Shown one piece after another: positions 1 through 47,642 of a stretch of 47,642 bases of DNA. Under the pieces are notes generated by a model, which worked only from the letters and a program-made list of their open reading frames with translations, was not told the origin of the DNA and ran no database searches. The stretch spans positions 1 through 47,642 of the forward strand of contig JADFLJ010000001.1 in NCBI GenBank assembly GCA_022564475.1, read 5' to 3'. Origin of the DNA: Pseudomonadota bacterium. Its GTDB lineage: Bacteria; Pseudomonadota; Gammaproteobacteria; Steroidobacterales; Woeseiaceae. The position numbers and the translations under genes are program-made. Numbering within the stretch: position 1 is the first letter of the stretch; every line of letters starts with the position of its first letter.

Positions 1-1642
1 TTGGCTCCATAGGCTCTGGCGTCGCCTCCTCCACGGCTGGCGCAGAGGCTTCCTGGACCGCTTCTCGCGGTTGGAGCACCGGCGCCGCAGGTTCGGAGGC
101 AGAGGCAACCACCTCCGCACCCCCTTCAGCGGTCGTCTCCTCTTCAGCCACCGGAGGTGTTACCACCAAGGCTTCTGGCTCGTGGGATGCCACACCGGTC
201 GGCGGCGGCTCCACGCGCTGTTCCTGGCTTGCCTGCGCCTGCCCTGGCGAGCCAGGTGGCGCCGCAGATTCCACAGCAAGCACCCCCCTCGGGCCTGACT
301 GAAGGAACGCCTCCTGGTCCTCCTCGCCCTCCAGGGCTGGGCTGCCCCACAGCTCCAGGGTCTTCTCTGTCCACTGCGCCTCAATACCCCTGGCAGCACC
401 AATCATGTCGTCCAGCAGGGAGTTGAGCTTGTGGTATGCGGTTTGCACTTCCCCGGTGATATGGTCTTGGATATCCTCCCTGGCCCTAATAAGCATAAGC
501 TGGCTGAGCTGTCGCGCTCGGGATTCGGTGATCTGCGCCTTCTTGTTGGCGGCGGCGAGGATGTCCCGCACCGATTTTTCGGTGATTTCTTGAGCACGGC
601 GAGTAGCTTGGTCCGTGACCTCCTGGGCATTCCGCTTCGCCTCAGAGATCATCCGGGTTGCCTCCACCTCAGCGTCTTGCTTGGCCTTGAGCTTGAACCG
701 TGCCGCCTCACGTTCAGCCTCGGCCAACACCTGTCTGGAAAAGCTATCCCAGGATGTGGACTCCTCCTTTTCCTGAAGCCGTGCCTCGTACTCAGTCTTC
801 AATTCCTCAACGAAGCTCGCCACCTGGTCCGGGGCAAGGCCCTCTGCAACGACAGCAAACTGCCGCCCCCATAACTGACGGACGGCTTTGGGGCCCTCAG
901 GGATAACCTTCTCCGCCACCTGCTCCTGCACACTGAACACATCATCGCTTGAGGTGTTATAGGTTTCGGTCCAGATATGGCTGTCATCGGCAGCGCGAAT
1001 AAGCTGGGCCGTCACCCGAAGCCGGTCGCCCGAACGCCTGACCGAGCCCTCAACGATGTGTGCCACATTCAGACGCTCAGCGATCTCACGAAGGGGCATG
1101 TCCTGGTCGCGGAAGTGAAAAGAGGAGGTGCGCGAGATCACCCTCAGTTCCGGAAGCCGCGCCAGCGAGTTCAGAATTTCTTCAGTCAACCCGTCGGAAA
1201 ACCATTCCTGGTCGCCCCCTTCGGACAGATCGTCAAAGGGAAGGACCGCGACTGACTTATCGACTCCCGCGCCCTCTCCGAATACCTGGTCCGGACCGAA
1301 ACTGAAATTCTGATACGCGATAAATCCCAGCGCCGCAACAAGCGCGCCGGCAATCACAAAGTTGAGCTTTTGGCCGCCAGGAACTGGGACAGATTGGTCT
1401 TCTCCTGTGTCCTCCGTCTTCTTCACGCCATCCGGCGTCAGCTCAAACGCCCAAGCAAGAATGAGAGCAACAGGGAGGCCGATCAGTAACAGGACCAGGA
1501 CCAGCGTAATCGTCCAGTCGGGGAGACCTAATCTCGGGAAGGCGATGTCGATCACCTGCACAATTAGCCATGACACGATTGCATAGGCCGCGCCTACGCG
1601 AAACACGTTACGGCGCGTCAGTTCACTGATAAAAACGCCCAA
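1..1642 (-). CDS. Membrane-anchored TolB-like (N-terminal periplasmic module) protein fused to a DivIVA-like coiled coil and a Pro/Ala/Glu-rich tail. The C-terminus lies off the window.
   Basis: There is an uninterrupted minus-strand frame from TTG at 1640-1642 (GGAGG lies 6 nt upstream) to the window edge. It is absent from the ORF track because it has no stop inside the window. My own translation gives MGVFISELTRRNVFRVGAAYAIVSWLIVQV (TM helix), then KSVAVLPFDDLSEGGDQEWFSDGLTEEILNSLARLPELRVISRTSSF...GSVRRSGDRLRVTAQLI. This is followed by the coiled coil AEAEREAARFKLKAKQDAEVEATRMISEAKRNAQ and a tail of the form EPAAPVLQPREAVQEASAPAVEEATPEP. Confidence 0.7.
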   Translation of the reverse strand, partial: MGVFISELTRRNVFRVGAAYAIVSWLIVQVIDIAFPRLGLPDWTITLVLVLLLIGLPVALILAWAFELTPDGVKKTEDTGEDQSVPVPGGQKLNFVIAGALVAALGFIAYQNFSFGPDQVFGEGAGVDKSVAVLPFDDLSEGGDQEWFSDGLTEEILNSLARLPELRVISRTSSFHFRDQDMPLREIAERLNVAHIVEGSVRRSGDRLRVTAQLIRAADDSHIWTETYNTSSDDVFSVQEQVAEKVIPEGPKAVRQLWGRQFAVVAEGLAPDQVASFVEELKTEYEARLQEKEESTSWDSFSRQVLAEAEREAARFKLKAKQDAEVEATRMISEAKRNAQEVTDQATRRAQEITEKSVRDILAAANKKAQITESRARQLSQLMLIRAREDIQDHITGEVQTAYHKLNSLLDDMIGAARGIEAQWTEKTLELWGSPALEGEEDQEAFLQSGPRGVLAVESAAPPGSPGQAQASQEQRVEPPPTGVASHEPEALVVTPPVAEEETTAEGGAEVVASASEPAAPVLQPREAVQEASAPAVEEATPEPMEP

Positions 1643-1759
1643 CTTTCGCCTCCCCTGATTGCGACGCAGAGGATAGCATCACTGCCGTTCAAACGAGGAA
1701 ATCCGGGGTGACCGAGCCAGTTTCGGGTCAGGAAAGGTGTTTGTATGCCATTGCATGAA

Positions 1760-1837
1760 CGTCTCCTTCTGGCCGAAAGCAGACGCTCGAATTTTCGGGA
1801 ATCGCGTACATCGAACGACCGCTTTTGGAAAAAGCGG
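1760..1837. repeat. Two hairpin-forming intergenic repeat units. One is an imperfect hairpin at 1760-1785; the other is a perfect 8-bp stem, CCGCTTTT-gga-AAAAGCGG, at 1819-1837.
   Basis: The inverted repeats were read directly from the sequence. The units GTCTCCTTCTGGCCGAAAGCAGAC and CCGCTTTTGGAAAAAGCGGAC resemble each other. They lie in a 360-bp non-coding gap. Confidence 0.35.
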
Positions 1838-2001
1838 ACATTGACGCTTAAGTGAATAACGTAGCCAAAACGTAGCGTTTCGACGAACCTTGGCGAGTTT
1901 CATGCGTGATACGCGACGCCTGCTCAAATTTTCTCAGGCTGAGTAATCAACTTGTCAATACCGTTACAGCTTTCCTGCTGGGTGGAATGAGTCCCTAATA
2001 C

Positions 2002-4278
2002 TCAGTTGCCTCGGGATCTGTACGTAACCTCCACACCGAACACGCGTCCCTTGGCCAGTGGTGAGAAAGTGCCACCGGTGGGCACAGGACCAATGACATC
2101 CGGCAGTTGCGTATCGCCACCGTGTTTGACTGCATCTAGCAGGTTGCGACCGTAGAGGGAAAATACCCAGCGGCCATCGTTGGAGTGAAAGTCGAGACCG
2201 GCGTCGAGAATTTCCTGCTCTAAGATGAAGCCCAAGTTGCTGTCGGTATACGCCGATTCGTCGCGGTACGCGTAATTGATGCGTGAGGACAAGTAGCCCC
2301 ATTGGCCGATGTCGAGGTCATGAGTAAAGCCGATGCTCCAGGTAAGATCGGCTGCGCGAGGCAAGTCAAGCGCTTTATCGAGTTCGTCGATAACGCCGTC
2401 GTTGTTCAAGTCTTCCCTGACTTCGTCGTAATCCGAATTGATCACTCCCAGCGACGCCAGCAACAGGACGTTGTCCGTCAGGCTGAACGCGCCTTCTACT
2501 TCCAGGCCAGTAATGGTTGCGTCGGCCGTGTTGCGAATTAGCTGGACAACACCGGCACCCTCGCTGGGCAGGTTAAGCTCACGCTGCATGTCATCGATGG
2601 TGTTGTAGAACACTGCCGCATTCAGGCGTCCCCAATCCCGTGTGGATTTGTAGCCGATCTCGAAACTATTGACGGTTTCTTCGTCGAACGGTCCCGGCGT
2701 ATTGGCGGGGTTCGCTGAGGTGTTGCGCAGGTTATAACCGCCCGATCGAACGCCCTGACTCCAGTGCCCATAGACCAGGCTATCGTCGTCGACGTGGTAG
2801 GTGGCGCCGATTTTCGGTGACACGCTGGTCCATTCGTCGCTGTCAGTGAAGTCGAAGGGACAATCTTTGGTTGTTACGATATTGCACGGTGAATTTACGT
2901 TGAAAATGAGAGCCGCGACGTTCACGTCTTTTTCTTCACGCGTAAAGCGCAGGCCTGCCGTCAAGGTCCATTGATCCGACAAATCGTAGTCGACGGCGGC
3001 GAACACGCCCAGCGTATCCACTTCATAGTCACCGCCGCCGTCAAGCTGTACAGCCGGCGCAACTCCGCCGGTGGCGATTCCCAGTAACTCGCGCCGCTCG
3101 TGATAGTTAATCTCGTTGGTGAAGTAGTAAACGCCCACCGTCACGTTGGCCCGATCGTCCGCGAACAGGCCGTTATAACGCAGTTCATTGCTTAATTGGT
3201 CGGTGTTTAACCAGGCGGGGGCGTGGAACAGCCACTCTGGTTGGGCATCGATGTCGGAGCGAGACGTGATTTCCGAATCACGCCAGCCAAAAATGTTGGT
3301 GATGGTGCCATTACCAAAAGCAACATCGATATTTAGCTCAGCACTGAAGAAGTTGGTTCGGACTTTTTGGAAGCCCGGATCATCGATTGAGAAGTCGTGA
3401 CTGTCGCGGTCAAAGTTGGCGAAGAAGCCAGGCACGTCGCTGCCGTTGGTGTGTGTCTGGGAGGCAGGGCCGTCGCCGTCGATGTCAGTGTATTCGTAGC
3501 GCAGGATCAACTCGGTGTTGTCGGTGGGAGTCCATACTAGCACCGGGCGGATCATGGTTTGTTGGATGGCGCCGAAGTCACTGCCGTCGAACTGGTTTTC
3601 GAACCAGCCATCATCGTCGTTGTAATAGGCACTCAATTTTATTCCGAGCGTGTCGGAAACGGGACCGCCGATGCTGCCCATCAGGTAACGGTTTTGCCCG
3701 CCATCGCCGCCGCCATCGACCGCAGCTCGAATGCTAATCTCGAACTCGTCACCGGGCTTCTTGGTGTTGATCAAAATGGCACCACCGGTAACATTGCGAC
3801 CGAATAGAATACCCTGTGGGCCGCGCAATACGGTGATGCTTTCAACGTCGAACATGTCGAAAATGGTGCCGACATTGTTGCCAAGATAGACGCCGTCCAG
3901 GAACACACCAACGGTTGGATCAATCGACGGAATTGAGCTGTTGATGCCGAGCCCGCGTATCGAGAAGTTGGCGCTACCGCGGAAGGTGCCGATATCGTCA
4001 AGTGCAACGTTGGGCATTCCGACCGACATATCCATCAAGTCGCGTATTTTCAGCGATTCGATTTGTTCGGCGTTGAAGGCCGTAATCGCGAGCGGAACTT
4101 CCTGGGCGTTTTCTTCGCGTTTGCGGGCGGTGACTATAATCTCCTCGAGGAGAATATTGACGCTGCCGCGCCTCTCCTGAGCCACCGCATCTGGGGCAAA
4201 CAGCGCGCTCCCGATGCAAGTTACTGCCAGAATCATCGGAGCTAATAAAACGGAAAAATGGCGTTTATAGTTAATCAT
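2002..4278 (-). CDS. TonB-dependent outer-membrane receptor
   Basis: The ORF is 2002..4320. The likely start is M15 (ATG at 4276-4278), giving the signal peptide MINYKRHFSVLLAPMILAVTCIGSALFAPDAVAQ. A plug-domain motif (EEIIVTARKREENAQEVPLAITAF) and a long beta-barrel-type C-terminal region are present. Confidence 0.9.
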   Translation of the reverse strand: MINYKRHFSVLLAPMILAVTCIGSALFAPDAVAQERRGSVNILLEEIIVTARKREENAQEVPLAITAFNAEQIESLKIRDLMDMSVGMPNVALDDIGTFRGSANFSIRGLGINSSIPSIDPTVGVFLDGVYLGNNVGTIFDMFDVESITVLRGPQGILFGRNVTGGAILINTKKPGDEFEISIRAAVDGGGDGGQNRYLMGSIGGPVSDTLGIKLSAYYNDDDGWFENQFDGSDFGAIQQTMIRPVLVWTPTDNTELILRYEYTDIDGDGPASQTHTNGSDVPGFFANFDRDSHDFSIDDPGFQKVRTNFFSAELNIDVAFGNGTITNIFGWRDSEITSRSDIDAQPEWLFHAPAWLNTDQLSNELRYNGLFADDRANVTVGVYYFTNEINYHERRELLGIATGGVAPAVQLDGGGDYEVDTLGVFAAVDYDLSDQWTLTAGLRFTREEKDVNVAALIFNVNSPCNIVTTKDCPFDFTDSDEWTSVSPKIGATYHVDDDSLVYGHWSQGVRSGGYNLRNTSANPANTPGPFDEETVNSFEIGYKSTRDWGRLNAAVFYNTIDDMQRELNLPSEGAGVVQLIRNTADATITGLEVEGAFSLTDNVLLLASLGVINSDYDEVREDLNNDGVIDELDKALDLPRAADLTWSIGFTHDLDIGQWGYLSSRINYAYRDESAYTDSNLGFILEQEILDAGLDFHSNDGRWVFSLYGRNLLDAVKHGGDTQLPDVIGPVPTGGTFSPLAKGRVFGVEVTYRSRGN

Positions 4279-4590
4279 AGCGTTACCCCCGCCTGCGCGC
4301 TGTGTGTCATATGGAGACATTTGTTAGTCCATCACCTTCATTCTTGCTCAATGCACGCAGTCACGCAAGCGACACTAAGGACTACGTTAGTCGCCTCTCC
4401 CTCCTGTTAATTCGTCTGCATTGATTTCGTTGAACTTTTCTTGAGCGCAAGTTAGCGTGTGAGCATGACTGAGTGGAGTTGACGTCCAGCAAACTGCTGG
4501 TATCGCTGTTGCACAATGGCCAGGAGCATTTATGAGATTCCAGTCCGGTGTGGCCGGAGCTGCAGACCGCGATGTGTAGAATATGCGCCC

Positions 4591-5295
4591 ATGAGCAACG
4601 CCGAAAAAACCGGGCCGAGGAGGCGAACAATTCGGACGTTCGTGCGACGCGCCGGGAGGATGACGTCACCGCAAAGAAAGGCGCTCGTGGATCTCTGGCC
4701 TCGATACGGCCTCGATTTCGCCGAGAAATCGATCGATTTCGCGAGCGTGTTCGGCAACACGGCGGATGTATGTCTTGAAATCGGCTTTGGCAACGGCGAT
4801 ACGCTGGTGCAGCAAGCGCAGGAAAATCCGCAGCAAAACTACATCGGCGTGGAAGTGCACGAGCCAGGCGTCGGGCATTGCCTCAATGCCGCCCGGAAAG
4901 CGGACATCACGAATCTACGCCTGATTGTTCATGACGCGATCGACGTACTGCAGCGGCAGATGGCCGTGGACTCGCTCAATCGCATCAATTTGTATTTTCC
5001 GGACCCGTGGCCGAAAAAACGCCATCACAAGCGACGAATCGTGCAGCCATCCTTTCTGGAGCTGTGCGCCGACAGACTCCGACCAGGCGGCGCGCTGCAT
5101 ATAGCCACGGACTGGGCGAATTACGCAGAACATATTGGCGCTGCGCTTGGTGCCTCGGCAAGATTCACGGTTTCAGAACGCCGCGAACATGACGGTGACC
5201 AGCCGCTCGACCGGCCGCGAACCAAGTTTGAGCGACGCGGATTGAGAAAAGGCCACCGTATATGGGACTGGCGATTTGAGCGTATAGATCAATAA
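4591..5295 (+). CDS. trmB: tRNA (guanine-N7)-methyltransferase
   Basis: Motifs LEIGFGNGD, YIGVEVH and LYFPDPWPKKRHHKRR are present. I place the start at the internal ATG 4591 (MSNAEKTG...) of ORF 4516..5295. Confidence 0.9.
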   Translation: MSNAEKTGPRRRTIRTFVRRAGRMTSPQRKALVDLWPRYGLDFAEKSIDFASVFGNTADVCLEIGFGNGDTLVQQAQENPQQNYIGVEVHEPGVGHCLNAARKADITNLRLIVHDAIDVLQRQMAVDSLNRINLYFPDPWPKKRHHKRRIVQPSFLELCADRLRPGGALHIATDWANYAEHIGAALGASARFTVSERREHDGDQPLDRPRTKFERRGLRKGHRIWDWRFERIDQ

Positions 5296-5376
5296 CAGCG
5301 AACACACTTGCGGAGTTCGATCCTTCATCTATAACTAGTAGTGAGACAGATACATTTCAAACGAGGATGGCCTGCA

Positions 5377-5667
5377 ATGGCTCTGTTATACCCGATCATT
5401 GGCCAGTGGTTTAGTCGACCGAGCGGTACGCTCTTCGAGGTCGTCGCCATTGATGACGACGATCATACGATCGAGATCCAACAATTCGACGGCACGATCG
5501 ACGAAGTTGACGAGGAAAACTGGCCGGACTTGCTGCTGACAGAAGTAAGCGCACCCGAAGACTGGTCCGGGTCAGTCGATATGGACCCGGAAGACTTCGT
5601 TAGCTCGAACAACAACGAGATGCCAGTCGGATACCACAACCCCCTCGCCTTTCTTGACAATCTGTAA
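5377..5667 (+). CDS. Small acidic conserved hypothetical protein
   Basis: This lies within ORF 5341..5667. ATG 5377 follows ACGAGGA. The protein is very acidic (VVAIDDDDHTIEIQQFDGTIDEVDEENWPD...PEDWSGSVDMDPEDF). I recognise no domain. Confidence 0.5.
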   Translation: MALLYPIIGQWFSRPSGTLFEVVAIDDDDHTIEIQQFDGTIDEVDEENWPDLLLTEVSAPEDWSGSVDMDPEDFVSSNNNEMPVGYHNPLAFLDNL

Positions 5668-5727
5668 GCCCGAGCCTGACGTCTTTAGGGGATCTTCTAT
5701 AAGGAATTGGGCGGACCGACGACGATT

Positions 5728-6990
5728 TCAGTTATCTGCGTTCCACGGCGCGACTTTGAACAACAGCAACATTCCGGGGATGGCCAGCACCGTGCACAAA
5801 AGAAAGAAATTGGTCCAGCCAAGCTGCTCGACCATCACGCCCGTAAATGCCCCAATCACGGTTCTCGGAACGGCCGTTAACGCACTGAACAACGCAAACT
5901 GGGTTGCCGCAAAAACCGGGTTGGTTGTTCGCGCCATGAAGGCCACGAATGCTGCACTGCCCAAGCCGACACCCAGGTATTCAAATGCTACGACAAGACC
6001 CAGCAGCCACAGGTTAATTCCAACGACCGAAAGTAAGGCGAAGCCCAGAATGCTGGTTATTTGCACAACCCCAAACAACCACAAGGCTCGATTGATGCCG
6101 AGCTTTATCATGATGAGTCCGCCGCCAAGACCACCAACGGTGGCCGCAATCAAACCAGCCGTCTTTGCCACCGACCCGATCTGCGTCAGCGTGAATCCGA
6201 CGTCGATAAAAAACGGCGTTTGCAGGGCCGTTGCCATGCTGTCCCCGAGCTTGTACAGAACCAGAAACGCCAAAATCAGCAGGCCTGAGCCAATTCCCTT
6301 GCGATTGAAAAACTCGACAAAGGGATCGATGACTGCATCGACCAGCGATTTCGGCGGGCTTGGCTCGCTGACCGCCTCCTTGATGAACAGTGTCAGCATC
6401 ACGCCGACAAACATGAACAACGCCACGACAACAAAAACGTAATGCCAGGCCATGTGATCGGCAAGAATCAGTGCCAGCGCACCCGGCACAAGCCCCGACA
6501 GTCGGTACGCCTGCACATGGATCGTATTGCCCAGACCAAGTTCTACATCGGGAAGCAACTCACGACGGTAGGCGTCAAGTACAATATCCTGGCTGGCACT
6601 GAAAAAGGCCATTGCGGCCGCGAGGTAGGCCACAGTCCAGATCGACAAAGCGGGTTGCAGGAAACCCATTGCCGCGATCGACAGCATGAGGGCCAGTTGC
6701 GTCACGAGCATCCAGCCGCGGCGGCGGCCGAGAAATGGCAGCGTGTAGCGATCCATGACGGGCGACCACAGAAACTTCCAGACGTACGGCAGTTGTACCA
6801 GCGTGAAAAAACCGATCTCGGCGAGTCCGACCCCCTCCACGCGTAGCCACGCCGGAACAAGCTGAAATACCACATAGAGCGGCAATCCGGACGTGAAGCC
6901 CGTGAACACGCAGATCAGCATGCGCCGGTTGAGGATCGCCTCTTTGAGGCTTTCCTTGCGCGATCGTTCCTGCGATGCGTCAGTCACCAT
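5728..6990 (-). CDS. ampG: AmpG-family muropeptide MFS permease
   Basis: This is a multi-TM protein with the AmpG-type N-terminus FTGFTSGLPLYVVFQLVPAWLRVEGVGLAEIGFF...WKFLWSPVMDRY...LGRRRGWM. Confidence 0.85.
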   Translation of the reverse strand: MVTDASQERSRKESLKEAILNRRMLICVFTGFTSGLPLYVVFQLVPAWLRVEGVGLAEIGFFTLVQLPYVWKFLWSPVMDRYTLPFLGRRRGWMLVTQLALMLSIAAMGFLQPALSIWTVAYLAAAMAFFSASQDIVLDAYRRELLPDVELGLGNTIHVQAYRLSGLVPGALALILADHMAWHYVFVVVALFMFVGVMLTLFIKEAVSEPSPPKSLVDAVIDPFVEFFNRKGIGSGLLILAFLVLYKLGDSMATALQTPFFIDVGFTLTQIGSVAKTAGLIAATVGGLGGGLIMIKLGINRALWLFGVVQITSILGFALLSVVGINLWLLGLVVAFEYLGVGLGSAAFVAFMARTTNPVFAATQFALFSALTAVPRTVIGAFTGVMVEQLGWTNFFLLCTVLAIPGMLLLFKVAPWNADN

Positions 6991-7795
6991 GGGCCCAATC
7001 GTAATCCATGATCAGTGGCGCGTGATCGGAAAATCGCTGCTCTTTGTAAACTTCGGTCCTGAGCACCTTGTCGACGAGGCCCGGCGTAACGACCTGGTAG
7101 TCGAGACGCCACCCGACATTGTTATCCCAGGCCCGGCCGCGATTGGACCACCAGGTGTAGGTGTCTGGTGCTTGCTCGACGGTCCGAAACGCGTCCGTAA
7201 AGCCGTAATCCCCAAACACGTCGTCCAGCCACGCGCGCTCTTTGGGCAGGAAACCGGAGTTCTTGCGATTCTGTCGCCAATTTTTCAGATCGATCTCTTT
7301 GTGGGCGATGTTCCAGTCGCCGCAAATAACGGTTTCCGACCGCTTGCGGCGTACTTTTTTCAAATGCTCGGCGAACGAAGCCATGCAGCGATATTTGGCT
7401 TCCTGCCGTACATCGCCGGACGAGCCTGACGGCAAGTACAGGGAGACGATATTGATGCCTTCGAGCTGTACTTCGAGATAGCGCCCCTCATCGTCGAACT
7501 CCTTGTCGCCGTATCCGCGCACAAGCTTCTTCGGTTTGTGCCGCGTGTATATCGCCGTACCGCTATAGCCCTTCTTGATCGCATCTTCGTAATAGCAGTG
7601 GTAACCCTGCGGTTGAAAACACTCGTCGGTCAGTTGATGCACCTGCGCCTTGGTTTCCTGAATACAAACGACGTCGGCTTTCTGATCACACAGCCATTCG
7701 AAAACGCCCTTGCGTGCGGCCGCGCGGATGCCGTTCGCGTTGAGGCTGATGATTCGAAACAAATCCTTCTCCTGAGGATGCAAAGGCGGCATCAT
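6980..7795 (-). CDS. xthA: Exodeoxyribonuclease III
   Basis: Motifs RIISLNANGIRA, ADVVCIQETK, ICGDWNIAH and SDHAPL are present. I chose M12/M13 as the start because the longest start (7828) would overlap the pyrE start. Confidence 0.9.
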   Translation of the reverse strand: MMPPLHPQEKDLFRIISLNANGIRAAARKGVFEWLCDQKADVVCIQETKAQVHQLTDECFQPQGYHCYYEDAIKKGYSGTAIYTRHKPKKLVRGYGDKEFDDEGRYLEVQLEGINIVSLYLPSGSSGDVRQEAKYRCMASFAEHLKKVRRKRSETVICGDWNIAHKEIDLKNWRQNRKNSGFLPKERAWLDDVFGDYGFTDAFRTVEQAPDTYTWWSNRGRAWDNNVGWRLDYQVVTPGLVDKVLRTEVYKEQRFSDHAPLIMDYDWAHGD

Positions 7796-7822
7796 ACTAG
7801 AGCCTGAACCCAGACCGAGCCC

Positions 7823-8470
7823 ATGCACGCCTACAAAAAAGAATTCATTGACCTGTCACTTGAACTCGGTGTGCTGCGCTTTGGCGAATTCACTCTGAAA
7901 TCGGGTCGCATCAGCCCGTATTTTTTCAACGCGGGACTCTTTAACACGGGCTATGCAGCCGCCAAACTCGGGCGCTTTTATGCAACAGCGGTGGCCGAAT
8001 CGGACATCGATTTCGACATGATCTTCGGGCCGGCCTACAAGGGTATCCCGCTCGTCGCGCTGACGGCGGCGGCACTTGCCGAACACCATGGCATCGACGT
8101 GCCGTATGCGTTCAATCGCAAAGAAGCAAAAGCGCATGGCGAACGCGGCAGTATTGTCGGCGCAGCGCTGCAGGGAAAAGTACTCATTATTGATGATGTC
8201 ATTACGGCGGGTACCGCGGTTCGCGAGGCCTACCAGATCATCGTGGGCGCTGGCGCGGAGATCGCCGGACTGCTGATCTCCCTGGACCGTCAGGAGCGCG
8301 GCCAGACGTCATTGTCGGCCGTACAGGAGCTGCGCGCCTCGCTGGCTATTCCGATTGTCAGTATTATCCAGCTGGGTGATTTAGTGGAGACGCTCGAAGA
8401 GTCAAAAGACTACGCCGAGTATCTCGAGCCGGTTCTCACGTATCGACGAAAATACGGTGTCATTGCCTGA
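7823..8470 (+). CDS. pyrE: Orotate phosphoribosyltransferase
   Basis: The N-terminus is [33 protein letters not shown] and the PRPP-binding loop is [13 protein letters not shown]. Confidence 0.95.
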
Positions 8471-8513
8471 ATCAGCGATTTACAGGATCCAGAGGACGGA
8501 CTAAGCTTCAATT

Positions 8514-8535
8514 TCGCGACCTACGTCGCGATTTG
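8514..8535 (+). terminator. Candidate rho-independent terminator after pyrE
   Basis: TCGCGAC-ctac-GTCGCGA is followed by TTTG, about 45 nt after the pyrE stop. Confidence 0.4.
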
Positions 8536-8564
8536 ATAACAGGGTTTCATGGCATATTTGGTCT

Positions 8565-9188
8565 ATGCGGAAATATCTCCTCTTAATCGGGCTTTTGACA
8601 TTTGCTGTAGCGGCCGGCGCTGCCGGACGTGAGGGCAAGGTATACCGCTGGGTAGATGACGACGGAATCGTACACTTCAACGACCGTGTACCGCCTGAGT
8701 ACGCCGAATACGACAAAGATATTCTGACCGATGACGGCGTCAAGGTCGGATCGATTCCCGGTCGCAAATCTCCCGAAGAAATCGAAGCGGAGCGTGTAGC
8801 GGCCGAGCTTACTCGGCAAAGAGAACTGCAGTTGCGCGCCGATAAGGCGCTGCTCTCGACCTACCTGACCATTGACGAAATCCGCATGCACCGTGATCGC
8901 CGCGTAGAGCTGTTCCAGGCGCAGTCGCGTGTAACAGAATTATTCCTGTCGAACCTCGAAGGACGTTTGCAGAAACTGGAACGTGAGGCGTCACGCTACT
9001 CGCCTTATTCCAGTGACCCGGATGCCACGATGATCGACCCGGACCTCGTGGACGATATTAACGACACCAAGTCGACGATCACGCGTCATGCAGGCAACCT
9101 GGAGAAATTTCAGGCGGACGAGCTGACGATGGTGGCGCGCTTTCAGGGCGACATTAACCGCTTCAAGACGCTCCGCGGTATCGAATAA
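8565..9188 (+). CDS. DUF4124 domain protein with a coiled-coil C-terminal half
   Basis: A signal peptide (MRKYLLLIGLLTFAVAAGAA) is followed by the DUF4124-type motif KVYRWVDDDGIVHFNDRVPPEY. Confidence 0.75.
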   Translation: MRKYLLLIGLLTFAVAAGAAGREGKVYRWVDDDGIVHFNDRVPPEYAEYDKDILTDDGVKVGSIPGRKSPEEIEAERVAAELTRQRELQLRADKALLSTYLTIDEIRMHRDRRVELFQAQSRVTELFLSNLEGRLQKLEREASRYSPYSSDPDATMIDPDLVDDINDTKSTITRHAGNLEKFQADELTMVARFQGDINRFKTLRGIE

Positions 9189-9200
9189 GCACAGCGTCGC

Positions 9201-9656
9201 TCAGGCCGTTCCCGAATGGCCGAAGCCACCCGCACCACGCTCACTTTCGTCGAAATCTTCAACGACGTTGAACTGTACCTGTGCGACCGGCACGAACAAC
9301 ATCTGTGCGATTCTCTCGCCCGGCTGCACCGCATAACTCTTCGAACCACGATTCCAGCAGGAGATGAATATCTGTCCCTGGTAATCGGAATCGATCAGGC
9401 CCGTCAGGTTACCCAGTACGAGTCCATGTTTGTGTCCGAGGCCGGAGCGCGGCAGCAATACGGCCGCGAGCGAAGGATCACCTATGTGAATCGCGATTCC
9501 GGTTGGGATGAGAACTGTTTCTCCGGGCTCCACGGTGATGACCTCGTCAATGACAGCCCGCATGTCGAGCGCCGCGGAGCCGTCGGTCGCATAGTGAGGC
9601 AGCGGAATGCTGTCGCCGACGCGTGGGTCGAGTATTTTTAGATCGATCGAACGCAA
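9201..9656 (-). CDS. dut: dUTP diphosphatase
   Basis: Motifs [33 protein letters not shown] and [10 protein letters not shown] are present. Confidence 0.95.
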
Positions 9657-9673
9657 ATCAATATTCCTTATTG

Positions 9674-10870
9674 TTATTTGATGGACGCGTAACGTTCCGC
9701 GATGACCTCGATCAGGTCGCGCGCCAATTCAGTTTTGTCTGTCATCGAGAATGCCTGATGACCGTCCGCAGTGTATACGCAGACCGTGTTCTCGTCGTGA
9801 TCAAAACCGCGATCACGACCTACAAGGTTGGCGATGATCATGTCGAGCTTCTTGTTCTCGAGCTTGGCCAGCGCATGCTCGCGCAAGTTCTCGGTTTCAG
9901 CTGCAAAGCCCACCGTAAACGGGCCCGCTTCCAGCGCCGCTACGGATGCAAGAATATCTCTTGATCGCACGAGGTCGATTTGCATCACCTCGTCTTTCTT
10001 CTTGATCTTTTGTTCGGACAAAGCGGCCGGCCTGTAATCTGCAACCGCAGCCGCTGCGATAAATAGATCGACGTCTTCGAGATTGGCGTGCGTCGCCGCA
10101 AACATCTCTTCTGCGGTTTCAATACGATGAACCTCGACGCCTCGAGGAGCATCAAGCGCAACGGGTCCGCTGATCAGAATAGTTTTTGCACCCTGAGCTA
10201 CCGCTGCGCCGGCCATTGCATAGCCCATTTTTCCGGAGCTGCGGTTAGTGATGTAGCGCACAGGATCGATCGGCTCGCGCGTCGGCCCCGCCGTAACGAG
10301 TACGGTCTTGCCGGCCAACAGGCCTTCGCCGGCAACGCCGCGAAAACCGGGCGCCGTGACAATCGCCGCAATTTCCTGCGGCTCGGTCATGCGGCCGGAT
10401 CCGGTTTCGCCACAGGCCTGGGAACCGTGGTCCGGACCGATCACCGCGAAACCCCGATCTGCCAGCGTCGCACGGTTGGCTTGCACAGCCGGGTTGTTCC
10501 ACATCACGTGGTTCATGGCAGGTGCAATTGCGATCGGCGCCTCGGTCGCGAGACACAAAGTCGTCAACAGGTCCGGTGCTGCTCCGCCCGCGAGCCGCGC
10601 CATGATTTCCGCCGTCGCCGGCGCGATCAACACAACGTCGGCCCAGCGTGCGAGCTCGATGTGGCTCATGGACGCCTCGGCTTCCTTGTCCCAGAGGTTC
10701 GATCGGATTGGCTGGCCAGACACAGCCTGCAGCGCCGTCGCCGTCACAAATTCCTCGGCCGAACTCGTCATGACGATCTGCACATCAGCACCCTGCGATT
10801 TCAGCTGGCGCACGAGTTCGGGCGTCTTATACGCCGCAATACCGCCAGTAATGCCTAGAACGATGTTCAT
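9674..10870 (-). CDS. coaBC: Bifunctional phosphopantothenoylcysteine decarboxylase / phosphopantothenate-cysteine ligase
   Basis: The N-terminus is [23 protein letters not shown], and the CoaB half carries [27 protein letters not shown] 10870 is preferred over GTG 10885. Confidence 0.95.
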
Positions 10871-10880
10871 GGGTGAATTT

Positions 10881-10929
10881 TCCACTGAATCGGGTCATCG
10901 CGTCCAGATTTATTGCTTGTGTCGATAGA
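10881..10929. repeat. Left copy of a 49-bp direct repeat bracketing the hipBST islet
   Basis: 45 of 49 positions match 13022-13070. The two copies share a perfect 29-bp core, CGTCCAGATTTATTGCTTGTGTCGATAGA (10901-10929). Confidence 0.85.
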
Positions 10930-10983
10930 AGGGTCTGGCGGACTATAGCCAGAGAGGTGGTCAATTTGCGCTGTTCTCCGAAC

Positions 10984-11964
10984 CTAAACGCCAATTGATA
11001 GTGTACGCAGCCGGTCAACGATGATTTCGCCTGCGTGTACTTTCTGTTCGTCACGCATATAGCTATGGTGAATCATGTCTATCAGTTGAGGTAACTTACG
11101 TTCGATGTTCTTGACGAAGGATTGAATTGGTTTGGCCGGTATGCCGAGTTTACCAGCGAGCTCAACAAAATCGTGGCCAGTGTAATAACCATGGTGTTCG
11201 TATTGAGCGCTGAAGCCGTTGTCGAGTAAGTCCAGGGCGAGGAAGCCCACCTCGTTTTGGTTTTCGAACGCGCCTGCAAAGAGACAATCGTAGTTTGGCG
11301 TGAGCTGATCGTAGAGGGCGGTTGTATTATTAGGAAACTTCTGCAGGCTGGTGTTCTTAAGGTGCATGTCGTCGTTACCAACGAGATAAGCGTGCATGAT
11401 GCGGTGAATGTATTCCAGGACGACCGTCTGTTTGCCGCCGGTCATTGCGTTAATCAGTGCACCGGCGGCTTCATAGCTTTTGTCGTATTTCCTGTCACTG
11501 GGCATGTCGAACCCTTGCACCAGACCTTCCTGATGGATTTTTTTTACGTTGTCCGGCCGATCAAATCGTCGAGTGATGTAAGCAAGCTCATCGTCGGCAA
11601 AGCTGATGAGTCCACAGTCAGCGGTACGAATCCCGAGGATGTGACCCGTTAACATTGCAGTGTGTTCGTTTTCCGCAGCATTGGGAAACTCTTCCGGGCT
11701 TGGTTTTAATATGTACTGTCCATTCGTGGTGACCGGTTCCAGTTGATGGCTTTTGGTGATTCCCAGCGACAGTTTCTGTTGCACACCGGATATTGACAGG
11801 CCGGTCGTGTAACGGACGCTTGCTTGCTTAAATGCTGGGCGTGAGAGTTCGAGTACTGGGTTTACCTTCAGACTACCGAACAATGACTTGAACGCCGCGT
11901 CCTGATAGTCGCGGTATTTCGAGGCTTTCGGTACTGTCTTTAAGCTAATCTTGCAATAGGTCAT
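10984..11964 (-). CDS. hipT: HipT-like Ser/Thr kinase toxin (C-terminal part of a split HipA)
   Basis: The internal ATG 11962-11964 of ORF 10984..12063 gives MTYCKISLKTVPKASKYRDYQDAAFKSLFGSLKVNPVLELSRPAFKQ, which resembles the HipT N-terminal minidomain. The Gly-rich loop GLSISGVQQKL carries the SIS serines. Catalytic motifs GNDDMHLKNTS and LTPNYD are present. Confidence 0.85.
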   Translation of the reverse strand: MTYCKISLKTVPKASKYRDYQDAAFKSLFGSLKVNPVLELSRPAFKQASVRYTTGLSISGVQQKLSLGITKSHQLEPVTTNGQYILKPSPEEFPNAAENEHTAMLTGHILGIRTADCGLISFADDELAYITRRFDRPDNVKKIHQEGLVQGFDMPSDRKYDKSYEAAGALINAMTGGKQTVVLEYIHRIMHAYLVGNDDMHLKNTSLQKFPNNTTALYDQLTPNYDCLFAGAFENQNEVGFLALDLLDNGFSAQYEHHGYYTGHDFVELAGKLGIPAKPIQSFVKNIERKLPQLIDMIHHSYMRDEQKVHAGEIIVDRLRTLSIGV

Positions 11965-12295
11965 AGCTTTTGTCTGTTTCGGTGATAGCGGGGTCGATGC
12001 GTACGGCGCCGATGAGGTCTCGTCCATTGGCCAGCAACAATCCGAATCGATCGTTTTCATCAATTTTTTGCTGCTGTGACTGCAATCGTCTTAACCAGCC
12101 CTCGGAGACGAGGTTTTCGAAGAAGGGAAACAGATGTGCGCTCACAAAGGCGTCTTCTTGTAGCGGTAAATTGAAGCTCAATGGTGTTCCACCGGCGAGA
12201 TAGTCGGCATGGTAAGTGAACTTATACTCGTCTTCGATCTGCGTTAGCGATCCTGCGAGTCGATTCTCGAAATAGACGTTCGCTATCCGATCCAT
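11945..12295 (-). CDS. hipS: HipS-like protein (stand-alone HipA N-terminal subdomain)
   Basis: This is a 116-aa ORF: MDRIANVYFENRLAGSLTQIEDEYKFTYHADYL...PLSFNLPLQ...FPFFENLVSEGWLRR...LLANGRDLIGAVRI. That is the HipA N-terminal (Couple_hipA-type) pattern. It overlaps hipT by 20 nt and hipB by 13 nt. Confidence 0.8.
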   Translation of the reverse strand: MDRIANVYFENRLAGSLTQIEDEYKFTYHADYLAGGTPLSFNLPLQEDAFVSAHLFPFFENLVSEGWLRRLQSQQQKIDENDRFGLLLANGRDLIGAVRIDPAITETDKSYDLLQD

Positions 12296-12579
12296 AGTTT
12301 CAGCCCTAAGGCGTTGAGTACCTTTTGCAATTTACCCAGGCGTACTGACCGGTGGCCGTGTTCGATCTTACTCAGTGTGGAATAGGCAACACCGGACAGA
12401 TCACACAGATCTTGAAGCGATTGCCCCTGTTTTTTTCTGTGTTCACGAACGAGGCGGCCAGCCGCCTCTGCCGGTTCTAGTTGGGAGATTTGGCCGGACA
12501 GGCTTGCCTGTCGGCGGGCATCCAGGTACTCACCGCGAATTTCAGCGAGCAGGTCATCAAAATGTGTGGCAGAAACCAT
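12283..12579 (-). CDS. hipB: XRE-family HTH protein (HipB-like)
   Basis: This is a 98-aa ORF with the HTH QSLQDLCDLSGVAYSTLSKIEHGHRS...LQKVLNALGLKL. It is the first gene of the three-gene set. Confidence 0.8.
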   Translation of the reverse strand: MVSATHFDDLLAEIRGEYLDARRQASLSGQISQLEPAEAAGRLVREHRKKQGQSLQDLCDLSGVAYSTLSKIEHGHRSVRLGKLQKVLNALGLKLWIG

Positions 12580-12592
12580 TATTAAACCATAG

Positions 12593-12604
12593 TATTCTAG
12601 AATA
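12593..12604. promoter_or_regulatory. Perfect 12-bp palindrome TATTCTAGAATA between the predicted hipB promoter and the hipB start; candidate operator
   Basis: The palindrome was read directly and lies 14-25 nt upstream of the hipB ATG. Calling it an operator is inference. Confidence 0.3.
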
Positions 12605-12614
12605 ATAGAGTGAA

Positions 12615-12641
12615 ATTATATGGAAAAGGCGTGATAGTCAA
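12615..12641 (-). promoter_or_regulatory. Candidate sigma70 promoter of hipBST (TTGACT-N15-TATAAT on the minus strand)
   Basis: The reverse complement reads GTTGACTatcacgccttttccaTATAAT. The -10 is perfect and the -35 is near-perfect. The spacer is only 15 nt (16 nt if GTTGAC is taken as the -35). Confidence 0.45.
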
Positions 12642-13021
12642 CGAAAACCGTCAAATAATGGCGTAAATAGTCGAATAAATACGATATTATATGTTAAAGA
12701 ATATATTATAGTCGGCAAATAGGCACAAGTAAGGGCGAGTAGAGTGTAAGTTTGTTGGTTGGCCTACCGACTGGGTGTGTCGAAATTATCTGGTCAGATC
12801 GACACAAATCTCATCACGTCAATTCCGAATATGGGTGTAATCTCACCCATGTGGGACTTTGAAAGAATTTGAATTCGCGCAGATTTACGCGAACCGGTCG
12901 CTAAACTATTGGCTCAATAGTCCTCTTGACCGAGTGCTATTAGTAACCAGGCAGTATGTGCTCGTTGTGAATCTATCGCGCCTGAATCCAGGGCCTCACT
13001 AACAAAGTTACGCGCCCAGTG

Positions 13022-13070
13022 TCCACTGAATCAGGCCATGCCGTCCAGATTTATTGCTTGTGTCGATAGA
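13022..13070. repeat. Right copy of the 49-bp direct repeat bracketing the hipBST islet
   Basis: 45 of 49 positions match 10881-10929, with the perfect core at 13042-13070. It lies just upstream of radC. Confidence 0.85.
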
Positions 13071-13120
13071 GAGACTTGGCGACTCTGCATCTCCGACGAT
13101 GCCATCGACAAGGAGTGTTA

Positions 13121-13756
13121 ATGGACCCGGATGACACCACACATGAGTCCATGAGCGATGCGGAGCTACTTGCCAGGTTGATGGTTGGCGGTGCCGACAC
13201 AAAATCAGCCACGGACCTGATGCAACGACTCCTGCGCCGATTCGGCGGGCTGCGCGCGCTTTTAGATGCCGAGATGAATTCGATTACAGCGGAGAAAGGC
13301 ATTGGCGCTGTGCGCGCCGGGGCGATTCTCGCCCTCCCGGAGATTGCCCGCCGCTACTTTGCGGCGAGCTTGCCTGTTGGCGAGGTCATCCGCAGCCCGA
13401 CCGATACCGAGACATTTTTGCAGGCAAAACTGCGCCACCTGGAGCACGAGTTGTTCTGCTGCCTGTATCTCGACAATCGCCACCGCGTGCTGCGTTTCGA
13501 CGAGATGTTTCGCGGCACCATCGACGGCACCAGCGTCTATCCCAGGGAGGTGGTCAAGGAGGCTCTCAAGATCAACGCGGCCGCGGTCATTCTGGCGCAC
13601 AATCATCCAAGTGGCGTGGCAGAACCCAGCCAGGCCGATGAACGCATCACCCGGCGGCTGAAAGCCGCCCTCGAACTGGTCGATATTCGGCTGCTGGACC
13701 ACCTGATTATTGGCGACGGACGTGCCACCTCGCTGGCCGCCCGAGGGCTTATCTGA
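13121..13756 (+). CDS. radC: RadC-family JAB/MPN domain protein
   Basis: Motifs ELLARLMVGG, GIGAVRAGAILALPEIARR and the JAMM motif LAHNHPSGVAEPSQAD are present. ATG 13121 is preferred over the upstream 13076 start. Confidence 0.9.
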   Translation: MDPDDTTHESMSDAELLARLMVGGADTKSATDLMQRLLRRFGGLRALLDAEMNSITAEKGIGAVRAGAILALPEIARRYFAASLPVGEVIRSPTDTETFLQAKLRHLEHELFCCLYLDNRHRVLRFDEMFRGTIDGTSVYPREVVKEALKINAAAVILAHNHPSGVAEPSQADERITRRLKAALELVDIRLLDHLIIGDGRATSLAARGLI

Positions 13757-13876
13757 CGCCCAAGCCCAATGACGGTCACAGGGTGCTTGTAATAAGGGGT
13801 TCAGGCTGGTATAAAGTGCCGCTCTTAAGCCCACTACTCGTGGGCAACCTTTAATAAAATCAGAGACTTAAAGCAG

Positions 13877-14113
13877 ATGTCCAAGGTTTGCCAGGTTACC
13901 GGGAAGCGGCCGCAAAGCGGTAACAACGTTTCTCACGCCAACAACAGAACTCGCCGTCGTTTTCTGCCGAACTTGCAGAACAAACGCTTTTGGCTGGAAT
14001 CCGAGAAACGCTGGGTGCGCCTGCGTATTTCTACCAAGGGTATGCGCATCATCGACAAGCATGGCATCGACAAAGTCCTTGCCGACCTGCGTGAGCAGGG
14101 TACGCGCGTTTAG
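13877..14113 (+). CDS. rpmB: 50S ribosomal protein L28
   Basis: The translation begins [34 protein letters not shown]. Confidence 0.97.
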
Positions 14114-14128
14114 CAGGAGGATTAACTA

Positions 14129-14296
14129 ATGGCCAAAGCATCCCGGGAAATAATTCGCCTCGTATCGAGCGCCGGAACGGGTCACTACTACACGACCACG
14201 AAGAACAAGCGTCTGCATCCGGAAAAGATGGAGACCAGGAAGTACGACCCGACGATACGCAAACACGTCGCGTACAAGGAAGCCAAGATAAGATAA
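14129..14296 (+). CDS. rpmG: 50S ribosomal protein L33
   Basis: It is below the ORF-track length cut-off. My own translation is [61 protein letters not shown] lies upstream. Confidence 0.95.
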
Positions 14297-14314
14297 GGCC
14301 CTTGAAAAAAGGCT

Positions 14315-15127
14315 GTGCCTGAGCTACCTGAAGTCGAAACCGCCCGCCGTGGCATCGCGCCACACATCGAGGGTGAAAAAATAACAGCGGTTGTCATCCG
14401 CAACCGAAAACTCCGCTGGCCCATCAGTCTCGACGTGGACCGGCAACTGCCCGGCGCAACCGTCACCACCGTCGCACGACGCGCGAAATACCTTTTAATC
14501 AATACAACGAATGGCACGGCGATCATGCATCTCGGTATGTCCGGGCATGTGCACATTGTCGACCTGGGTACGCCCGCCGGCGTACACGATCATGTCGATA
14601 TCGAATTCGGCTGTGGCAAGGCCCTGCGTCTCACGGACCCACGGCGCTTTGGCTCGCTGCACTGGTCCGACAACCCGCACGAACATGCGCTGCTCAAGGA
14701 TCTCGGCCCCGAGCCGCTGAGCGATCAGTTCAATGGCCAATACCTGTGGTCACGATCACGCGGTCGCCGTGTCGCGATCAAACAATTCATCATGAATGCT
14801 CACATCGTTGTTGGCGTTGGCAATATTTACGCCAGCGAGTCCTTGTTTATCGCCGGCATTCATCCGCAGCGCGCAGCGAAGCGAATCGCCTTGTACCGCT
14901 ATGAAAGACTGGCCATGACGATCAAGGACGTCCTTGAAAGCGCCATCAGGGCAGGCGGCACAACCTTAAGGGACTTTTATGGCGGCGACGGCGAAGCCGG
15001 TTATTTCCAGCAAGAACTGCAAGCCTACGGTCGAGAGGGAGAACATTGCCGACGCTGCAACAGCCTGATCACCGCAATCGTTCAGGGCCAGCGCTCAACT
15101 TACTATTGCAAGGTCTGCCAAACATAG
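14315..15127 (+). CDS. mutM: Formamidopyrimidine-DNA glycosylase
   Basis: The N-terminus is MPELPEVETARRGI and the C-terminal zinc finger is CRRCNSLI...YYCKVCQ. Confidence 0.95.
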   Translation: MPELPEVETARRGIAPHIEGEKITAVVIRNRKLRWPISLDVDRQLPGATVTTVARRAKYLLINTTNGTAIMHLGMSGHVHIVDLGTPAGVHDHVDIEFGCGKALRLTDPRRFGSLHWSDNPHEHALLKDLGPEPLSDQFNGQYLWSRSRGRRVAIKQFIMNAHIVVGVGNIYASESLFIAGIHPQRAAKRIALYRYERLAMTIKDVLESAIRAGGTTLRDFYGGDGEAGYFQQELQAYGREGEHCRRCNSLITAIVQGQRSTYYCKVCQT

Positions 15128-15155
15128 ACGGCCCTGACGCAGAGCAACCCCACCG

Positions 15156-15644
15156 TCAGGACCGTCCAACCTTGGCGAGCAACGCCTCTTTAACGGTTGA
15201 CGACACAAACTCCGTGATGTCACCGCCGAGCGTCGCAATTTCCCGCACCAGCGTTGAAGAGATAAACGTGAACCGATCGGTCGGCGTCAGAAACACCGTC
15301 TCGACATCTTCAGTCAGGTGACGATTCATTGTTGCGAGCTGAAACTCGTATTCGAAATCCGCCACGGCGCGCAGTCCACGTATGATTACCGACAGCTCAT
15401 TTGCCTGCGCGAAATCAACGGTGAGCCCGCCGTAACGCCTTACTTCAACGTTGTCGAGGCCCTTCAATGCCGTGCGCGCGAGTTCGACTCGCTCATCTAT
15501 CGAAAACATCGTTACTTTCGAGCCAGGGTCGGCCGCGATTGCCACGACGACACGCTCGAAGATTCCTGCCGCGCGTCGCACGAGGTCCTCGTGGCCAAGC
15601 GTGATCGGGTCAAAGGTTCCCGGGTACATTGCTGCAACTGGCAT
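15156..15644 (-). CDS. coaD: Phosphopantetheine adenylyltransferase
   Basis: Motifs YPGTFDPITLGHEDLVRRA and ISSTLVREI are present. Confidence 0.95.
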   Translation of the reverse strand: MPVAAMYPGTFDPITLGHEDLVRRAAGIFERVVVAIAADPGSKVTMFSIDERVELARTALKGLDNVEVRRYGGLTVDFAQANELSVIIRGLRAVADFEYEFQLATMNRHLTEDVETVFLTPTDRFTFISSTLVREIATLGGDITEFVSSTVKEALLAKVGRS

Positions 15645-15662
15645 AGTCTTTTCTCCGCATTA

Positions 15663-16262
15663 TTATCTGGGTCCGACTGCCGCAAGCGTGTAACGCACGT
15701 TGCCGGCCACTTTGCTCTTCAGTACGGTCCATCCATCGGGTAAATCGGGTTCAGGCCTCGCCCGATCCTGCTCAAGGTACACGTTCGCGTTAGTCGTGAC
15801 TAATTCAGACTCGTCGATAAGTCTACACAATTCAGCAAGATTATCGTCAGCGAATGGCGGGTCGAGAAATACGATATCGAAACTCTCTGCCCCTGCGGCA
15901 GCAATATATTCCGTAGCGGACCCGGCATGAATGACCGCGCCACTCGCATCAAGAGATGCCAGGTTGCGTCGCAGTGTCGCGATGGCGACTTTTGAATTCT
16001 CGACGAATACTGCTGCGGCAGCGCCGCGCGACAATGCTTCGAGACCCAACGCACCGGTCCCGGCGAACAGATCCAGGCATCGGGCGCCCGCCATTCTCGG
16101 CGTGAGCCAGTTGAACAGCGTCTCTCGTATTCGTTCCGACGTCGGCCTTAATCCTTCGACGTCGGCAATTTCCAGCACACGACTGCGCCAGATTCCCGCT
16201 ACAATACGCAGCCTTCCTCGAGACTTCTGCGTGCCTTTGCCGGGATCAATTGCCACGGGCAC
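15663..16262 (-). CDS. rsmD: 16S rRNA (guanine966-N2)-methyltransferase
   Basis: Motifs LRIVAGIWRSRVL, LDLFAGTGALGLEALSRGA and FLDPPF are present. It lies 18 nt upstream of coaD on the same strand. Confidence 0.9.
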   Translation of the reverse strand: MPVAIDPGKGTQKSRGRLRIVAGIWRSRVLEIADVEGLRPTSERIRETLFNWLTPRMAGARCLDLFAGTGALGLEALSRGAAAAVFVENSKVAIATLRRNLASLDASGAVIHAGSATEYIAAAGAESFDIVFLDPPFADDNLAELCRLIDESELVTTNANVYLEQDRARPEPDLPDGWTVLKSKVAGNVRYTLAAVGPR

Positions 16263-16283
16263 ACACTACAGGTAAGCACAAGA

Positions 16284-17255
16284 ATGTTCGCAAAAAAGAA
16301 TACGGCAACCGCAAACGGCGAACAGAGCGACGGCTTTTTCAAACGACTGCGTGCGCGCATCAATCGCGGCGGCAGCTGGCTCACCTACGATCTCGCGAAC
16401 CTGGCGCCGGGTGGAAAAATTGATGAAGACACGCTCGACGAACTCGAGTCGCTACTCGTAATGGCAGACGTCGGAATCGATACGACCGAGCTGATCATCT
16501 CAGACCTCAAGAACTCACTCGCACGTAAGGAGCTTGGCGACATTGAGGCATTGAAAGCCGGCCTGCGCCAATCAATCCTGAACATTCTGGACCCCGTTGC
16601 CAAAGCGCTGCAGATACCGCAGCAATCGCAACCCTATGTAATTCTAATGGTCGGCGTAAACGGTGCCGGCAAGACGACCACGATCGGCAAGCTTGCGCGT
16701 CGATTTCAGGATCAGGGCCTGTCGGTAATGTTGGCAGCCGGCGATACGTTTCGGGCGGCCGCAGTCGAACAGCTGCAAGCCTGGGGGAAACGCAACGAGG
16801 TACCGGTTATCGCCCAACAAAGCGGTGCCGATCCCGCGGCTGTTATTTTCGACGCATGGGAAGCGGCAACTGCCCGCAACATCGATGTGTTGCTTGCAGA
16901 CACTGCCGGTCGCTTACAGAACCAGCAGGGACTCATGGATGAACTCGCCAAGATCAAGCGCGTTATCGCGCAGCGGGACGAGGATGCCCCGCACGAGATC
17001 ATGCTTGTACTGGATGCCAGTCAGGGCCAAAACGCTCTCGTGCAGGCCGAAAAATTCCACGCGGCGATTGGTCTCACGGGAATCACCGTGACGAAGTTGG
17101 ATGGCAGTGCAAAGGGTGGCATCCTGCTTGCCATTGCAAATCAACTTGCGGTGCCGGTGCGATTCATCGGCATCGGAGAATCCGCCGAGGACCTGCAAAG
17201 TTTTTCGGCCGAAGAATTTACAGATGCCCTGCTGGGCATGGGCGAGCAATCGTGA
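16284..17255 (+). CDS. ftsY: Signal recognition particle receptor FtsY (short N-terminal region)
   Basis: Motifs MVGVNGAGKTTTIGKLA, DTAGRLQN and TKLDGSAKGG are present. Confidence 0.95.
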   Translation: MFAKKNTATANGEQSDGFFKRLRARINRGGSWLTYDLANLAPGGKIDEDTLDELESLLVMADVGIDTTELIISDLKNSLARKELGDIEALKAGLRQSILNILDPVAKALQIPQQSQPYVILMVGVNGAGKTTTIGKLARRFQDQGLSVMLAAGDTFRAAAVEQLQAWGKRNEVPVIAQQSGADPAAVIFDAWEAATARNIDVLLADTAGRLQNQQGLMDELAKIKRVIAQRDEDAPHEIMLVLDASQGQNALVQAEKFHAAIGLTGITVTKLDGSAKGGILLAIANQLAVPVRFIGIGESAEDLQSFSAEEFTDALLGMGEQS

Positions 17256-17268
17256 GGCGCCACAAGCG

Positions 17269-17991
17269 ATGATTCATCTGGAGAATGTAACGAAGCGTTT
17301 TCCGGGCGGCCAGGAGGCCCTGTCCGGTCTCGACCTGACGGTCGACAAGGGCGAGATGGTTTTTGTAACAGGCCACTCGGGTGCCGGAAAAAGTACGCTG
17401 CTGCGATTGATCGCATTAATCGAGCGTCCGAGCAGCGGGCAGGTCATCGTTGACGGACAAAACCTGCGCGGCGTCCGCCGGCGCAAAATACCGATGTACC
17501 GGCGGCAGATCGGCATGGTCTTCCAGGATCACAAGTTGCTCTACGATCGTTCGGTTGCGGACAATGTTGCCTTACCGTTGATTATTGCGGGCGCCAGTCC
17601 GCGCGAAGCGGCCCGTCGTGTGCGCGCGTCGTTGGAGCAAGTGGGATTGTTGCACAAGGAAAAGCGAAATCCCGAAACGCTGTCCGCGGGTGAACAACAA
17701 CGTGTTGGTATTGCTCGCGCAATCGCCAGTCGTCCGAAATTGCTGCTTGCTGACGAGCCAACGGGCAATCTCGATCCCGACCTGTCACTCGAAGTGATGC
17801 GTGTGTTTCGCCGCTTTAACGAATTCGGTGTCACCGTGTTGATCGCCAGTCACGATATTGCCTTGATTGACCGACTCGGCTGCCGCCGTATCGAGCTGGA
17901 AAACGGTCGACTCAAACAACTCCAGGATGATGACGAGAGTATTGATGATGAGCCGTTCCTCCCCCAGGGAGAACATGACCGATGGCAGTAA
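17269..17991 (+). CDS. ftsE: Cell division ATP-binding protein FtsE
   Basis: The internal ATG 17269 of ORF 17101..17991 gives [14 protein letters not shown]. Walker A (GHSGAGKST), the signature [14 protein letters not shown] and [12 protein letters not shown] are present. Confidence 0.95.
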
Positions 17992-18947
17992 GGCATCACA
18001 AGGAAGCGATGACACCGGCGCGCGCGCGCGGCGCATTCTCAATCTGGATTGGTCGCCACGTCAACATGGCCGGACAATCATTGGGACGACTCCTGCGTCA
18101 ACCGTTCGCGAGCCTCATGATCGTACTCGTCATAGCCGTCACACTGGCGCTGCCGGCAGCCCTCAACCTGATCGTCAAGAACGCAGCGGCCGTTAGTGGC
18201 AGCTGGGACAACGCACTCGACTTCTCGGTATTCCTGAGTCGTGACATTTCCCTGGACGAAGCACAGAACCTCGCACAACTGATCGGGCAACGTGCCGACG
18301 TTGCAAATGTGTCCCTTATCTCGGCGCAACAGGCGCTTGAAGAATTCAAGCTGCAGTCCGGTTTTGGCGACGCTATGGATCAGCTGTCGCAAAATCCCCT
18401 GCCACACACGCTCGTGGTTCGACCCAGTGCGGCGAATACCAGTGAGTCCATGGTGCTGTTGCGCGAGGAGCTGGCAAATTTGCCGGAAACCGATCTCGTG
18501 CAGGTCGACACGGAATGGGTGCAACGATTCCACGCCATCCTCGATATTGTCCGCCAGGCAATCCTCATTGGCTCGGTGCTGCTCGGCACGGCGATCATCG
18601 TCATCATCGGCAACACGATTCGACTCGATATTCAGAATCGACGTGAGGAAATTGAGGTCACCAAATTGATTGGCGCCAGCAACGCGTTTGTTCGCCGGCC
18701 CTTTCTCTGGAGCGGGTTCTGGTACGGCCTCCTGGGTGGCCTGCTCGCCATCGCACTGGTCCAGTACGGCATTTACCTGCTGCAGCCACCGATCGCCAGA
18801 CTTGCCGGCCTGTACCAAAGCGACGTGAACCTGCTGAGCTTTGATCTGCGCGAGATCGGCGTCATCGTTAGTGTGGGCGTATCCCTGGGGCTGTTGGGCT
18901 CGTGGTTCGCCGCCGCCCGGCATATGCGGCGCATCGAACCGCGCTAA
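17982..18947 (+). CDS. ftsX: Cell division permease-like protein FtsX
   Basis: It has four TM segments and a periplasmic domain. It overlaps the ftsE stop by 10 nt, in the classical ftsYEX order. Confidence 0.9.
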   Translation: MAVRHHKEAMTPARARGAFSIWIGRHVNMAGQSLGRLLRQPFASLMIVLVIAVTLALPAALNLIVKNAAAVSGSWDNALDFSVFLSRDISLDEAQNLAQLIGQRADVANVSLISAQQALEEFKLQSGFGDAMDQLSQNPLPHTLVVRPSAANTSESMVLLREELANLPETDLVQVDTEWVQRFHAILDIVRQAILIGSVLLGTAIIVIIGNTIRLDIQNRREEIEVTKLIGASNAFVRRPFLWSGFWYGLLGGLLAIALVQYGIYLLQPPIARLAGLYQSDVNLLSFDLREIGVIVSVGVSLGLLGSWFAAARHMRRIEPR

Positions 18948-19071
18948 ATCGGCGACAAATCGGCGAAAGTGCCGGATTCGGGCCTGTAAGCGCCTGATTC
19001 AGACCCGTTCCTGGGCTATTCGGAATAGTCAGGTCATTGTTTTTCCAGATATTATTGCTATCCGCTGCCTG

Positions 19072-19099
19072 GGAACTTCCTCGCCTGTTAGCACTCTAA
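19072..19099 (+). promoter_or_regulatory. Candidate RpoE (sigmaE)-type promoter upstream of rpoH
   Basis: GGAACTT-N16-TCTAA was read directly and ends 43 nt upstream of the rpoH ATG. It matches the enterobacterial sigmaE consensus GGAACTT-N16-TCnAA. E. coli rpoH has a sigmaE-dependent promoter (P3). Confidence 0.5.
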
Positions 19100-19141
19100 G
19101 GTGACGAGTGCTAAAATAGACCACCAAACAGGAGGACCCAC

Positions 19142-20002
19142 ATGACGACATCCGCTACGACAGCCAACAACGACCTCATTCTGGCCGGTCCCGTCGGCAG
19201 CCTGAGTGCCTATATTCAGGCAGTAGGGTCGATAGACGTCCTCAGCAAGGAGGACGAGCAAGCGCTCGCCCACCGTCTTCGCGATGGCGAAGATCTTGAG
19301 GCCGCCCGCGAACTCGTCATGGCGCACCTGCGCTTCGTCGTCCATATCGCCAAGGGCTACACGGGCTATGGTCTGCCGCTCAACGACCTGATTCAAGAAG
19401 GCAACGTCGGGCTCATGAAAGCCGTCAGACGCTTCGATCCCGAGTACGACGTGCGCCTGGTGTCATTCGCTGTTCACTGGATTCGCGCAGAGATCCACGA
19501 GTTTGTATTGCGCAACTGGCGCATCGTGAAAGTCGCAACGACCAAGGCGCAGCGCAAATTGTTTTTCAATCTTCGCAAGAACAAGAAAAGCCTTGCGTGG
19601 CTATCGCATGCCGAAACTCAGGCGTTGGCGAAAGACCTCGGCGTTAGCGCCAAGGAGGTCACCGAAATGGAGAAACGCCTCAGCGCGCGTGACCCACTTT
19701 TCGATCCCGCGCCTGCCGGGGATGACGAGCGCGTATTTTCGCCTGCGGCTTACTTGCCGGCGCCTGATTCCGACCCGGCGCAGATCGTCGAGAAAACGGA
19801 TTGGCATGACAACGCAACAGACCGCATGACGTCTGCTATCGCAACGCTGGACGAACGTAGCCGCAACATCCTGCAGAGCCGCTGGCTCACAGAGGACAAG
19901 AAAACGCTGCACACACTGGCCGACGAGTACGGTGTATCGGCAGAGCGCATTCGTCAGATCGAAGTAAACGCGATCAAGAAGATTCGCAACCTGATGATGT
20001 AG
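19142..20002 (+). CDS. rpoH: RNA polymerase sigma-32 (heat-shock sigma factor)
   Basis: The RpoH box [13 protein letters not shown] is present, along with region 2 ([18 protein letters not shown]) and region 4 ([20 protein letters not shown]). GGAGG lies 6 nt upstream of the ATG. Confidence 0.95.
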
Positions 20003-20013
20003 TTGCGGACGGT

Positions 20014-20051
20014 CCGATAACGGGACGATCGATTCTTTATCCCGTTATCGG
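20014..20051. terminator. 12-bp perfect inverted repeat between convergent rpoH and the OmpA-like gene (terminator-like)
   Basis: The arms are CCGATAACGGGA (20014-20025) and TCCCGTTATCGG (20040-20051). There is no clear U-tract, and the right arm overlaps the stop of the minus-strand gene. Confidence 0.45.
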
Positions 20052-20711
20052 CACCATTGTTATCTCAACACGGCGGTTCGCCTGCCGACCGGATGCAGTG
20101 TCGTTGGTGGCGATCGGGCGTAGCTCGCCCGTACCCACGGAAATCATTCTTTGTCCCGCAATCCCCTGCACCTGCAGGTAATGGGAGACTGACGATGAGC
20201 GACGTTCCGACAGGCTCTGGTTGTAGGCTTCCGAGCCGCTGCTGTCGGTGTGCCCGGCGACCTCAACAATTGTCCGGTCGAATTCTGTCAGCACTTTTCC
20301 TATTGAACTCAGCACATCGAAGAATGCAGGGTTCAGATCGGAGCTGCCTGTGGCGAAAGTTACATTGCCCGGCATGTTGAGGGTTATGTTGTCGCCTATA
20401 CGCGTGACGCTGACGCCGGTGTCTTCGAGTTCAGAGCGCAGCTTCGCCTCCTGGCGGTCCATGTAGTAGCCGATAGATCCGCCAGCCAATGCACCGATGC
20501 CCGCACCGATTAATGCGTGTTGGCGACGCTCGACTGCATCATCTCCCGACATCAGGCCCGCAACTGCGCCGGCAGCCGCGCCGATCAGCGCACCCTTGGT
20601 TGCATTGCTGGTCTTACTCTCTTGCGTATACGGGTCCAGCGTCTCGCAGCCTGCTGCAACAACGAGTATTCCAGCCAACATAGAAATTCGTCCAAGTGCT
20701 TTAATGTTCAT
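20037..20711 (-). CDS. OmpA-family lipoprotein with a glycine-zipper region
   Basis: The lipobox is LVVAAGC. A Gly-zipper (GALIGAAAGAVAGLMSG...GAGIGALAGGSIG) is present. The OmpA_C motif is TGSSDLNP...VAGHTDSSGSEAYNQSLSERRSSSV...RQANRRVEI. Confidence 0.85.
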   Translation of the reverse strand: MNIKALGRISMLAGILVVAAGCETLDPYTQESKTSNATKGALIGAAAGAVAGLMSGDDAVERRQHALIGAGIGALAGGSIGYYMDRQEAKLRSELEDTGVSVTRIGDNITLNMPGNVTFATGSSDLNPAFFDVLSSIGKVLTEFDRTIVEVAGHTDSSGSEAYNQSLSERRSSSVSHYLQVQGIAGQRMISVGTGELRPIATNDTASGRQANRRVEITMVPITG

Positions 20712-20856
20712 TAGCGTGTCCTTCACTCAAAACCATACAATCGTGAACATTAGACAGGATGCGGCTGAATGACTCCTTAACAGGTCGCACTTTTTACATC
20801 CCAGGCAACGATAGTCTGCGCGTGTAAAATGGACGGCCACCCTGCGGACCCGGACC

Positions 20857-21324
20857 ATGAGCGAAACCGAAAGCTGGCTTGAACGCTACGAGGCCAATCA
20901 TCGCGACCTGACCTGGCCCTGGATCTACTGGGCTGCGGTCCCGATGGTCGTCGTCGGCACTGTCGGCGCGCTCTGGAGCCTGCCGGTGCCGCAGGAGTTC
21001 TACGATATCTCACCGCTGCTCAACTGGGGCAGCGCGTTCCTGATGGTCACCACGGTCTATTACTTCATTATTTCCGTGTCGATCGCCATCGGCCTGCTAC
21101 CGTTTGTCATGGGCATCGCATTCGTTCATATGTGGCTGCCCGGGTCCGAGTTCTCAGCCGTTCGTGTATCACTCGGATTGCTGCTCGCGGGCATCATCGG
21201 CCTCTGGCTGGGGCATCGCAACAAACGCGGATTTGGCGCGATCATCGAGGACGTGCAGACGATCATGATTGGCCCGGCCTGGCTGTTGTCGGTGCTGTAC
21301 AAGCGTCTCGGAATACCCTGCTAG
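20857..21324 (+). CDS. DUF962 (Mpo1-like) family membrane protein, divergent member
   Basis: The N-terminus WLERYEANHRDLTWPWIYWAAVPMVVVGTVGALWSL resembles the DUF962 pattern, and several TM helices follow. Confidence 0.6.
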   Translation: MSETESWLERYEANHRDLTWPWIYWAAVPMVVVGTVGALWSLPVPQEFYDISPLLNWGSAFLMVTTVYYFIISVSIAIGLLPFVMGIAFVHMWLPGSEFSAVRVSLGLLLAGIIGLWLGHRNKRGFGAIIEDVQTIMIGPAWLLSVLYKRLGIPC

Positions 21325-21401
21325 GCGTATATCGCGACAGCGTTTTCTCGTTTAGAATCGACGCCCTTCTACCAATAGCCCAGCCGTCGAGGAAGCTATC
21401 C

Positions 21402-22580
21402 GTGTCGAACCAGAAATCCAGACTGGATCCACTCGATCTTTTTGACGTCCGCTCCGCCTTGAGCGATGACGAACGCATGGTCAAAGATACTGTCGCGCGT
21501 TTCGTCGATGAACAAGCGATCCCGGTCATGCGCGAAGCCTTCGAGCAACACCGCTTCCCCAGCGAGCTGATACCGCAGGTCGCGGAACTGGGTCTGCTGG
21601 GCAGCTCGATCGAAGGTTACGACTGCGCCGGTCTCAACAGCATCTGTTACGGATTGATTTGCCAGGAACTCGAACGCGGTGACAGCGGCTTGCGCAGTTT
21701 TGTGTCCGTGCAAAGCAGTCTCGTCATGTATCCGATTTACGCGTTTGGTTCCGAAGAACAAAAGCAACGCTGGCTTCCGGCCATGGCGCGCGGCGAAGCG
21801 ATTGGTTGCTTTGGATTAACCGAATCCCATGGCGGCTCGGATCCGGGCGACATGAAAACGCATGCGAAACGCGATGGTGGCGACTGGATCCTGAACGGCT
21901 CGAAGATGTGGATCACGAACGGCAGCGTCGCGGATGCGGCAATTGTCTGGGCAAAGACCGACGAAGGCATCAAGGGCTTTATCGTCGAAAAAGACATGCC
22001 CGGATACACGACGCAGGAAATCGAGAACAAGTTTTCGCTGCGTGCGTCCATTACGGCAGCGCTGTTCTTCGACAATGTTCGCGTTCCGGAAGCCAGCGTT
22101 CTGCCCGACGTAAACAGTCTGCGTGGTCCGCTTAGCTGCCTGACGCAGGCGCGCTACGGCATTACCTGGGGCGTTATCGGCGCCGCTCAGGCTTGCCTCG
22201 AAGAGGCACTCAGCTACACACAGGATCGCATCCTGTTTGGCAAACCACTAGCCGGCGCTCAGGCCACACAAATTCGCCTTGCGGATATGAGTCGCCGCAT
22301 TACAACGGCGCAGCTATTGTCCTTGCAACTCGGACGACTCAAAGACGCGGGCAAACTGAACCCGGCACAGGTCTCGCTGGCGAAGTGGAACAACTGCCGC
22401 ATGGCGATCGACATTGCCCGTGATGCGCGCGACTTGCTTGGCGCCGCAGGAATCAGCGCCGAGTACGTCGCCATTCGACACATGCTGAATCTTGAAAGCG
22501 TGATCACCTACGAAGGCACGGAAACAATCCACCAGTTGTCGATCGGCCGGGAGCTTACCGGCATCAACGCGTTCAGCTAG
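21402..22580 (+). CDS. gcdH: Glutaryl-CoA dehydrogenase (acyl-CoA dehydrogenase family)
   Basis: The in-frame GTG 21402 (GAGGAAG upstream) gives VSNQKSRLDPLDLFDVRSALSDDERMV. The ORF-track start at 21132 would overlap the preceding gene. Motifs GCFGLTESHGGSDPG, WITNG and ITYEGTETIHQL are present. Confidence 0.9.
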   Translation: MSNQKSRLDPLDLFDVRSALSDDERMVKDTVARFVDEQAIPVMREAFEQHRFPSELIPQVAELGLLGSSIEGYDCAGLNSICYGLICQELERGDSGLRSFVSVQSSLVMYPIYAFGSEEQKQRWLPAMARGEAIGCFGLTESHGGSDPGDMKTHAKRDGGDWILNGSKMWITNGSVADAAIVWAKTDEGIKGFIVEKDMPGYTTQEIENKFSLRASITAALFFDNVRVPEASVLPDVNSLRGPLSCLTQARYGITWGVIGAAQACLEEALSYTQDRILFGKPLAGAQATQIRLADMSRRITTAQLLSLQLGRLKDAGKLNPAQVSLAKWNNCRMAIDIARDARDLLGAAGISAEYVAIRHMLNLESVITYEGTETIHQLSIGRELTGINAFS

Positions 22581-22593
22581 CTCCAACCCTCGT

Positions 22594-23910
22594 ATGAACG
22601 CGGCGGCACCACCCAGTGATCGCGACGTCTGGCGCATCGCCGCGCCGATGATTCTCTCCAGTGTCTCAGTACCTTTACTGGGCATGGTCGACACGGGCGT
22701 CATGGGCCACCTGGAAAGCCCCGTCTATCTCGGCGCCGTTGCGGTCGGCAGCATGATCTTCAGCTTCTTGTACATGGGCATGAATTTCCTGCGCATGGGC
22801 ACGACCGGTATTACGGCGCAGTATTTCGGTGCGCGTAAGGCTGACGGACTGCGTGTCGCGCTGGGTCAGGCCATCGTCGTTGCGTTCGCGATTGCGCTTG
22901 TCATGATCGTCCTGCAGTGGCCGATCAGCCAAACGGCTGTGAGCCTCGTCGGCGCGTCGATGAATGTAGAAGAACACGCGCTGCAGTATTTTTCGATACG
23001 CATCTGGAGTGCGCCCGCCACACTCGCAAACATGGTGTTGATCGGCTGGTTCATCGGCCTGCAAAACGCACGCATTCCACTCCTGATTTTTCTGACCGTC
23101 AATATTACGAATATCGTGCTGGACCTGGTTTTCGTTTTGCTCCTCGGCATGAAAGTCGATGGCGTGGCGCTCGCCTCAGTCATCGCGGAGTACTCCGGTT
23201 TCGCACTTGGCCTTTGTTTTGCGGCGCGTGCACTGCGCCAGCACGGCGGTCAGTGGGTCCACAGTAAGTTTGTGAACTGGCGCGAGTACGCGGTTTTTTT
23301 TGCGGTCAACGGCAATCTTTTCATTCGCACAATGGTGCTGATTTTTACGATCGCGTTTATTACCGCGCAAGGCGCGCGCATGGGCGAGGTGATTCTTGCC
23401 GCGAATGCCATACTCCTGAACCTGCAATACCTGACTGCGTTCGCACTGGACGGTATTGCGCACGCGGCCGAAGCGCTGGTCGGCAAGGCGATAGGCGAAA
23501 AACAACGTGAATCAGTGCAGGTTGCCGTCCGCTTGTCGCTGAAGTGGTCATTGATATTTGCAGCCGGCATGACGCTTTTATATTGGCTCGGCGGCCCGGT
23601 GCTGATCGCCGCGCTCACTGACATTCCCGACATTCGCGAAGCGGCAATACGCTACTTGCCGTGGATGATTTTGTCGCCGCTGGTCTCGGTCTGGTCATTC
23701 CTCTATGACGGTGTGTATATCGGCGCGACGCGCTCGCGAGAGATGCGCAACATCATGCTGTTCTCGGTCTTTATGGTCTTTTTTCCGGCGTGGTATTTGC
23801 TGCAGGGATATGGCAACGACGGTCTTTGGCTTGCCTTCCTGTTGTTTATGGCAAGCCGCGGCATCGGCATGCACATCGGCTATCGACGAACGTTATTGCC
23901 GTCCATCTAG
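22594..23910 (+). CDS. MATE-family efflux transporter (DinF-like)
   Basis: It has 12-TM topology. The N-terminus is VWRIAAPMILSSVSVPLLGMVDTGVMGHL. Confidence 0.85.
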   Translation: MNAAAPPSDRDVWRIAAPMILSSVSVPLLGMVDTGVMGHLESPVYLGAVAVGSMIFSFLYMGMNFLRMGTTGITAQYFGARKADGLRVALGQAIVVAFAIALVMIVLQWPISQTAVSLVGASMNVEEHALQYFSIRIWSAPATLANMVLIGWFIGLQNARIPLLIFLTVNITNIVLDLVFVLLLGMKVDGVALASVIAEYSGFALGLCFAARALRQHGGQWVHSKFVNWREYAVFFAVNGNLFIRTMVLIFTIAFITAQGARMGEVILAANAILLNLQYLTAFALDGIAHAAEALVGKAIGEKQRESVQVAVRLSLKWSLIFAAGMTLLYWLGGPVLIAALTDIPDIREAAIRYLPWMILSPLVSVWSFLYDGVYIGATRSREMRNIMLFSVFMVFFPAWYLLQGYGNDGLWLAFLLFMASRGIGMHIGYRRTLLPSI

Positions 23911-23943
23911 TAGTCCAACAAGCTAGGTTTGATGGACCACTAG
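23907..23943. terminator. Inverted repeat spanning both stop codons of the convergent MATE genes
   Basis: The arms are CTAGTAGTCCA (23907-23917) and TGGACCACTAG (23933-23943), with 10 of 11 positions complementary. There is no U-tract. Confidence 0.3.
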
Positions 23944-25289
23944 TCCGGCGTACACAAACTATGCGCTGTGTGGCGCGCCCATGCATATGCGCCGATCCCG
24001 CTCACGATATTGGCGATCGCGTAAGCCACAAAGATGCCGACCACGCCATAGAACTTAAGTCCGATGAATGCGAGCGGCACGTACAATACAAGGATGCGCG
24101 CGACACTGATCCAGACAGCGGGCATCGGCTTGCCAAGGCCGTTAAACGACGCGTTCATGACCATGACCATGCCGTAGGTGCCATAGCTGATCGGCACGAT
24201 CCAGAGAAATAATTTCGTCACTTCCATGACAGCCTCGGAATCACTGAAGAGCCGCGGCAAAACATCCGACAGCAGTGCAAGAATGCCGGCAATGACCATC
24301 CCGGCAGCAAGACAGAACAACGTACACAACCACAGCGCCCGGAGAATTCGTCGCTCGCGTCCGGCCGCAAAGTTTTGCCCGACGAATGGACCGATGATCG
24401 ACGACATCGCGTAGAAAATGACCAGCATCATGGCTTCGATACGCGTCGCCACACCGAACCCGGCAACCGCATCTGTGCCAAGGCGCGCAATCATCGCCGT
24501 GACCAGCACAGCACCCAGCGGCACGATCGCGTTCGTACCCGCCGCCGGAATGCCTACGTGCAAAATGTCGCGCCAGGATTTTCGTAATTCCACCGGGTCG
24601 GGTTTGTTGAAACTCAGCATGTCCAGTCGAAAGCGCATCAGGTAGATCGTGCCAACAAAGATCGTCGCGCGCGCAATCAAGGCCGCGGTCGCCGCGCCAT
24701 CCAGGCCCATCGCCGGAATCGGCCCGACGCCGAATATCAGGATGGGGTCAAGCGCTACATTGAGTATCGCTGCCATAACCATGAGCATGCTCGGCAAGCG
24801 CGTGTCACCGGTCGCACGCATGCTGGCCATGCCGATCATGCCAACCACAACAAATGGCACGCCCGAATACAAGATCGTCATGAACGACCTGATCATGGGC
24901 AACATGTCTTCCGGTGCACCGAGCAGGCGAAACATCGGATTAATGGTCAAAATTCCAATCGCGCAAATGACGAGAGTGATCAGGAAGCCAAGAAAAAGAC
25001 TATCAGTGGCCAGGCGCCTCGCGCGGCGATGATCGCCGGCGCCGATTGCGCGAGCAACGACAGAGGATGTACCTGCCGCGAGTCCAATCGCAACACTCGT
25101 AACAATCATCAGGACTGGAAAGCCGAAACCGAACGCGGCCAGCTCCCGATCGCCGACCTGCCCCAGGAACCAGGTATCGATGAGTCCTTGCGCCATCATC
25201 GTCGAGATGCCAAACAAAACCGGCACCGTCATGTCGATCAGGTGCCGGCCTACCGGTCCCTCGGTTAATCTCGCTTTTGGCGCATCCAT
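23940..25289 (-). CDS. MATE-family efflux transporter (NorM-like)
   Basis: The N-terminus is LTEGPVGRHLIDMTVPVLFGISTMMAQGLIDTWFLGQ and the protein has 12 TM segments. Its start overlaps the sortase stop by 25 nt. Confidence 0.85.
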   Translation of the reverse strand: MDAPKARLTEGPVGRHLIDMTVPVLFGISTMMAQGLIDTWFLGQVGDRELAAFGFGFPVLMIVTSVAIGLAAGTSSVVARAIGAGDHRRARRLATDSLFLGFLITLVICAIGILTINPMFRLLGAPEDMLPMIRSFMTILYSGVPFVVVGMIGMASMRATGDTRLPSMLMVMAAILNVALDPILIFGVGPIPAMGLDGAATAALIARATIFVGTIYLMRFRLDMLSFNKPDPVELRKSWRDILHVGIPAAGTNAIVPLGAVLVTAMIARLGTDAVAGFGVATRIEAMMLVIFYAMSSIIGPFVGQNFAAGRERRILRALWLCTLFCLAAGMVIAGILALLSDVLPRLFSDSEAVMEVTKLFLWIVPISYGTYGMVMVMNASFNGLGKPMPAVWISVARILVLYVPLAFIGLKFYGVVGIFVAYAIANIVSGIGAYAWARHTAHSLCTPD

Positions 25290-25909
25290 GCGCGCACCGT
25301 AGCACGGCCCGCAGAACCGACTACCGAATCTCGCAACAGGCTCAACGTAACGACATAGCGCATGGGCCCACCCGCGGCAACTGCGTCAAACGGATAACAG
25401 GTCACAAGACTAAGAACGGATTCGTCGGTATCGAGCAGCAGGCTCCCGCGGCGGGCGTCCACGACATCCAGGTCGACAACCCGGTAGGTATGACCACGGC
25501 CGTCGGCGGTCTCCACCTGCAGCTTTTCGCCAATGGCAAGATCCTTGAGAAAATTGAAATGCGTATCGCGATGACCTGCGATGACGCTGTTACCGCGTTG
25601 ACCCGGCATGACACTCGCACTCAGGTGGCCGGGCCCGAAGGCCAGCGTTCGACCCGAGCCACCCGCAAGCACGATCAGGTCCACTTTGCCGCCCCTGGCC
25701 CGGAGGCGGGCGATTGGCCAGGTGTCGGCCCAGGGCCAGGGTGCAGGGCTGGCTTCACCGCGCGTCGCCCGGCCCCAGGCATGCAACATGAGTCCCTGCG
25801 CCACCCAGGCCTTGGCCGGTATGTACGCGCCGTGGCCAAGCTGCCAGAAACCGAGACACAGAAGGCAGGCGATGATCCAGCTCCGCGCGTTCTTAAACCG
25901 CCATCGCAT
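25265..25909 (-). CDS. Sortase, marine-proteobacterial (class GN) type
   Basis: The start is taken at M10 (MRWRFKNARSW, TM anchor). The catalytic His is in VIAGHRDTHF, the Cys in LSLVTCYPF and the Arg in PMRYVV. It overlaps the stop of the upstream target gene by 17 nt. Confidence 0.85.
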   Translation of the reverse strand: MRWRFKNARSWIIACLLCLGFWQLGHGAYIPAKAWVAQGLMLHAWGRATRGEASPAPWPWADTWPIARLRARGGKVDLIVLAGGSGRTLAFGPGHLSASVMPGQRGNSVIAGHRDTHFNFLKDLAIGEKLQVETADGRGHTYRVVDLDVVDARRGSLLLDTDESVLSLVTCYPFDAVAAGGPMRYVVTLSLLRDSVVGSAGRATVRAWMRQKRD

Positions 25910-27983
25910 GATGCATCCTCCGCCGGCGGCGACCAAGCATCATTAACATCAGTGCGCTGAGGAAACAGCCGAATCCGATCAGCTGCATTTGAGTAGCATT
26001 CGTCGCAGTCGCCGGGAAAGCGAAAATCGCATTCGCGTTTTGTCCATACGCCACAAGATTCGGTAGCTGGTCTTTGCGCATCGGATCGTTCGCGGCGCGC
26101 ACGGGTGTTTTGTCGATCGCCACAAGACTCGTGTGCTTGCTGACGAGATGATGCTTGAGCGCAGTCTCGACGATCGCGTCACGAATCTCGTCCGGGCTGG
26201 CTCCGCGGCGCTGGTCATCCATAAGATGCGAGATGCGTGCTCTGGCCCACAGAGCGCCGATACCGGAACTTTGTTCTTCGCTGCCAAGTTCCATTTCCTG
26301 AAACCACGCACCCCCGACCGAATCACCGCTTATGCCGACGCGGGCATCCGCACCCAGCTCGCCGCGTATTCTCGCCTTGATCGTGACAGGCTCGCCGAGA
26401 TACAAGTCCGGCACGACGCTCGGGTAAGTCTCGGCGATCACGTTAGCTGGCCACACGACGCTGATGTTCGTCACTTGTGGTTGTTCGATTTTGGCGAACA
26501 ATCGATGCATTTTTTCGCCGACTTCGTGTAACGCACTAATCGTCGTAAACGTACCTCGACCGACTTCGGCCGATTTGCGCATGAACCAGCTGTTCGGTGC
26601 AGAACCGATCCCGACCGTGAACAAGCGGCCATTGCCAAGCTTGTTCTCGATGAGTTTGAACAATTCACTTTCGTTGCCGACGGCACCGTCGGTGATGAAA
26701 ATGATCTGTCGCAGGTGGCTCTCCTCGGGAGGCAAGTACATTGCCAGCTCGAGTGCGGCACGCATCTCGGTACCGCCGCTGGCTTGCAGTGAGCCGACGA
26801 ATGACTCCGCCGTTGCGAGATTCTGCAGGTTGGCGACGACACTTGAGTGCGACATCGGATTGGGTCGCGAGCTAAAGGCAATGATATTGAATCGGTCACC
26901 TGGACGAAGACCTTGCAGCGCACGTCGCAAAGCCTTCTTTGCCTGCACAATTGACGTGCCGTGCATGGAACCCGACGTGTCGATGATGAAAATCATCTCA
27001 CGCGGCATGATGTTCGCACTTGCCGTGTCCGCTGACGGCGGCATGACCATAAGAAGGTAATAGGACTCACCGTTAATCGTCTCGGTGAATACCATCGCCG
27101 TCGGCGCAGCACCGCGTGCCGGTCGCCAGAGTAATTCGAAGTCATGGTCCATGGGTACCGTGCCGCCCGCCAGCGAGATGGAGTAGCGATCATTTGTTTC
27201 CGAGATGTTTACCGGGTGATAGCGACTCGCGATAATTTCGAGCGGCATGCCTGCATTCACATTGATGTTCATCGATACCCGATGCCCGCGCGTGGCGGCG
27301 ACCATAGGCGGAGTGATGCGTGATGCGTCTTCGACGACGTCGGTGTTTGCCGCCCAGCCGCTGCCCTCACGATCAGGCAGTCCCGATGCAGCTCCAGGAA
27401 TGTAGCGCGGTGTTATTGTCAGCGGGAAGCGGATACTGAATGAACCGTTGTCGTAGCGAAGATCTTCGAGATATTCGATTTCGACGACGACAAGCTCGCC
27501 CGGCGCAATGTTGGCGACCGATGTCGTAAACATATTGGGACGTTGTTGCTCGACGAGACTGGCTTTCTTGCCTTCTCGCTTCGCCTGTTCGTATTCCTTT
27601 TTTGCCTGCGCTTTCTCGCGAATCTCAGCTTCGATGAATCGATCGCCGATATGCAGGCGCAGCCGGTCGATTGCCGCTTTGTCGGGCAGCGGAAAAACGT
27701 AAACGCCTTCTGCCCAGTCAGTGCCCTCATTGCGAAATTCCTGGCGCACCGATACGCGTGCAACGAGACCGTTAATCTGTATGTCGACTTTGGTATTCAG
27801 CAGCGTCGAGACGTGGTAGCCGCCCTGCATACGCAGCAGCAGGCTGCCTCCCTGCATGGCACCGGGTGTGATTTCATCGGCCGCCGGCTGCTGGGCGAAT
27901 GCGCCGTCGGGATTGATGGCCAGGATTGTAATCAGCAGCGCATGCCAGACCCATGTTGACTGGCGTTGCAGTAATTCTGCCAT
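25893..27983 (-). CDS. Marine proteobacterial sortase target protein (VIT + von Willebrand factor A domains, C-terminal sorting signal)
   Basis: The start is ATG 27981-27983, giving the signal peptide MAELLQRQSTWVWHALLITILAINPDGAFAQ. A VIT-like region follows. The vWA MIDAS motif is IFIIDTSGSMHG. The C-terminus is FPATATN + ATQMQLIGFGCFLSALMLMMLG + RRRRR. Confidence 0.85.
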   Translation of the reverse strand: MAELLQRQSTWVWHALLITILAINPDGAFAQQPAADEITPGAMQGGSLLLRMQGGYHVSTLLNTKVDIQINGLVARVSVRQEFRNEGTDWAEGVYVFPLPDKAAIDRLRLHIGDRFIEAEIREKAQAKKEYEQAKREGKKASLVEQQRPNMFTTSVANIAPGELVVVEIEYLEDLRYDNGSFSIRFPLTITPRYIPGAASGLPDREGSGWAANTDVVEDASRITPPMVAATRGHRVSMNINVNAGMPLEIIASRYHPVNISETNDRYSISLAGGTVPMDHDFELLWRPARGAAPTAMVFTETINGESYYLLMVMPPSADTASANIMPREMIFIIDTSGSMHGTSIVQAKKALRRALQGLRPGDRFNIIAFSSRPNPMSHSSVVANLQNLATAESFVGSLQASGGTEMRAALELAMYLPPEESHLRQIIFITDGAVGNESELFKLIENKLGNGRLFTVGIGSAPNSWFMRKSAEVGRGTFTTISALHEVGEKMHRLFAKIEQPQVTNISVVWPANVIAETYPSVVPDLYLGEPVTIKARIRGELGADARVGISGDSVGGAWFQEMELGSEEQSSGIGALWARARISHLMDDQRRGASPDEIRDAIVETALKHHLVSKHTSLVAIDKTPVRAANDPMRKDQLPNLVAYGQNANAIFAFPATATNATQMQLIGFGCFLSALMLMMLGRRRRRMHHAMAV

Positions 27984-28051
27984 TGTTTTGCCGGCCTGTC
28001 GGTGGCTAACTTGCGGGTGCCATGTGCGCTGACCTCGGTACATCGTATCTC

Positions 28052-28084
28052 TCCCTTGCTTGACGAATGTATTCAAACAAGGGA
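28052..28084. promoter_or_regulatory. 11-bp inverted repeat in the divergent target/pdsR promoter region (candidate operator)
   Basis: The arms are TCCCTTGCTTG (28052-28062) and CAAACAAGGGA (28074-28084), with 10 of 11 positions complementary and an 11-nt spacer. The left arm overlaps a TTGACG hexamer. Confidence 0.3.
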
Positions 28085-28164
28085 ATACGCCACTCTGCCG
28101 ACGGCGACGTGGCATTACACCGACGTAATGTGGCAAATTGTGGTGCTTGCTAAAGGAGGCCTTT

Positions 28165-28857
28165 GTGGCAAAACGCATTGCAATCGTAGAAGACGAAGTC
28201 GCCATTCGCGAAAACTATGTCGCAGCATTCAAACGAGAGGGCTATGCCGTCGATGCTTACGAGGCGCGCGGGCCCGCACTTGAGGCATTTGCAGCCCGGC
28301 TACCGGACCTCGTCGTAATCGACGTCAATCTCAAGGACGACGTTGAAGGCGGTTTTGAGCTGTGCCGGGAATTGCGATCGCGCGCGCCGGACCTGCCGAT
28401 CATTTTTCTGACGGCACGCGACAGCGAATTCGACGCCGTGTCTGGCCTGCGCCTGGGCGCAGACGACTACCTGACCAAGGACATAAGCTTGCCCCACCTC
28501 ATGGCACGCATCGCGGCATTGTTCCGACGCCTGGATGCGATGTCGAAACCGCAGGCGGCGCAAAGCCGGATTACGCGCGGTGATCTTGAGATTGATACGG
28601 ACCGTATGATGATTGCCTGGCAGGGACAGCCCATCGGCTTAACACTCACCGAATTCTGGCTCGTACATGCCATGGCCCGATATCCGGGACACGTCAAGAA
28701 TCGTCAGCAACTGATGGATGCCGCGCAAGCCGTTCTCGACGACAATACGATTACATCCCATATCAAGCGTATTCGCCGCAAGTTTGTCGCCGTTGATGCA
28801 GACTTCGACGCAATCGAGACCGTCTATGGCATGGGCTATCGCTGGTTGTCGTCCTGA
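28165..28857 (+). CDS. pdsR: Dedicated sortase system response regulator (OmpR family)
   Basis: GTG 28165 lies 5 nt after AAGGAGG and gives VAKRIAIVEDEVAIRENY. The receiver Asp is in DLVVIDVNL. A winged-helix C-terminus (YGMGYRW) is present. The symbol follows the TIGR03787-type family name, and I did not run that HMM. Confidence 0.8.
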   Translation: MAKRIAIVEDEVAIRENYVAAFKREGYAVDAYEARGPALEAFAARLPDLVVIDVNLKDDVEGGFELCRELRSRAPDLPIIFLTARDSEFDAVSGLRLGADDYLTKDISLPHLMARIAALFRRLDAMSKPQAAQSRITRGDLEIDTDRMMIAWQGQPIGLTLTEFWLVHAMARYPGHVKNRQQLMDAAQAVLDDNTITSHIKRIRRKFVAVDADFDAIETVYGMGYRWLSS

Positions 28858-28872
28858 CGGCGACCTAAGGCC

Positions 28873-30921
28873 ATGAATCTCAAACGGCAGCTACTCCTCG
28901 TCAGCCTGCTGACCCTGATGTTGCCGTGGGCCGGCTGTGAATTCATTCGCGAAACCGAATCGGCGTTGCGGCAGAACCAGCAACAACTGCTTGCGGGTAC
29001 GGCGCGTGCGATCGCCGGTCGGCTCGCGCAGTACCCCGAAGAATTTGCCGTTCATGCCGGCGCGAGCCATCTCATCGGCGATCAGCTCTACGGTCATGAA
29101 CTGGAAAGCGCGCCGAACGTCGATGGTTATTTCGACGACTGGCCGCTGACAGAGGCGTCGTTACGATCTCTTCCCGGCGTTGATGGCCCGATACGCTTCG
29201 TAACGGGAATCTTCGAACAGTATGTTTACCTCTATATTGAGGTCGCCGACAAGAATATCGTCTATGGAGATATGGGCTCGCTGCTGCCGATTGCGGGCGG
29301 ACGTCACGCAGATCGGGTGCGCCTGATCAGCCATAGCCCACCCTATCTCGAGGAGTCCATCTCGTTCACGGCAGAGGCACCGGGACCCGTCGTGGCCTAT
29401 GTGCAAAACCCATACGGATTCGAGCCCGCCACAACAATTCATGCTCACTGGCAGGACGTGCCGGGCGGTTACCAGCTCGAAGCACGAATCCCCCGGAACC
29501 TGCTCGGCACGCACCTCGGCGTTGTCGTCAACAACACCGACAACGCGAACGATGCCGGCATTCGCAGCGCGAGTTTCGCAACACGCACGCCGGGCCCATT
29601 CGTCAGCACTTCCGGCGAGCTGGCCCGCATTGCGGAAGGTGTCCTGCAACCGGGGATGCGTCTGCTTGTGACTGATGTAAACGGCTGGCGCATTGCCACG
29701 GTCGGCGATTTGCGATCTCAGCAAGAGACGATCACCGCGCCCGTGTCGACCTGGCTGCGCTTCGCCTACGACGCATTACTCGAACCCGGCAAGGAACCCA
29801 TATTTTCCGGACCGGACGCAAGCGGCCGGGAACAACAGTCTTATATTGTCACAGCCATCGGCGGTCAACGCTCTGCGGTCTGGTTTCAAAGCGCTGACAG
29901 CGGGCGTGCAATTGTTTCGGTCGCAGAACCCGTCACAACAGCAAACGAGACCATCGGCGCCATCGTCTTGCAACAGGGTACCGACGAGATCCTCAGCCTG
30001 ACGAATCAAACACTGGCGAGACTCATGAATGCTTCGATCATCGCAATGCTGGTGGTTGCTGGCGTGCTGCTGGGTTACGCAAGCTTGCTATCCCAACGCA
30101 TACGGCGACTCAGCACCGCTGCGGAGCAAGCGCTCGAGAGCGACAGAATCGAGACGATATTGCCAAGCGCCGACGCGGCAGATGAAATCGGTGATCTGTC
30201 TCGAAGTTTCGGCCATGTGCTTGGACAACTCGGCGACTACAACGAATACCTGCGCACGCTGGCGTCGAAACTATCGCACGAATTACGCACGCCTCTCGCG
30301 ATCGTCAGCTCGTCGCTGGAGAACCTCGAACATGAAAGCTTAAGCGATTCGGCGCTTGCGTACACGGCGCGTGCCAGGGACGGTACTGACAGGCTGCGCA
30401 AAATATTGAGTGCGATGAGTGAGGCCAGCCGCGTTGAAGAGCTGATGAAAAACGCCGACACCGAGAATTTTGATCTGCGCCCGGTACTCGAGTCAACGAT
30501 TAACGCCTACCGCGACATTTACGCCGAACGCAGCTTCACATTTGAATGCGATGGCAGCTCCTTCCCAATGAGTGGCTCACCGGAACTGATAATCCAGATG
30601 CTGGACAAGCTCATCGACAACGCCGTTAGCTTCAGCGCCAGAGGCAATCAGATCAGCGTTGCCCTCTCGGCAGAAGAAGACGACTCCCGATCGAAGCCTT
30701 GCCTGCGTCTGCGCGTCGCAAATCCGGGCCCACCACTGCCCGAGCGCATGCGCACACAGATGTTCGACTCCATGGTGTCGATGCGACCGCACAAGGACAA
30801 CAAGCACCTCGGGCTTGGTCTGTACGTCGCAAAAATAATTGCCGACGGCCACGGCGGCCGCATAACAGGCGAGAACATAGAAGGCGGCGTAGAATTTTCC
30901 GTGTTATTACCGTCGCTTTAA
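28873..30921 (+). CDS. pdsS: Dedicated sortase system sensor histidine kinase
   Basis: An N-terminal anchor (MNLKRQLLLVSLLTLMLPWAGC) and a large periplasmic domain are followed by HAMP-like and H-box (LSHELRTPLAIV) regions. The G-box is HLGLGLYVAKIIADGHGG. It lies 15 nt after pdsR. Confidence 0.8.
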   Translation: MNLKRQLLLVSLLTLMLPWAGCEFIRETESALRQNQQQLLAGTARAIAGRLAQYPEEFAVHAGASHLIGDQLYGHELESAPNVDGYFDDWPLTEASLRSLPGVDGPIRFVTGIFEQYVYLYIEVADKNIVYGDMGSLLPIAGGRHADRVRLISHSPPYLEESISFTAEAPGPVVAYVQNPYGFEPATTIHAHWQDVPGGYQLEARIPRNLLGTHLGVVVNNTDNANDAGIRSASFATRTPGPFVSTSGELARIAEGVLQPGMRLLVTDVNGWRIATVGDLRSQQETITAPVSTWLRFAYDALLEPGKEPIFSGPDASGREQQSYIVTAIGGQRSAVWFQSADSGRAIVSVAEPVTTANETIGAIVLQQGTDEILSLTNQTLARLMNASIIAMLVVAGVLLGYASLLSQRIRRLSTAAEQALESDRIETILPSADAADEIGDLSRSFGHVLGQLGDYNEYLRTLASKLSHELRTPLAIVSSSLENLEHESLSDSALAYTARARDGTDRLRKILSAMSEASRVEELMKNADTENFDLRPVLESTINAYRDIYAERSFTFECDGSSFPMSGSPELIIQMLDKLIDNAVSFSARGNQISVALSAEEDDSRSKPCLRLRVANPGPPLPERMRTQMFDSMVSMRPHKDNKHLGLGLYVAKIIADGHGGRITGENIEGGVEFSVLLPSL

Positions 30922-31409
30922 CGAGCCGACGCCTGCAGTCGAATAAGACCCGAGCTCTGGAACTTGACGGGTTTTGTATAGGGGATGTCGATGCCGAGCC
31001 GGCCTTCGAGCGAATAGGGAATTTCCCGCCGCGTGGCGTCGCGAACAATGAATAGCAGCTCAGGTGCGGTCTGCAACAGGTTAACGTCGACGCTGATCGC
31101 AAATTCTCCGTCACCGCCTGCCGCAATGGTGAACGAACACGCAGCCTCTCCGCTCGCGAAACGATGGCCATCGAGCTTTACACCGTAGTTGATCGACTTA
31201 ACCGGCAACGGGAACGGGTTGGGGTTCCTCACATCGAAAGACAGGATGAATGTCTGGCTATCGAAACCGATATCTTCGACATGCACATTGCGTAACGACA
31301 CTGTGGGCGCACTGACAACGTTATCCAGACTCGCACAGGACGAAAGCAATACCGTCGTTAGCAGCAATACGCCGCTGTTGCATCGATTCAGTCTGTTCAT
31401 GGTTTGCAC
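30918..31409 (-). CDS. LEA_2 / WHy-type (LEA14-like) lipoprotein
   Basis: The lipobox is VLLSSCAS. The LEA_2-like core is FDVRNPNPFPLPVKSINYGVKLDGHRFASGE. The start is either GTG 31409 or ATG 31400. Confidence 0.7.
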   Translation of the reverse strand: MQTMNRLNRCNSGVLLLTTVLLSSCASLDNVVSAPTVSLRNVHVEDIGFDSQTFILSFDVRNPNPFPLPVKSINYGVKLDGHRFASGEAACSFTIAAGGDGEFAISVDVNLLQTAPELLFIVRDATRREIPYSLEGRLGIDIPYTKPVKFQSSGLIRLQASAR

Positions 31410-31410
31410 C

Positions 31411-31866
31411 TCAATGAACCTGATCGCCCAGTTGTCCCCAGCGCGCTGAAATTAATTTCCAGTCGTCGCCATCATATCCCAGCTCGAGCTCGAAACGATA
31501 TGCGTCGGCACTGAGGCCTGGCGCACTGTTGTTCGTCGCCGCCATTCCAAGCGTTACCGACACTTCAGCGGCCGTTTCGCCAATAATCCGCACGTCGTCA
31601 ATCCGGCCCAGCAAGACTATTTTATTCTGCCGCAGGAAATACAGCCGCAGCAACTTGTCGATATCGTCACAACTGTGGCCACGGGCATCGACATACGCCG
31701 GCGAGATGTTCGCCACAATAGCCTTGCGATCTTTCTCCCCGGCAGCTTCCTGCATGGCGCTGACCCAGGCACGAACCTGCTGCTCCGGGTCACCCTCATC
31801 GACGCTGCAACTAACAACCGAAGTCAGTAGCAGCAGCAACGCGATTCGGGTGAGCCTTGCTATCAT
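31411..31866 (-). CDS. Hypothetical lipoprotein
   Basis: A signal peptide and lipobox (LLLLTSVVSCS) are present. Its stop is adjacent to the start of the LEA_2 gene. An NTF2-like fold is a guess only. Confidence 0.55.
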   Translation of the reverse strand: MIARLTRIALLLLLTSVVSCSVDEGDPEQQVRAWVSAMQEAAGEKDRKAIVANISPAYVDARGHSCDDIDKLLRLYFLRQNKIVLLGRIDDVRIIGETAAEVSVTLGMAATNNSAPGLSADAYRFELELGYDGDDWKLISARWGQLGDQVH

Positions 31867-31953
31867 CTGCTAAAGTCTACGGACATTGGAAGCGATATAT
31901 GGTCGTTTTGCCCAATATGTGAACTGGTTCGCACTTTGAAAGTGGATATACAG

Positions 31954-32592
31954 ATGCCGGATAGCCTGCCTGACGAAGACCAACAACGGATTGACGCAAT
32001 CCTGTCATTCTGGTTCAAGGAGCAGACGCTCAGCGCACCCCAAATCGATCAACGCATGGACACCTGGTTCGGCGCCAATGCCGCATTCGATCATGAGGTT
32101 CAAACAGAGTTTTCCGTCGATATAGACAATGCCAGCGCAGGACAGCTCAATCACTGGGCAAGCGATCCTCGTGGCAGGCTCGCGCTGATTCTTCTGATCG
32201 ACCAGTTCCGCCGCAATGTTTATCGCAACACGGCACAAGCCTTTGAGATGGACAAGATTGCCTTGAAGCTCTGCGTCGAAGGCGCCATGGAAAAAATTGA
32301 TGCCAGCCTGGCGCCCATTGAGCGCGTCTTCTTCTACATGCCTCTGCAGCACTCCGAATCAGCGAAAGTACAGGCCAAGGCCTGTGAGTTGTTCAACAAA
32401 CTCGCGGAGTCCGTGTCACCGACCTTTAAGGAAACCTTCAGCACGGTCGCACAATTCGCCGAGTTGCACCGCGACATCATCGACCAGTTCGGGCGCTTCC
32501 CACATCGCAACAGCATACTTGGCCGCAAGAACACGCCCAAGGAAGACGAATACCTGACAACCGATGGTCCTGACTTCGGCCAGAGCAGCTAA
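31954..32592 (+). CDS. DUF924 family protein
   Basis: Motifs ILSFWF and LILLIDQFRRNVYR...A are present. ATG 31954 is preferred over TTG 31936. Confidence 0.8.
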   Translation: MPDSLPDEDQQRIDAILSFWFKEQTLSAPQIDQRMDTWFGANAAFDHEVQTEFSVDIDNASAGQLNHWASDPRGRLALILLIDQFRRNVYRNTAQAFEMDKIALKLCVEGAMEKIDASLAPIERVFFYMPLQHSESAKVQAKACELFNKLAESVSPTFKETFSTVAQFAELHRDIIDQFGRFPHRNSILGRKNTPKEDEYLTTDGPDFGQSS

Positions 32593-32606
32593 GGCCGATG
32601 TCAAAG

Positions 32607-33959
32607 TCACGCGTATTCGCGCGACAGTTTATTATATCGCCACGTCAGCAGGATGGCCGCTACGCCAAGACCAATGACGAAGCCGCCCCAGATATAGTTC
32701 GGCGGCAGCCTGAAGGTCACCGCAGCCAGATACGCCAACGGGAATGCCAGCACCCAATATGAAAATGTATTGATGATCATGGGCACGCGCGTGTCTTTGT
32801 AGCCGCGCAACGCACCTGCAGCGCCGATCTGCACACCGTCTCCAACCTGAAAAAGCGCAGCCATTAGCAGCAGGCTGATTGCGATATCCTTAACCAACTC
32901 GTTATTCGTATACATCGTGACGATCGAATCACTGAAGACGATCAGGAATATTGCCGAGCACGCCATGAACGCGCCGCAGGCGAATATGCCAAATCCTCCG
33001 GCATAGCGGGCGCGCTTAAGCTGACCCGCACCGAGTTCGTGGCTGACCCGCACGGTGATCGCCGAGCTCAATGCCAATGGAATCATAAACATTGTCGATG
33101 CAAAACTGATCGCAATCTGATGCGCCGCCGTTATCACGGCGCCCAGCGTTCCCATCAGGATCGATACGGCATTGAACAACCCGGCCTCGGCCGTAATCGT
33201 GACAGCAATCGGAAAGCCAAGCGAAAAAATCTCTCGCAATACCTTGAGTCGCGGCGGCGCCAGGCGCGAAAAAATCCCTATCACCTTGTAACGCCTGGCC
33301 GAGACCATGTACACGACCATGATAATCGCGATCAGCCACATCGTTATCGCACTCGCGATACCGCAGCCAACGGCACCGAGTTCCGGCGCGCCGAGATTGC
33401 CGAATATAAGCACCCAGTTCAGGAACACGTTGCATACGATCGCAAAGAATGAGATGTACATGATGGGCTTGGTTACACCGATGCCCTCGGTCGTGAAGCG
33501 CAGGGCCAGGAACACAAACATGCCGGGCGCACCCAGCGTGATTGCCTGCGTATAGCCAATGGTCATTTCGCGAAAACCGGGGTCAATCGGAATAAAAACG
33601 AGCAGCGGCCCAACCAGGTACTGCGCTGCAAAAATGACCGGTATCGCGAGTGCAATGCCCAGGTAAATTCCCTGCCGCGTGTAGCGGCCGATCAGGTGCG
33701 CGTCTCCGGCACCGTAATGGCGTGCAGCGATGGGTGCGATTGCCATGAGCAAGCCAAGGCCTATCGTAAACGCGAAAAACCACAAGCTGCCGCCAATGGC
33801 CACGGCGGCCAGAGTTTCCACGCCCAGGCGACCCGCCATAACCGCGTCCGCAAACTGCATACCCGCGATAGACAGATTATTAACGATCAACGGGCCCGCA
33901 AGTTTGAACAAGCGGCCGGTTTCGTTACGCCAGGATAAAGTGTCAGAGTGACGGGTCAC
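32607..33959 (-). CDS. MATE-family efflux transporter (NorM-like)
   Basis: It has 12 TM segments. The N-terminus is ETGRLFKLAGPLIVNNLSIAGMQFADAVMAGRLG. Confidence 0.85.
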   Translation of the reverse strand: MTRHSDTLSWRNETGRLFKLAGPLIVNNLSIAGMQFADAVMAGRLGVETLAAVAIGGSLWFFAFTIGLGLLMAIAPIAARHYGAGDAHLIGRYTRQGIYLGIALAIPVIFAAQYLVGPLLVFIPIDPGFREMTIGYTQAITLGAPGMFVFLALRFTTEGIGVTKPIMYISFFAIVCNVFLNWVLIFGNLGAPELGAVGCGIASAITMWLIAIIMVVYMVSARRYKVIGIFSRLAPPRLKVLREIFSLGFPIAVTITAEAGLFNAVSILMGTLGAVITAAHQIAISFASTMFMIPLALSSAITVRVSHELGAGQLKRARYAGGFGIFACGAFMACSAIFLIVFSDSIVTMYTNNELVKDIAISLLLMAALFQVGDGVQIGAAGALRGYKDTRVPMIINTFSYWVLAFPLAYLAAVTFRLPPNYIWGGFVIGLGVAAILLTWRYNKLSREYA

Positions 33960-34042
33960 CGGTGAATCTTACGGTAAGGCGGGGCAATGGTGTAAAGTCC
34001 ATTGCCTGAAGAAGAATAAATCAGCCGGCCAGGAGGCAAGCA

Positions 34043-35347
34043 ATGCTGCATGATGGAAGAGCCATAAAAGTCGCTGTCGTCGGTGGGTCGCGAACACCGT
34101 TTTGCCGATCGCATTCCGTCTACAAAGATTACTCCAACATGGACTTAATGACGGCCGCCCTTGAAGGTGTCGTCAACAAATTCGATCTCAAAGGCCAGAC
34201 ACTCGGCGATGTCGCTCTGGGTGCCGTGATCAAGCATTCGAAAGACTGGAACCTGGCGCGCGAAGCAGTCATCGAATCGGGCCTGTCGATCCGCACACCC
34301 GCTGTTGACCTGCAACGAGCATGCGGCACGAGTCTTGAGGCTGCCATCATGATCTCCAACAAGATCGCGCTGGGACAAATCGACTGTGGCATCGCTGGCG
34401 GCACCGACTCAACCAGTGATGCGCCGATCGTATTCAAAGACGCTTTTCGGCGCATCCTGCTCGACGTCTATGCTGCACACAACACGCTCGACAAGATTAA
34501 GCCGTGGTTTCGATTGCGTCCCAGCCATTTCATGCCGCAATTTCCGGGCGTTACCGAGCCACGCACGGGGCTCTCGATGGGCCAGAGCATGGAAATCACA
34601 GCGCAGAAATGGGATGTGCAGCGCGAGCATCAGGATCAGTTAGCGCTCGCCAGTCACGCCAAGGCCGCGGCAGCTTACGACGAGGGCTGGTATGAAGACC
34701 TTGTCGTGCCGCTCAACGACGCGGAAGAAGACAACAATATTCGCCGTGACACAAGCTTCGAGAAACTCTCATCGCTCAAGCCCGTGTTTGACAAAGGCGA
34801 AGACGCGACGATGACAGCGGGCAACAGTACACCACTGACCGACGGTGCCGCTGCCGTGTTATTTGCGTCGGAAGACTGGGCGCGCAAGAAGAATCTTCCG
34901 ATACTTGCGTACCTGACATTCGCCCAGGTATCCGCCGTCAATTTTGTGGACGACGAAGGCTTGTTGATGGCGCCGGCCTATGCCGTTTCCGACATGCTAA
35001 AACAGGCGAATCTGAGTTTACAGGACTTCGATTTCTACGAAATCCACGAGGCATTTGCTGCTCAGGTCATTGCGACACTCAAAGCCTGGCAGTCCGAGAA
35101 ATTTTGTCGCAACCGACTCGGACGCAATGAACCGATGGGGCCGATAGACCTCTCGAAACTCAATGTCAAAGGCGGCAGCATCGCTATCGGCCACCCATTC
35201 GCGGCCACGGGCGCGCGCATCGTTGCGTCACTCGCAAAGCTGTTGAACGAGCAAGGCAAAGGACGTGGCCTGATATCGGTTTGCACGGCTGGTGGCATGG
35301 GGGTAACGGCTATTCTCGAAGCGGCCCCAACCGTACATCAAACCTAA
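34043..35347 (+). CDS. Acetyl-CoA C-acyltransferase (FadI-like thiolase)
   Basis: The active-site Cys is in LQRACGTSLEAA. Motifs NSTPLTDGAAAV, GGSIAIGHPFAATGARI and CTAGGMG are present. Confidence 0.9.
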   Translation: MLHDGRAIKVAVVGGSRTPFCRSHSVYKDYSNMDLMTAALEGVVNKFDLKGQTLGDVALGAVIKHSKDWNLAREAVIESGLSIRTPAVDLQRACGTSLEAAIMISNKIALGQIDCGIAGGTDSTSDAPIVFKDAFRRILLDVYAAHNTLDKIKPWFRLRPSHFMPQFPGVTEPRTGLSMGQSMEITAQKWDVQREHQDQLALASHAKAAAAYDEGWYEDLVVPLNDAEEDNNIRRDTSFEKLSSLKPVFDKGEDATMTAGNSTPLTDGAAAVLFASEDWARKKNLPILAYLTFAQVSAVNFVDDEGLLMAPAYAVSDMLKQANLSLQDFDFYEIHEAFAAQVIATLKAWQSEKFCRNRLGRNEPMGPIDLSKLNVKGGSIAIGHPFAATGARIVASLAKLLNEQGKGRGLISVCTAGGMGVTAILEAAPTVHQT

Positions 35348-35378
35348 GCCAGCCAGGAACGAAAGGCGAGAAAAGTAT

Positions 35379-37079
35379 ATGGGTGGTCTCAGCGATATCC
35401 TGGTCATTATCAATGCCATCCTGTGGCACGAGTATGTGCTGTACTCGATTGTTGGCACGGGACTTTTGTTCACGTTCTGGAGCGGCTTCTCGCAGTACTG
35501 GGCGTTGCGCCACGGCCCCAGGATCATTCGCGGTGACTACGACGACCCGGACGATCCAGGTGCTATTAATCACTTCCAGGCGTTGGCCGCGGCGCTGTCA
35601 GCTACGGTCGGCCTCGGCAATATTGGTGGCGTAGCGCTGGCGATCGCACTGGGTGGACCGGGTGCCGTGTTCTGGATGTGGGTCATCGGTATTCTCGGCA
35701 TGGCGATCAAGCTCACCGAAGTAACGATGGCGATGTTGTATCGCAACACCGACGATCCCGAAAACCCGCACGGCGGTCCTATGTGGGTAGCTGCCAGAGC
35801 ACTGGAGAATGCAAACTGGCCGAAACTGGGTCGCTTTGTTGGCATTGTTTTCTGCATTGCGATGATCGTTTCGACGGCCACGGGTGGCAACATGTTCCAG
35901 GCCTGGAACGTCGCCGAGATTACGCAAGCCTACTACGGCGTTCCAACCTGGATAACGGGTGTCATACTCGCGATCATCGTTGGCGCTGTCATTCTTGGCG
36001 GTATCAAGCGCATCGGTAAATTCGCGGCCACGATCGTGCCGCTCATGGTCGCCGCGTATTTGCTCGCGGGCTTTTGGGTACTCGCGGCCAACGTAGGACA
36101 AATACCCGCCATGTTCGCGCTTATCGTGAAATCGGCATTAAACCCGTCAGCTGCGGCCGGCGCTTTTATTGGTGGCTCTGTCTTCTTCGCTTTCCAGATT
36201 GGAATGAAGCGGGCGATCTTCTCGAACGAAGCCGGTCAGGGTTCATCGCCGATGGTGCATGCCGCTGCGAAAACCAATGAGCCGGCGCGTGAGGGCATTG
36301 TTGCAGGACTTGAGCCATTCATCGACACGATCGTCGTTTGCACGTTCACAGCGCTGATTATTCTTTCGACGGGCGTATGGAATCGCGCGCCGGACATCCC
36401 CTTCGAACAACTGCCGGAATTTACACAGACCGAAGAAGGCTGGACCTTGCCGAATATCGCTGTTGATGGTGAGGGTTGGTTCGAAGGCGACAGTGCCTTT
36501 ATCGTCATAGGCGCGCATGACAATCACCAAACCGCAAATGACCTGCACAAGATGACGGGCGCGGCCACGGTGACCGCAACAGGATTCGAGATCCATTGGA
36601 CCCCGTTTCGCAGCGCTGAAAAACCTGAAATAGTTAGTAACGGAATCTATCGAAATTACGTCGGCGCAACACTGACAGCCAAGGCCTTCGATTCCGTCAC
36701 GCCGGGCCTGGGCAAGTGGGTTGTCACGATCGCAACCTGGCTGTTCGCAATCTCGACGATGATTTCCTGGTGCTATTACGGCGAACAGGGCGTCGTGTTT
36801 ATTGGCGGCGAAAAACCCGTGATGGCGTACAAGATCGGCTACTGCATTCTGATTATTATCGCAACGCTCGGCTTCGTGAAAACCGACGCCGATCTCGACA
36901 ATGTTATCGGTATCGGCACGGGCGTCATCATGTTCGCCAACATTCCCATCATCTGGATGTTTGGTTACCAGGCAATGCGTTCCTACAAGGACTACATCAG
37001 GCGCCTGAAAGCCGGCAACATGGGGCCGGACTCCAAGCCACCGAGCCTCGACGAACTGCTGGCGAACAAAGACGTCTAG
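35379..37079 (+). CDS. Alanine/glycine:cation symporter (AGCS family)
   Basis: Motifs FQALAAALSATVGLGNIGGVALAIALGGPGAVFWMW and NEAGQGSSPMVHAAAKT are present. Confidence 0.9.
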   Translation: MGGLSDILVIINAILWHEYVLYSIVGTGLLFTFWSGFSQYWALRHGPRIIRGDYDDPDDPGAINHFQALAAALSATVGLGNIGGVALAIALGGPGAVFWMWVIGILGMAIKLTEVTMAMLYRNTDDPENPHGGPMWVAARALENANWPKLGRFVGIVFCIAMIVSTATGGNMFQAWNVAEITQAYYGVPTWITGVILAIIVGAVILGGIKRIGKFAATIVPLMVAAYLLAGFWVLAANVGQIPAMFALIVKSALNPSAAAGAFIGGSVFFAFQIGMKRAIFSNEAGQGSSPMVHAAAKTNEPAREGIVAGLEPFIDTIVVCTFTALIILSTGVWNRAPDIPFEQLPEFTQTEEGWTLPNIAVDGEGWFEGDSAFIVIGAHDNHQTANDLHKMTGAATVTATGFEIHWTPFRSAEKPEIVSNGIYRNYVGATLTAKAFDSVTPGLGKWVVTIATWLFAISTMISWCYYGEQGVVFIGGEKPVMAYKIGYCILIIIATLGFVKTDADLDNVIGIGTGVIMFANIPIIWMFGYQAMRSYKDYIRRLKAGNMGPDSKPPSLDELLANKDV

Positions 37080-37080
37080 A

Positions 37081-37533
37081 CTAGCTTTCAGGCTCGTCTG
37101 AATTACGAGATTTGCGGCCGCGACGCTGAATCGCATCGAGTGCCTTGTCGATCTGCTCTTTCACCTGCTTTGTCATGCCGCCGCGCTTGAATTCATCGAC
37201 GACGAAGGATTCGACGCGCACGACGAGTTCGTCAATGTTCAGATCACCGAGATGGCTTTGGTGGTCGAGTTCTTCCGGGGCGTGATCGAGCGCGCCGAAC
37301 AAATTAATCGAACGTTCACTTTGCTTGCCAAGGGCAAGCAACTGATAAAACTGCGGGCCGGGCTTGCCGTCCCTGGTCCTCACCAGGCTCACGATCGCCG
37401 CAATAAGTGATACCGGAACCAGCAGAAAATCGCGCAAGCCGTCGATAACCAATTTGAACTGTAAAACGGTCGTGTCGCGTATCAGCGTCCAGCGCGCCGA
37501 GTGATCGGGATCCGTTGCTGTGATGTCGTTCAT
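37081..37533 (-). CDS. Hypothetical membrane protein
   Basis: This lies within ORF 37081..37563, and I prefer ATG 37533. It has one hydrophobic segment (FLLVPVSLIAAIVSL). I recognise no domain. Confidence 0.5.
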   Translation of the reverse strand: MNDITATDPDHSARWTLIRDTTVLQFKLVIDGLRDFLLVPVSLIAAIVSLVRTRDGKPGPQFYQLLALGKQSERSINLFGALDHAPEELDHQSHLGDLNIDELVVRVESFVVDEFKRGGMTKQVKEQIDKALDAIQRRGRKSRNSDEPES

Positions 37534-37646
37534 AGATGTTATTACCGCAGAATTCTTAATCAAGACAAGCGATTATAGCCCGGGACGGTGGCATGCAAGA
37601 CACCTTTCCCGTACTGTTACGGGCAGCTCGCTCAGGTCCGGATTTT

Positions 37647-38672
37647 ATGCCGACGTCTCAGTCATTGCCATCTTACGAGCACGGGTTCGCCGAAAACCTG
37701 GGGATCCTTCTCGTCAATCTCGGCACACCCGACGCGCCAACGCCGTCGGCCGTGCGTCGGTATCTCGCCGAATTTCTCTGGGATCCGCATGTCATCGACA
37801 TAGCGCGACCGCTGTGGTGGCTGATGCTGCACGGCTATATTCTTCGCATCCGTCCCGCACGCTCTGCGCGAGCGTACAGCCGGATCTGGACCGATGAAGG
37901 GTCACCGCTGCTCGTGAATTCCAGCGCTATTGCAGAGAGTCTTCGCGCCTTGCTGGACTCCCAGGGTCCTGGTGGTGTCCCGGTCGCGCTGGGCATGAGC
38001 TATGGCCGTCCATCATTGAGCGCTGCAATCGACGAATTGGAGCAAGCGGGGGCCAGGCAGATTGTAGTGCTGCCGCTGTACCCACAATATTCGACGACGA
38101 CGACCGCCTCCGTTCGCGATGCGGTAAGCACACTATTGAGCAAACGACATCGCGCACTTGCGATGCATTTCATAAGCGATTATCACGACGCGCCGGGTTA
38201 CATCGCAGCACTCGCGAACAGCGTTCGCGACCACTGGGACCAGCACGGTCGGAGCGCGCATCTACTGCTGTCGTTCCACGGCATACCCGAACGAACCGTC
38301 GCCAACGGCGACCCTTACCAATCTCAATGCGTGCAAACAGCGAAGCTTCTGGCGCAAGCCTTGCAACTCCGCGATGACGAGTGGACACTCAGCTTTCAGT
38401 CCAGAGTTGGAGGTGCTGAGTGGTTGCGTCCCTACACCGATGATGTGATCCGGGATCTTGGCAACAACAATATCCGGAGTCTCGATGTCGTATGTCCGGG
38501 TTTCGCCGCCGACTGTTTGGAAACACTCGAGGAAATTGCGATGCAAAACGCCGAGTTGTTATCTCAATCGGGTGGCGGCAACTTGAATTACATCCCGGCG
38601 CTCAACGCGCGTGCAGACCACATCGAGTTTCTGTCACGCCTCGTCGAGCAGCTTGCAGGAGCGGGTGCATGA
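37647..38672 (+). CDS. hemH: Ferrochelatase
   Basis: The N-terminus is GILLVNLGTPDAPTPSAVRRYLAEFLWDPHVI, with PLYPQYSTTT also present. The start is uncertain between 37593 and 37647. I chose 37647 by comparison with the short N-terminus of E. coli HemH. Confidence 0.9.
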   Translation: MPTSQSLPSYEHGFAENLGILLVNLGTPDAPTPSAVRRYLAEFLWDPHVIDIARPLWWLMLHGYILRIRPARSARAYSRIWTDEGSPLLVNSSAIAESLRALLDSQGPGGVPVALGMSYGRPSLSAAIDELEQAGARQIVVLPLYPQYSTTTTASVRDAVSTLLSKRHRALAMHFISDYHDAPGYIAALANSVRDHWDQHGRSAHLLLSFHGIPERTVANGDPYQSQCVQTAKLLAQALQLRDDEWTLSFQSRVGGAEWLRPYTDDVIRDLGNNNIRSLDVVCPGFAADCLETLEEIAMQNAELLSQSGGGNLNYIPALNARADHIEFLSRLVEQLAGAGA

Positions 38673-39442
38673 GCGGCATCGGCCGATTCCTTGAGTTCAG
38701 CGTTCGCACGGACGACATAATCGAGTCAATGCACTTCTATCGCTTGCTGGGCTTTCGCGAAGTTGAGATAGGCGATGTGTGGTCGCACAAGTATGCGGTT
38801 ATGAGTGACGGCGTGCTTAGCATTGGCCTGCATGACCGGGATTTCGACGCCCCTGCGATCACCTTTGTGCAACCCGAGCTCGCAAAACACGCTCGCAGCA
38901 TGTCGGACCACGGCTTCGACTTCAGCTACATGCAGCTGGATGAAGGCGCATTTAATGAGATTCGGCTGCGCGACCGCGATGGTCACGCGATCATGATGCT
39001 GGAGGCACGTACCTACTACGGCACGGATGCAGACGATGACGACTCGCTGTGCGGTAACTGGTTCGAACTCACGCTACCGGTCCGGGAGGCTGTTCGATCG
39101 GCCCATTTCTGGGCGCCGATCGCACCTGTCGTGATGAAAATTCGCGAAGAGCCAACGATGCACATGCGCTTCGATGCTGGCGGTATCGCACTCGGCCTGT
39201 CGGAAAGCATCGCGCTGCACGGTCCATCGCTGTGTTTCAAATGCCCGGACAGAGACGCAATCCACGAAGTCTGCGAACGGCATGGTCTTATGATCGAGAA
39301 ATTTCCGGGCTATGAAGGCGCATTCGCCGCGATCAAGTCGCCTGAGGGTACTTGCCTGTATCTCTTCGACGAGGATTTTCTGGGCGAAGGAATCGAGGTC
39401 CACGAATCTGACGATCTCAGCGAGTACCCGGGAGTTTCCTGA
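38669..39442 (+). CDS. VOC (glyoxalase/bleomycin-resistance/dioxygenase) family protein
   Basis: ATG 38669 overlaps the hemH stop as ATGA. The N-terminus MSGIGRFLEFSVRTDDIIESMHFYRLLGFRE is VOC-like. The ORF-track start at 38492 lies inside hemH. Confidence 0.7.
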   Translation: MSGIGRFLEFSVRTDDIIESMHFYRLLGFREVEIGDVWSHKYAVMSDGVLSIGLHDRDFDAPAITFVQPELAKHARSMSDHGFDFSYMQLDEGAFNEIRLRDRDGHAIMMLEARTYYGTDADDDDSLCGNWFELTLPVREAVRSAHFWAPIAPVVMKIREEPTMHMRFDAGGIALGLSESIALHGPSLCFKCPDRDAIHEVCERHGLMIEKFPGYEGAFAAIKSPEGTCLYLFDEDFLGEGIEVHESDDLSEYPGVS

Positions 39443-39468
39443 GCTTCAGGCCTGAGCCCTGGGCAAAT

Positions 39469-40359
39469 CTAGCGGCAGTAAATATCGGAGACGCGTTCCG
39501 CCTGACGGCGCAAAGCCATCCCGATATTCGCCTCGTCGTATAAGGCGTTGATCGCACCCAGGTCGGGTGCCTTCGGTTGCAGCTCTTCCTCCGCATTGTC
39601 GATCGGCGCGTCACAGGCGATTCCCGTCAGCCGCCGCGCAAGATCGGCCGCGCCTTTATGAGTTTCAAGCTTCGCGCCGAGGGTCTTCGCGCCGCGCACA
39701 TCGACTTCGTGTACTTTGTCGAGATTCGCGTAGATTTTTTCCAGGCTACCGAAATGCCTGAGCAAGGCCCCGGCGGTTATCTTGCCGACCCCCGGAACGC
39801 CGGGAATATTGTCAACGGCATCGCCCGCCAGCGCCAGAAAATCAGCGATCTGTTCCGGCCACACACCGAACACCTCCGGCACGCCCTCGTACTCAATCTT
39901 GCCTCTGCCTGCGAAGTCCCAGAAAACATCGTCACGCGCAATCAACTGCGCGAGGTCCTTGTCGCGACTGACCACGGTCGAGGAGCGACCTCTGCGGCGG
40001 CCATGCTCGACAAGCGCGCCAATCAGGTCATCCGCCTCGTACCTGGGATTGGACACATTCATCAAACCCATTGCCCGTGTAAACCGTCGACATTGCTCAA
40101 ACTGGCGCTTCAGGTCGTCGGGTGTCGGGTCGCGATTCGCTTTGTATTCGGGATAAATGTCGGTGCGAAAATTGGTCGTCGAACTTTCATCGAATGCAAC
40201 CGCGATGTACTCGGGCGTGACCTGTTCCATGAAGTCACCAAGAAACCGGCAAAAGCCGTACAGCGCATTAACGGGATTGCCTTCGCCATCGACCATGTCA
40301 TCCGGCATCGAATAATAGGCACGGAAAATGTAAACACTCGCATCAATCAGGTATTGCAT
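39469..40359 (-). CDS. 5'-3' exonuclease / flap endonuclease family protein (Xni/ExoIX-like)
   Basis: Motifs MQYLIDASVYIFRAYYS, AVAFDES, YKANR and EADDLIGAL are present. The H3TH region is LAGDAVDNIPGVPGVGKITAGALL. An alternative GTG start at 40380 overlaps the HNH stop. Confidence 0.85.
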   Translation of the reverse strand: MQYLIDASVYIFRAYYSMPDDMVDGEGNPVNALYGFCRFLGDFMEQVTPEYIAVAFDESSTTNFRTDIYPEYKANRDPTPDDLKRQFEQCRRFTRAMGLMNVSNPRYEADDLIGALVEHGRRRGRSSTVVSRDKDLAQLIARDDVFWDFAGRGKIEYEGVPEVFGVWPEQIADFLALAGDAVDNIPGVPGVGKITAGALLRHFGSLEKIYANLDKVHEVDVRGAKTLGAKLETHKGAADLARRLTGIACDAPIDNAEEELQPKAPDLGAINALYDEANIGMALRRQAERVSDIYCR

Positions 40360-40379
40360 CGACAAACCTTGTTGGGCCA

Positions 40380-41033
40380 CTAACCGTGAAAATGCGTATC
40401 GATCACCTGATCTCCCGAAAAGAGATGTCCGGTCAATCGTGCATGCAGCGGGCTGGAGCGGGGAATATGCGCGAGCAGGTACTGCATCTGATCCGCCAGC
40501 ACGCGCCGCCCCTTCAGGTAAATGTACTCGGCATAGGTTGGTGTGAACGGCACCGCGACGAGTTCCATCGCCGCCTGCTCGGGCGTGCGGCCACCCTTGT
40601 AGTTATTGCAGCGCCGGCACGCCGTCGCGACGTTGTTCCAGCTATCGCGGCCGCCGTGCGATATCGGAGTGATGTGATCGCGCGTCAGATCACGTGTCGG
40701 AAATCGCTTCGCACAATAAAGACAAAGATTCGCATCCCGTTTGAACAGCGTGCGATTGTTCAGCGGCGGAACGTATTTATCACGATTACGTGTAAGGCTC
40801 TTGCTTGTACCGTGAGTGGCAATAATCGAATTGACATCGACCTTGCTGCGCTGACCGTCGAATGAGCTGTAGCCGCCGAACACAGTGTAGAGCAGTGTGC
40901 CGCAATCGTAAGCGATCTGTTTGGCATGATAGAGACGCACAGCTTCCCTGTAGTCGATCCACTCAAGTGGCATACCGGCTACGTCAGTTCGCAACACCTG
41001 TTGCGAAATATTGGAAACCATTCCTGCAAGCAT
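40380..41033 (-). CDS. HNH endonuclease
   Basis: The motif CLYC...DHITPISHGGRDSWNNVATACRRCNNYKG combines an HNH motif with a CxxC...CxxC zinc site. Confidence 0.8.
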   Translation of the reverse strand: MLAGMVSNISQQVLRTDVAGMPLEWIDYREAVRLYHAKQIAYDCGTLLYTVFGGYSSFDGQRSKVDVNSIIATHGTSKSLTRNRDKYVPPLNNRTLFKRDANLCLYCAKRFPTRDLTRDHITPISHGGRDSWNNVATACRRCNNYKGGRTPEQAAMELVAVPFTPTYAEYIYLKGRRVLADQMQYLLAHIPRSSPLHARLTGHLFSGDQVIDTHFHG

Positions 41034-41136
41034 TGGTGCATCTCATATAGTTCAACCGCAGATCGTATAAACGCTTACACAATCTACCTATGATGGAGTG
41101 TGCCGTACCCGCTGAAAAAATCAACAAACGTCGCTT

Positions 41137-42534
41137 CTAAAGCGCTTTCAGAACCTCGTCGAGGGTTTCTTTGGCATCCCCGAATAACATTTGGGTGTTC
41201 TCTTTGAAGAACAACGGGTTTTGCACGCCAGCATAGCCTGTTGCCATGCTGCGTTTGAGTACGATCGTCGACTTGCCCTTCCAGCACTCCAGCACGGGCA
41301 TGCCGGCGATCGGGCTGTTTGGTTCGTCCAGCGCCGATGGATTCACGATGTCGTTGGCGCCGATAACGACAGACACATCGACATCGGGAAAGTCATCGTT
41401 GATCTCGTCCATTTCAAAAACGATGTCGTAAGGAACCCTTGCTTCCGCGAGCAGGACATTCATGTGTCCAGGCATGCGGCCCGCAACAGGGTGGATGCCG
41501 AAGCGCACATTTATTTTTTTGGCCCGCAGCACTTTCGTAATTTCATTCACAGTGTGCTGCGCCCGTGCAACGGCCATGCCGTAGCCCGGAATAATCATGA
41601 CTTCTTTGGCGTCTTTGAGCAGGGCCGCAACGTCAACCGCACTAATCGGCACAACTTCGCCCTGCAACTCTGCGCTGTCGGCGACCAGTGTACCACCGCC
41701 TGTTCCGAATCCACCTGCAATGACGGCAATGAATTTCCGATTCATGGCACGGCACATGATGTAACTCAGAATTGCGCCACTTGAACCGACGAGTGCACCC
41801 GTAACAATCAACAAGTCATTGCCAAGCATGAATCCCGTTGCAGCGGCCGCCCAGCCCGAATAACTGTTCAACATCGACACGACGACGGGCATGCCAGCAC
41901 CACCTATGGCCATCACCATGTGAATGCCGAACAACAACGCGATTACCGTCATGATGATCAGCGCGTCCATGCCGCCACCCGCTGCAGACTGCAGTACGAA
42001 CTCGCGGCCAAACCAGATCGCGCCCAGCAACAAAGCGAGATTCAGCCAGTGACGCATGGGCAACATCAGCGGCTTGCCGCCAATTCGACCGCTTAGTTTG
42101 CCAAAGGCGATGATCGAACCCGAGAACGTTATGGCACCAATGAGGACGCCCAGGTAGGTTTCGATACCGTGGATGGTTAGCTCGACACCTTCCAGGTGTA
42201 CGCCCGGATGCATGAAATTGGCGAAACCCACGGTGACCGCGGCGAGGCCTACAAGGCTGTGCAAACTCGCAACAAGCTCCGGCATCTGGGTCATTTGAAT
42301 ACGACGCGCCAGAACGATGCCGATGCTGCCGCCGATTAGCAACGCAACCATGAGTGTTGTGTAATTCTGTGTAACAACGCCAAATATCGTCGCGAGCAAC
42401 GCGATGGTCATGCCCGTGATGCCATACCAGTTGCCGCGTCTTGCGGTCTCCTGGCTGGAAAGGCCACCCAGGGCCAGGATGAAGAGAATCGTCGCAGCGA
42501 TATACGAAACGGTCACTATGCCAGCACTAATCAT
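41137..42534 (-). CDS. pntB: NAD(P) transhydrogenase subunit beta
   Basis: A multi-TM N-terminal half is followed by the dIII domain motifs [14 protein letters not shown] and GANDIVNP. Confidence 0.95.
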
Positions 42535-42541
42535 GTCGACC

Positions 42542-44074
42542 TCACTTCCGGAACATGTCGAGCATGCGATATGTCACGGCAAAACCGCCGGCGATGTTTA
42601 TGCTTGTGATCAGTATCGTAAACGCGGCGATCCACATGATTGTTTCGTTGGCCACACTCACCTGCAGCAGCGCGCCGATAACGATAATGCTTGATATCGC
42701 ATTGGTCACACTCATGAGCGGCGTGTGCAATGCGGGTGATACGTTCCAGATCACCATGTAGCCGATAAAGCAACTGAGAACGAACACCGTGAAGTGCGCC
42801 ATGAACGAGGGTGGCGCTACAGCCCCGAGTCCCAGCAACGCGAGACCGGCGAGCGCCATGGCGATAATCGGTCCGCTCACGGATGGCTTTTCTTCGACGA
42901 CCTCGGGAACCGGCGCCGACACCGCCTGCGGCGGGGCTGCCGACAGTTTTGGCGCCGGTGGCGGCCACGTCGTTTCGCCGTCCTTGCAAACCGTCGCACC
43001 CCGAATTGCCTCGTCTTCCATGTCGACAACGATCTGCCCGTCTTTGCCGGGCGTCATGTCCGTCAACATATGCCGAAGATTGGTGGCGTAGAGTTGACTG
43101 GCTTGCGCCGCCAGGCGACTCGGCAAATCCGTGTAACCGATAATGCTTACACCGTCAGTCTGCACCACCTTGTCAGGCTGGGTTAGCTCGCAGTTGCCAC
43201 CTTGCTCGGCTGCAAGGTCAACGATAACGCTGCCGTCTTTCATTGAGCGGACCATGTCGGCCGTAATCAATCGCGGCGCAGGCTTGCCTGGAATCAATGC
43301 CGTCGTAATGATGATATCGACTTCTTTGGCTTGCTCAGCGAACAGGGCCATTTCGGCTTTGATGAACTCCTCGCTCATGATCTTGGCGTAGCCGCCCTCA
43401 CCCGAGCCATCCTCATCATCGAAATCCAGCATCAGGAATTCGGCGTCCATGCTTTCGACCTGCTCTTTAACCTCCGGTCGGGTATCGAATGCTCGAACGA
43501 TTGCCCCCATGCTTTTTGCAGCGCCGATCGCCGCCAGTCCGGCAACGCCCGCACCGATGACGAGGACCTTGGCTGGCGGAACTTTGCCGGCCGCCGTGAT
43601 TTGTCCCGTGAAGAATCGTCCGAAATGCTGGGCGGCCTCAACCACCGCACGATAGCCCGCGATATTGGCCATCGAGCTCAGCGCATCCATTTTTTGCGCG
43701 CGCGAAATTCGCGGCACGCTGTCCATCGCCAGAACGGTCGCACCTGTCGCTGTAAGCTGCTGCAGAAGTTTGGGGTTTTGTGCAGGCCAAAGAAAGCTGA
43801 TCAGGGTTTGATCCGCCCGCAGTCGGCCGGCTTCTTTTTTGTCCGGGCCACGAACCTTGAGGATGATGTCTGACTGCTTCCAGATATCGCGCGCGGAAGA
43901 CAGAATTTCACAACCGGCTTCCTCGTAGGCTGCATCAGAATAACTTGCCGCCGTGCCGGCACCCTTTTCAACAGCGACGCTGTAACCAAGTTTGATTAGC
44001 TGGGATGCAACATCCGGCGTCGTCGCCACACGTCGTTCACCGTCATGATTCTCTCTTGGTACACCGATTTTCAT
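42542..44074 (-). CDS. pntA: NAD(P) transhydrogenase subunit alpha
   Basis: The N-terminus is [17 protein letters not shown]. The Rossmann motif [22 protein letters not shown] and C-terminal TM helices are present. Confidence 0.95.
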
Positions 44075-44125
44075 AGTCGCCTCCGTCAGAACCGACGTAC
44101 TCTATCAACATCACGGCGACATTTA

Positions 44126-44617
44126 TTACTTTTTTCGTCGCGGTCGATCGGTATTCTGACGCTGTCGCATCCGGTCGCGCAAACGCTGTCGTTGCTCCGG
44201 TGTCATATCGCGAAATCGGTCACGCAACTGCTGCCGACGCTCCGGACGCATCTCATGAAAACGACGAAAATTCCTGCGTATACGATCCTGCTCGGCTGCC
44301 GGTAAATCGCGATAAGTTTGATAATGCTCCCGTATCATGTCTCGGCGCTCACTTGGAAGCTCCTGCCAACGGGAAAATCTCGACCGCGCGCCCTCTCGCT
44401 CCGAATCCGACATGCCAAGCCAGCGATCGGCGCCGTGCGCGAGGCGCTCTTGTCTTGCATAGGTCATGCCGTTCCAGTCCACGGCAAAGCGATCCAGAAT
44501 TTGTTGCTGCTCCGCGCTCAGGCTGTCCCAGGCGACAGGCCTGCCCGACTCTTCGTCTGCGGCGGCCGTCGCAAATGCCAGCAGCACCGCTATTGCGAAC
44601 AATGTCTTAACCTTCAT
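44126..44617 (-). CDS. DUF3106 domain protein
   Basis: A signal peptide (MKVKTLFAIAVLLAFATAAA) is followed by repeated Arg-rich P-x-E/Q-R motifs (LPSERRDMIR, LPAAEQDRIRR, MRPERRQQLR, MTPEQRQRLR). Confidence 0.7.
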   Translation of the reverse strand: MKVKTLFAIAVLLAFATAAADEESGRPVAWDSLSAEQQQILDRFAVDWNGMTYARQERLAHGADRWLGMSDSEREGARSRFSRWQELPSERRDMIREHYQTYRDLPAAEQDRIRRNFRRFHEMRPERRQQLRDRFRDMTPEQRQRLRDRMRQRQNTDRPRRKK

Positions 44618-44879
44618 CGTCATTCTCCGTCGATGCTTCGCCTTCAAGCGCGGGATCGGACCGCTCTTCGGATTCCGTAACGACCAACTCAGCTACCTGA
44701 TCAGCTACCTGATTAATAACCAGCCATATTTCATCCGATTCCTCCCAGAAGCCGAGGTACTCAAGAAAATCTGTTCCCGGCGAACCATCGTCTGCGGCGA
44801 GTACCGTTGCGCAGATACCGAGCAACACGCCCGCTAAAAAGCCGGACGATCGCCGGCGCAATTGCCGACTAGCCAACAT
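44607..44879 (-). CDS. Small hypothetical protein (N-terminal hydrophobic segment, acidic C-terminus)
   Basis: The internal ATG 44879 of ORF 44607..44936 gives MLASRQLRRRSSGFLAGVLLGICATVLAADDG. It overlaps both neighbouring genes by about 11 nt. Confidence 0.45.
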   Translation of the reverse strand: MLASRQLRRRSSGFLAGVLLGICATVLAADDGSPGTDFLEYLGFWEESDEIWLVINQVADQVAELVVTESEERSDPALEGEASTENDDEG

Positions 44880-45267
44880 CGTCCGTTGCGTCTGCTTCAG
44901 CAATATCGATCCAACTATAAAAATCCAGCTCCTCAATCATCTCAAGGGCATCGTCGCCCATGAGTAATTCGAAATCGCTTTGCACGGGATTGGCCGCAAA
45001 CGGCACATCATCCATGTCCGGCCCGCGCACGACGAGGACCGCGACCAACACCGCTGTCGCCATGCCCGCCGCCGGAACCCAGCGATGCCACAGGCGAGGC
45101 GCATCCGCCGCCGCCGCGAGCGCCGCCTGTCGGCCCTGATTAAGCTTCGACAGCGTTGCGGCATCCAGGCTGTCAACACTTGCATCGAACAAGGCTTTCG
45201 CACTTTGCTCAAATTGCTCATTCGGCCCTGGCGGCTCAATCGGCTTTTCGTCATTTGGCTTGTTCAT
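44869..45267 (-). CDS. Putative anti-sigma factor (DUF3619-like, single TM)
   Basis: Its start overlaps the sigma-gene stop as ATGA. It has one TM segment (WVPAAGMATAVLVAVLVV). The role is inferred from its position directly after an ECF sigma gene. Confidence 0.55.
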   Translation of the reverse strand: MNKPNDEKPIEPPGPNEQFEQSAKALFDASVDSLDAATLSKLNQGRQAALAAAADAPRLWHRWVPAAGMATAVLVAVLVVRGPDMDDVPFAANPVQSDFELLMGDDALEMIEELDFYSWIDIAEADATDDVG

Positions 45268-45872
45268 TGCCAGTGTTCTCCCAACGCTTCCCGAAGCTTG
45301 TGTATGGCTCGGGAATAATGTGTCTTAACGCTGCCGCTGCTGCAACCCATCGCAGTCGCTGTTCCTGCAACATCAAGTCCTTCAAACGTTCTCAGCATGA
45401 ACGCTTCCCGCTGCCTCGTCGGCAAGTCACCCACGGCATTTTCAAGCTCGTCGATGGCTTGCCGCGCTTGCAACTGCTCATCCGGTGTTCGGCCGCCCGG
45501 ATCGGGTGCCGCCGCAATGGGATCGTAGTCCGACTCATCGCGCGCGCTGCGGCCGAAAAACACCATGACCTTGTTGCGGACCTTCTGCCGCCTGTGCCAG
45601 TCTCGAATTCCATTTTGCAGAATCCGAAAAAACAGCGGTGTCCATTCCTCTGTCGAACGATCCATGTAATTGCGTGCGAGTTTTATCATCGCGTTTTGCA
45701 CCAAATCCAGCGCTTCATCACGGTCACGCACCGCAATCTCGGCAATGCGCAAGGCACGTCGCTCGACCCCGGTCAGGAACTGATTCAGTTGCTGTTCTCG
45801 TTGCAGCGTCTCCGCTCCCGTTGCTTGCTCGCGAGAGAACGATACCGCAAAAACACCGGCGCAGGTGTTCAT
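45264..45872 (-). CDS. ECF-type RNA polymerase sigma-70 family factor
   Basis: Region 2 is ALDLVQNAMIKLARNY...WTPLFFRILQNGIRDWHR. Region 4 is LPTRQREAFMLRTFEGLDVAGTATAMGCSSGSVKTHYSRAIHKLR. Confidence 0.9.
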   Translation of the reverse strand: MNTCAGVFAVSFSREQATGAETLQREQQLNQFLTGVERRALRIAEIAVRDRDEALDLVQNAMIKLARNYMDRSTEEWTPLFFRILQNGIRDWHRRQKVRNKVMVFFGRSARDESDYDPIAAAPDPGGRTPDEQLQARQAIDELENAVGDLPTRQREAFMLRTFEGLDVAGTATAMGCSSGSVKTHYSRAIHKLREALGEHWQ

Positions 45873-46035
45873 GGGGCAGCACTCCTTGCCACGAGGTTCA
45901 ATGCATCCATACTGGTCACGCGCTTGACTCCATCACGAGGTCATCTAACTTGTCACACCTGAATAACGCTGCAGCCTGCCTGGCGTTGACCAAAGCGATA
46001 TAGAAACCACATAAGACATTGATAATTAAAACGTT

Positions 46036-47334
46036 TTGAAAAAAACTCGCGTCCTCAATATTGCCATCAACGTGCCCTTGTCGCGGCAGTTTGATTACCT
46101 GGCCCCGGCAAGCGGGCCAATGCCTGCGCCTGGCACCCGCGTGCGCGTGCCATTCGGGCGCCGGCGGCAAGTCGGACTGGTCATGGCACACTCTGACGAC
46201 ACCGAGTTCGATCGTTCGCGTTTGCGGCGTGTCGAGGAGACTCTTGATGACCAGCCGCTGTTGTCCGAGGAAGCCTTGTGGCTGATCCGCTTTACCAGCG
46301 ACTACTATCACCACCCGATCGGCGAAGTCGCCGCTACCGCGCTGCCATCTTTGCTCCGCAAAGGAAAAACCCTGCACCCGGTGCTCGAGTTTTTCGCCGT
46401 GACCGATGCCGGCGAGCACATCGACATTGGCCCACTGCAGAAGCGCGCGCCGCGACAGGCGGAGTTGTTAATACATCTGATCGATGCGGGTGGCAACGGC
46501 ATCGACGCGGAGTCGCTAGGCACTCTATTGCCGAACTGGCGGCGGGCGGCAAAACCGCTGCTTGAGAAAGGACTGATCATGCGCTTTGAGACACGCGCGG
46601 ACGAACAGGAACCCGCCGCAGCGCTAACGGCCCAACCCGGCCCCGTACTCAACCCGCAACAAGCAGCCGCTGTCGACTCGATCAGGCGTACGAGCAATTT
46701 TGGCGCCTTTCTGCTCGACGGCGTTACCGGCAGCGGCAAGACCGAAGTCTATTTGCATCTTATCGAGGATGTCCTGCGCGCAGGCAAGCAGGCGCTGGTA
46801 CTGGTCCCCGAAATCGGTTTAACACCGCAAACGATCACGCGCTTTCGGGCAAGACTGGGCATAGAACCCGCCGTGCTGCACTCAGCCCTGAGCGACGTCG
46901 AACGCCTTGCCAACTGGCGTCGCGCACGTGCCGGTGACGCTCGCCTCGTAGTGGGTACGCGCTCGGCCATTTTCGCGCCGCTTCCGGACCTCGGTATTAT
47001 CGTGGTGGATGAAGAACACGATCAGTCCTTCAAGCAGCAGGAAGGGCTGCGTTACTCGGCGCGCGATCTTGCAATAGCACGCGCCAAACACGCCGACATC
47101 CCCATCGTGCTTGGATCGGCCACACCGTCGCTCGAAATGCTGCAGCATTGTCGTGCCGATAACTACACTCACCTGTCGCTGCCAGCACGCGCCGGCAACG
47201 CCAGCCCACCCACGATCCGGGTCATCGATCTGAACCGCGCGGCCGCTGACGACGGCCTGAGCGCGCCGCTCGTTGTGGCGATCGACAGGCACCTGGGCGA
47301 CGGCGGCCAGGTGTTGCTGTTCCTGAATCTGTAG
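46036..47334 (+). CDS. priA: Primosomal protein N' (PriA helicase), 3'-truncated: only the N-terminal ~430 aa are present
   Basis: The N-terminal DNA-binding region is VLNIAINVPLSRQFDYL. Walker A (GVTGSGKTEVY) and motif II (VVDEEHDQSFK) are present. The frame ends at GGQVLLFLN-L-stop, where full-length PriA continues (E. coli: VLLFLNRRGFAP followed by the Cys-rich zinc region). Confidence 0.85.
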   Translation: MKKTRVLNIAINVPLSRQFDYLAPASGPMPAPGTRVRVPFGRRRQVGLVMAHSDDTEFDRSRLRRVEETLDDQPLLSEEALWLIRFTSDYYHHPIGEVAATALPSLLRKGKTLHPVLEFFAVTDAGEHIDIGPLQKRAPRQAELLIHLIDAGGNGIDAESLGTLLPNWRRAAKPLLEKGLIMRFETRADEQEPAAALTAQPGPVLNPQQAAAVDSIRRTSNFGAFLLDGVTGSGKTEVYLHLIEDVLRAGKQALVLVPEIGLTPQTITRFRARLGIEPAVLHSALSDVERLANWRRARAGDARLVVGTRSAIFAPLPDLGIIVVDEEHDQSFKQQEGLRYSARDLAIARAKHADIPIVLGSATPSLEMLQHCRADNYTHLSLPARAGNASPPTIRVIDLNRAAADDGLSAPLVVAIDRHLGDGGQVLLFLNL

Positions 47335-47427
47335 GAAAGGATATTGCAGCAACACCAGTACCGGGGTTCCCTACAAATTCCATTTCAGCTGTAAATGGAT
47401 TTATCTTATATGGCATCTAGTCGATCC

Positions 47428-47642
47428 TCACGAAAACGTGTACGTGGCGCGGTCATCCCAAATAAACTCATAATTGTCAGTCGCACTTCCACTAGATTCA
47501 GGCCACGTCTTTGATGTTAATGAATTATTGGCGTCATATGCATGGAAAGAAATTTGCCATCCTGTTTCTGAATCGAGAGTGCCAAATTTAGCCCGTCCAA
47601 TGTAGAGTGGACTCCCATTGGCATCGTTCTGCGCACGTACTT
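47428..47642 (-). CDS. 3' end of an unidentified gene in AT-rich DNA (N-terminus off the window)
   Basis: My own translation of the open minus-strand frame is VRAQNDANGSPLYIGRAKFGTLDSETGWQISFHAYDANNSLTSKTWPESSGSATDNYEFIWDDRATYTFS-stop, with TGA at 47428-47430. It is not in the ORF track because it is partial. I recognise no family. Confidence 0.45.
   Translation of the reverse strand, partial: VRAQNDANGSPLYIGRAKFGTLDSETGWQISFHAYDANNSLTSKTWPESSGSATDNYEFIWDDRATYTFS

Follow-up and report, generated by a model that had tools for sequence, protein, structure and literature searches.

In the HipBST module of Escherichia coli O127:H6 E2348/69 (PDB 7AB3/7AB4/7AB5; PMC6581861, PMC10627512), three genes with overlapping reading frames follow each other in the order hipB-hipS-hipT and encode proteins of 107, 103 and 335 aa. 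HipB is an XRE helix-turn-helix (HTH) protein whose N-terminus is extended by about 35-40 residues, and HipS is a HipA N-subdomain-1 of ~100 aa with a Glu/Trp wedge (EGWLR). HipT is a kinase with an N-terminal mini-domain (residues 1-41), the sequence S-I-S at positions 57-59, a catalytic Asp in GN(N/D)DMHL(R/K)N and a Mg-binding Asp in (V/N)YD. Legionella pneumophila (Lpg2368-2370; PDB 7VKB, 7WCF, 8EZR/S/T; PMC9325769, PMC10653801) has a module of the same three-part architecture and fold, with an 18-nt inverted-repeat operator immediately upstream of its hipB. In the HipBA system of E. coli K-12 (PDB 3TPD, 2WIU and others), in contrast, the kinase HipA is a single polypeptide of 440 aa, which corresponds to HipS and HipT together and is devoid of the HipT mini-domain. 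There the antitoxin is HipB, likewise an HTH autoregulator, and the target is GltX.

Apart from the protein sizes, the listed features of the E. coli O127 module recur at the locus described here, which is located in the window, the whole stretch of 47,642 nt of DNA that was analysed. While E. coli O127 is an enteric pathogen, the host in this case is an uncultured marine-sediment Woeseiaceae bacterium and the locus is known from sequence alone. The module is clearly HipBST by sequence and fold, an additional member of an already described family and no new kind of system. We are highly confident that the locus represents a horizontally acquired type II toxin-antitoxin operon of the HipBST family, tricistronic and chromosomal, its mechanism being read by homology with E. 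coli O127:H6. A tripartite HipBST module had been proposed in a sequence-only reading of this DNA, and the proposal is backed by Pfam profiles, a PDB sequence search, an AlphaFold model with Foldseek, and the key residues. The three proteins exceed the Pfam cut-offs for HTH_3 (8.7e-11), Couple_hipA (6.4e-26) and HipA_C (1.6e-35), respectively, and match O127 HipB, HipS and HipT in the PDB at 6e-3, 8e-18 and 1e-34. HipT and HipS share only 31% and 40% identity, respectively, with their O127 counterparts, and HipB matches its counterpart weakly.

Genes and proteins of the operon

The three overlapping genes are on the minus strand in the order hipB-hipS-hipT, as seen from the open reading frame (ORF) listing and the sequence, and their span and overlaps agree with those of the sequence-only reading. 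The hipB and hipS genes overlap by 13 nt (12283-12295), and hipS and hipT, whose frames are offset by one base in this window, by 20 nt (11945-11964); the corresponding overlaps in E. coli O127 are 16 and 1 nt.

The hipT gene (10984..11964) encodes a minimal Hip Ser/Thr kinase of 326 aa, the predicted toxin. The listed ORF spans 10984-12063, and the ATG yielding MTYCKISL...KVNPVLELSRPAFKQ gives 10984-11964. This ATG is favoured over the upstream TTG because residue 1 of the resulting protein pairs with residue 1 of O127 HipT and because C4 and L8 are invariant across 40 homologues. The HipA_C match, which bears out the assignment of the third gene to the HipA-C-type kinases, covers residues 56-292 only. 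Among PDB sequences searched with phmmer, the best solved-structure match is E. coli O127:H6 HipT (7ab3_C, residues 1-306 against 1-319; 123 bits), and the Legionella HipT (6e-24, 88 bits) and HipA (2e-5, 27 bits) are more distant. Looking up the exact HipT sequence of the window returned no record, and P0001, which is 98% identical, stood in for it.

The AF2 model of HipT has a pLDDT of 90 and a pTM of 0.90; the Gly-rich loop is of low confidence and the N-terminal mini-domain is confident (pLDDT 93-97 over residues 1-40). The top 11 Foldseek matches are all HipT chains (TM 0.72-0.89; full-length chains 0.81-0.87), with about 0.85 for the O127 protein and 0.85-0.87 for Legionella 7vkc and 7wcf. 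HipA ranks after the HipT chains at a TM of ~0.5-0.7 (about 0.55 for K-12 HipA when target-normalised), and it belongs to the same kinase superfamily and shares the four kinase motifs. Residues 1-41 of HipT make up a mini-domain that is absent from HipA, and HipT itself does not contain the HipA N-subdomain-1.

The kinase motifs comprise the Gly-rich loop G55-L-S57-I-S59-G60, K159/Y160, the catalytic D199 (GNDDMHLKN) and the Mg-binding D226 (PNYD). In the 40 homologues (49-98% identity) G55, S57, I58, S59, G60, K64, K159, Y160, D199, H201, N204, Y225 and D226 are invariant. The functional residues align with S57, S59, K161, Y162, D210, H212 and D233 of the E. coli protein, for which function has been reported (PMC10627512). 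The peptides named in the sequence-only reading were all found, GLSISGVQQKL at G55-L65, GNDDMHLKNTS at G196-S206 and TPNYD at T222-D226. Its view that the two-serine loop parallels that of O127 HipT and that the catalytic motifs are intact is upheld, since both serines occupy identical positions in the two proteins and both aspartates align and are invariant.

The hipS gene (11945..12295) encodes, from its ATG, a 116-aa protein that, as had been suggested, is a stand-alone HipA N-subdomain-1 according to its Couple_hipA match and its PDB matches, and it is the predicted antitoxin. Besides O127 HipS it matches HI_0666 (1.5e-18), also at 40% identity. Residues E65 and W67 within the EGWLR motif, which is invariant in this window, E. 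coli and H. influenzae, are equivalent to E63 and W65 of the E. coli wedge. Unlike O127 HipS, the protein has a tail of eight C-terminal residues, present in this window only, because the ancestral stop codon was lost through a 9-nt deletion relative to the related locus L001. This deletion preserves the hipS reading frame, and the start of hipT is unaffected. The tail and the 20-nt overlap with hipT could change the HipS:HipT stoichiometry.

The hipB gene (12283..12579) encodes, from its ATG, a 98-aa XRE-family HTH protein, in line with the initial assignment, and a predicted transcriptional autoregulator. An N-terminal extension of ~40 residues precedes the HTH_3 domain (residues 44-94), and there is no long C-terminal tail. 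This is the weakest family match of the three proteins: the NCBIfam model couple_hipB scores 1.7e-13, under its curated cut-off, and the closest solved structure is Legionella HipB (8ezt, 1.4e-6), ahead of O127 HipB (7ab4_A).

Upstream of hipB a candidate promoter and operator region was read from the sequence on the minus strand (12590..12641). It has a putative -35 element TTGACT (12636-12641) and -10 element TATAAT (12615-12620) with a non-optimal spacer of 15 nt; since this is under 16 nt, a consensus promoter scan left the promoter at 12590-12641 uncalled. The -10 element is followed by the 18-nt inverted repeat TATTATTCTAGAATACTA (12590-12607, palindrome I1), which ends 10 nt upstream of the hipB ATG and is similar in size and position to the Legionella operator; it is a candidate HipB operator. 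The promoter and repeat block is kept in L001 and in another related locus, L088, where both halves of the dyad are altered from C-G to T-A.

The cassette and its insertion site

The module was initially described as more AT-rich than its neighbours and as interrupting a conserved core gene pair, and both observations stand. The unique part of the insert (10941..13021, 2081 bp), absent from empty-site relatives, has a GC content of 48.4%, compared with 56.6 +/- 1.3% (minimum 53.3%) in 826 windows of equal length elsewhere in the stretch (z = -6.5). It is flanked by coaBC (9674-10870) and dut (9201-9656) on the minus strand and by radC-rpmB-rpmG-mutM on the plus strand from 13121; the radC start follows the gene call in L001 and the Pfam match to RadC. 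Of 80 loci from Woeseiaceae species representatives, 65 have radC immediately beside coaBC. The site is empty, with a single repeat copy, in five metagenome contigs, of which two match the window flanks at 96-97% identity.

On either side of the insert lies a copy of a stretch of ~52-60 nt from the radC-coaBC intergenic sequence. The coaBC-proximal copy (10881..10940) ends 11 nt upstream of the coaBC ATG and the radC-proximal copy (13022..13081) is 40 nt upstream of the radC ATG at 13121; together they form the direct-repeat family D1 (60 nt, 85% identical, spacing 2141). The 2.1-kb low-GC cassette was gained by horizontal transfer and recently inserted at radC-coaBC. Its entry into the intergenic region of a Woeseiaceae bacterium would have created the target duplication of ~52-60 nt.

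The core of the cassette, promoter and hipBST (10993..12723, minus strand), is common to L088, which has a different genomic context. With L088, whose HipT is 86% identical, blastn aligns window positions 12723-10993 only, at 83% identity, and the flanks are unrelated. The architecture is kept in nine further loci in three genomic contexts, with HipB of 96-98, HipS of 108-111 and HipT of 326-328 aa. At the radC-side end of the insert, alignment with L001 reveals a truncated small-ORF remnant (12914..13009, minus strand); in L001, which is longer there by 80 nt, this ORF is intact (50 aa) and gives no Pfam match.

Several other origins and elements were considered for the insert and its surroundings. 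No integrase or transposase was apparent in the window ORF list or in a Pfam scan of the larger ORFs, and none in the insert. Integration at a tRNA gene was dismissed, as the window contains no tRNA or tmRNA genes. A structured RNA in or beside the insert was rejected, as Rfam gave zero matches at gathering scores over the whole window and none at E<=1 for 10850-13150. The conserved non-coding stretch 12720-12830 gave no better fold than shuffled sequences. A convincing terminator hairpin was not found downstream of hipT. Phage origin was rejected, with zero HipT relatives among 50,697 phage records, and the plasmid matches to HipT number only 8, all distant (<=35% identity).

Predicted mechanism and rival explanations

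By homology with the E. coli O127 system, we infer HipT toxicity, an antitoxin role of HipS and TrpS as the target. Free HipT, a minimal HipA-type Ser/Thr kinase, would phosphorylate an essential translation factor and thereby halt translation and growth. Its target would most likely be tryptophanyl-tRNA synthetase, at the serine of the KMSKS loop that corresponds to S197 in E. coli; the trpS gene is absent from the window. The loop residues Ser57 and Ser59 may be autophosphorylation and regulatory sites, serine autophosphorylation of HipT being extrapolated from the 31%-identical protein. A HipB dimer would bridge two HipS-HipT pairs and repress the operon, acting at the probable operator described above, and the overlapping frames may couple translation of the three genes.

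The combined length of the 116-aa and 326-aa products (442 aa) is HipA-like, and with frames that overlap by 20 nt at a one-base offset a single indel could fuse them. They might then be the halves of an ordinary hipA of ~440 aa divided by a sequencing error or a recent frameshift, in a canonical bicistronic hipBA or as a hipA pseudogene. The relatives make this explanation hardly credible. Independent metagenome contigs hold separate hipS and hipT genes with differing junctions. In L001-L004 and L088 hipS ends with a TAA stop and 13 nt separate it from hipT, while in L005-L007, L089 and L090 the two genes overlap by 4 nt (ATGA); the 20-nt overlap here is a third junction type. The single ~440-aa HipA of canonical HipBA is replaced by two genes here and in all relatives examined, and the best 120 homologues listed are HipT-sized (273-347 aa) with HipA_C only. 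Moreover, the mini-domain, which has no counterpart in HipA, aligns with O127 HipT from the first residue, and HipT structures far outscore HipA in both bits (123 against 27) and fold (TM 0.85 against about 0.55-0.7). With separate genes, varied junctions and HipT-sized homologues a frameshifted hipA was ruled out, and the split-kinase assignment survived this test. In comparison with L088, dN/dS is 0.21 for hipB, 0.15 for hipS and 0.09 for hipT, and with L001 it ranges from 0.16 to 0.41 for the three genes; all three are under purifying selection, hipS and hipT each in its own right. These ratios, well under 1, also bear on whether the module is a decaying, non-functional toxin-antitoxin remnant. 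Relative to L001 there are signs of erosion, the 9-nt deletion of the hipS stop codon and the 80-nt deletion that truncates the neighbouring small ORF, and the insert has no mobility gene. However, the three reading frames are intact, the catalytic and interface residues are all conserved, and the 9-nt deletion neither breaks the hipS frame nor affects the hipT start, so that decay is very improbable. Judged from its sequence, this copy of HipBST appears to be functional.

More weight is given, as a possible though doubtful alternative, to a genuine HipBST whose kinase acts on a target other than TrpS, such as a different aminoacyl-tRNA synthetase or some other essential protein, and whose role is abortive-infection phage defence or selfish stabilisation of the cassette, not persistence. 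The Legionella HipT is structurally congruent, yet its toxicity is not relieved by TrpS or GltX (PMC10653801), so the target is not deducible from family membership alone, and the window HipT shares only 31% identity with the E. coli protein. Hip kinases have been put forward as effectors of abortive infection (PMC8262856), and the cassette is mobile and patchy, being present or absent among strains with 96-97% identical flanks and found in other contexts in relatives. On the other hand, the window HipT is closer to the TrpS-targeting E. coli protein than to that of Legionella (123 against 88 bits), and the HipT toxins of three gammaproteobacteria (E. coli, H. influenzae and T. auensis) are all rescued by TrpS (PMC6581861). 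A role in defence is further weakened by the phage records, which hold no HipT relatives, and by the surroundings, in which no nearby defence genes were found. Membership in a known anti-phage defence family was dropped as well: PADLOC returned no significant match, only the weak candidate families PDC-M03A/B (6e-5 and 2.5e-4) and generic HTH models. It seems unlikely, though not to the same degree as decay, that the 2.1-kb cassette is a minimal non-autonomous site-specific integrative element. Its direct repeats of ~52 nt would be att-like sites used by a recombinase supplied in trans from elsewhere, radC-coaBC would be a dedicated cargo hot spot of the Woeseiaceae and the toxin-antitoxin module would provide an addiction function; a HipT clade with a non-TrpS target was considered as an alternative or addition to this.

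Significance for the HipBST family and the Woeseiaceae

The horizontally acquired HipBST operon described here leaves the understanding of how HipBST works unchanged. It does extend the family, experimentally defined in E. coli, Haemophilus, Tolumonas and Legionella, to the Woeseiaceae, which are abundant, largely uncultured bacteria of marine sediments. It also represents an unusually clean natural gain of a toxin-antitoxin cassette. The exact boundaries, the duplicated target and the occurrence of occupied and empty alleles in one population make the locus a handy system in which to ask how cassettes of this kind spread and whether selection or addiction maintains them.

Gene content and predicted structure of the module

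The module comprises three minus-strand genes, hipB (12283-12579, 98 aa), hipS (11945-12295, 116 aa) and hipT (10984-11964, 326 aa from the ATG giving MTYCKISL), and the overlaps between neighbouring frames described in the sequence-only reading, 13 nt (hipB/hipS) and 20 nt (hipS/hipT), are seen in both the ORF list and the sequence. A 359-aa hipT starting from an upstream TTG was dropped, as homologues give it no support. The Pfam profiles proposed earlier each recognize their protein, with one domain apiece and scores exceeding the curated cut-offs: HTH_3 in HipB (8.7e-11), Couple_hipA in HipS (6.4e-26) and HipA_C in HipT (1.6e-35). NCBIfam gives HipS the same assignment as Pfam, and HipB matches couple_hipB with 1.7e-13, which is under that model's own cut-off.

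Among all PDB sequences, the best match of HipT is HipT of E. coli O127:H6 (7ab3_C, 1e-34), aligned over residues 1 to 306, followed by Legionella HipT (about 6e-24); E. coli K-12 HipA reaches 2e-5 at most, in the C-terminal part only. HipS matches H. influenzae HI_0666 (1.5e-18), O127 HipS (8e-18) and Legionella pneumophila HipS (1.5e-13). HipB matches its Legionella counterpart (1.4e-6), and the alignment to the O127 proteins suggested earlier, clear for HipT and HipS, is weak for O127 HipB (6e-3). In BLASTP, HipT is 31% identical to O127 HipT, and HipS is 40% identical to HipS of both O127 and H. influenzae.

The AlphaFold2 model of HipT (40 homologues as input) has a mean pLDDT of 90 and a pTM of 0.90. 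Its first 40 residues are modelled with confidence, and disorder is confined to residues 54-61, that is, to the Gly-rich loop, whose conformation is known to switch. The top 11 Foldseek matches in the PDB are all HipT chains (TM 0.72-0.89; full-length chains 0.81-0.87), HipA ranking after them (TM about 0.5-0.7). All peptide motifs named in the sequence-only reading were located (G55-L65, G196-S206, T222-D226), and the HipT-like loop serines (S57/S59) and the intact catalytic motifs (D199, D226) match the O127 positions by alignment. In E. coli HipT, Ser57 and Ser59 are autophosphorylation sites, Asp210 is catalytic, Asp233 binds Mg, and Lys161, Tyr162 and His212 contact phosphoserine, while Glu63 and Trp65 of HipS form a wedge excluding the Gly-rich loop (PMC10627512; PMC6581861). 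The counterparts in the window are S57, S59, D199, D226, K159, Y160 and H201, all invariant in an alignment of 40 HipT homologues (49-98% identity), and E65 and W67 of HipS, whose EGWLR is unchanged between the window, E. coli and H. influenzae.

The locus displays every sequence- and structure-level feature of HipBST, whose kinases Gerdes et al. (PMC8262856) classify as clade III HipT, and lacks the fused HipA of canonical HipBA. The earlier HipBST reading is confirmed at both levels, and by sequence and predicted fold the module is a member of this already described family.

Separate hipS and hipT genes

A single sequencing error might have split an ordinary hipA into two frames. The best 120 of 536 HipT homologues (E<=1e-5) all have lengths of 273-347 aa and HipA_C as their sole domain, and nine related loci (9/9) encode HipB of 96-98 aa, HipS of 108-111 aa and HipT of 326-328 aa. 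The hipS/hipT junction itself takes three forms. In four metagenome contigs with the same insertion (L001-L004) and in L088 (HipT 86% identical, other context), 13 nt separate the TAA stop from hipT; relatives L005-L007, L089 and L090 have a 4-nt overlap, and the window has the 20-nt overlap. Since the junctions differ among related loci, one error cannot account for the split, and two genuinely separate genes are retained as the reading.

The window form is explained by the loss of 9 nt between two AAACA repeats (11965-11990, compared with 7975-8003 in L001). In the metagenome copies, which are 98% identical, HipS has 108 aa and hipS stops 13 nt short of hipT; in the window the ancestral TAA is lost, HipS gains eight residues (116 aa), and hipS runs 20 nt into the start of hipT. 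Low dN/dS values against L088 (hipB 0.21, hipS 0.15, hipT 0.09) and L001 (0.41, 0.16 and 0.22, respectively) indicate that all three genes are under purifying selection.

A polymorphic insertion between radC and coaBC

The module resides in a 2081-bp insert (10941-13021) between radC and coaBC. The window CoaBC shares 84% identity with its counterpart in an uncultured Woeseiaceae MAG. Among the 80 best genome loci, from species representatives labelled mostly as Woeseiaceae or unclassified Gammaproteobacteria, radC directly adjoins coaBC in 65 and hipBST lies between them in none. Eight (L010, L014, L016, L032, L034, L036, L068 and L082) have another insert of 1.3-1.6 kb encoding S41-like peptidases, an outer-membrane protein, an SstT-like symporter or a trypsin-like protease, which suggests that the intergenic region is a recurrent insertion site or variable spot.

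On either side of the insert lies one copy of a 60-nt direct repeat (10881-10940 and 13022-13081). The two copies are 85% identical and represent a duplicated stretch of the conserved sequence between radC and coaBC. When metagenome contigs were scanned with a radC-proximal 23-mer, all five returned had the empty site with a single repeat copy, two of them being 97% (L096) and 96% (L094) identical to the window flanks; the occupied site is found in L001-L004 (HipT 98% identical). Together, these contigs indicate a presence/absence polymorphism of the cassette inside one species-level population. The interruption of a core gene pair and the higher AT content, both pointed out earlier, are borne out, GC being 48.4% in the insert versus 56.6 +/- 1.3% elsewhere in the window (z = -6.5).

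No integrase or transposase was found in the insert and no tRNA gene near it. The 52-60-nt duplication is longer than those that transposases make at their targets and may point to integration of a circular intermediate by site-specific or short-homology recombination. The portable core is 10993-12723, nothing else being common to the window and L088. Upstream of the L088 copy (1-400), the flank may, judging by inspection of its translation (RFKSMHQAQRFLGTHAAVYNLFNLGRHLISAEHYR), encode the C-terminal end of an IS6-family transposase, and in L090 a DDE_Tnp_IS240 gene lies about 5 kb from hipBST; there are thus hints of cassette spread by IS elements in other genomes. More distant copies (64-65% identity), present also in another Woeseiaceae MAG, adjoin ECF-sigma/FecR/TonB-receptor genes. 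At the radC-side end, the corresponding region of L001 (6870-7051) has 80 extra nt, completing a 50-aa ORF, MLIETYIDALRVNEELAELVGAALDSGAIDSQRAHTAWLLIALGQEDYWV, with no Pfam match, of which just the 3' part is left in the window (12914-13009). Also within the insert, about 60 non-coding nt (ACCAGATAATTTCGACACACCCAGTCGGTAGGCCAACCAACAAACTTACACTCTACTC, 12730-12790) are identical in the window and L001, with both sides divergent, and gave neither an Rfam match nor a significant fold.

Expression, surroundings and significance

Upstream of hipB there are promoter-like TTGACT (-35, 12636-12641) and TATAAT (-10, 12615-12620) elements, with a spacer of just 15 nt. Downstream of them lies an inverted repeat of 18 nt, TATTATTCTAGAATACTA (12590-12607), whose 12-nt core is perfect; it ends 10 nt short of the hipB ATG. 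The block is kept in L001 and L088, and in the latter T-A takes the place of C-G at the centre of the dyad, on both sides. The Legionella HipB operator, likewise an inverted repeat of 18 nt, lies shortly before hipB (PMC10653801), and in E. coli O127 repression needs HipB, which alone suffices (PMC10627512); by analogy, the repeat is proposed as a candidate hipBST operator. The genes hipT and coaBC share a strand, and the region between them yielded no intrinsic terminator, so read-through into coaBC-dut is possible.

In metagenome contigs dut appears to be miscalled on the wrong strand (window 9201-9656 versus 9216-9641; L001 10324-10749), as judged by position and length, in which the L001 call equals the 141-aa antisense ORF of the window; this call has no Pfam match. 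Automatic gene calls here are imperfect. Elsewhere in the window, a sortase gene overlaps that of a 770-aa VIT/VWA-domain protein beside a divergent response regulator and histidine kinase pair (25265-30921), a cluster possibly comparable to the dedicated sortase system of proteobacteria. A stretch of 12 kb contains three genes for MatE-family efflux transporters (22594-25289 and 32607-33959), of which two are neighbours in convergent orientation. On the minus strand (39469-41033), a 5'-3' exonuclease gene (303 aa) is directly preceded by a gene for a stand-alone HNH endonuclease (217 aa).

By homology, HipT would be the toxin of the module and HipS its antitoxin. TrpS is not the target of Legionella HipT (PMC10653801), and for this reason TrpS is an uncertain target of the window HipT, although in the PDB sequence search the latter is nearer to the TrpS-targeting E. 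coli HipT than to Legionella HipT. What the locus adds to the HipBST family is modest: a sharply bounded, polymorphic insertion and a natural variant of the HipS tail.

Follow-up and report, generated by a model that had tools for sequence, protein, structure and literature searches.

A PdsO-less, four-gene copy of the Gram-negative dedicated sortase system in a Woeseiaceae-related chromosome

The 47,642-nucleotide stretch of DNA analysed here (the window) comes from a chromosome related to Woeseiaceae and carries a four-gene locus that is a genuine but ordinary copy of the catalogued Gram-negative dedicated sortase (Pds) gene set, a system type already known through its HMM definitions. The form of the locus, without the OmpA-like partner gene, is typical for this marine-sediment family. 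Family membership was judged with the NCBIfam models TIGR03784, TIGR03788, TIGR03787, TIGR03785 and TIGR03789 and their curated cut-offs, together with Pfam domains. The sortase (205.9 bits, cut-off 158.25, with the entire 174-position TIGR03784 model covered), its target (759.8 bits against 551.65 for TIGR03788) and the response regulator (385.1 bits against 335.7 for TIGR03787) all exceed their cut-offs, whereas the kinase does not: TIGR03785 is its best hit, residues 3-680 aligning with model positions 1-703, yet the 542.4 bits stay below the required 612.2. The HMM E-values, from 1e-61 to 1e-228, rule out chance matches. All four open reading frames reported by an earlier sequence-only reading are present in the sequence, and its identification of a Pds system is supported; its description of the system as complete goes too far, as four of the five named components are there, with PdsO (TIGR03789) missing and the kinase sub-threshold. 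The features are collected in Table 1.

Table 1. Features of the sortase locus and its neighbours in the window
Feature	Coordinates	Strand	Evidence
YiaD-family lipoprotein (OmpA-like)	20037-20726		NCBIfam HMM
MATE efflux transporter, directly downstream of sortase	23940..25289	-	HMM/Pfam, gene calls
Class GN (Gram-negative) sortase, 214 aa	25265..25909	-	TIGR03784, Pfam Sortase
Catalytic Arg184 (MRYVV)	25358-25360	-	sequence, 2LN7 alignment
Catalytic Cys171 (TCYPF)	25397-25399	-	sequence, 2LN7 alignment
Catalytic His113 (GHRDT)	25571-25573	-	sequence, 2LN7 alignment
Sortase target, VIT + vWA	25893..28043 (or 27983)	-	TIGR03788, Pfam VIT and VWA_3
C-terminal tripartite sorting signal	25896..26018	-	sequence, homologue tails
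RRRRR cluster, short tail after (target residues 685-689)	25917-25931	-	sequence, homologue tails
Hydrophobic helix of sorting signal (target residues 666-684)	25932-25988	-	sequence, homologue tails
FPATATN (target residues 656-662)	25998-26018	-	sequence, homologue tails
MIDAS motif DTSGSM (residues 335-340, 696-aa numbering)	26964..26981	-	read directly from sequence
Conserved non-coding block, ~36 bp, between divergent operons	28108..28143	-	comparative conservation
OmpR/CreB-type response regulator PdsR (PghR-like), 230 aa	28165..28857	+	TIGR03787, Pfam Response_reg and Trans_reg_C
Sensor histidine kinase, divergent PdsS (PghK-like), 682 aa	28873..30921	+	TIGR03785 best hit, HisKA, HATPase_c

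The sortase gene starts at ATG 25909, with GGAGG 7 nt upstream, and its product has a hydrophobic N-terminal anchor at about residues 10-30. It is a class GN sortase with an aligned His/Cys/Arg triad, the three residues that had been proposed before; their motifs are in register with GHRDT, TCYPFD and RY of 2LN7, a solved class D sortase of Bacillus anthracis. The same 214-aa product is called on four further contigs. The previously described 17-nt overlap of this gene with the end of the target gene (stop codon at 25893-25895) is seen directly in the sequence, and the target is the single substrate gene adjacent to the sortase, an adjacency repeated across the examined loci. On the other side, the MATE gene starts inside the sortase gene, its ATG giving a 25-nt overlap with the sortase 3' end. 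A MATE gene follows the sortase in most loci at spacings from about 50 nt to >2 kb; it is possibly co-transcribed with the sortase but does not belong to the defined Pds components.

The target gene more likely starts at ATG 28043 (716 aa) than at ATG 27983 (696 aa), the start chosen in the sequence-only reading, since the former has a GGGAGAG Shine-Dalgarno sequence in front of it and was chosen independently when genes were called on four near-identical contigs. From N- to C-terminus the protein consists of a signal peptide, a VIT domain (Pfam, 126.6 bits), a vWA domain (VWA_3, 79.2 bits) whose MIDAS site is complete, then a C-terminal region and finally the sorting signal. The VIT and vWA domains and the DTSGSM motif had been recognized before and are borne out by the Pfam matches and by the MIDAS residues: D335, S337, S339, T405 and D432 (696-aa numbering) are invariant in homologue alignments of 14 and 45 sequences. 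The tail of FPATATN, hydrophobic helix and RRRRR is likewise confirmed. Among 120 close target homologues G-F-P-A-T-A-T is nearly invariant; among 150 distant representatives, 90 have a recognisable tail motif, which is FPxTAT in nine of them, and across the wider family the motif reads [Y/L/F/V/M]-P-x-T-A-T. FPATAT is non-canonical only by comparison with LPXTG; it is an ordinary variant of the motif of its own family. The AF2 model of the target (pLDDT 75) aligns with human ITIH1 (6FPY) across 614 columns (E 4e-36, TM 0.58/0.67), which predicts an inter-alpha-inhibitor heavy chain fold over the full length of the protein.

Divergently oriented to these genes are those of the two-component system. 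The regulator starts at GTG 28165 with AAAGGAGG upstream, a correction to the earlier reading, and its phospho-acceptor Asp sits in VIDVN. The kinase has a first transmembrane helix at about residues 7-25, a periplasmic domain of about 360 aa, a second transmembrane helix at 388-406, a HisKA domain (His469 in HELRTP) and a HATPase_c domain, and is best called a divergent PdsS-like kinase. NCBI names for its close homologues go no further than 'hypothetical', 'ATP-binding' or 'HAMP domain-containing' protein. Residues 22-385, as modelled by AF2 (pLDDT 82, pTM 0.78), match 4JPQ, a putative carbohydrate-binding protein (E 1e-5), the DOMON-type chains 2IVF_C and 7B04_C, and PAS/Cache domains, with modest TM scores of 0.2-0.5; on this model the periplasmic domain may combine a PAS/Cache-like fold with a DOMON/CBM9-like sandwich, and Pfam gave no CBM9 match in it. 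That the pair is a dedicated PdsR/PdsS system, as had been claimed, agrees with the regulator score and with the divergence from the sortase operon; the sub-threshold kinase detracts from it.

Of about 80 genome loci compared, most of them labelled Woeseiaceae, nearly all show the layout HK<-RR / target->sortase, with about 100-270 bp separating regulator from target; in many genomes the set is kept with proteins 55-77% identical. Pds-system annotation is already attached to relatives in public records. The conservation data already contradict a reading of the locus as degenerating or inactive, in whose favour only the lower HMM score of the kinase was found: the four reading frames are intact, those of the sortase, the regulator and the 716-aa form of the target have good ribosome-binding sites, neither the catalytic nor the MIDAS residues vary, and the set has been maintained at the above identities. 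We regard such decay as very improbable.

The absence of PdsO is equally regular. No TIGR03789 member lies near the locus, and none between the regulator and target genes, in line with the sequence-only reading. The sole OmpA-like gene of the window was considered as PdsO and rejected, as it reaches just 83.4 of the required 152.2 bits and belongs to the YiaD equivalog (258 bits, cut-off 175). Nearly all of the approximately 80 loci lack PdsO, the distant L078 and L080 included, so it cannot be an obligatory locus-encoded acceptor.

In the window the regulator and target genes are separated by 121 bp with no gene inside. This gap holds the conserved block, laid out as CCACAATTTGCCACATT at 28127-28143 followed by GTG(C/T)A(T/A)TGCCA(T/C) at 28108-28119, and containing the direct repeat CCACA-N5-CCACA. 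Allowing up to 3 mismatches, 74 of 77 intergenic regions contain the block, most often 21-25 bp away from the regulator start codon, and column conservation within the 17-mer is at least 90%. Exact copies occur once each in 49 of the 80 genome loci, always at the same position, and once in the whole window; of 120 exact metagenome matches, 102 adjoin pdsR or the target gene and the remaining 18 resemble chance matches. The block is likely a PdsR operator or promoter; as an operator it would overlap the pdsRS promoter. The intergenic region yielded no sigma-70-like promoter, and the block could be a core promoter and not an operator.

The best-studied Pds systems are those of Shewanella oneidensis, where SO2192-SO2196 encode PghK/PghR, PdsO, the target and SrtA, and of S. 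algae (bioRxiv 10.1101/2023.05.05.539549; PMC11580497). The orthologous two-component system PghKR, equivalent to PdsSR, responds to damaged peptidoglycan by inducing the sortase operon (bioRxiv 10.1101/2023.05.05.539549; PMC11580497). In S. oneidensis it is activated by peptidoglycan-targeting antibiotics or by loss of PBP1a, with the sortase operon up >17-fold (bioRxiv 10.1101/2023.05.05.539549); in an S. algae pdsS G547W mutant the sortase, target and pdsO transcripts rise 126- to 799-fold, and pdsO is the most strongly induced of the set in Shewanella (PMC11580497). The earlier statement that the role of the system is undefined is therefore out of date for its regulation, given the damage response described in these 2023-24 papers, but stands for the sortase acceptor and the role of the anchored protein; the 2023 preprint notes that the role of sortase in Gram-negative bacteria remains unknown (bioRxiv 10.1101/2023.05.05.539549). 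Deletion of the S. oneidensis sortase operon left ampicillin resistance unchanged (bioRxiv 10.1101/2023.05.05.539549), so that a wall-protective role is unproven. PghKR also controls blaA and relV in that species, and its role in beta-lactam resistance is independent of the sortase operon (bioRxiv 10.1101/2023.05.05.539549).

The latter finding would suit a general, PghKR-like wall-stress regulator whose main outputs lie elsewhere and whose adjacency to the sortase is inherited synteny without control here, as would the sub-threshold kinase and at least one locus (L066) whose target-sortase pair is accompanied by no two-component system, either in the 10 kb upstream of the target or in the remainder of the locus downstream of the sortase. 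However, the divergent arrangement is almost universal in the examined loci, the conserved block lies exactly between the operons and nowhere else in the examined DNA, and in two Shewanella species the sortase operon is strongly induced through the two-component system; we consider mere synteny improbable. The near-universal layout, and a block conserved far above its surroundings and found only there, support a coupling of the operon to the two-component system.

As a whole explanation we lean slightly towards a stress-induced sortase that fixes the MIDAS-bearing target to the sacculus without PdsO. The PAS/Cache and DOMON/CBM9-like domain of the kinase would sense a periplasmic signal, which by analogy with Shewanella PghK may be a peptidoglycan-derived glycan freed by wall damage. 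Phosphorylated PdsR would bind the CCACA-N5-CCACA block and switch on the target-sortase operon, its own operon and possibly the MATE gene. The target would be exported by Sec and, through its C-terminal helix and Arg cluster, stay in the inner membrane, where the membrane-anchored sortase would cleave FPAT|AT to give a thioacyl intermediate and pass the target to an amine, the likeliest being the free epsilon-amino group of meso-diaminopimelate (mDAP) in peptidoglycan or lipid II, as for the Bacillus class D enzyme. This acceptor is proposed on the basis of the biology of the B. anthracis class D sortase and of mDAP being the free amine of proteobacterial peptidoglycan. The outcome would be a metal-dependent binding module covalently attached to the sacculus during wall stress, which Woeseiaceae-type loci would achieve without PdsO. 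Among NCBIfam families the sortase matches 'LPxTATN-specific' class D second best, and the motif of that family resembles FPATATN. Against the explanation, no published experiment shows processing of the target or names its acceptor; the unchanged ampicillin resistance, the sub-threshold kinase with its modest sensor-fold matches, and L066 also speak against it.

The same genes and regulation could also operate with no peptidoglycan anchoring at all: the target might be transferred to phosphatidylethanolamine or to a lysine on another envelope protein, either a lipoprotein or one of OmpA-like type, or its signal might simply be hydrolysed so that the vWA protein is released into the periplasm. 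Class C sortases do join proteins to lysines, sortases without a nucleophile hydrolyse their substrate, and the acceptor is known for no class GN sortase; the co-expression of the OmpA-like PdsO in Shewanella, as the top-induced gene, would fit a protein partner. This possibility, which we rate as real but rather unlikely, has against it the absence of PdsO at nearly all of the loci noted above and the fact that both the closest solved structure and the closest families outside GN belong to class D sortases, which use the mDAP cross-bridge.

Sacculus attachment through mDAP leads to a more specific and only tentative proposal: Woeseiaceae-type loci may be a PdsO-less minimal four-gene sortase module that ties an ITIH-fold protein covalently to peptidoglycan upon wall damage, with the CCACA-N5-CCACA block as operator. 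If true, this would provide a bacterial counterpart of the animal covalent heavy chain-hyaluronan complexes, and a sortase of the diderm periplasm would have a defined function for the first time. The intergenic block, the sensor-domain fold, the ITIH1 fold of the target and the 2023-24 literature on peptidoglycan damage go beyond the sequence-only reading.

Among known systems, the Shewanella Pds locus shares with the window the sortase, target and regulator families by curated HMM score, the divergent operon layout, and one adjacent substrate with a tripartite C-terminal signal. The large periplasmic domain of PghK has a CBM9/DOMON-like beta-sandwich inserted in an alpha/beta subdomain (bioRxiv 10.1101/2023.05.05.539549), which the modelled domain of the window kinase may resemble. 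The window differs in having no pdsO between regulator and target (as do nearly all of the related loci), a divergent kinase, a signal starting with Phe, and a MATE gene overlapping the sortase gene. B. anthracis SrtD (2LN7) is the best solved-structure match to the window sortase (E 4e-12), with the same GHRDT and TCYPFD, and the class D substrate motif PxTATN nearly equals FPATATN; nevertheless, the window sortase stays far under the class D cut-offs (85-87 bits against 140-165), and its reaction must occur in a periplasm, whereas class D enzymes act in a single-membrane organism. Class D enzymes take mDAP-type peptidoglycan as acceptor. CreBC and BlrAB, which respond to peptidoglycan perturbation, are the closest named paralogues of the two-component system, with CreB the runner-up family for the regulator (190.8 bits) and CreC scoring 140.9 bits for the kinase, both well under the CreB/CreC cut-offs. 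CreB binds the direct repeat TTCAC-N6-TTCAC, which resembles CCACA-N5-CCACA but differs in sequence and phase, and the CreBC sensor domain is different from that of the window kinase. ITIH1 shares its predicted fold with the entire mature target (VIT, vWA with MIDAS, and C-terminal region) at a sequence identity of only about 16%. ITIH proteins are secreted, cut near the C-terminus and covalently joined to a glycan-containing polymer, a course that the bacterial target may parallel, although the ITIH link is an ester from a C-terminal Asp to chondroitin sulphate or hyaluronan and involves no sortase. The VIT-vWA family carries interchangeable sorting signals, each with its own processing enzyme, which in the sortase version is the product of the neighbouring gene (Haft and Varghese 2011, PMC3237569); proteins of the GlyGly-CTERM/rhombosortase and PEP-CTERM/exosortase kinds belong to the same family with other signals, and the signal and adjacent enzyme in the window are of the sortase type.

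By its sequence, the locus is a further copy of the known, HMM-defined proteobacterial dedicated sortase (Pds) system; the four open reading frames named in the sequence-only reading, for a sortase, its target protein, the regulator PdsR and a PdsS-like kinase, are all present (see table). HMM searches against NCBIfam with curated cut-offs, which that reading had proposed, place the sortase, target and regulator above their cut-offs but the kinase below that of TIGR03785. Pfam assigns VIT and vWA domains to the target, Sortase to the sortase, Response_reg and Trans_reg_C to the regulator, and HisKA and HATPase_c to the kinase. The system had been called complete; of its five named components four are present, the OmpA-like PdsO is missing from the locus, and the kinase is sub-threshold. 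Woeseiaceae kinases fall under the TIGR03785 cut-off and are therefore generically named at NCBI, where close homologues (proteins P0122, P0145, P0172 and P0182) appear as 'hypothetical', 'ATP-binding' or 'HAMP domain-containing' protein; some close homologues are called 'dedicated sortase system histidine kinase' at JGI, and the partner genes do carry sortase-system names, exposing an annotation gap for the Woeseiaceae kinases of this system. In public records, the name 'marine proteobacterial sortase target protein' is already attached to close relatives. The four-gene reading is supported, with corrections on completeness, kinase score, motif and known regulation.

Features of the sortase system and of other window genes discussed in the text
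Feature	Position	Strand	Description	NCBIfam match
Sortase	25265-25909	-	214 aa; ATG 25909, stop at 25265	TIGR03784, class GN (Gram-negative) sortase, 205.9 bits (cut-off 158.25)
Target	ATG 28043 to stop codon 25893-25895	-	716 aa; GGGAGAG precedes ATG	TIGR03788, 759.8 bits (cut-off 551.65)
Target MIDAS motif	residues 335-340		DTSGSM, read from sequence (696-aa numbering)	
Target tail	residues 656-689		FPATATN 656-662, hydrophobic helix 666-684, RRRRR 685-689, read from sequence (696-aa numbering)	
Candidate sortase substrate peptide			AIFAFPATATNATQ	
Conserved non-coding block	28108-28143	- (target-sense)	about 36 bp, in 121-bp regulator/target gap	
Regulator PdsR	GTG 28165 start	+	230 aa; AAAGGAGG precedes start	TIGR03787, 385.1 bits (cut-off 335.7)
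PdsS-like kinase	28873-30921	+	682 aa	TIGR03785, 542.4 bits (cut-off 612.2); best match, end to end, below cut-off
Kinase LPWAGC segment	28924-28938		residues 18-22	
YiaD-family lipoprotein	20037-20726			YiaD, 258 bits (cut-off 175)
MATE transporters	22594-23910; 32607-33959		two of three around the system	
AmpG-family muropeptide permease	5728-6990	-		487 bits
ORF in G+C dip	10984-12063	-	359 aa	none
Putative HNH endonuclease	40380-41033	-	217 aa	Cas9d model, short stretch, 43.7 bits (residues 94-151)

The sortase ATG is preceded by GGAGG at a distance of 7 nt, and the 17-nt overlap between the sortase gene and the end of the target gene, first read from the sequence alone, is confirmed. The target frame is open up to 28205; the start chosen earlier, ATG 27983 (696 aa), lacks a ribosome-binding site, whereas ATG 28043 has one and is also where the gene begins in independent predictions for four near-identical contigs, which come from different samples. 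All motifs quoted earlier for both proteins were found. The sortase carries GHRDT, TCYPF and MRYVV; its best solved relative is the class D sortase 2LN7 of B. anthracis (E 4e-12), and GHRDT, TCYPFD and RY stand in register with 2LN7, which identifies His113, Cys171 and Arg184 as the catalytic triad and bears out the active-site assignment made earlier. In the target, MIDAS residues D335, S337, S339, T405 and D432 (696-aa numbering) are invariant among homologues, and its predicted model (pLDDT 75) aligns across 614 columns with human inter-alpha-inhibitor heavy chain 1 (E 4e-36, TM 0.58/0.67).

Among the 120 closest target homologues, the sorting signal hardly varies from G-F-P-A-T-A-T-[N/D/S/P]-A. 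Of 150 distant-cluster representatives, 90 show a recognisable [hydrophobic]-P-x-T-[A/G/S] motif with a hydrophobic stretch after it (YPxTAT in 32, LPxTAT in 23, FPxTAT in 9), and those of their tails that are listed mostly terminate in a basic cluster; many of the other 60 have PxGAT or xQTAT variants. FPATAT, earlier described as non-canonical, does depart from LPXTG but is normal within the family, and the idea of an unusual motif was dropped after these 150 representatives. The second-best NCBIfam family of the sortase, 'class D sortase, LPxTATN-specific', fits cleavage after Thr. Many distant targets (P0241-P0390) have Gly for the Thr of PxTAT (LPQGAT, LPRGAT, YPQGAT) or lack the Pro (xQTAT); should a sortase still process such tails, its cleavage would follow a rule other than P-x-T.

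The conserved intergenic block reads CCACAATTTGCCACATT, 7 bp, GTGTAATGCCAC, and in the other loci its second half follows the consensus GTGCATTGCCAT. Of 77 intergenic regions, 74 contain its 17-mer with three mismatches or fewer, for the most part at a distance of 21-25 bp from the start codon of the regulator; the columns are at least 90% conserved and the flanks variable, in loci sharing just 55-85% protein identity. Among the 80 related genome loci, 49 have one exact copy apiece, always at the regulator/target gap. Among metagenome stretches (at least 120 matches), 102 of the 120 matches listed adjoin pdsR or the target gene; the other 18, which come from unrelated contigs with a GC of 0.31-0.58 and do not include the block's second half, look like chance. 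Further copies, sought as a regulon clue, were absent from the rest of the window, and each genome locus had a single one. Within the block, CCACA-N5-CCACA forms a direct repeat with 10-bp phase; such repeats are the kind of site bound by OmpR/PhoB-family regulators, and this one resembles the CreB 'cre tag'. Its opposite strand reads TGGCAA-18 nt-TGgCAAATT. A sigma-70 scan of 25100-31100 detected no consensus promoter in the intergenic region, with counts near shuffled expectation, as is expected for activator-dependent promoters. We infer that the block is likely a PdsR operator and/or the pdsRS promoter, which it may overlap; it offers a concrete site for examining regulator binding.

For the kinase sensor, the predicted model of periplasmic residues 22-385 (pLDDT 82, pTM 0.78) matches, all at modest TM scores, PAS/Cache domains such as that of WalK, the putative carbohydrate-binding protein 4JPQ (E 1e-5) and two DOMON-type subunits (2IVF_C, 7B04_C). 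A Pfam search of this domain (E <= 10) gave a weak dCache match only, with none to CBM9 or DOMON, and a PDB sequence search with the kinase found only the cytoplasmic kinase core. The first hydrophobic segment of the kinase terminates in P-W-A-G-C; across 44 homologues the Cys never varies, and conservation of the P, W, A and G residues is 90% or higher. This looks like a lipobox, and the N-terminus may possibly be cleaved and lipidated instead of forming a plain transmembrane helix.

The sortase system is very widespread. One search returned at least 7,998 target-family proteins at E <= 1e-20, and a 50%-identity library holds 26,318 target clusters at E <= 0.001, of which at least 6,700 (6,738) remain at E <= 1e-30. 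Most of the nearest genomes are metagenome assemblies assigned to Woeseiaceae or to unclassified Gammaproteobacteria (best identity 77%), and almost all 80 genome loci have the order kinase<-regulator / target->sortase. An additional arrangement is seen in the Woeseiaceae locus L066: the surroundings of its target-sortase pair (9920-12591; target 691 aa, GFPATATP tail) differ, and neither the 10 kb upstream of the target nor the rest of the locus on the downstream side of the sortase encodes a two-component system; the pair is a second copy or has been relocated. On one side, the wider synteny comprises two MATE genes, then YiaD. A MATE efflux gene starts inside the end of the sortase gene, its ATG giving a 25-nt overlap (25265-25289), and may thus be transcribed together with it. 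The 11 kb around the system hold three MATE transporters, of which the first two are syntenic with it in most related loci. On the other side, some loci have an LEA_2 lipoprotein and DUF924; this lipoprotein and the small ORF beside it, both downstream of the kinase, were rejected as system members, being adjacent in some loci only. The remaining window is housekeeping chromosome (TrmB, AmpG, Xth, PyrE, Dut, CoaBC, RadC, Fpg, CoaD, RsmD, FtsYEX, RpoH, a thiolase, HemH, PntAB). The AmpG permease, about 18 kb away, is relevant to peptidoglycan recycling, and nothing ties its gene to the sortase system. A G+C dip at about 11000-13000 (0.48 vs about 0.56 elsewhere in the window), around the 359-aa ORF, could be a foreign insertion; the 217-aa ORF, whose sole NCBIfam match is to Cas9d, is probably a stand-alone HNH endonuclease.

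The absence of an adjacent pdsO, noted earlier, is confirmed, the nearby OmpA-like gene being of the YiaD family. That gene was rejected as a displaced PdsO, since it is a YiaD equivalog with a PdsO score of 83 bits vs a cut-off of 152; its synteny belongs to the conserved chromosomal backbone. In nearly all 80 loci the regulator and target are only about 100-270 bp apart, leaving no room for pdsO. A large sediment lineage keeps the system without PdsO, which is thus unlikely to be a universal acceptor, that is, the molecule to which the sortase passes the cut target; the pdsO-less Woeseiaceae-type loci argue that it is not the obligatory one. We propose that a wall-stress signal would be sensed in the periplasm and that PdsR would activate the divergent operons via the conserved intergenic block; the target would be exported, then retained by its C-terminal anchor, until the sortase cuts between FPAT and AT and hands the target protein to an amine, most plausibly that of meso-diaminopimelate in peptidoglycan or lipid II. 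The main rival, which we regard as less likely, keeps all these steps except that the acceptor would be another protein or a lipid, or the target would simply be released.

That a few proteobacteria pair one sortase with one substrate was noted about two decades ago (Comfort and Clubb 2004, cited in PMC8225981). The VIT-vWA family carries GlyGly-CTERM, PEP-CTERM or LPXTG-type tails (Haft and Varghese, PMC3237569). The function of Gram-negative sortases is a question dating from early-2000s genomes, to which the window gives no answer. The role of the system had been called undefined: in the literature of 2023-2026 we found no study that demonstrates what a Gram-negative sortase does or which acceptor it uses, but a regulatory role is partly known from Shewanella. 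In S. oneidensis, the PdsS/PdsR orthologues SO2192/SO2193, renamed PghK/PghR, are activated by peptidoglycan-targeting antibiotics or PBP1a loss and induce blaA, relV and, more than 17-fold, the pdsO-target-srtA operon; deletion of this operon leaves ampicillin resistance unchanged, and the sortase role in Gram-negative bacteria, according to the authors, remains unknown (bioRxiv 10.1101/2023.05.05.539549). The pdsS mutation G547W, which recurs in S. algae, accompanies carbapenem resistance and raises sortase, target and pdsO transcripts 126-, 388- and 799-fold, respectively (PMC11580497). Shewanella is the better experimental system, the acceptor question being no more testable in the window organism; the comparison contributes three constraints, namely the wide spread, the PdsO-less sediment lineage and the conserved intergenic block. 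The window kinase model may correspond to the two-subdomain sensor described for PghK (bioRxiv 10.1101/2023.05.05.539549), although its TM scores are modest and Pfam shows no CBM9.
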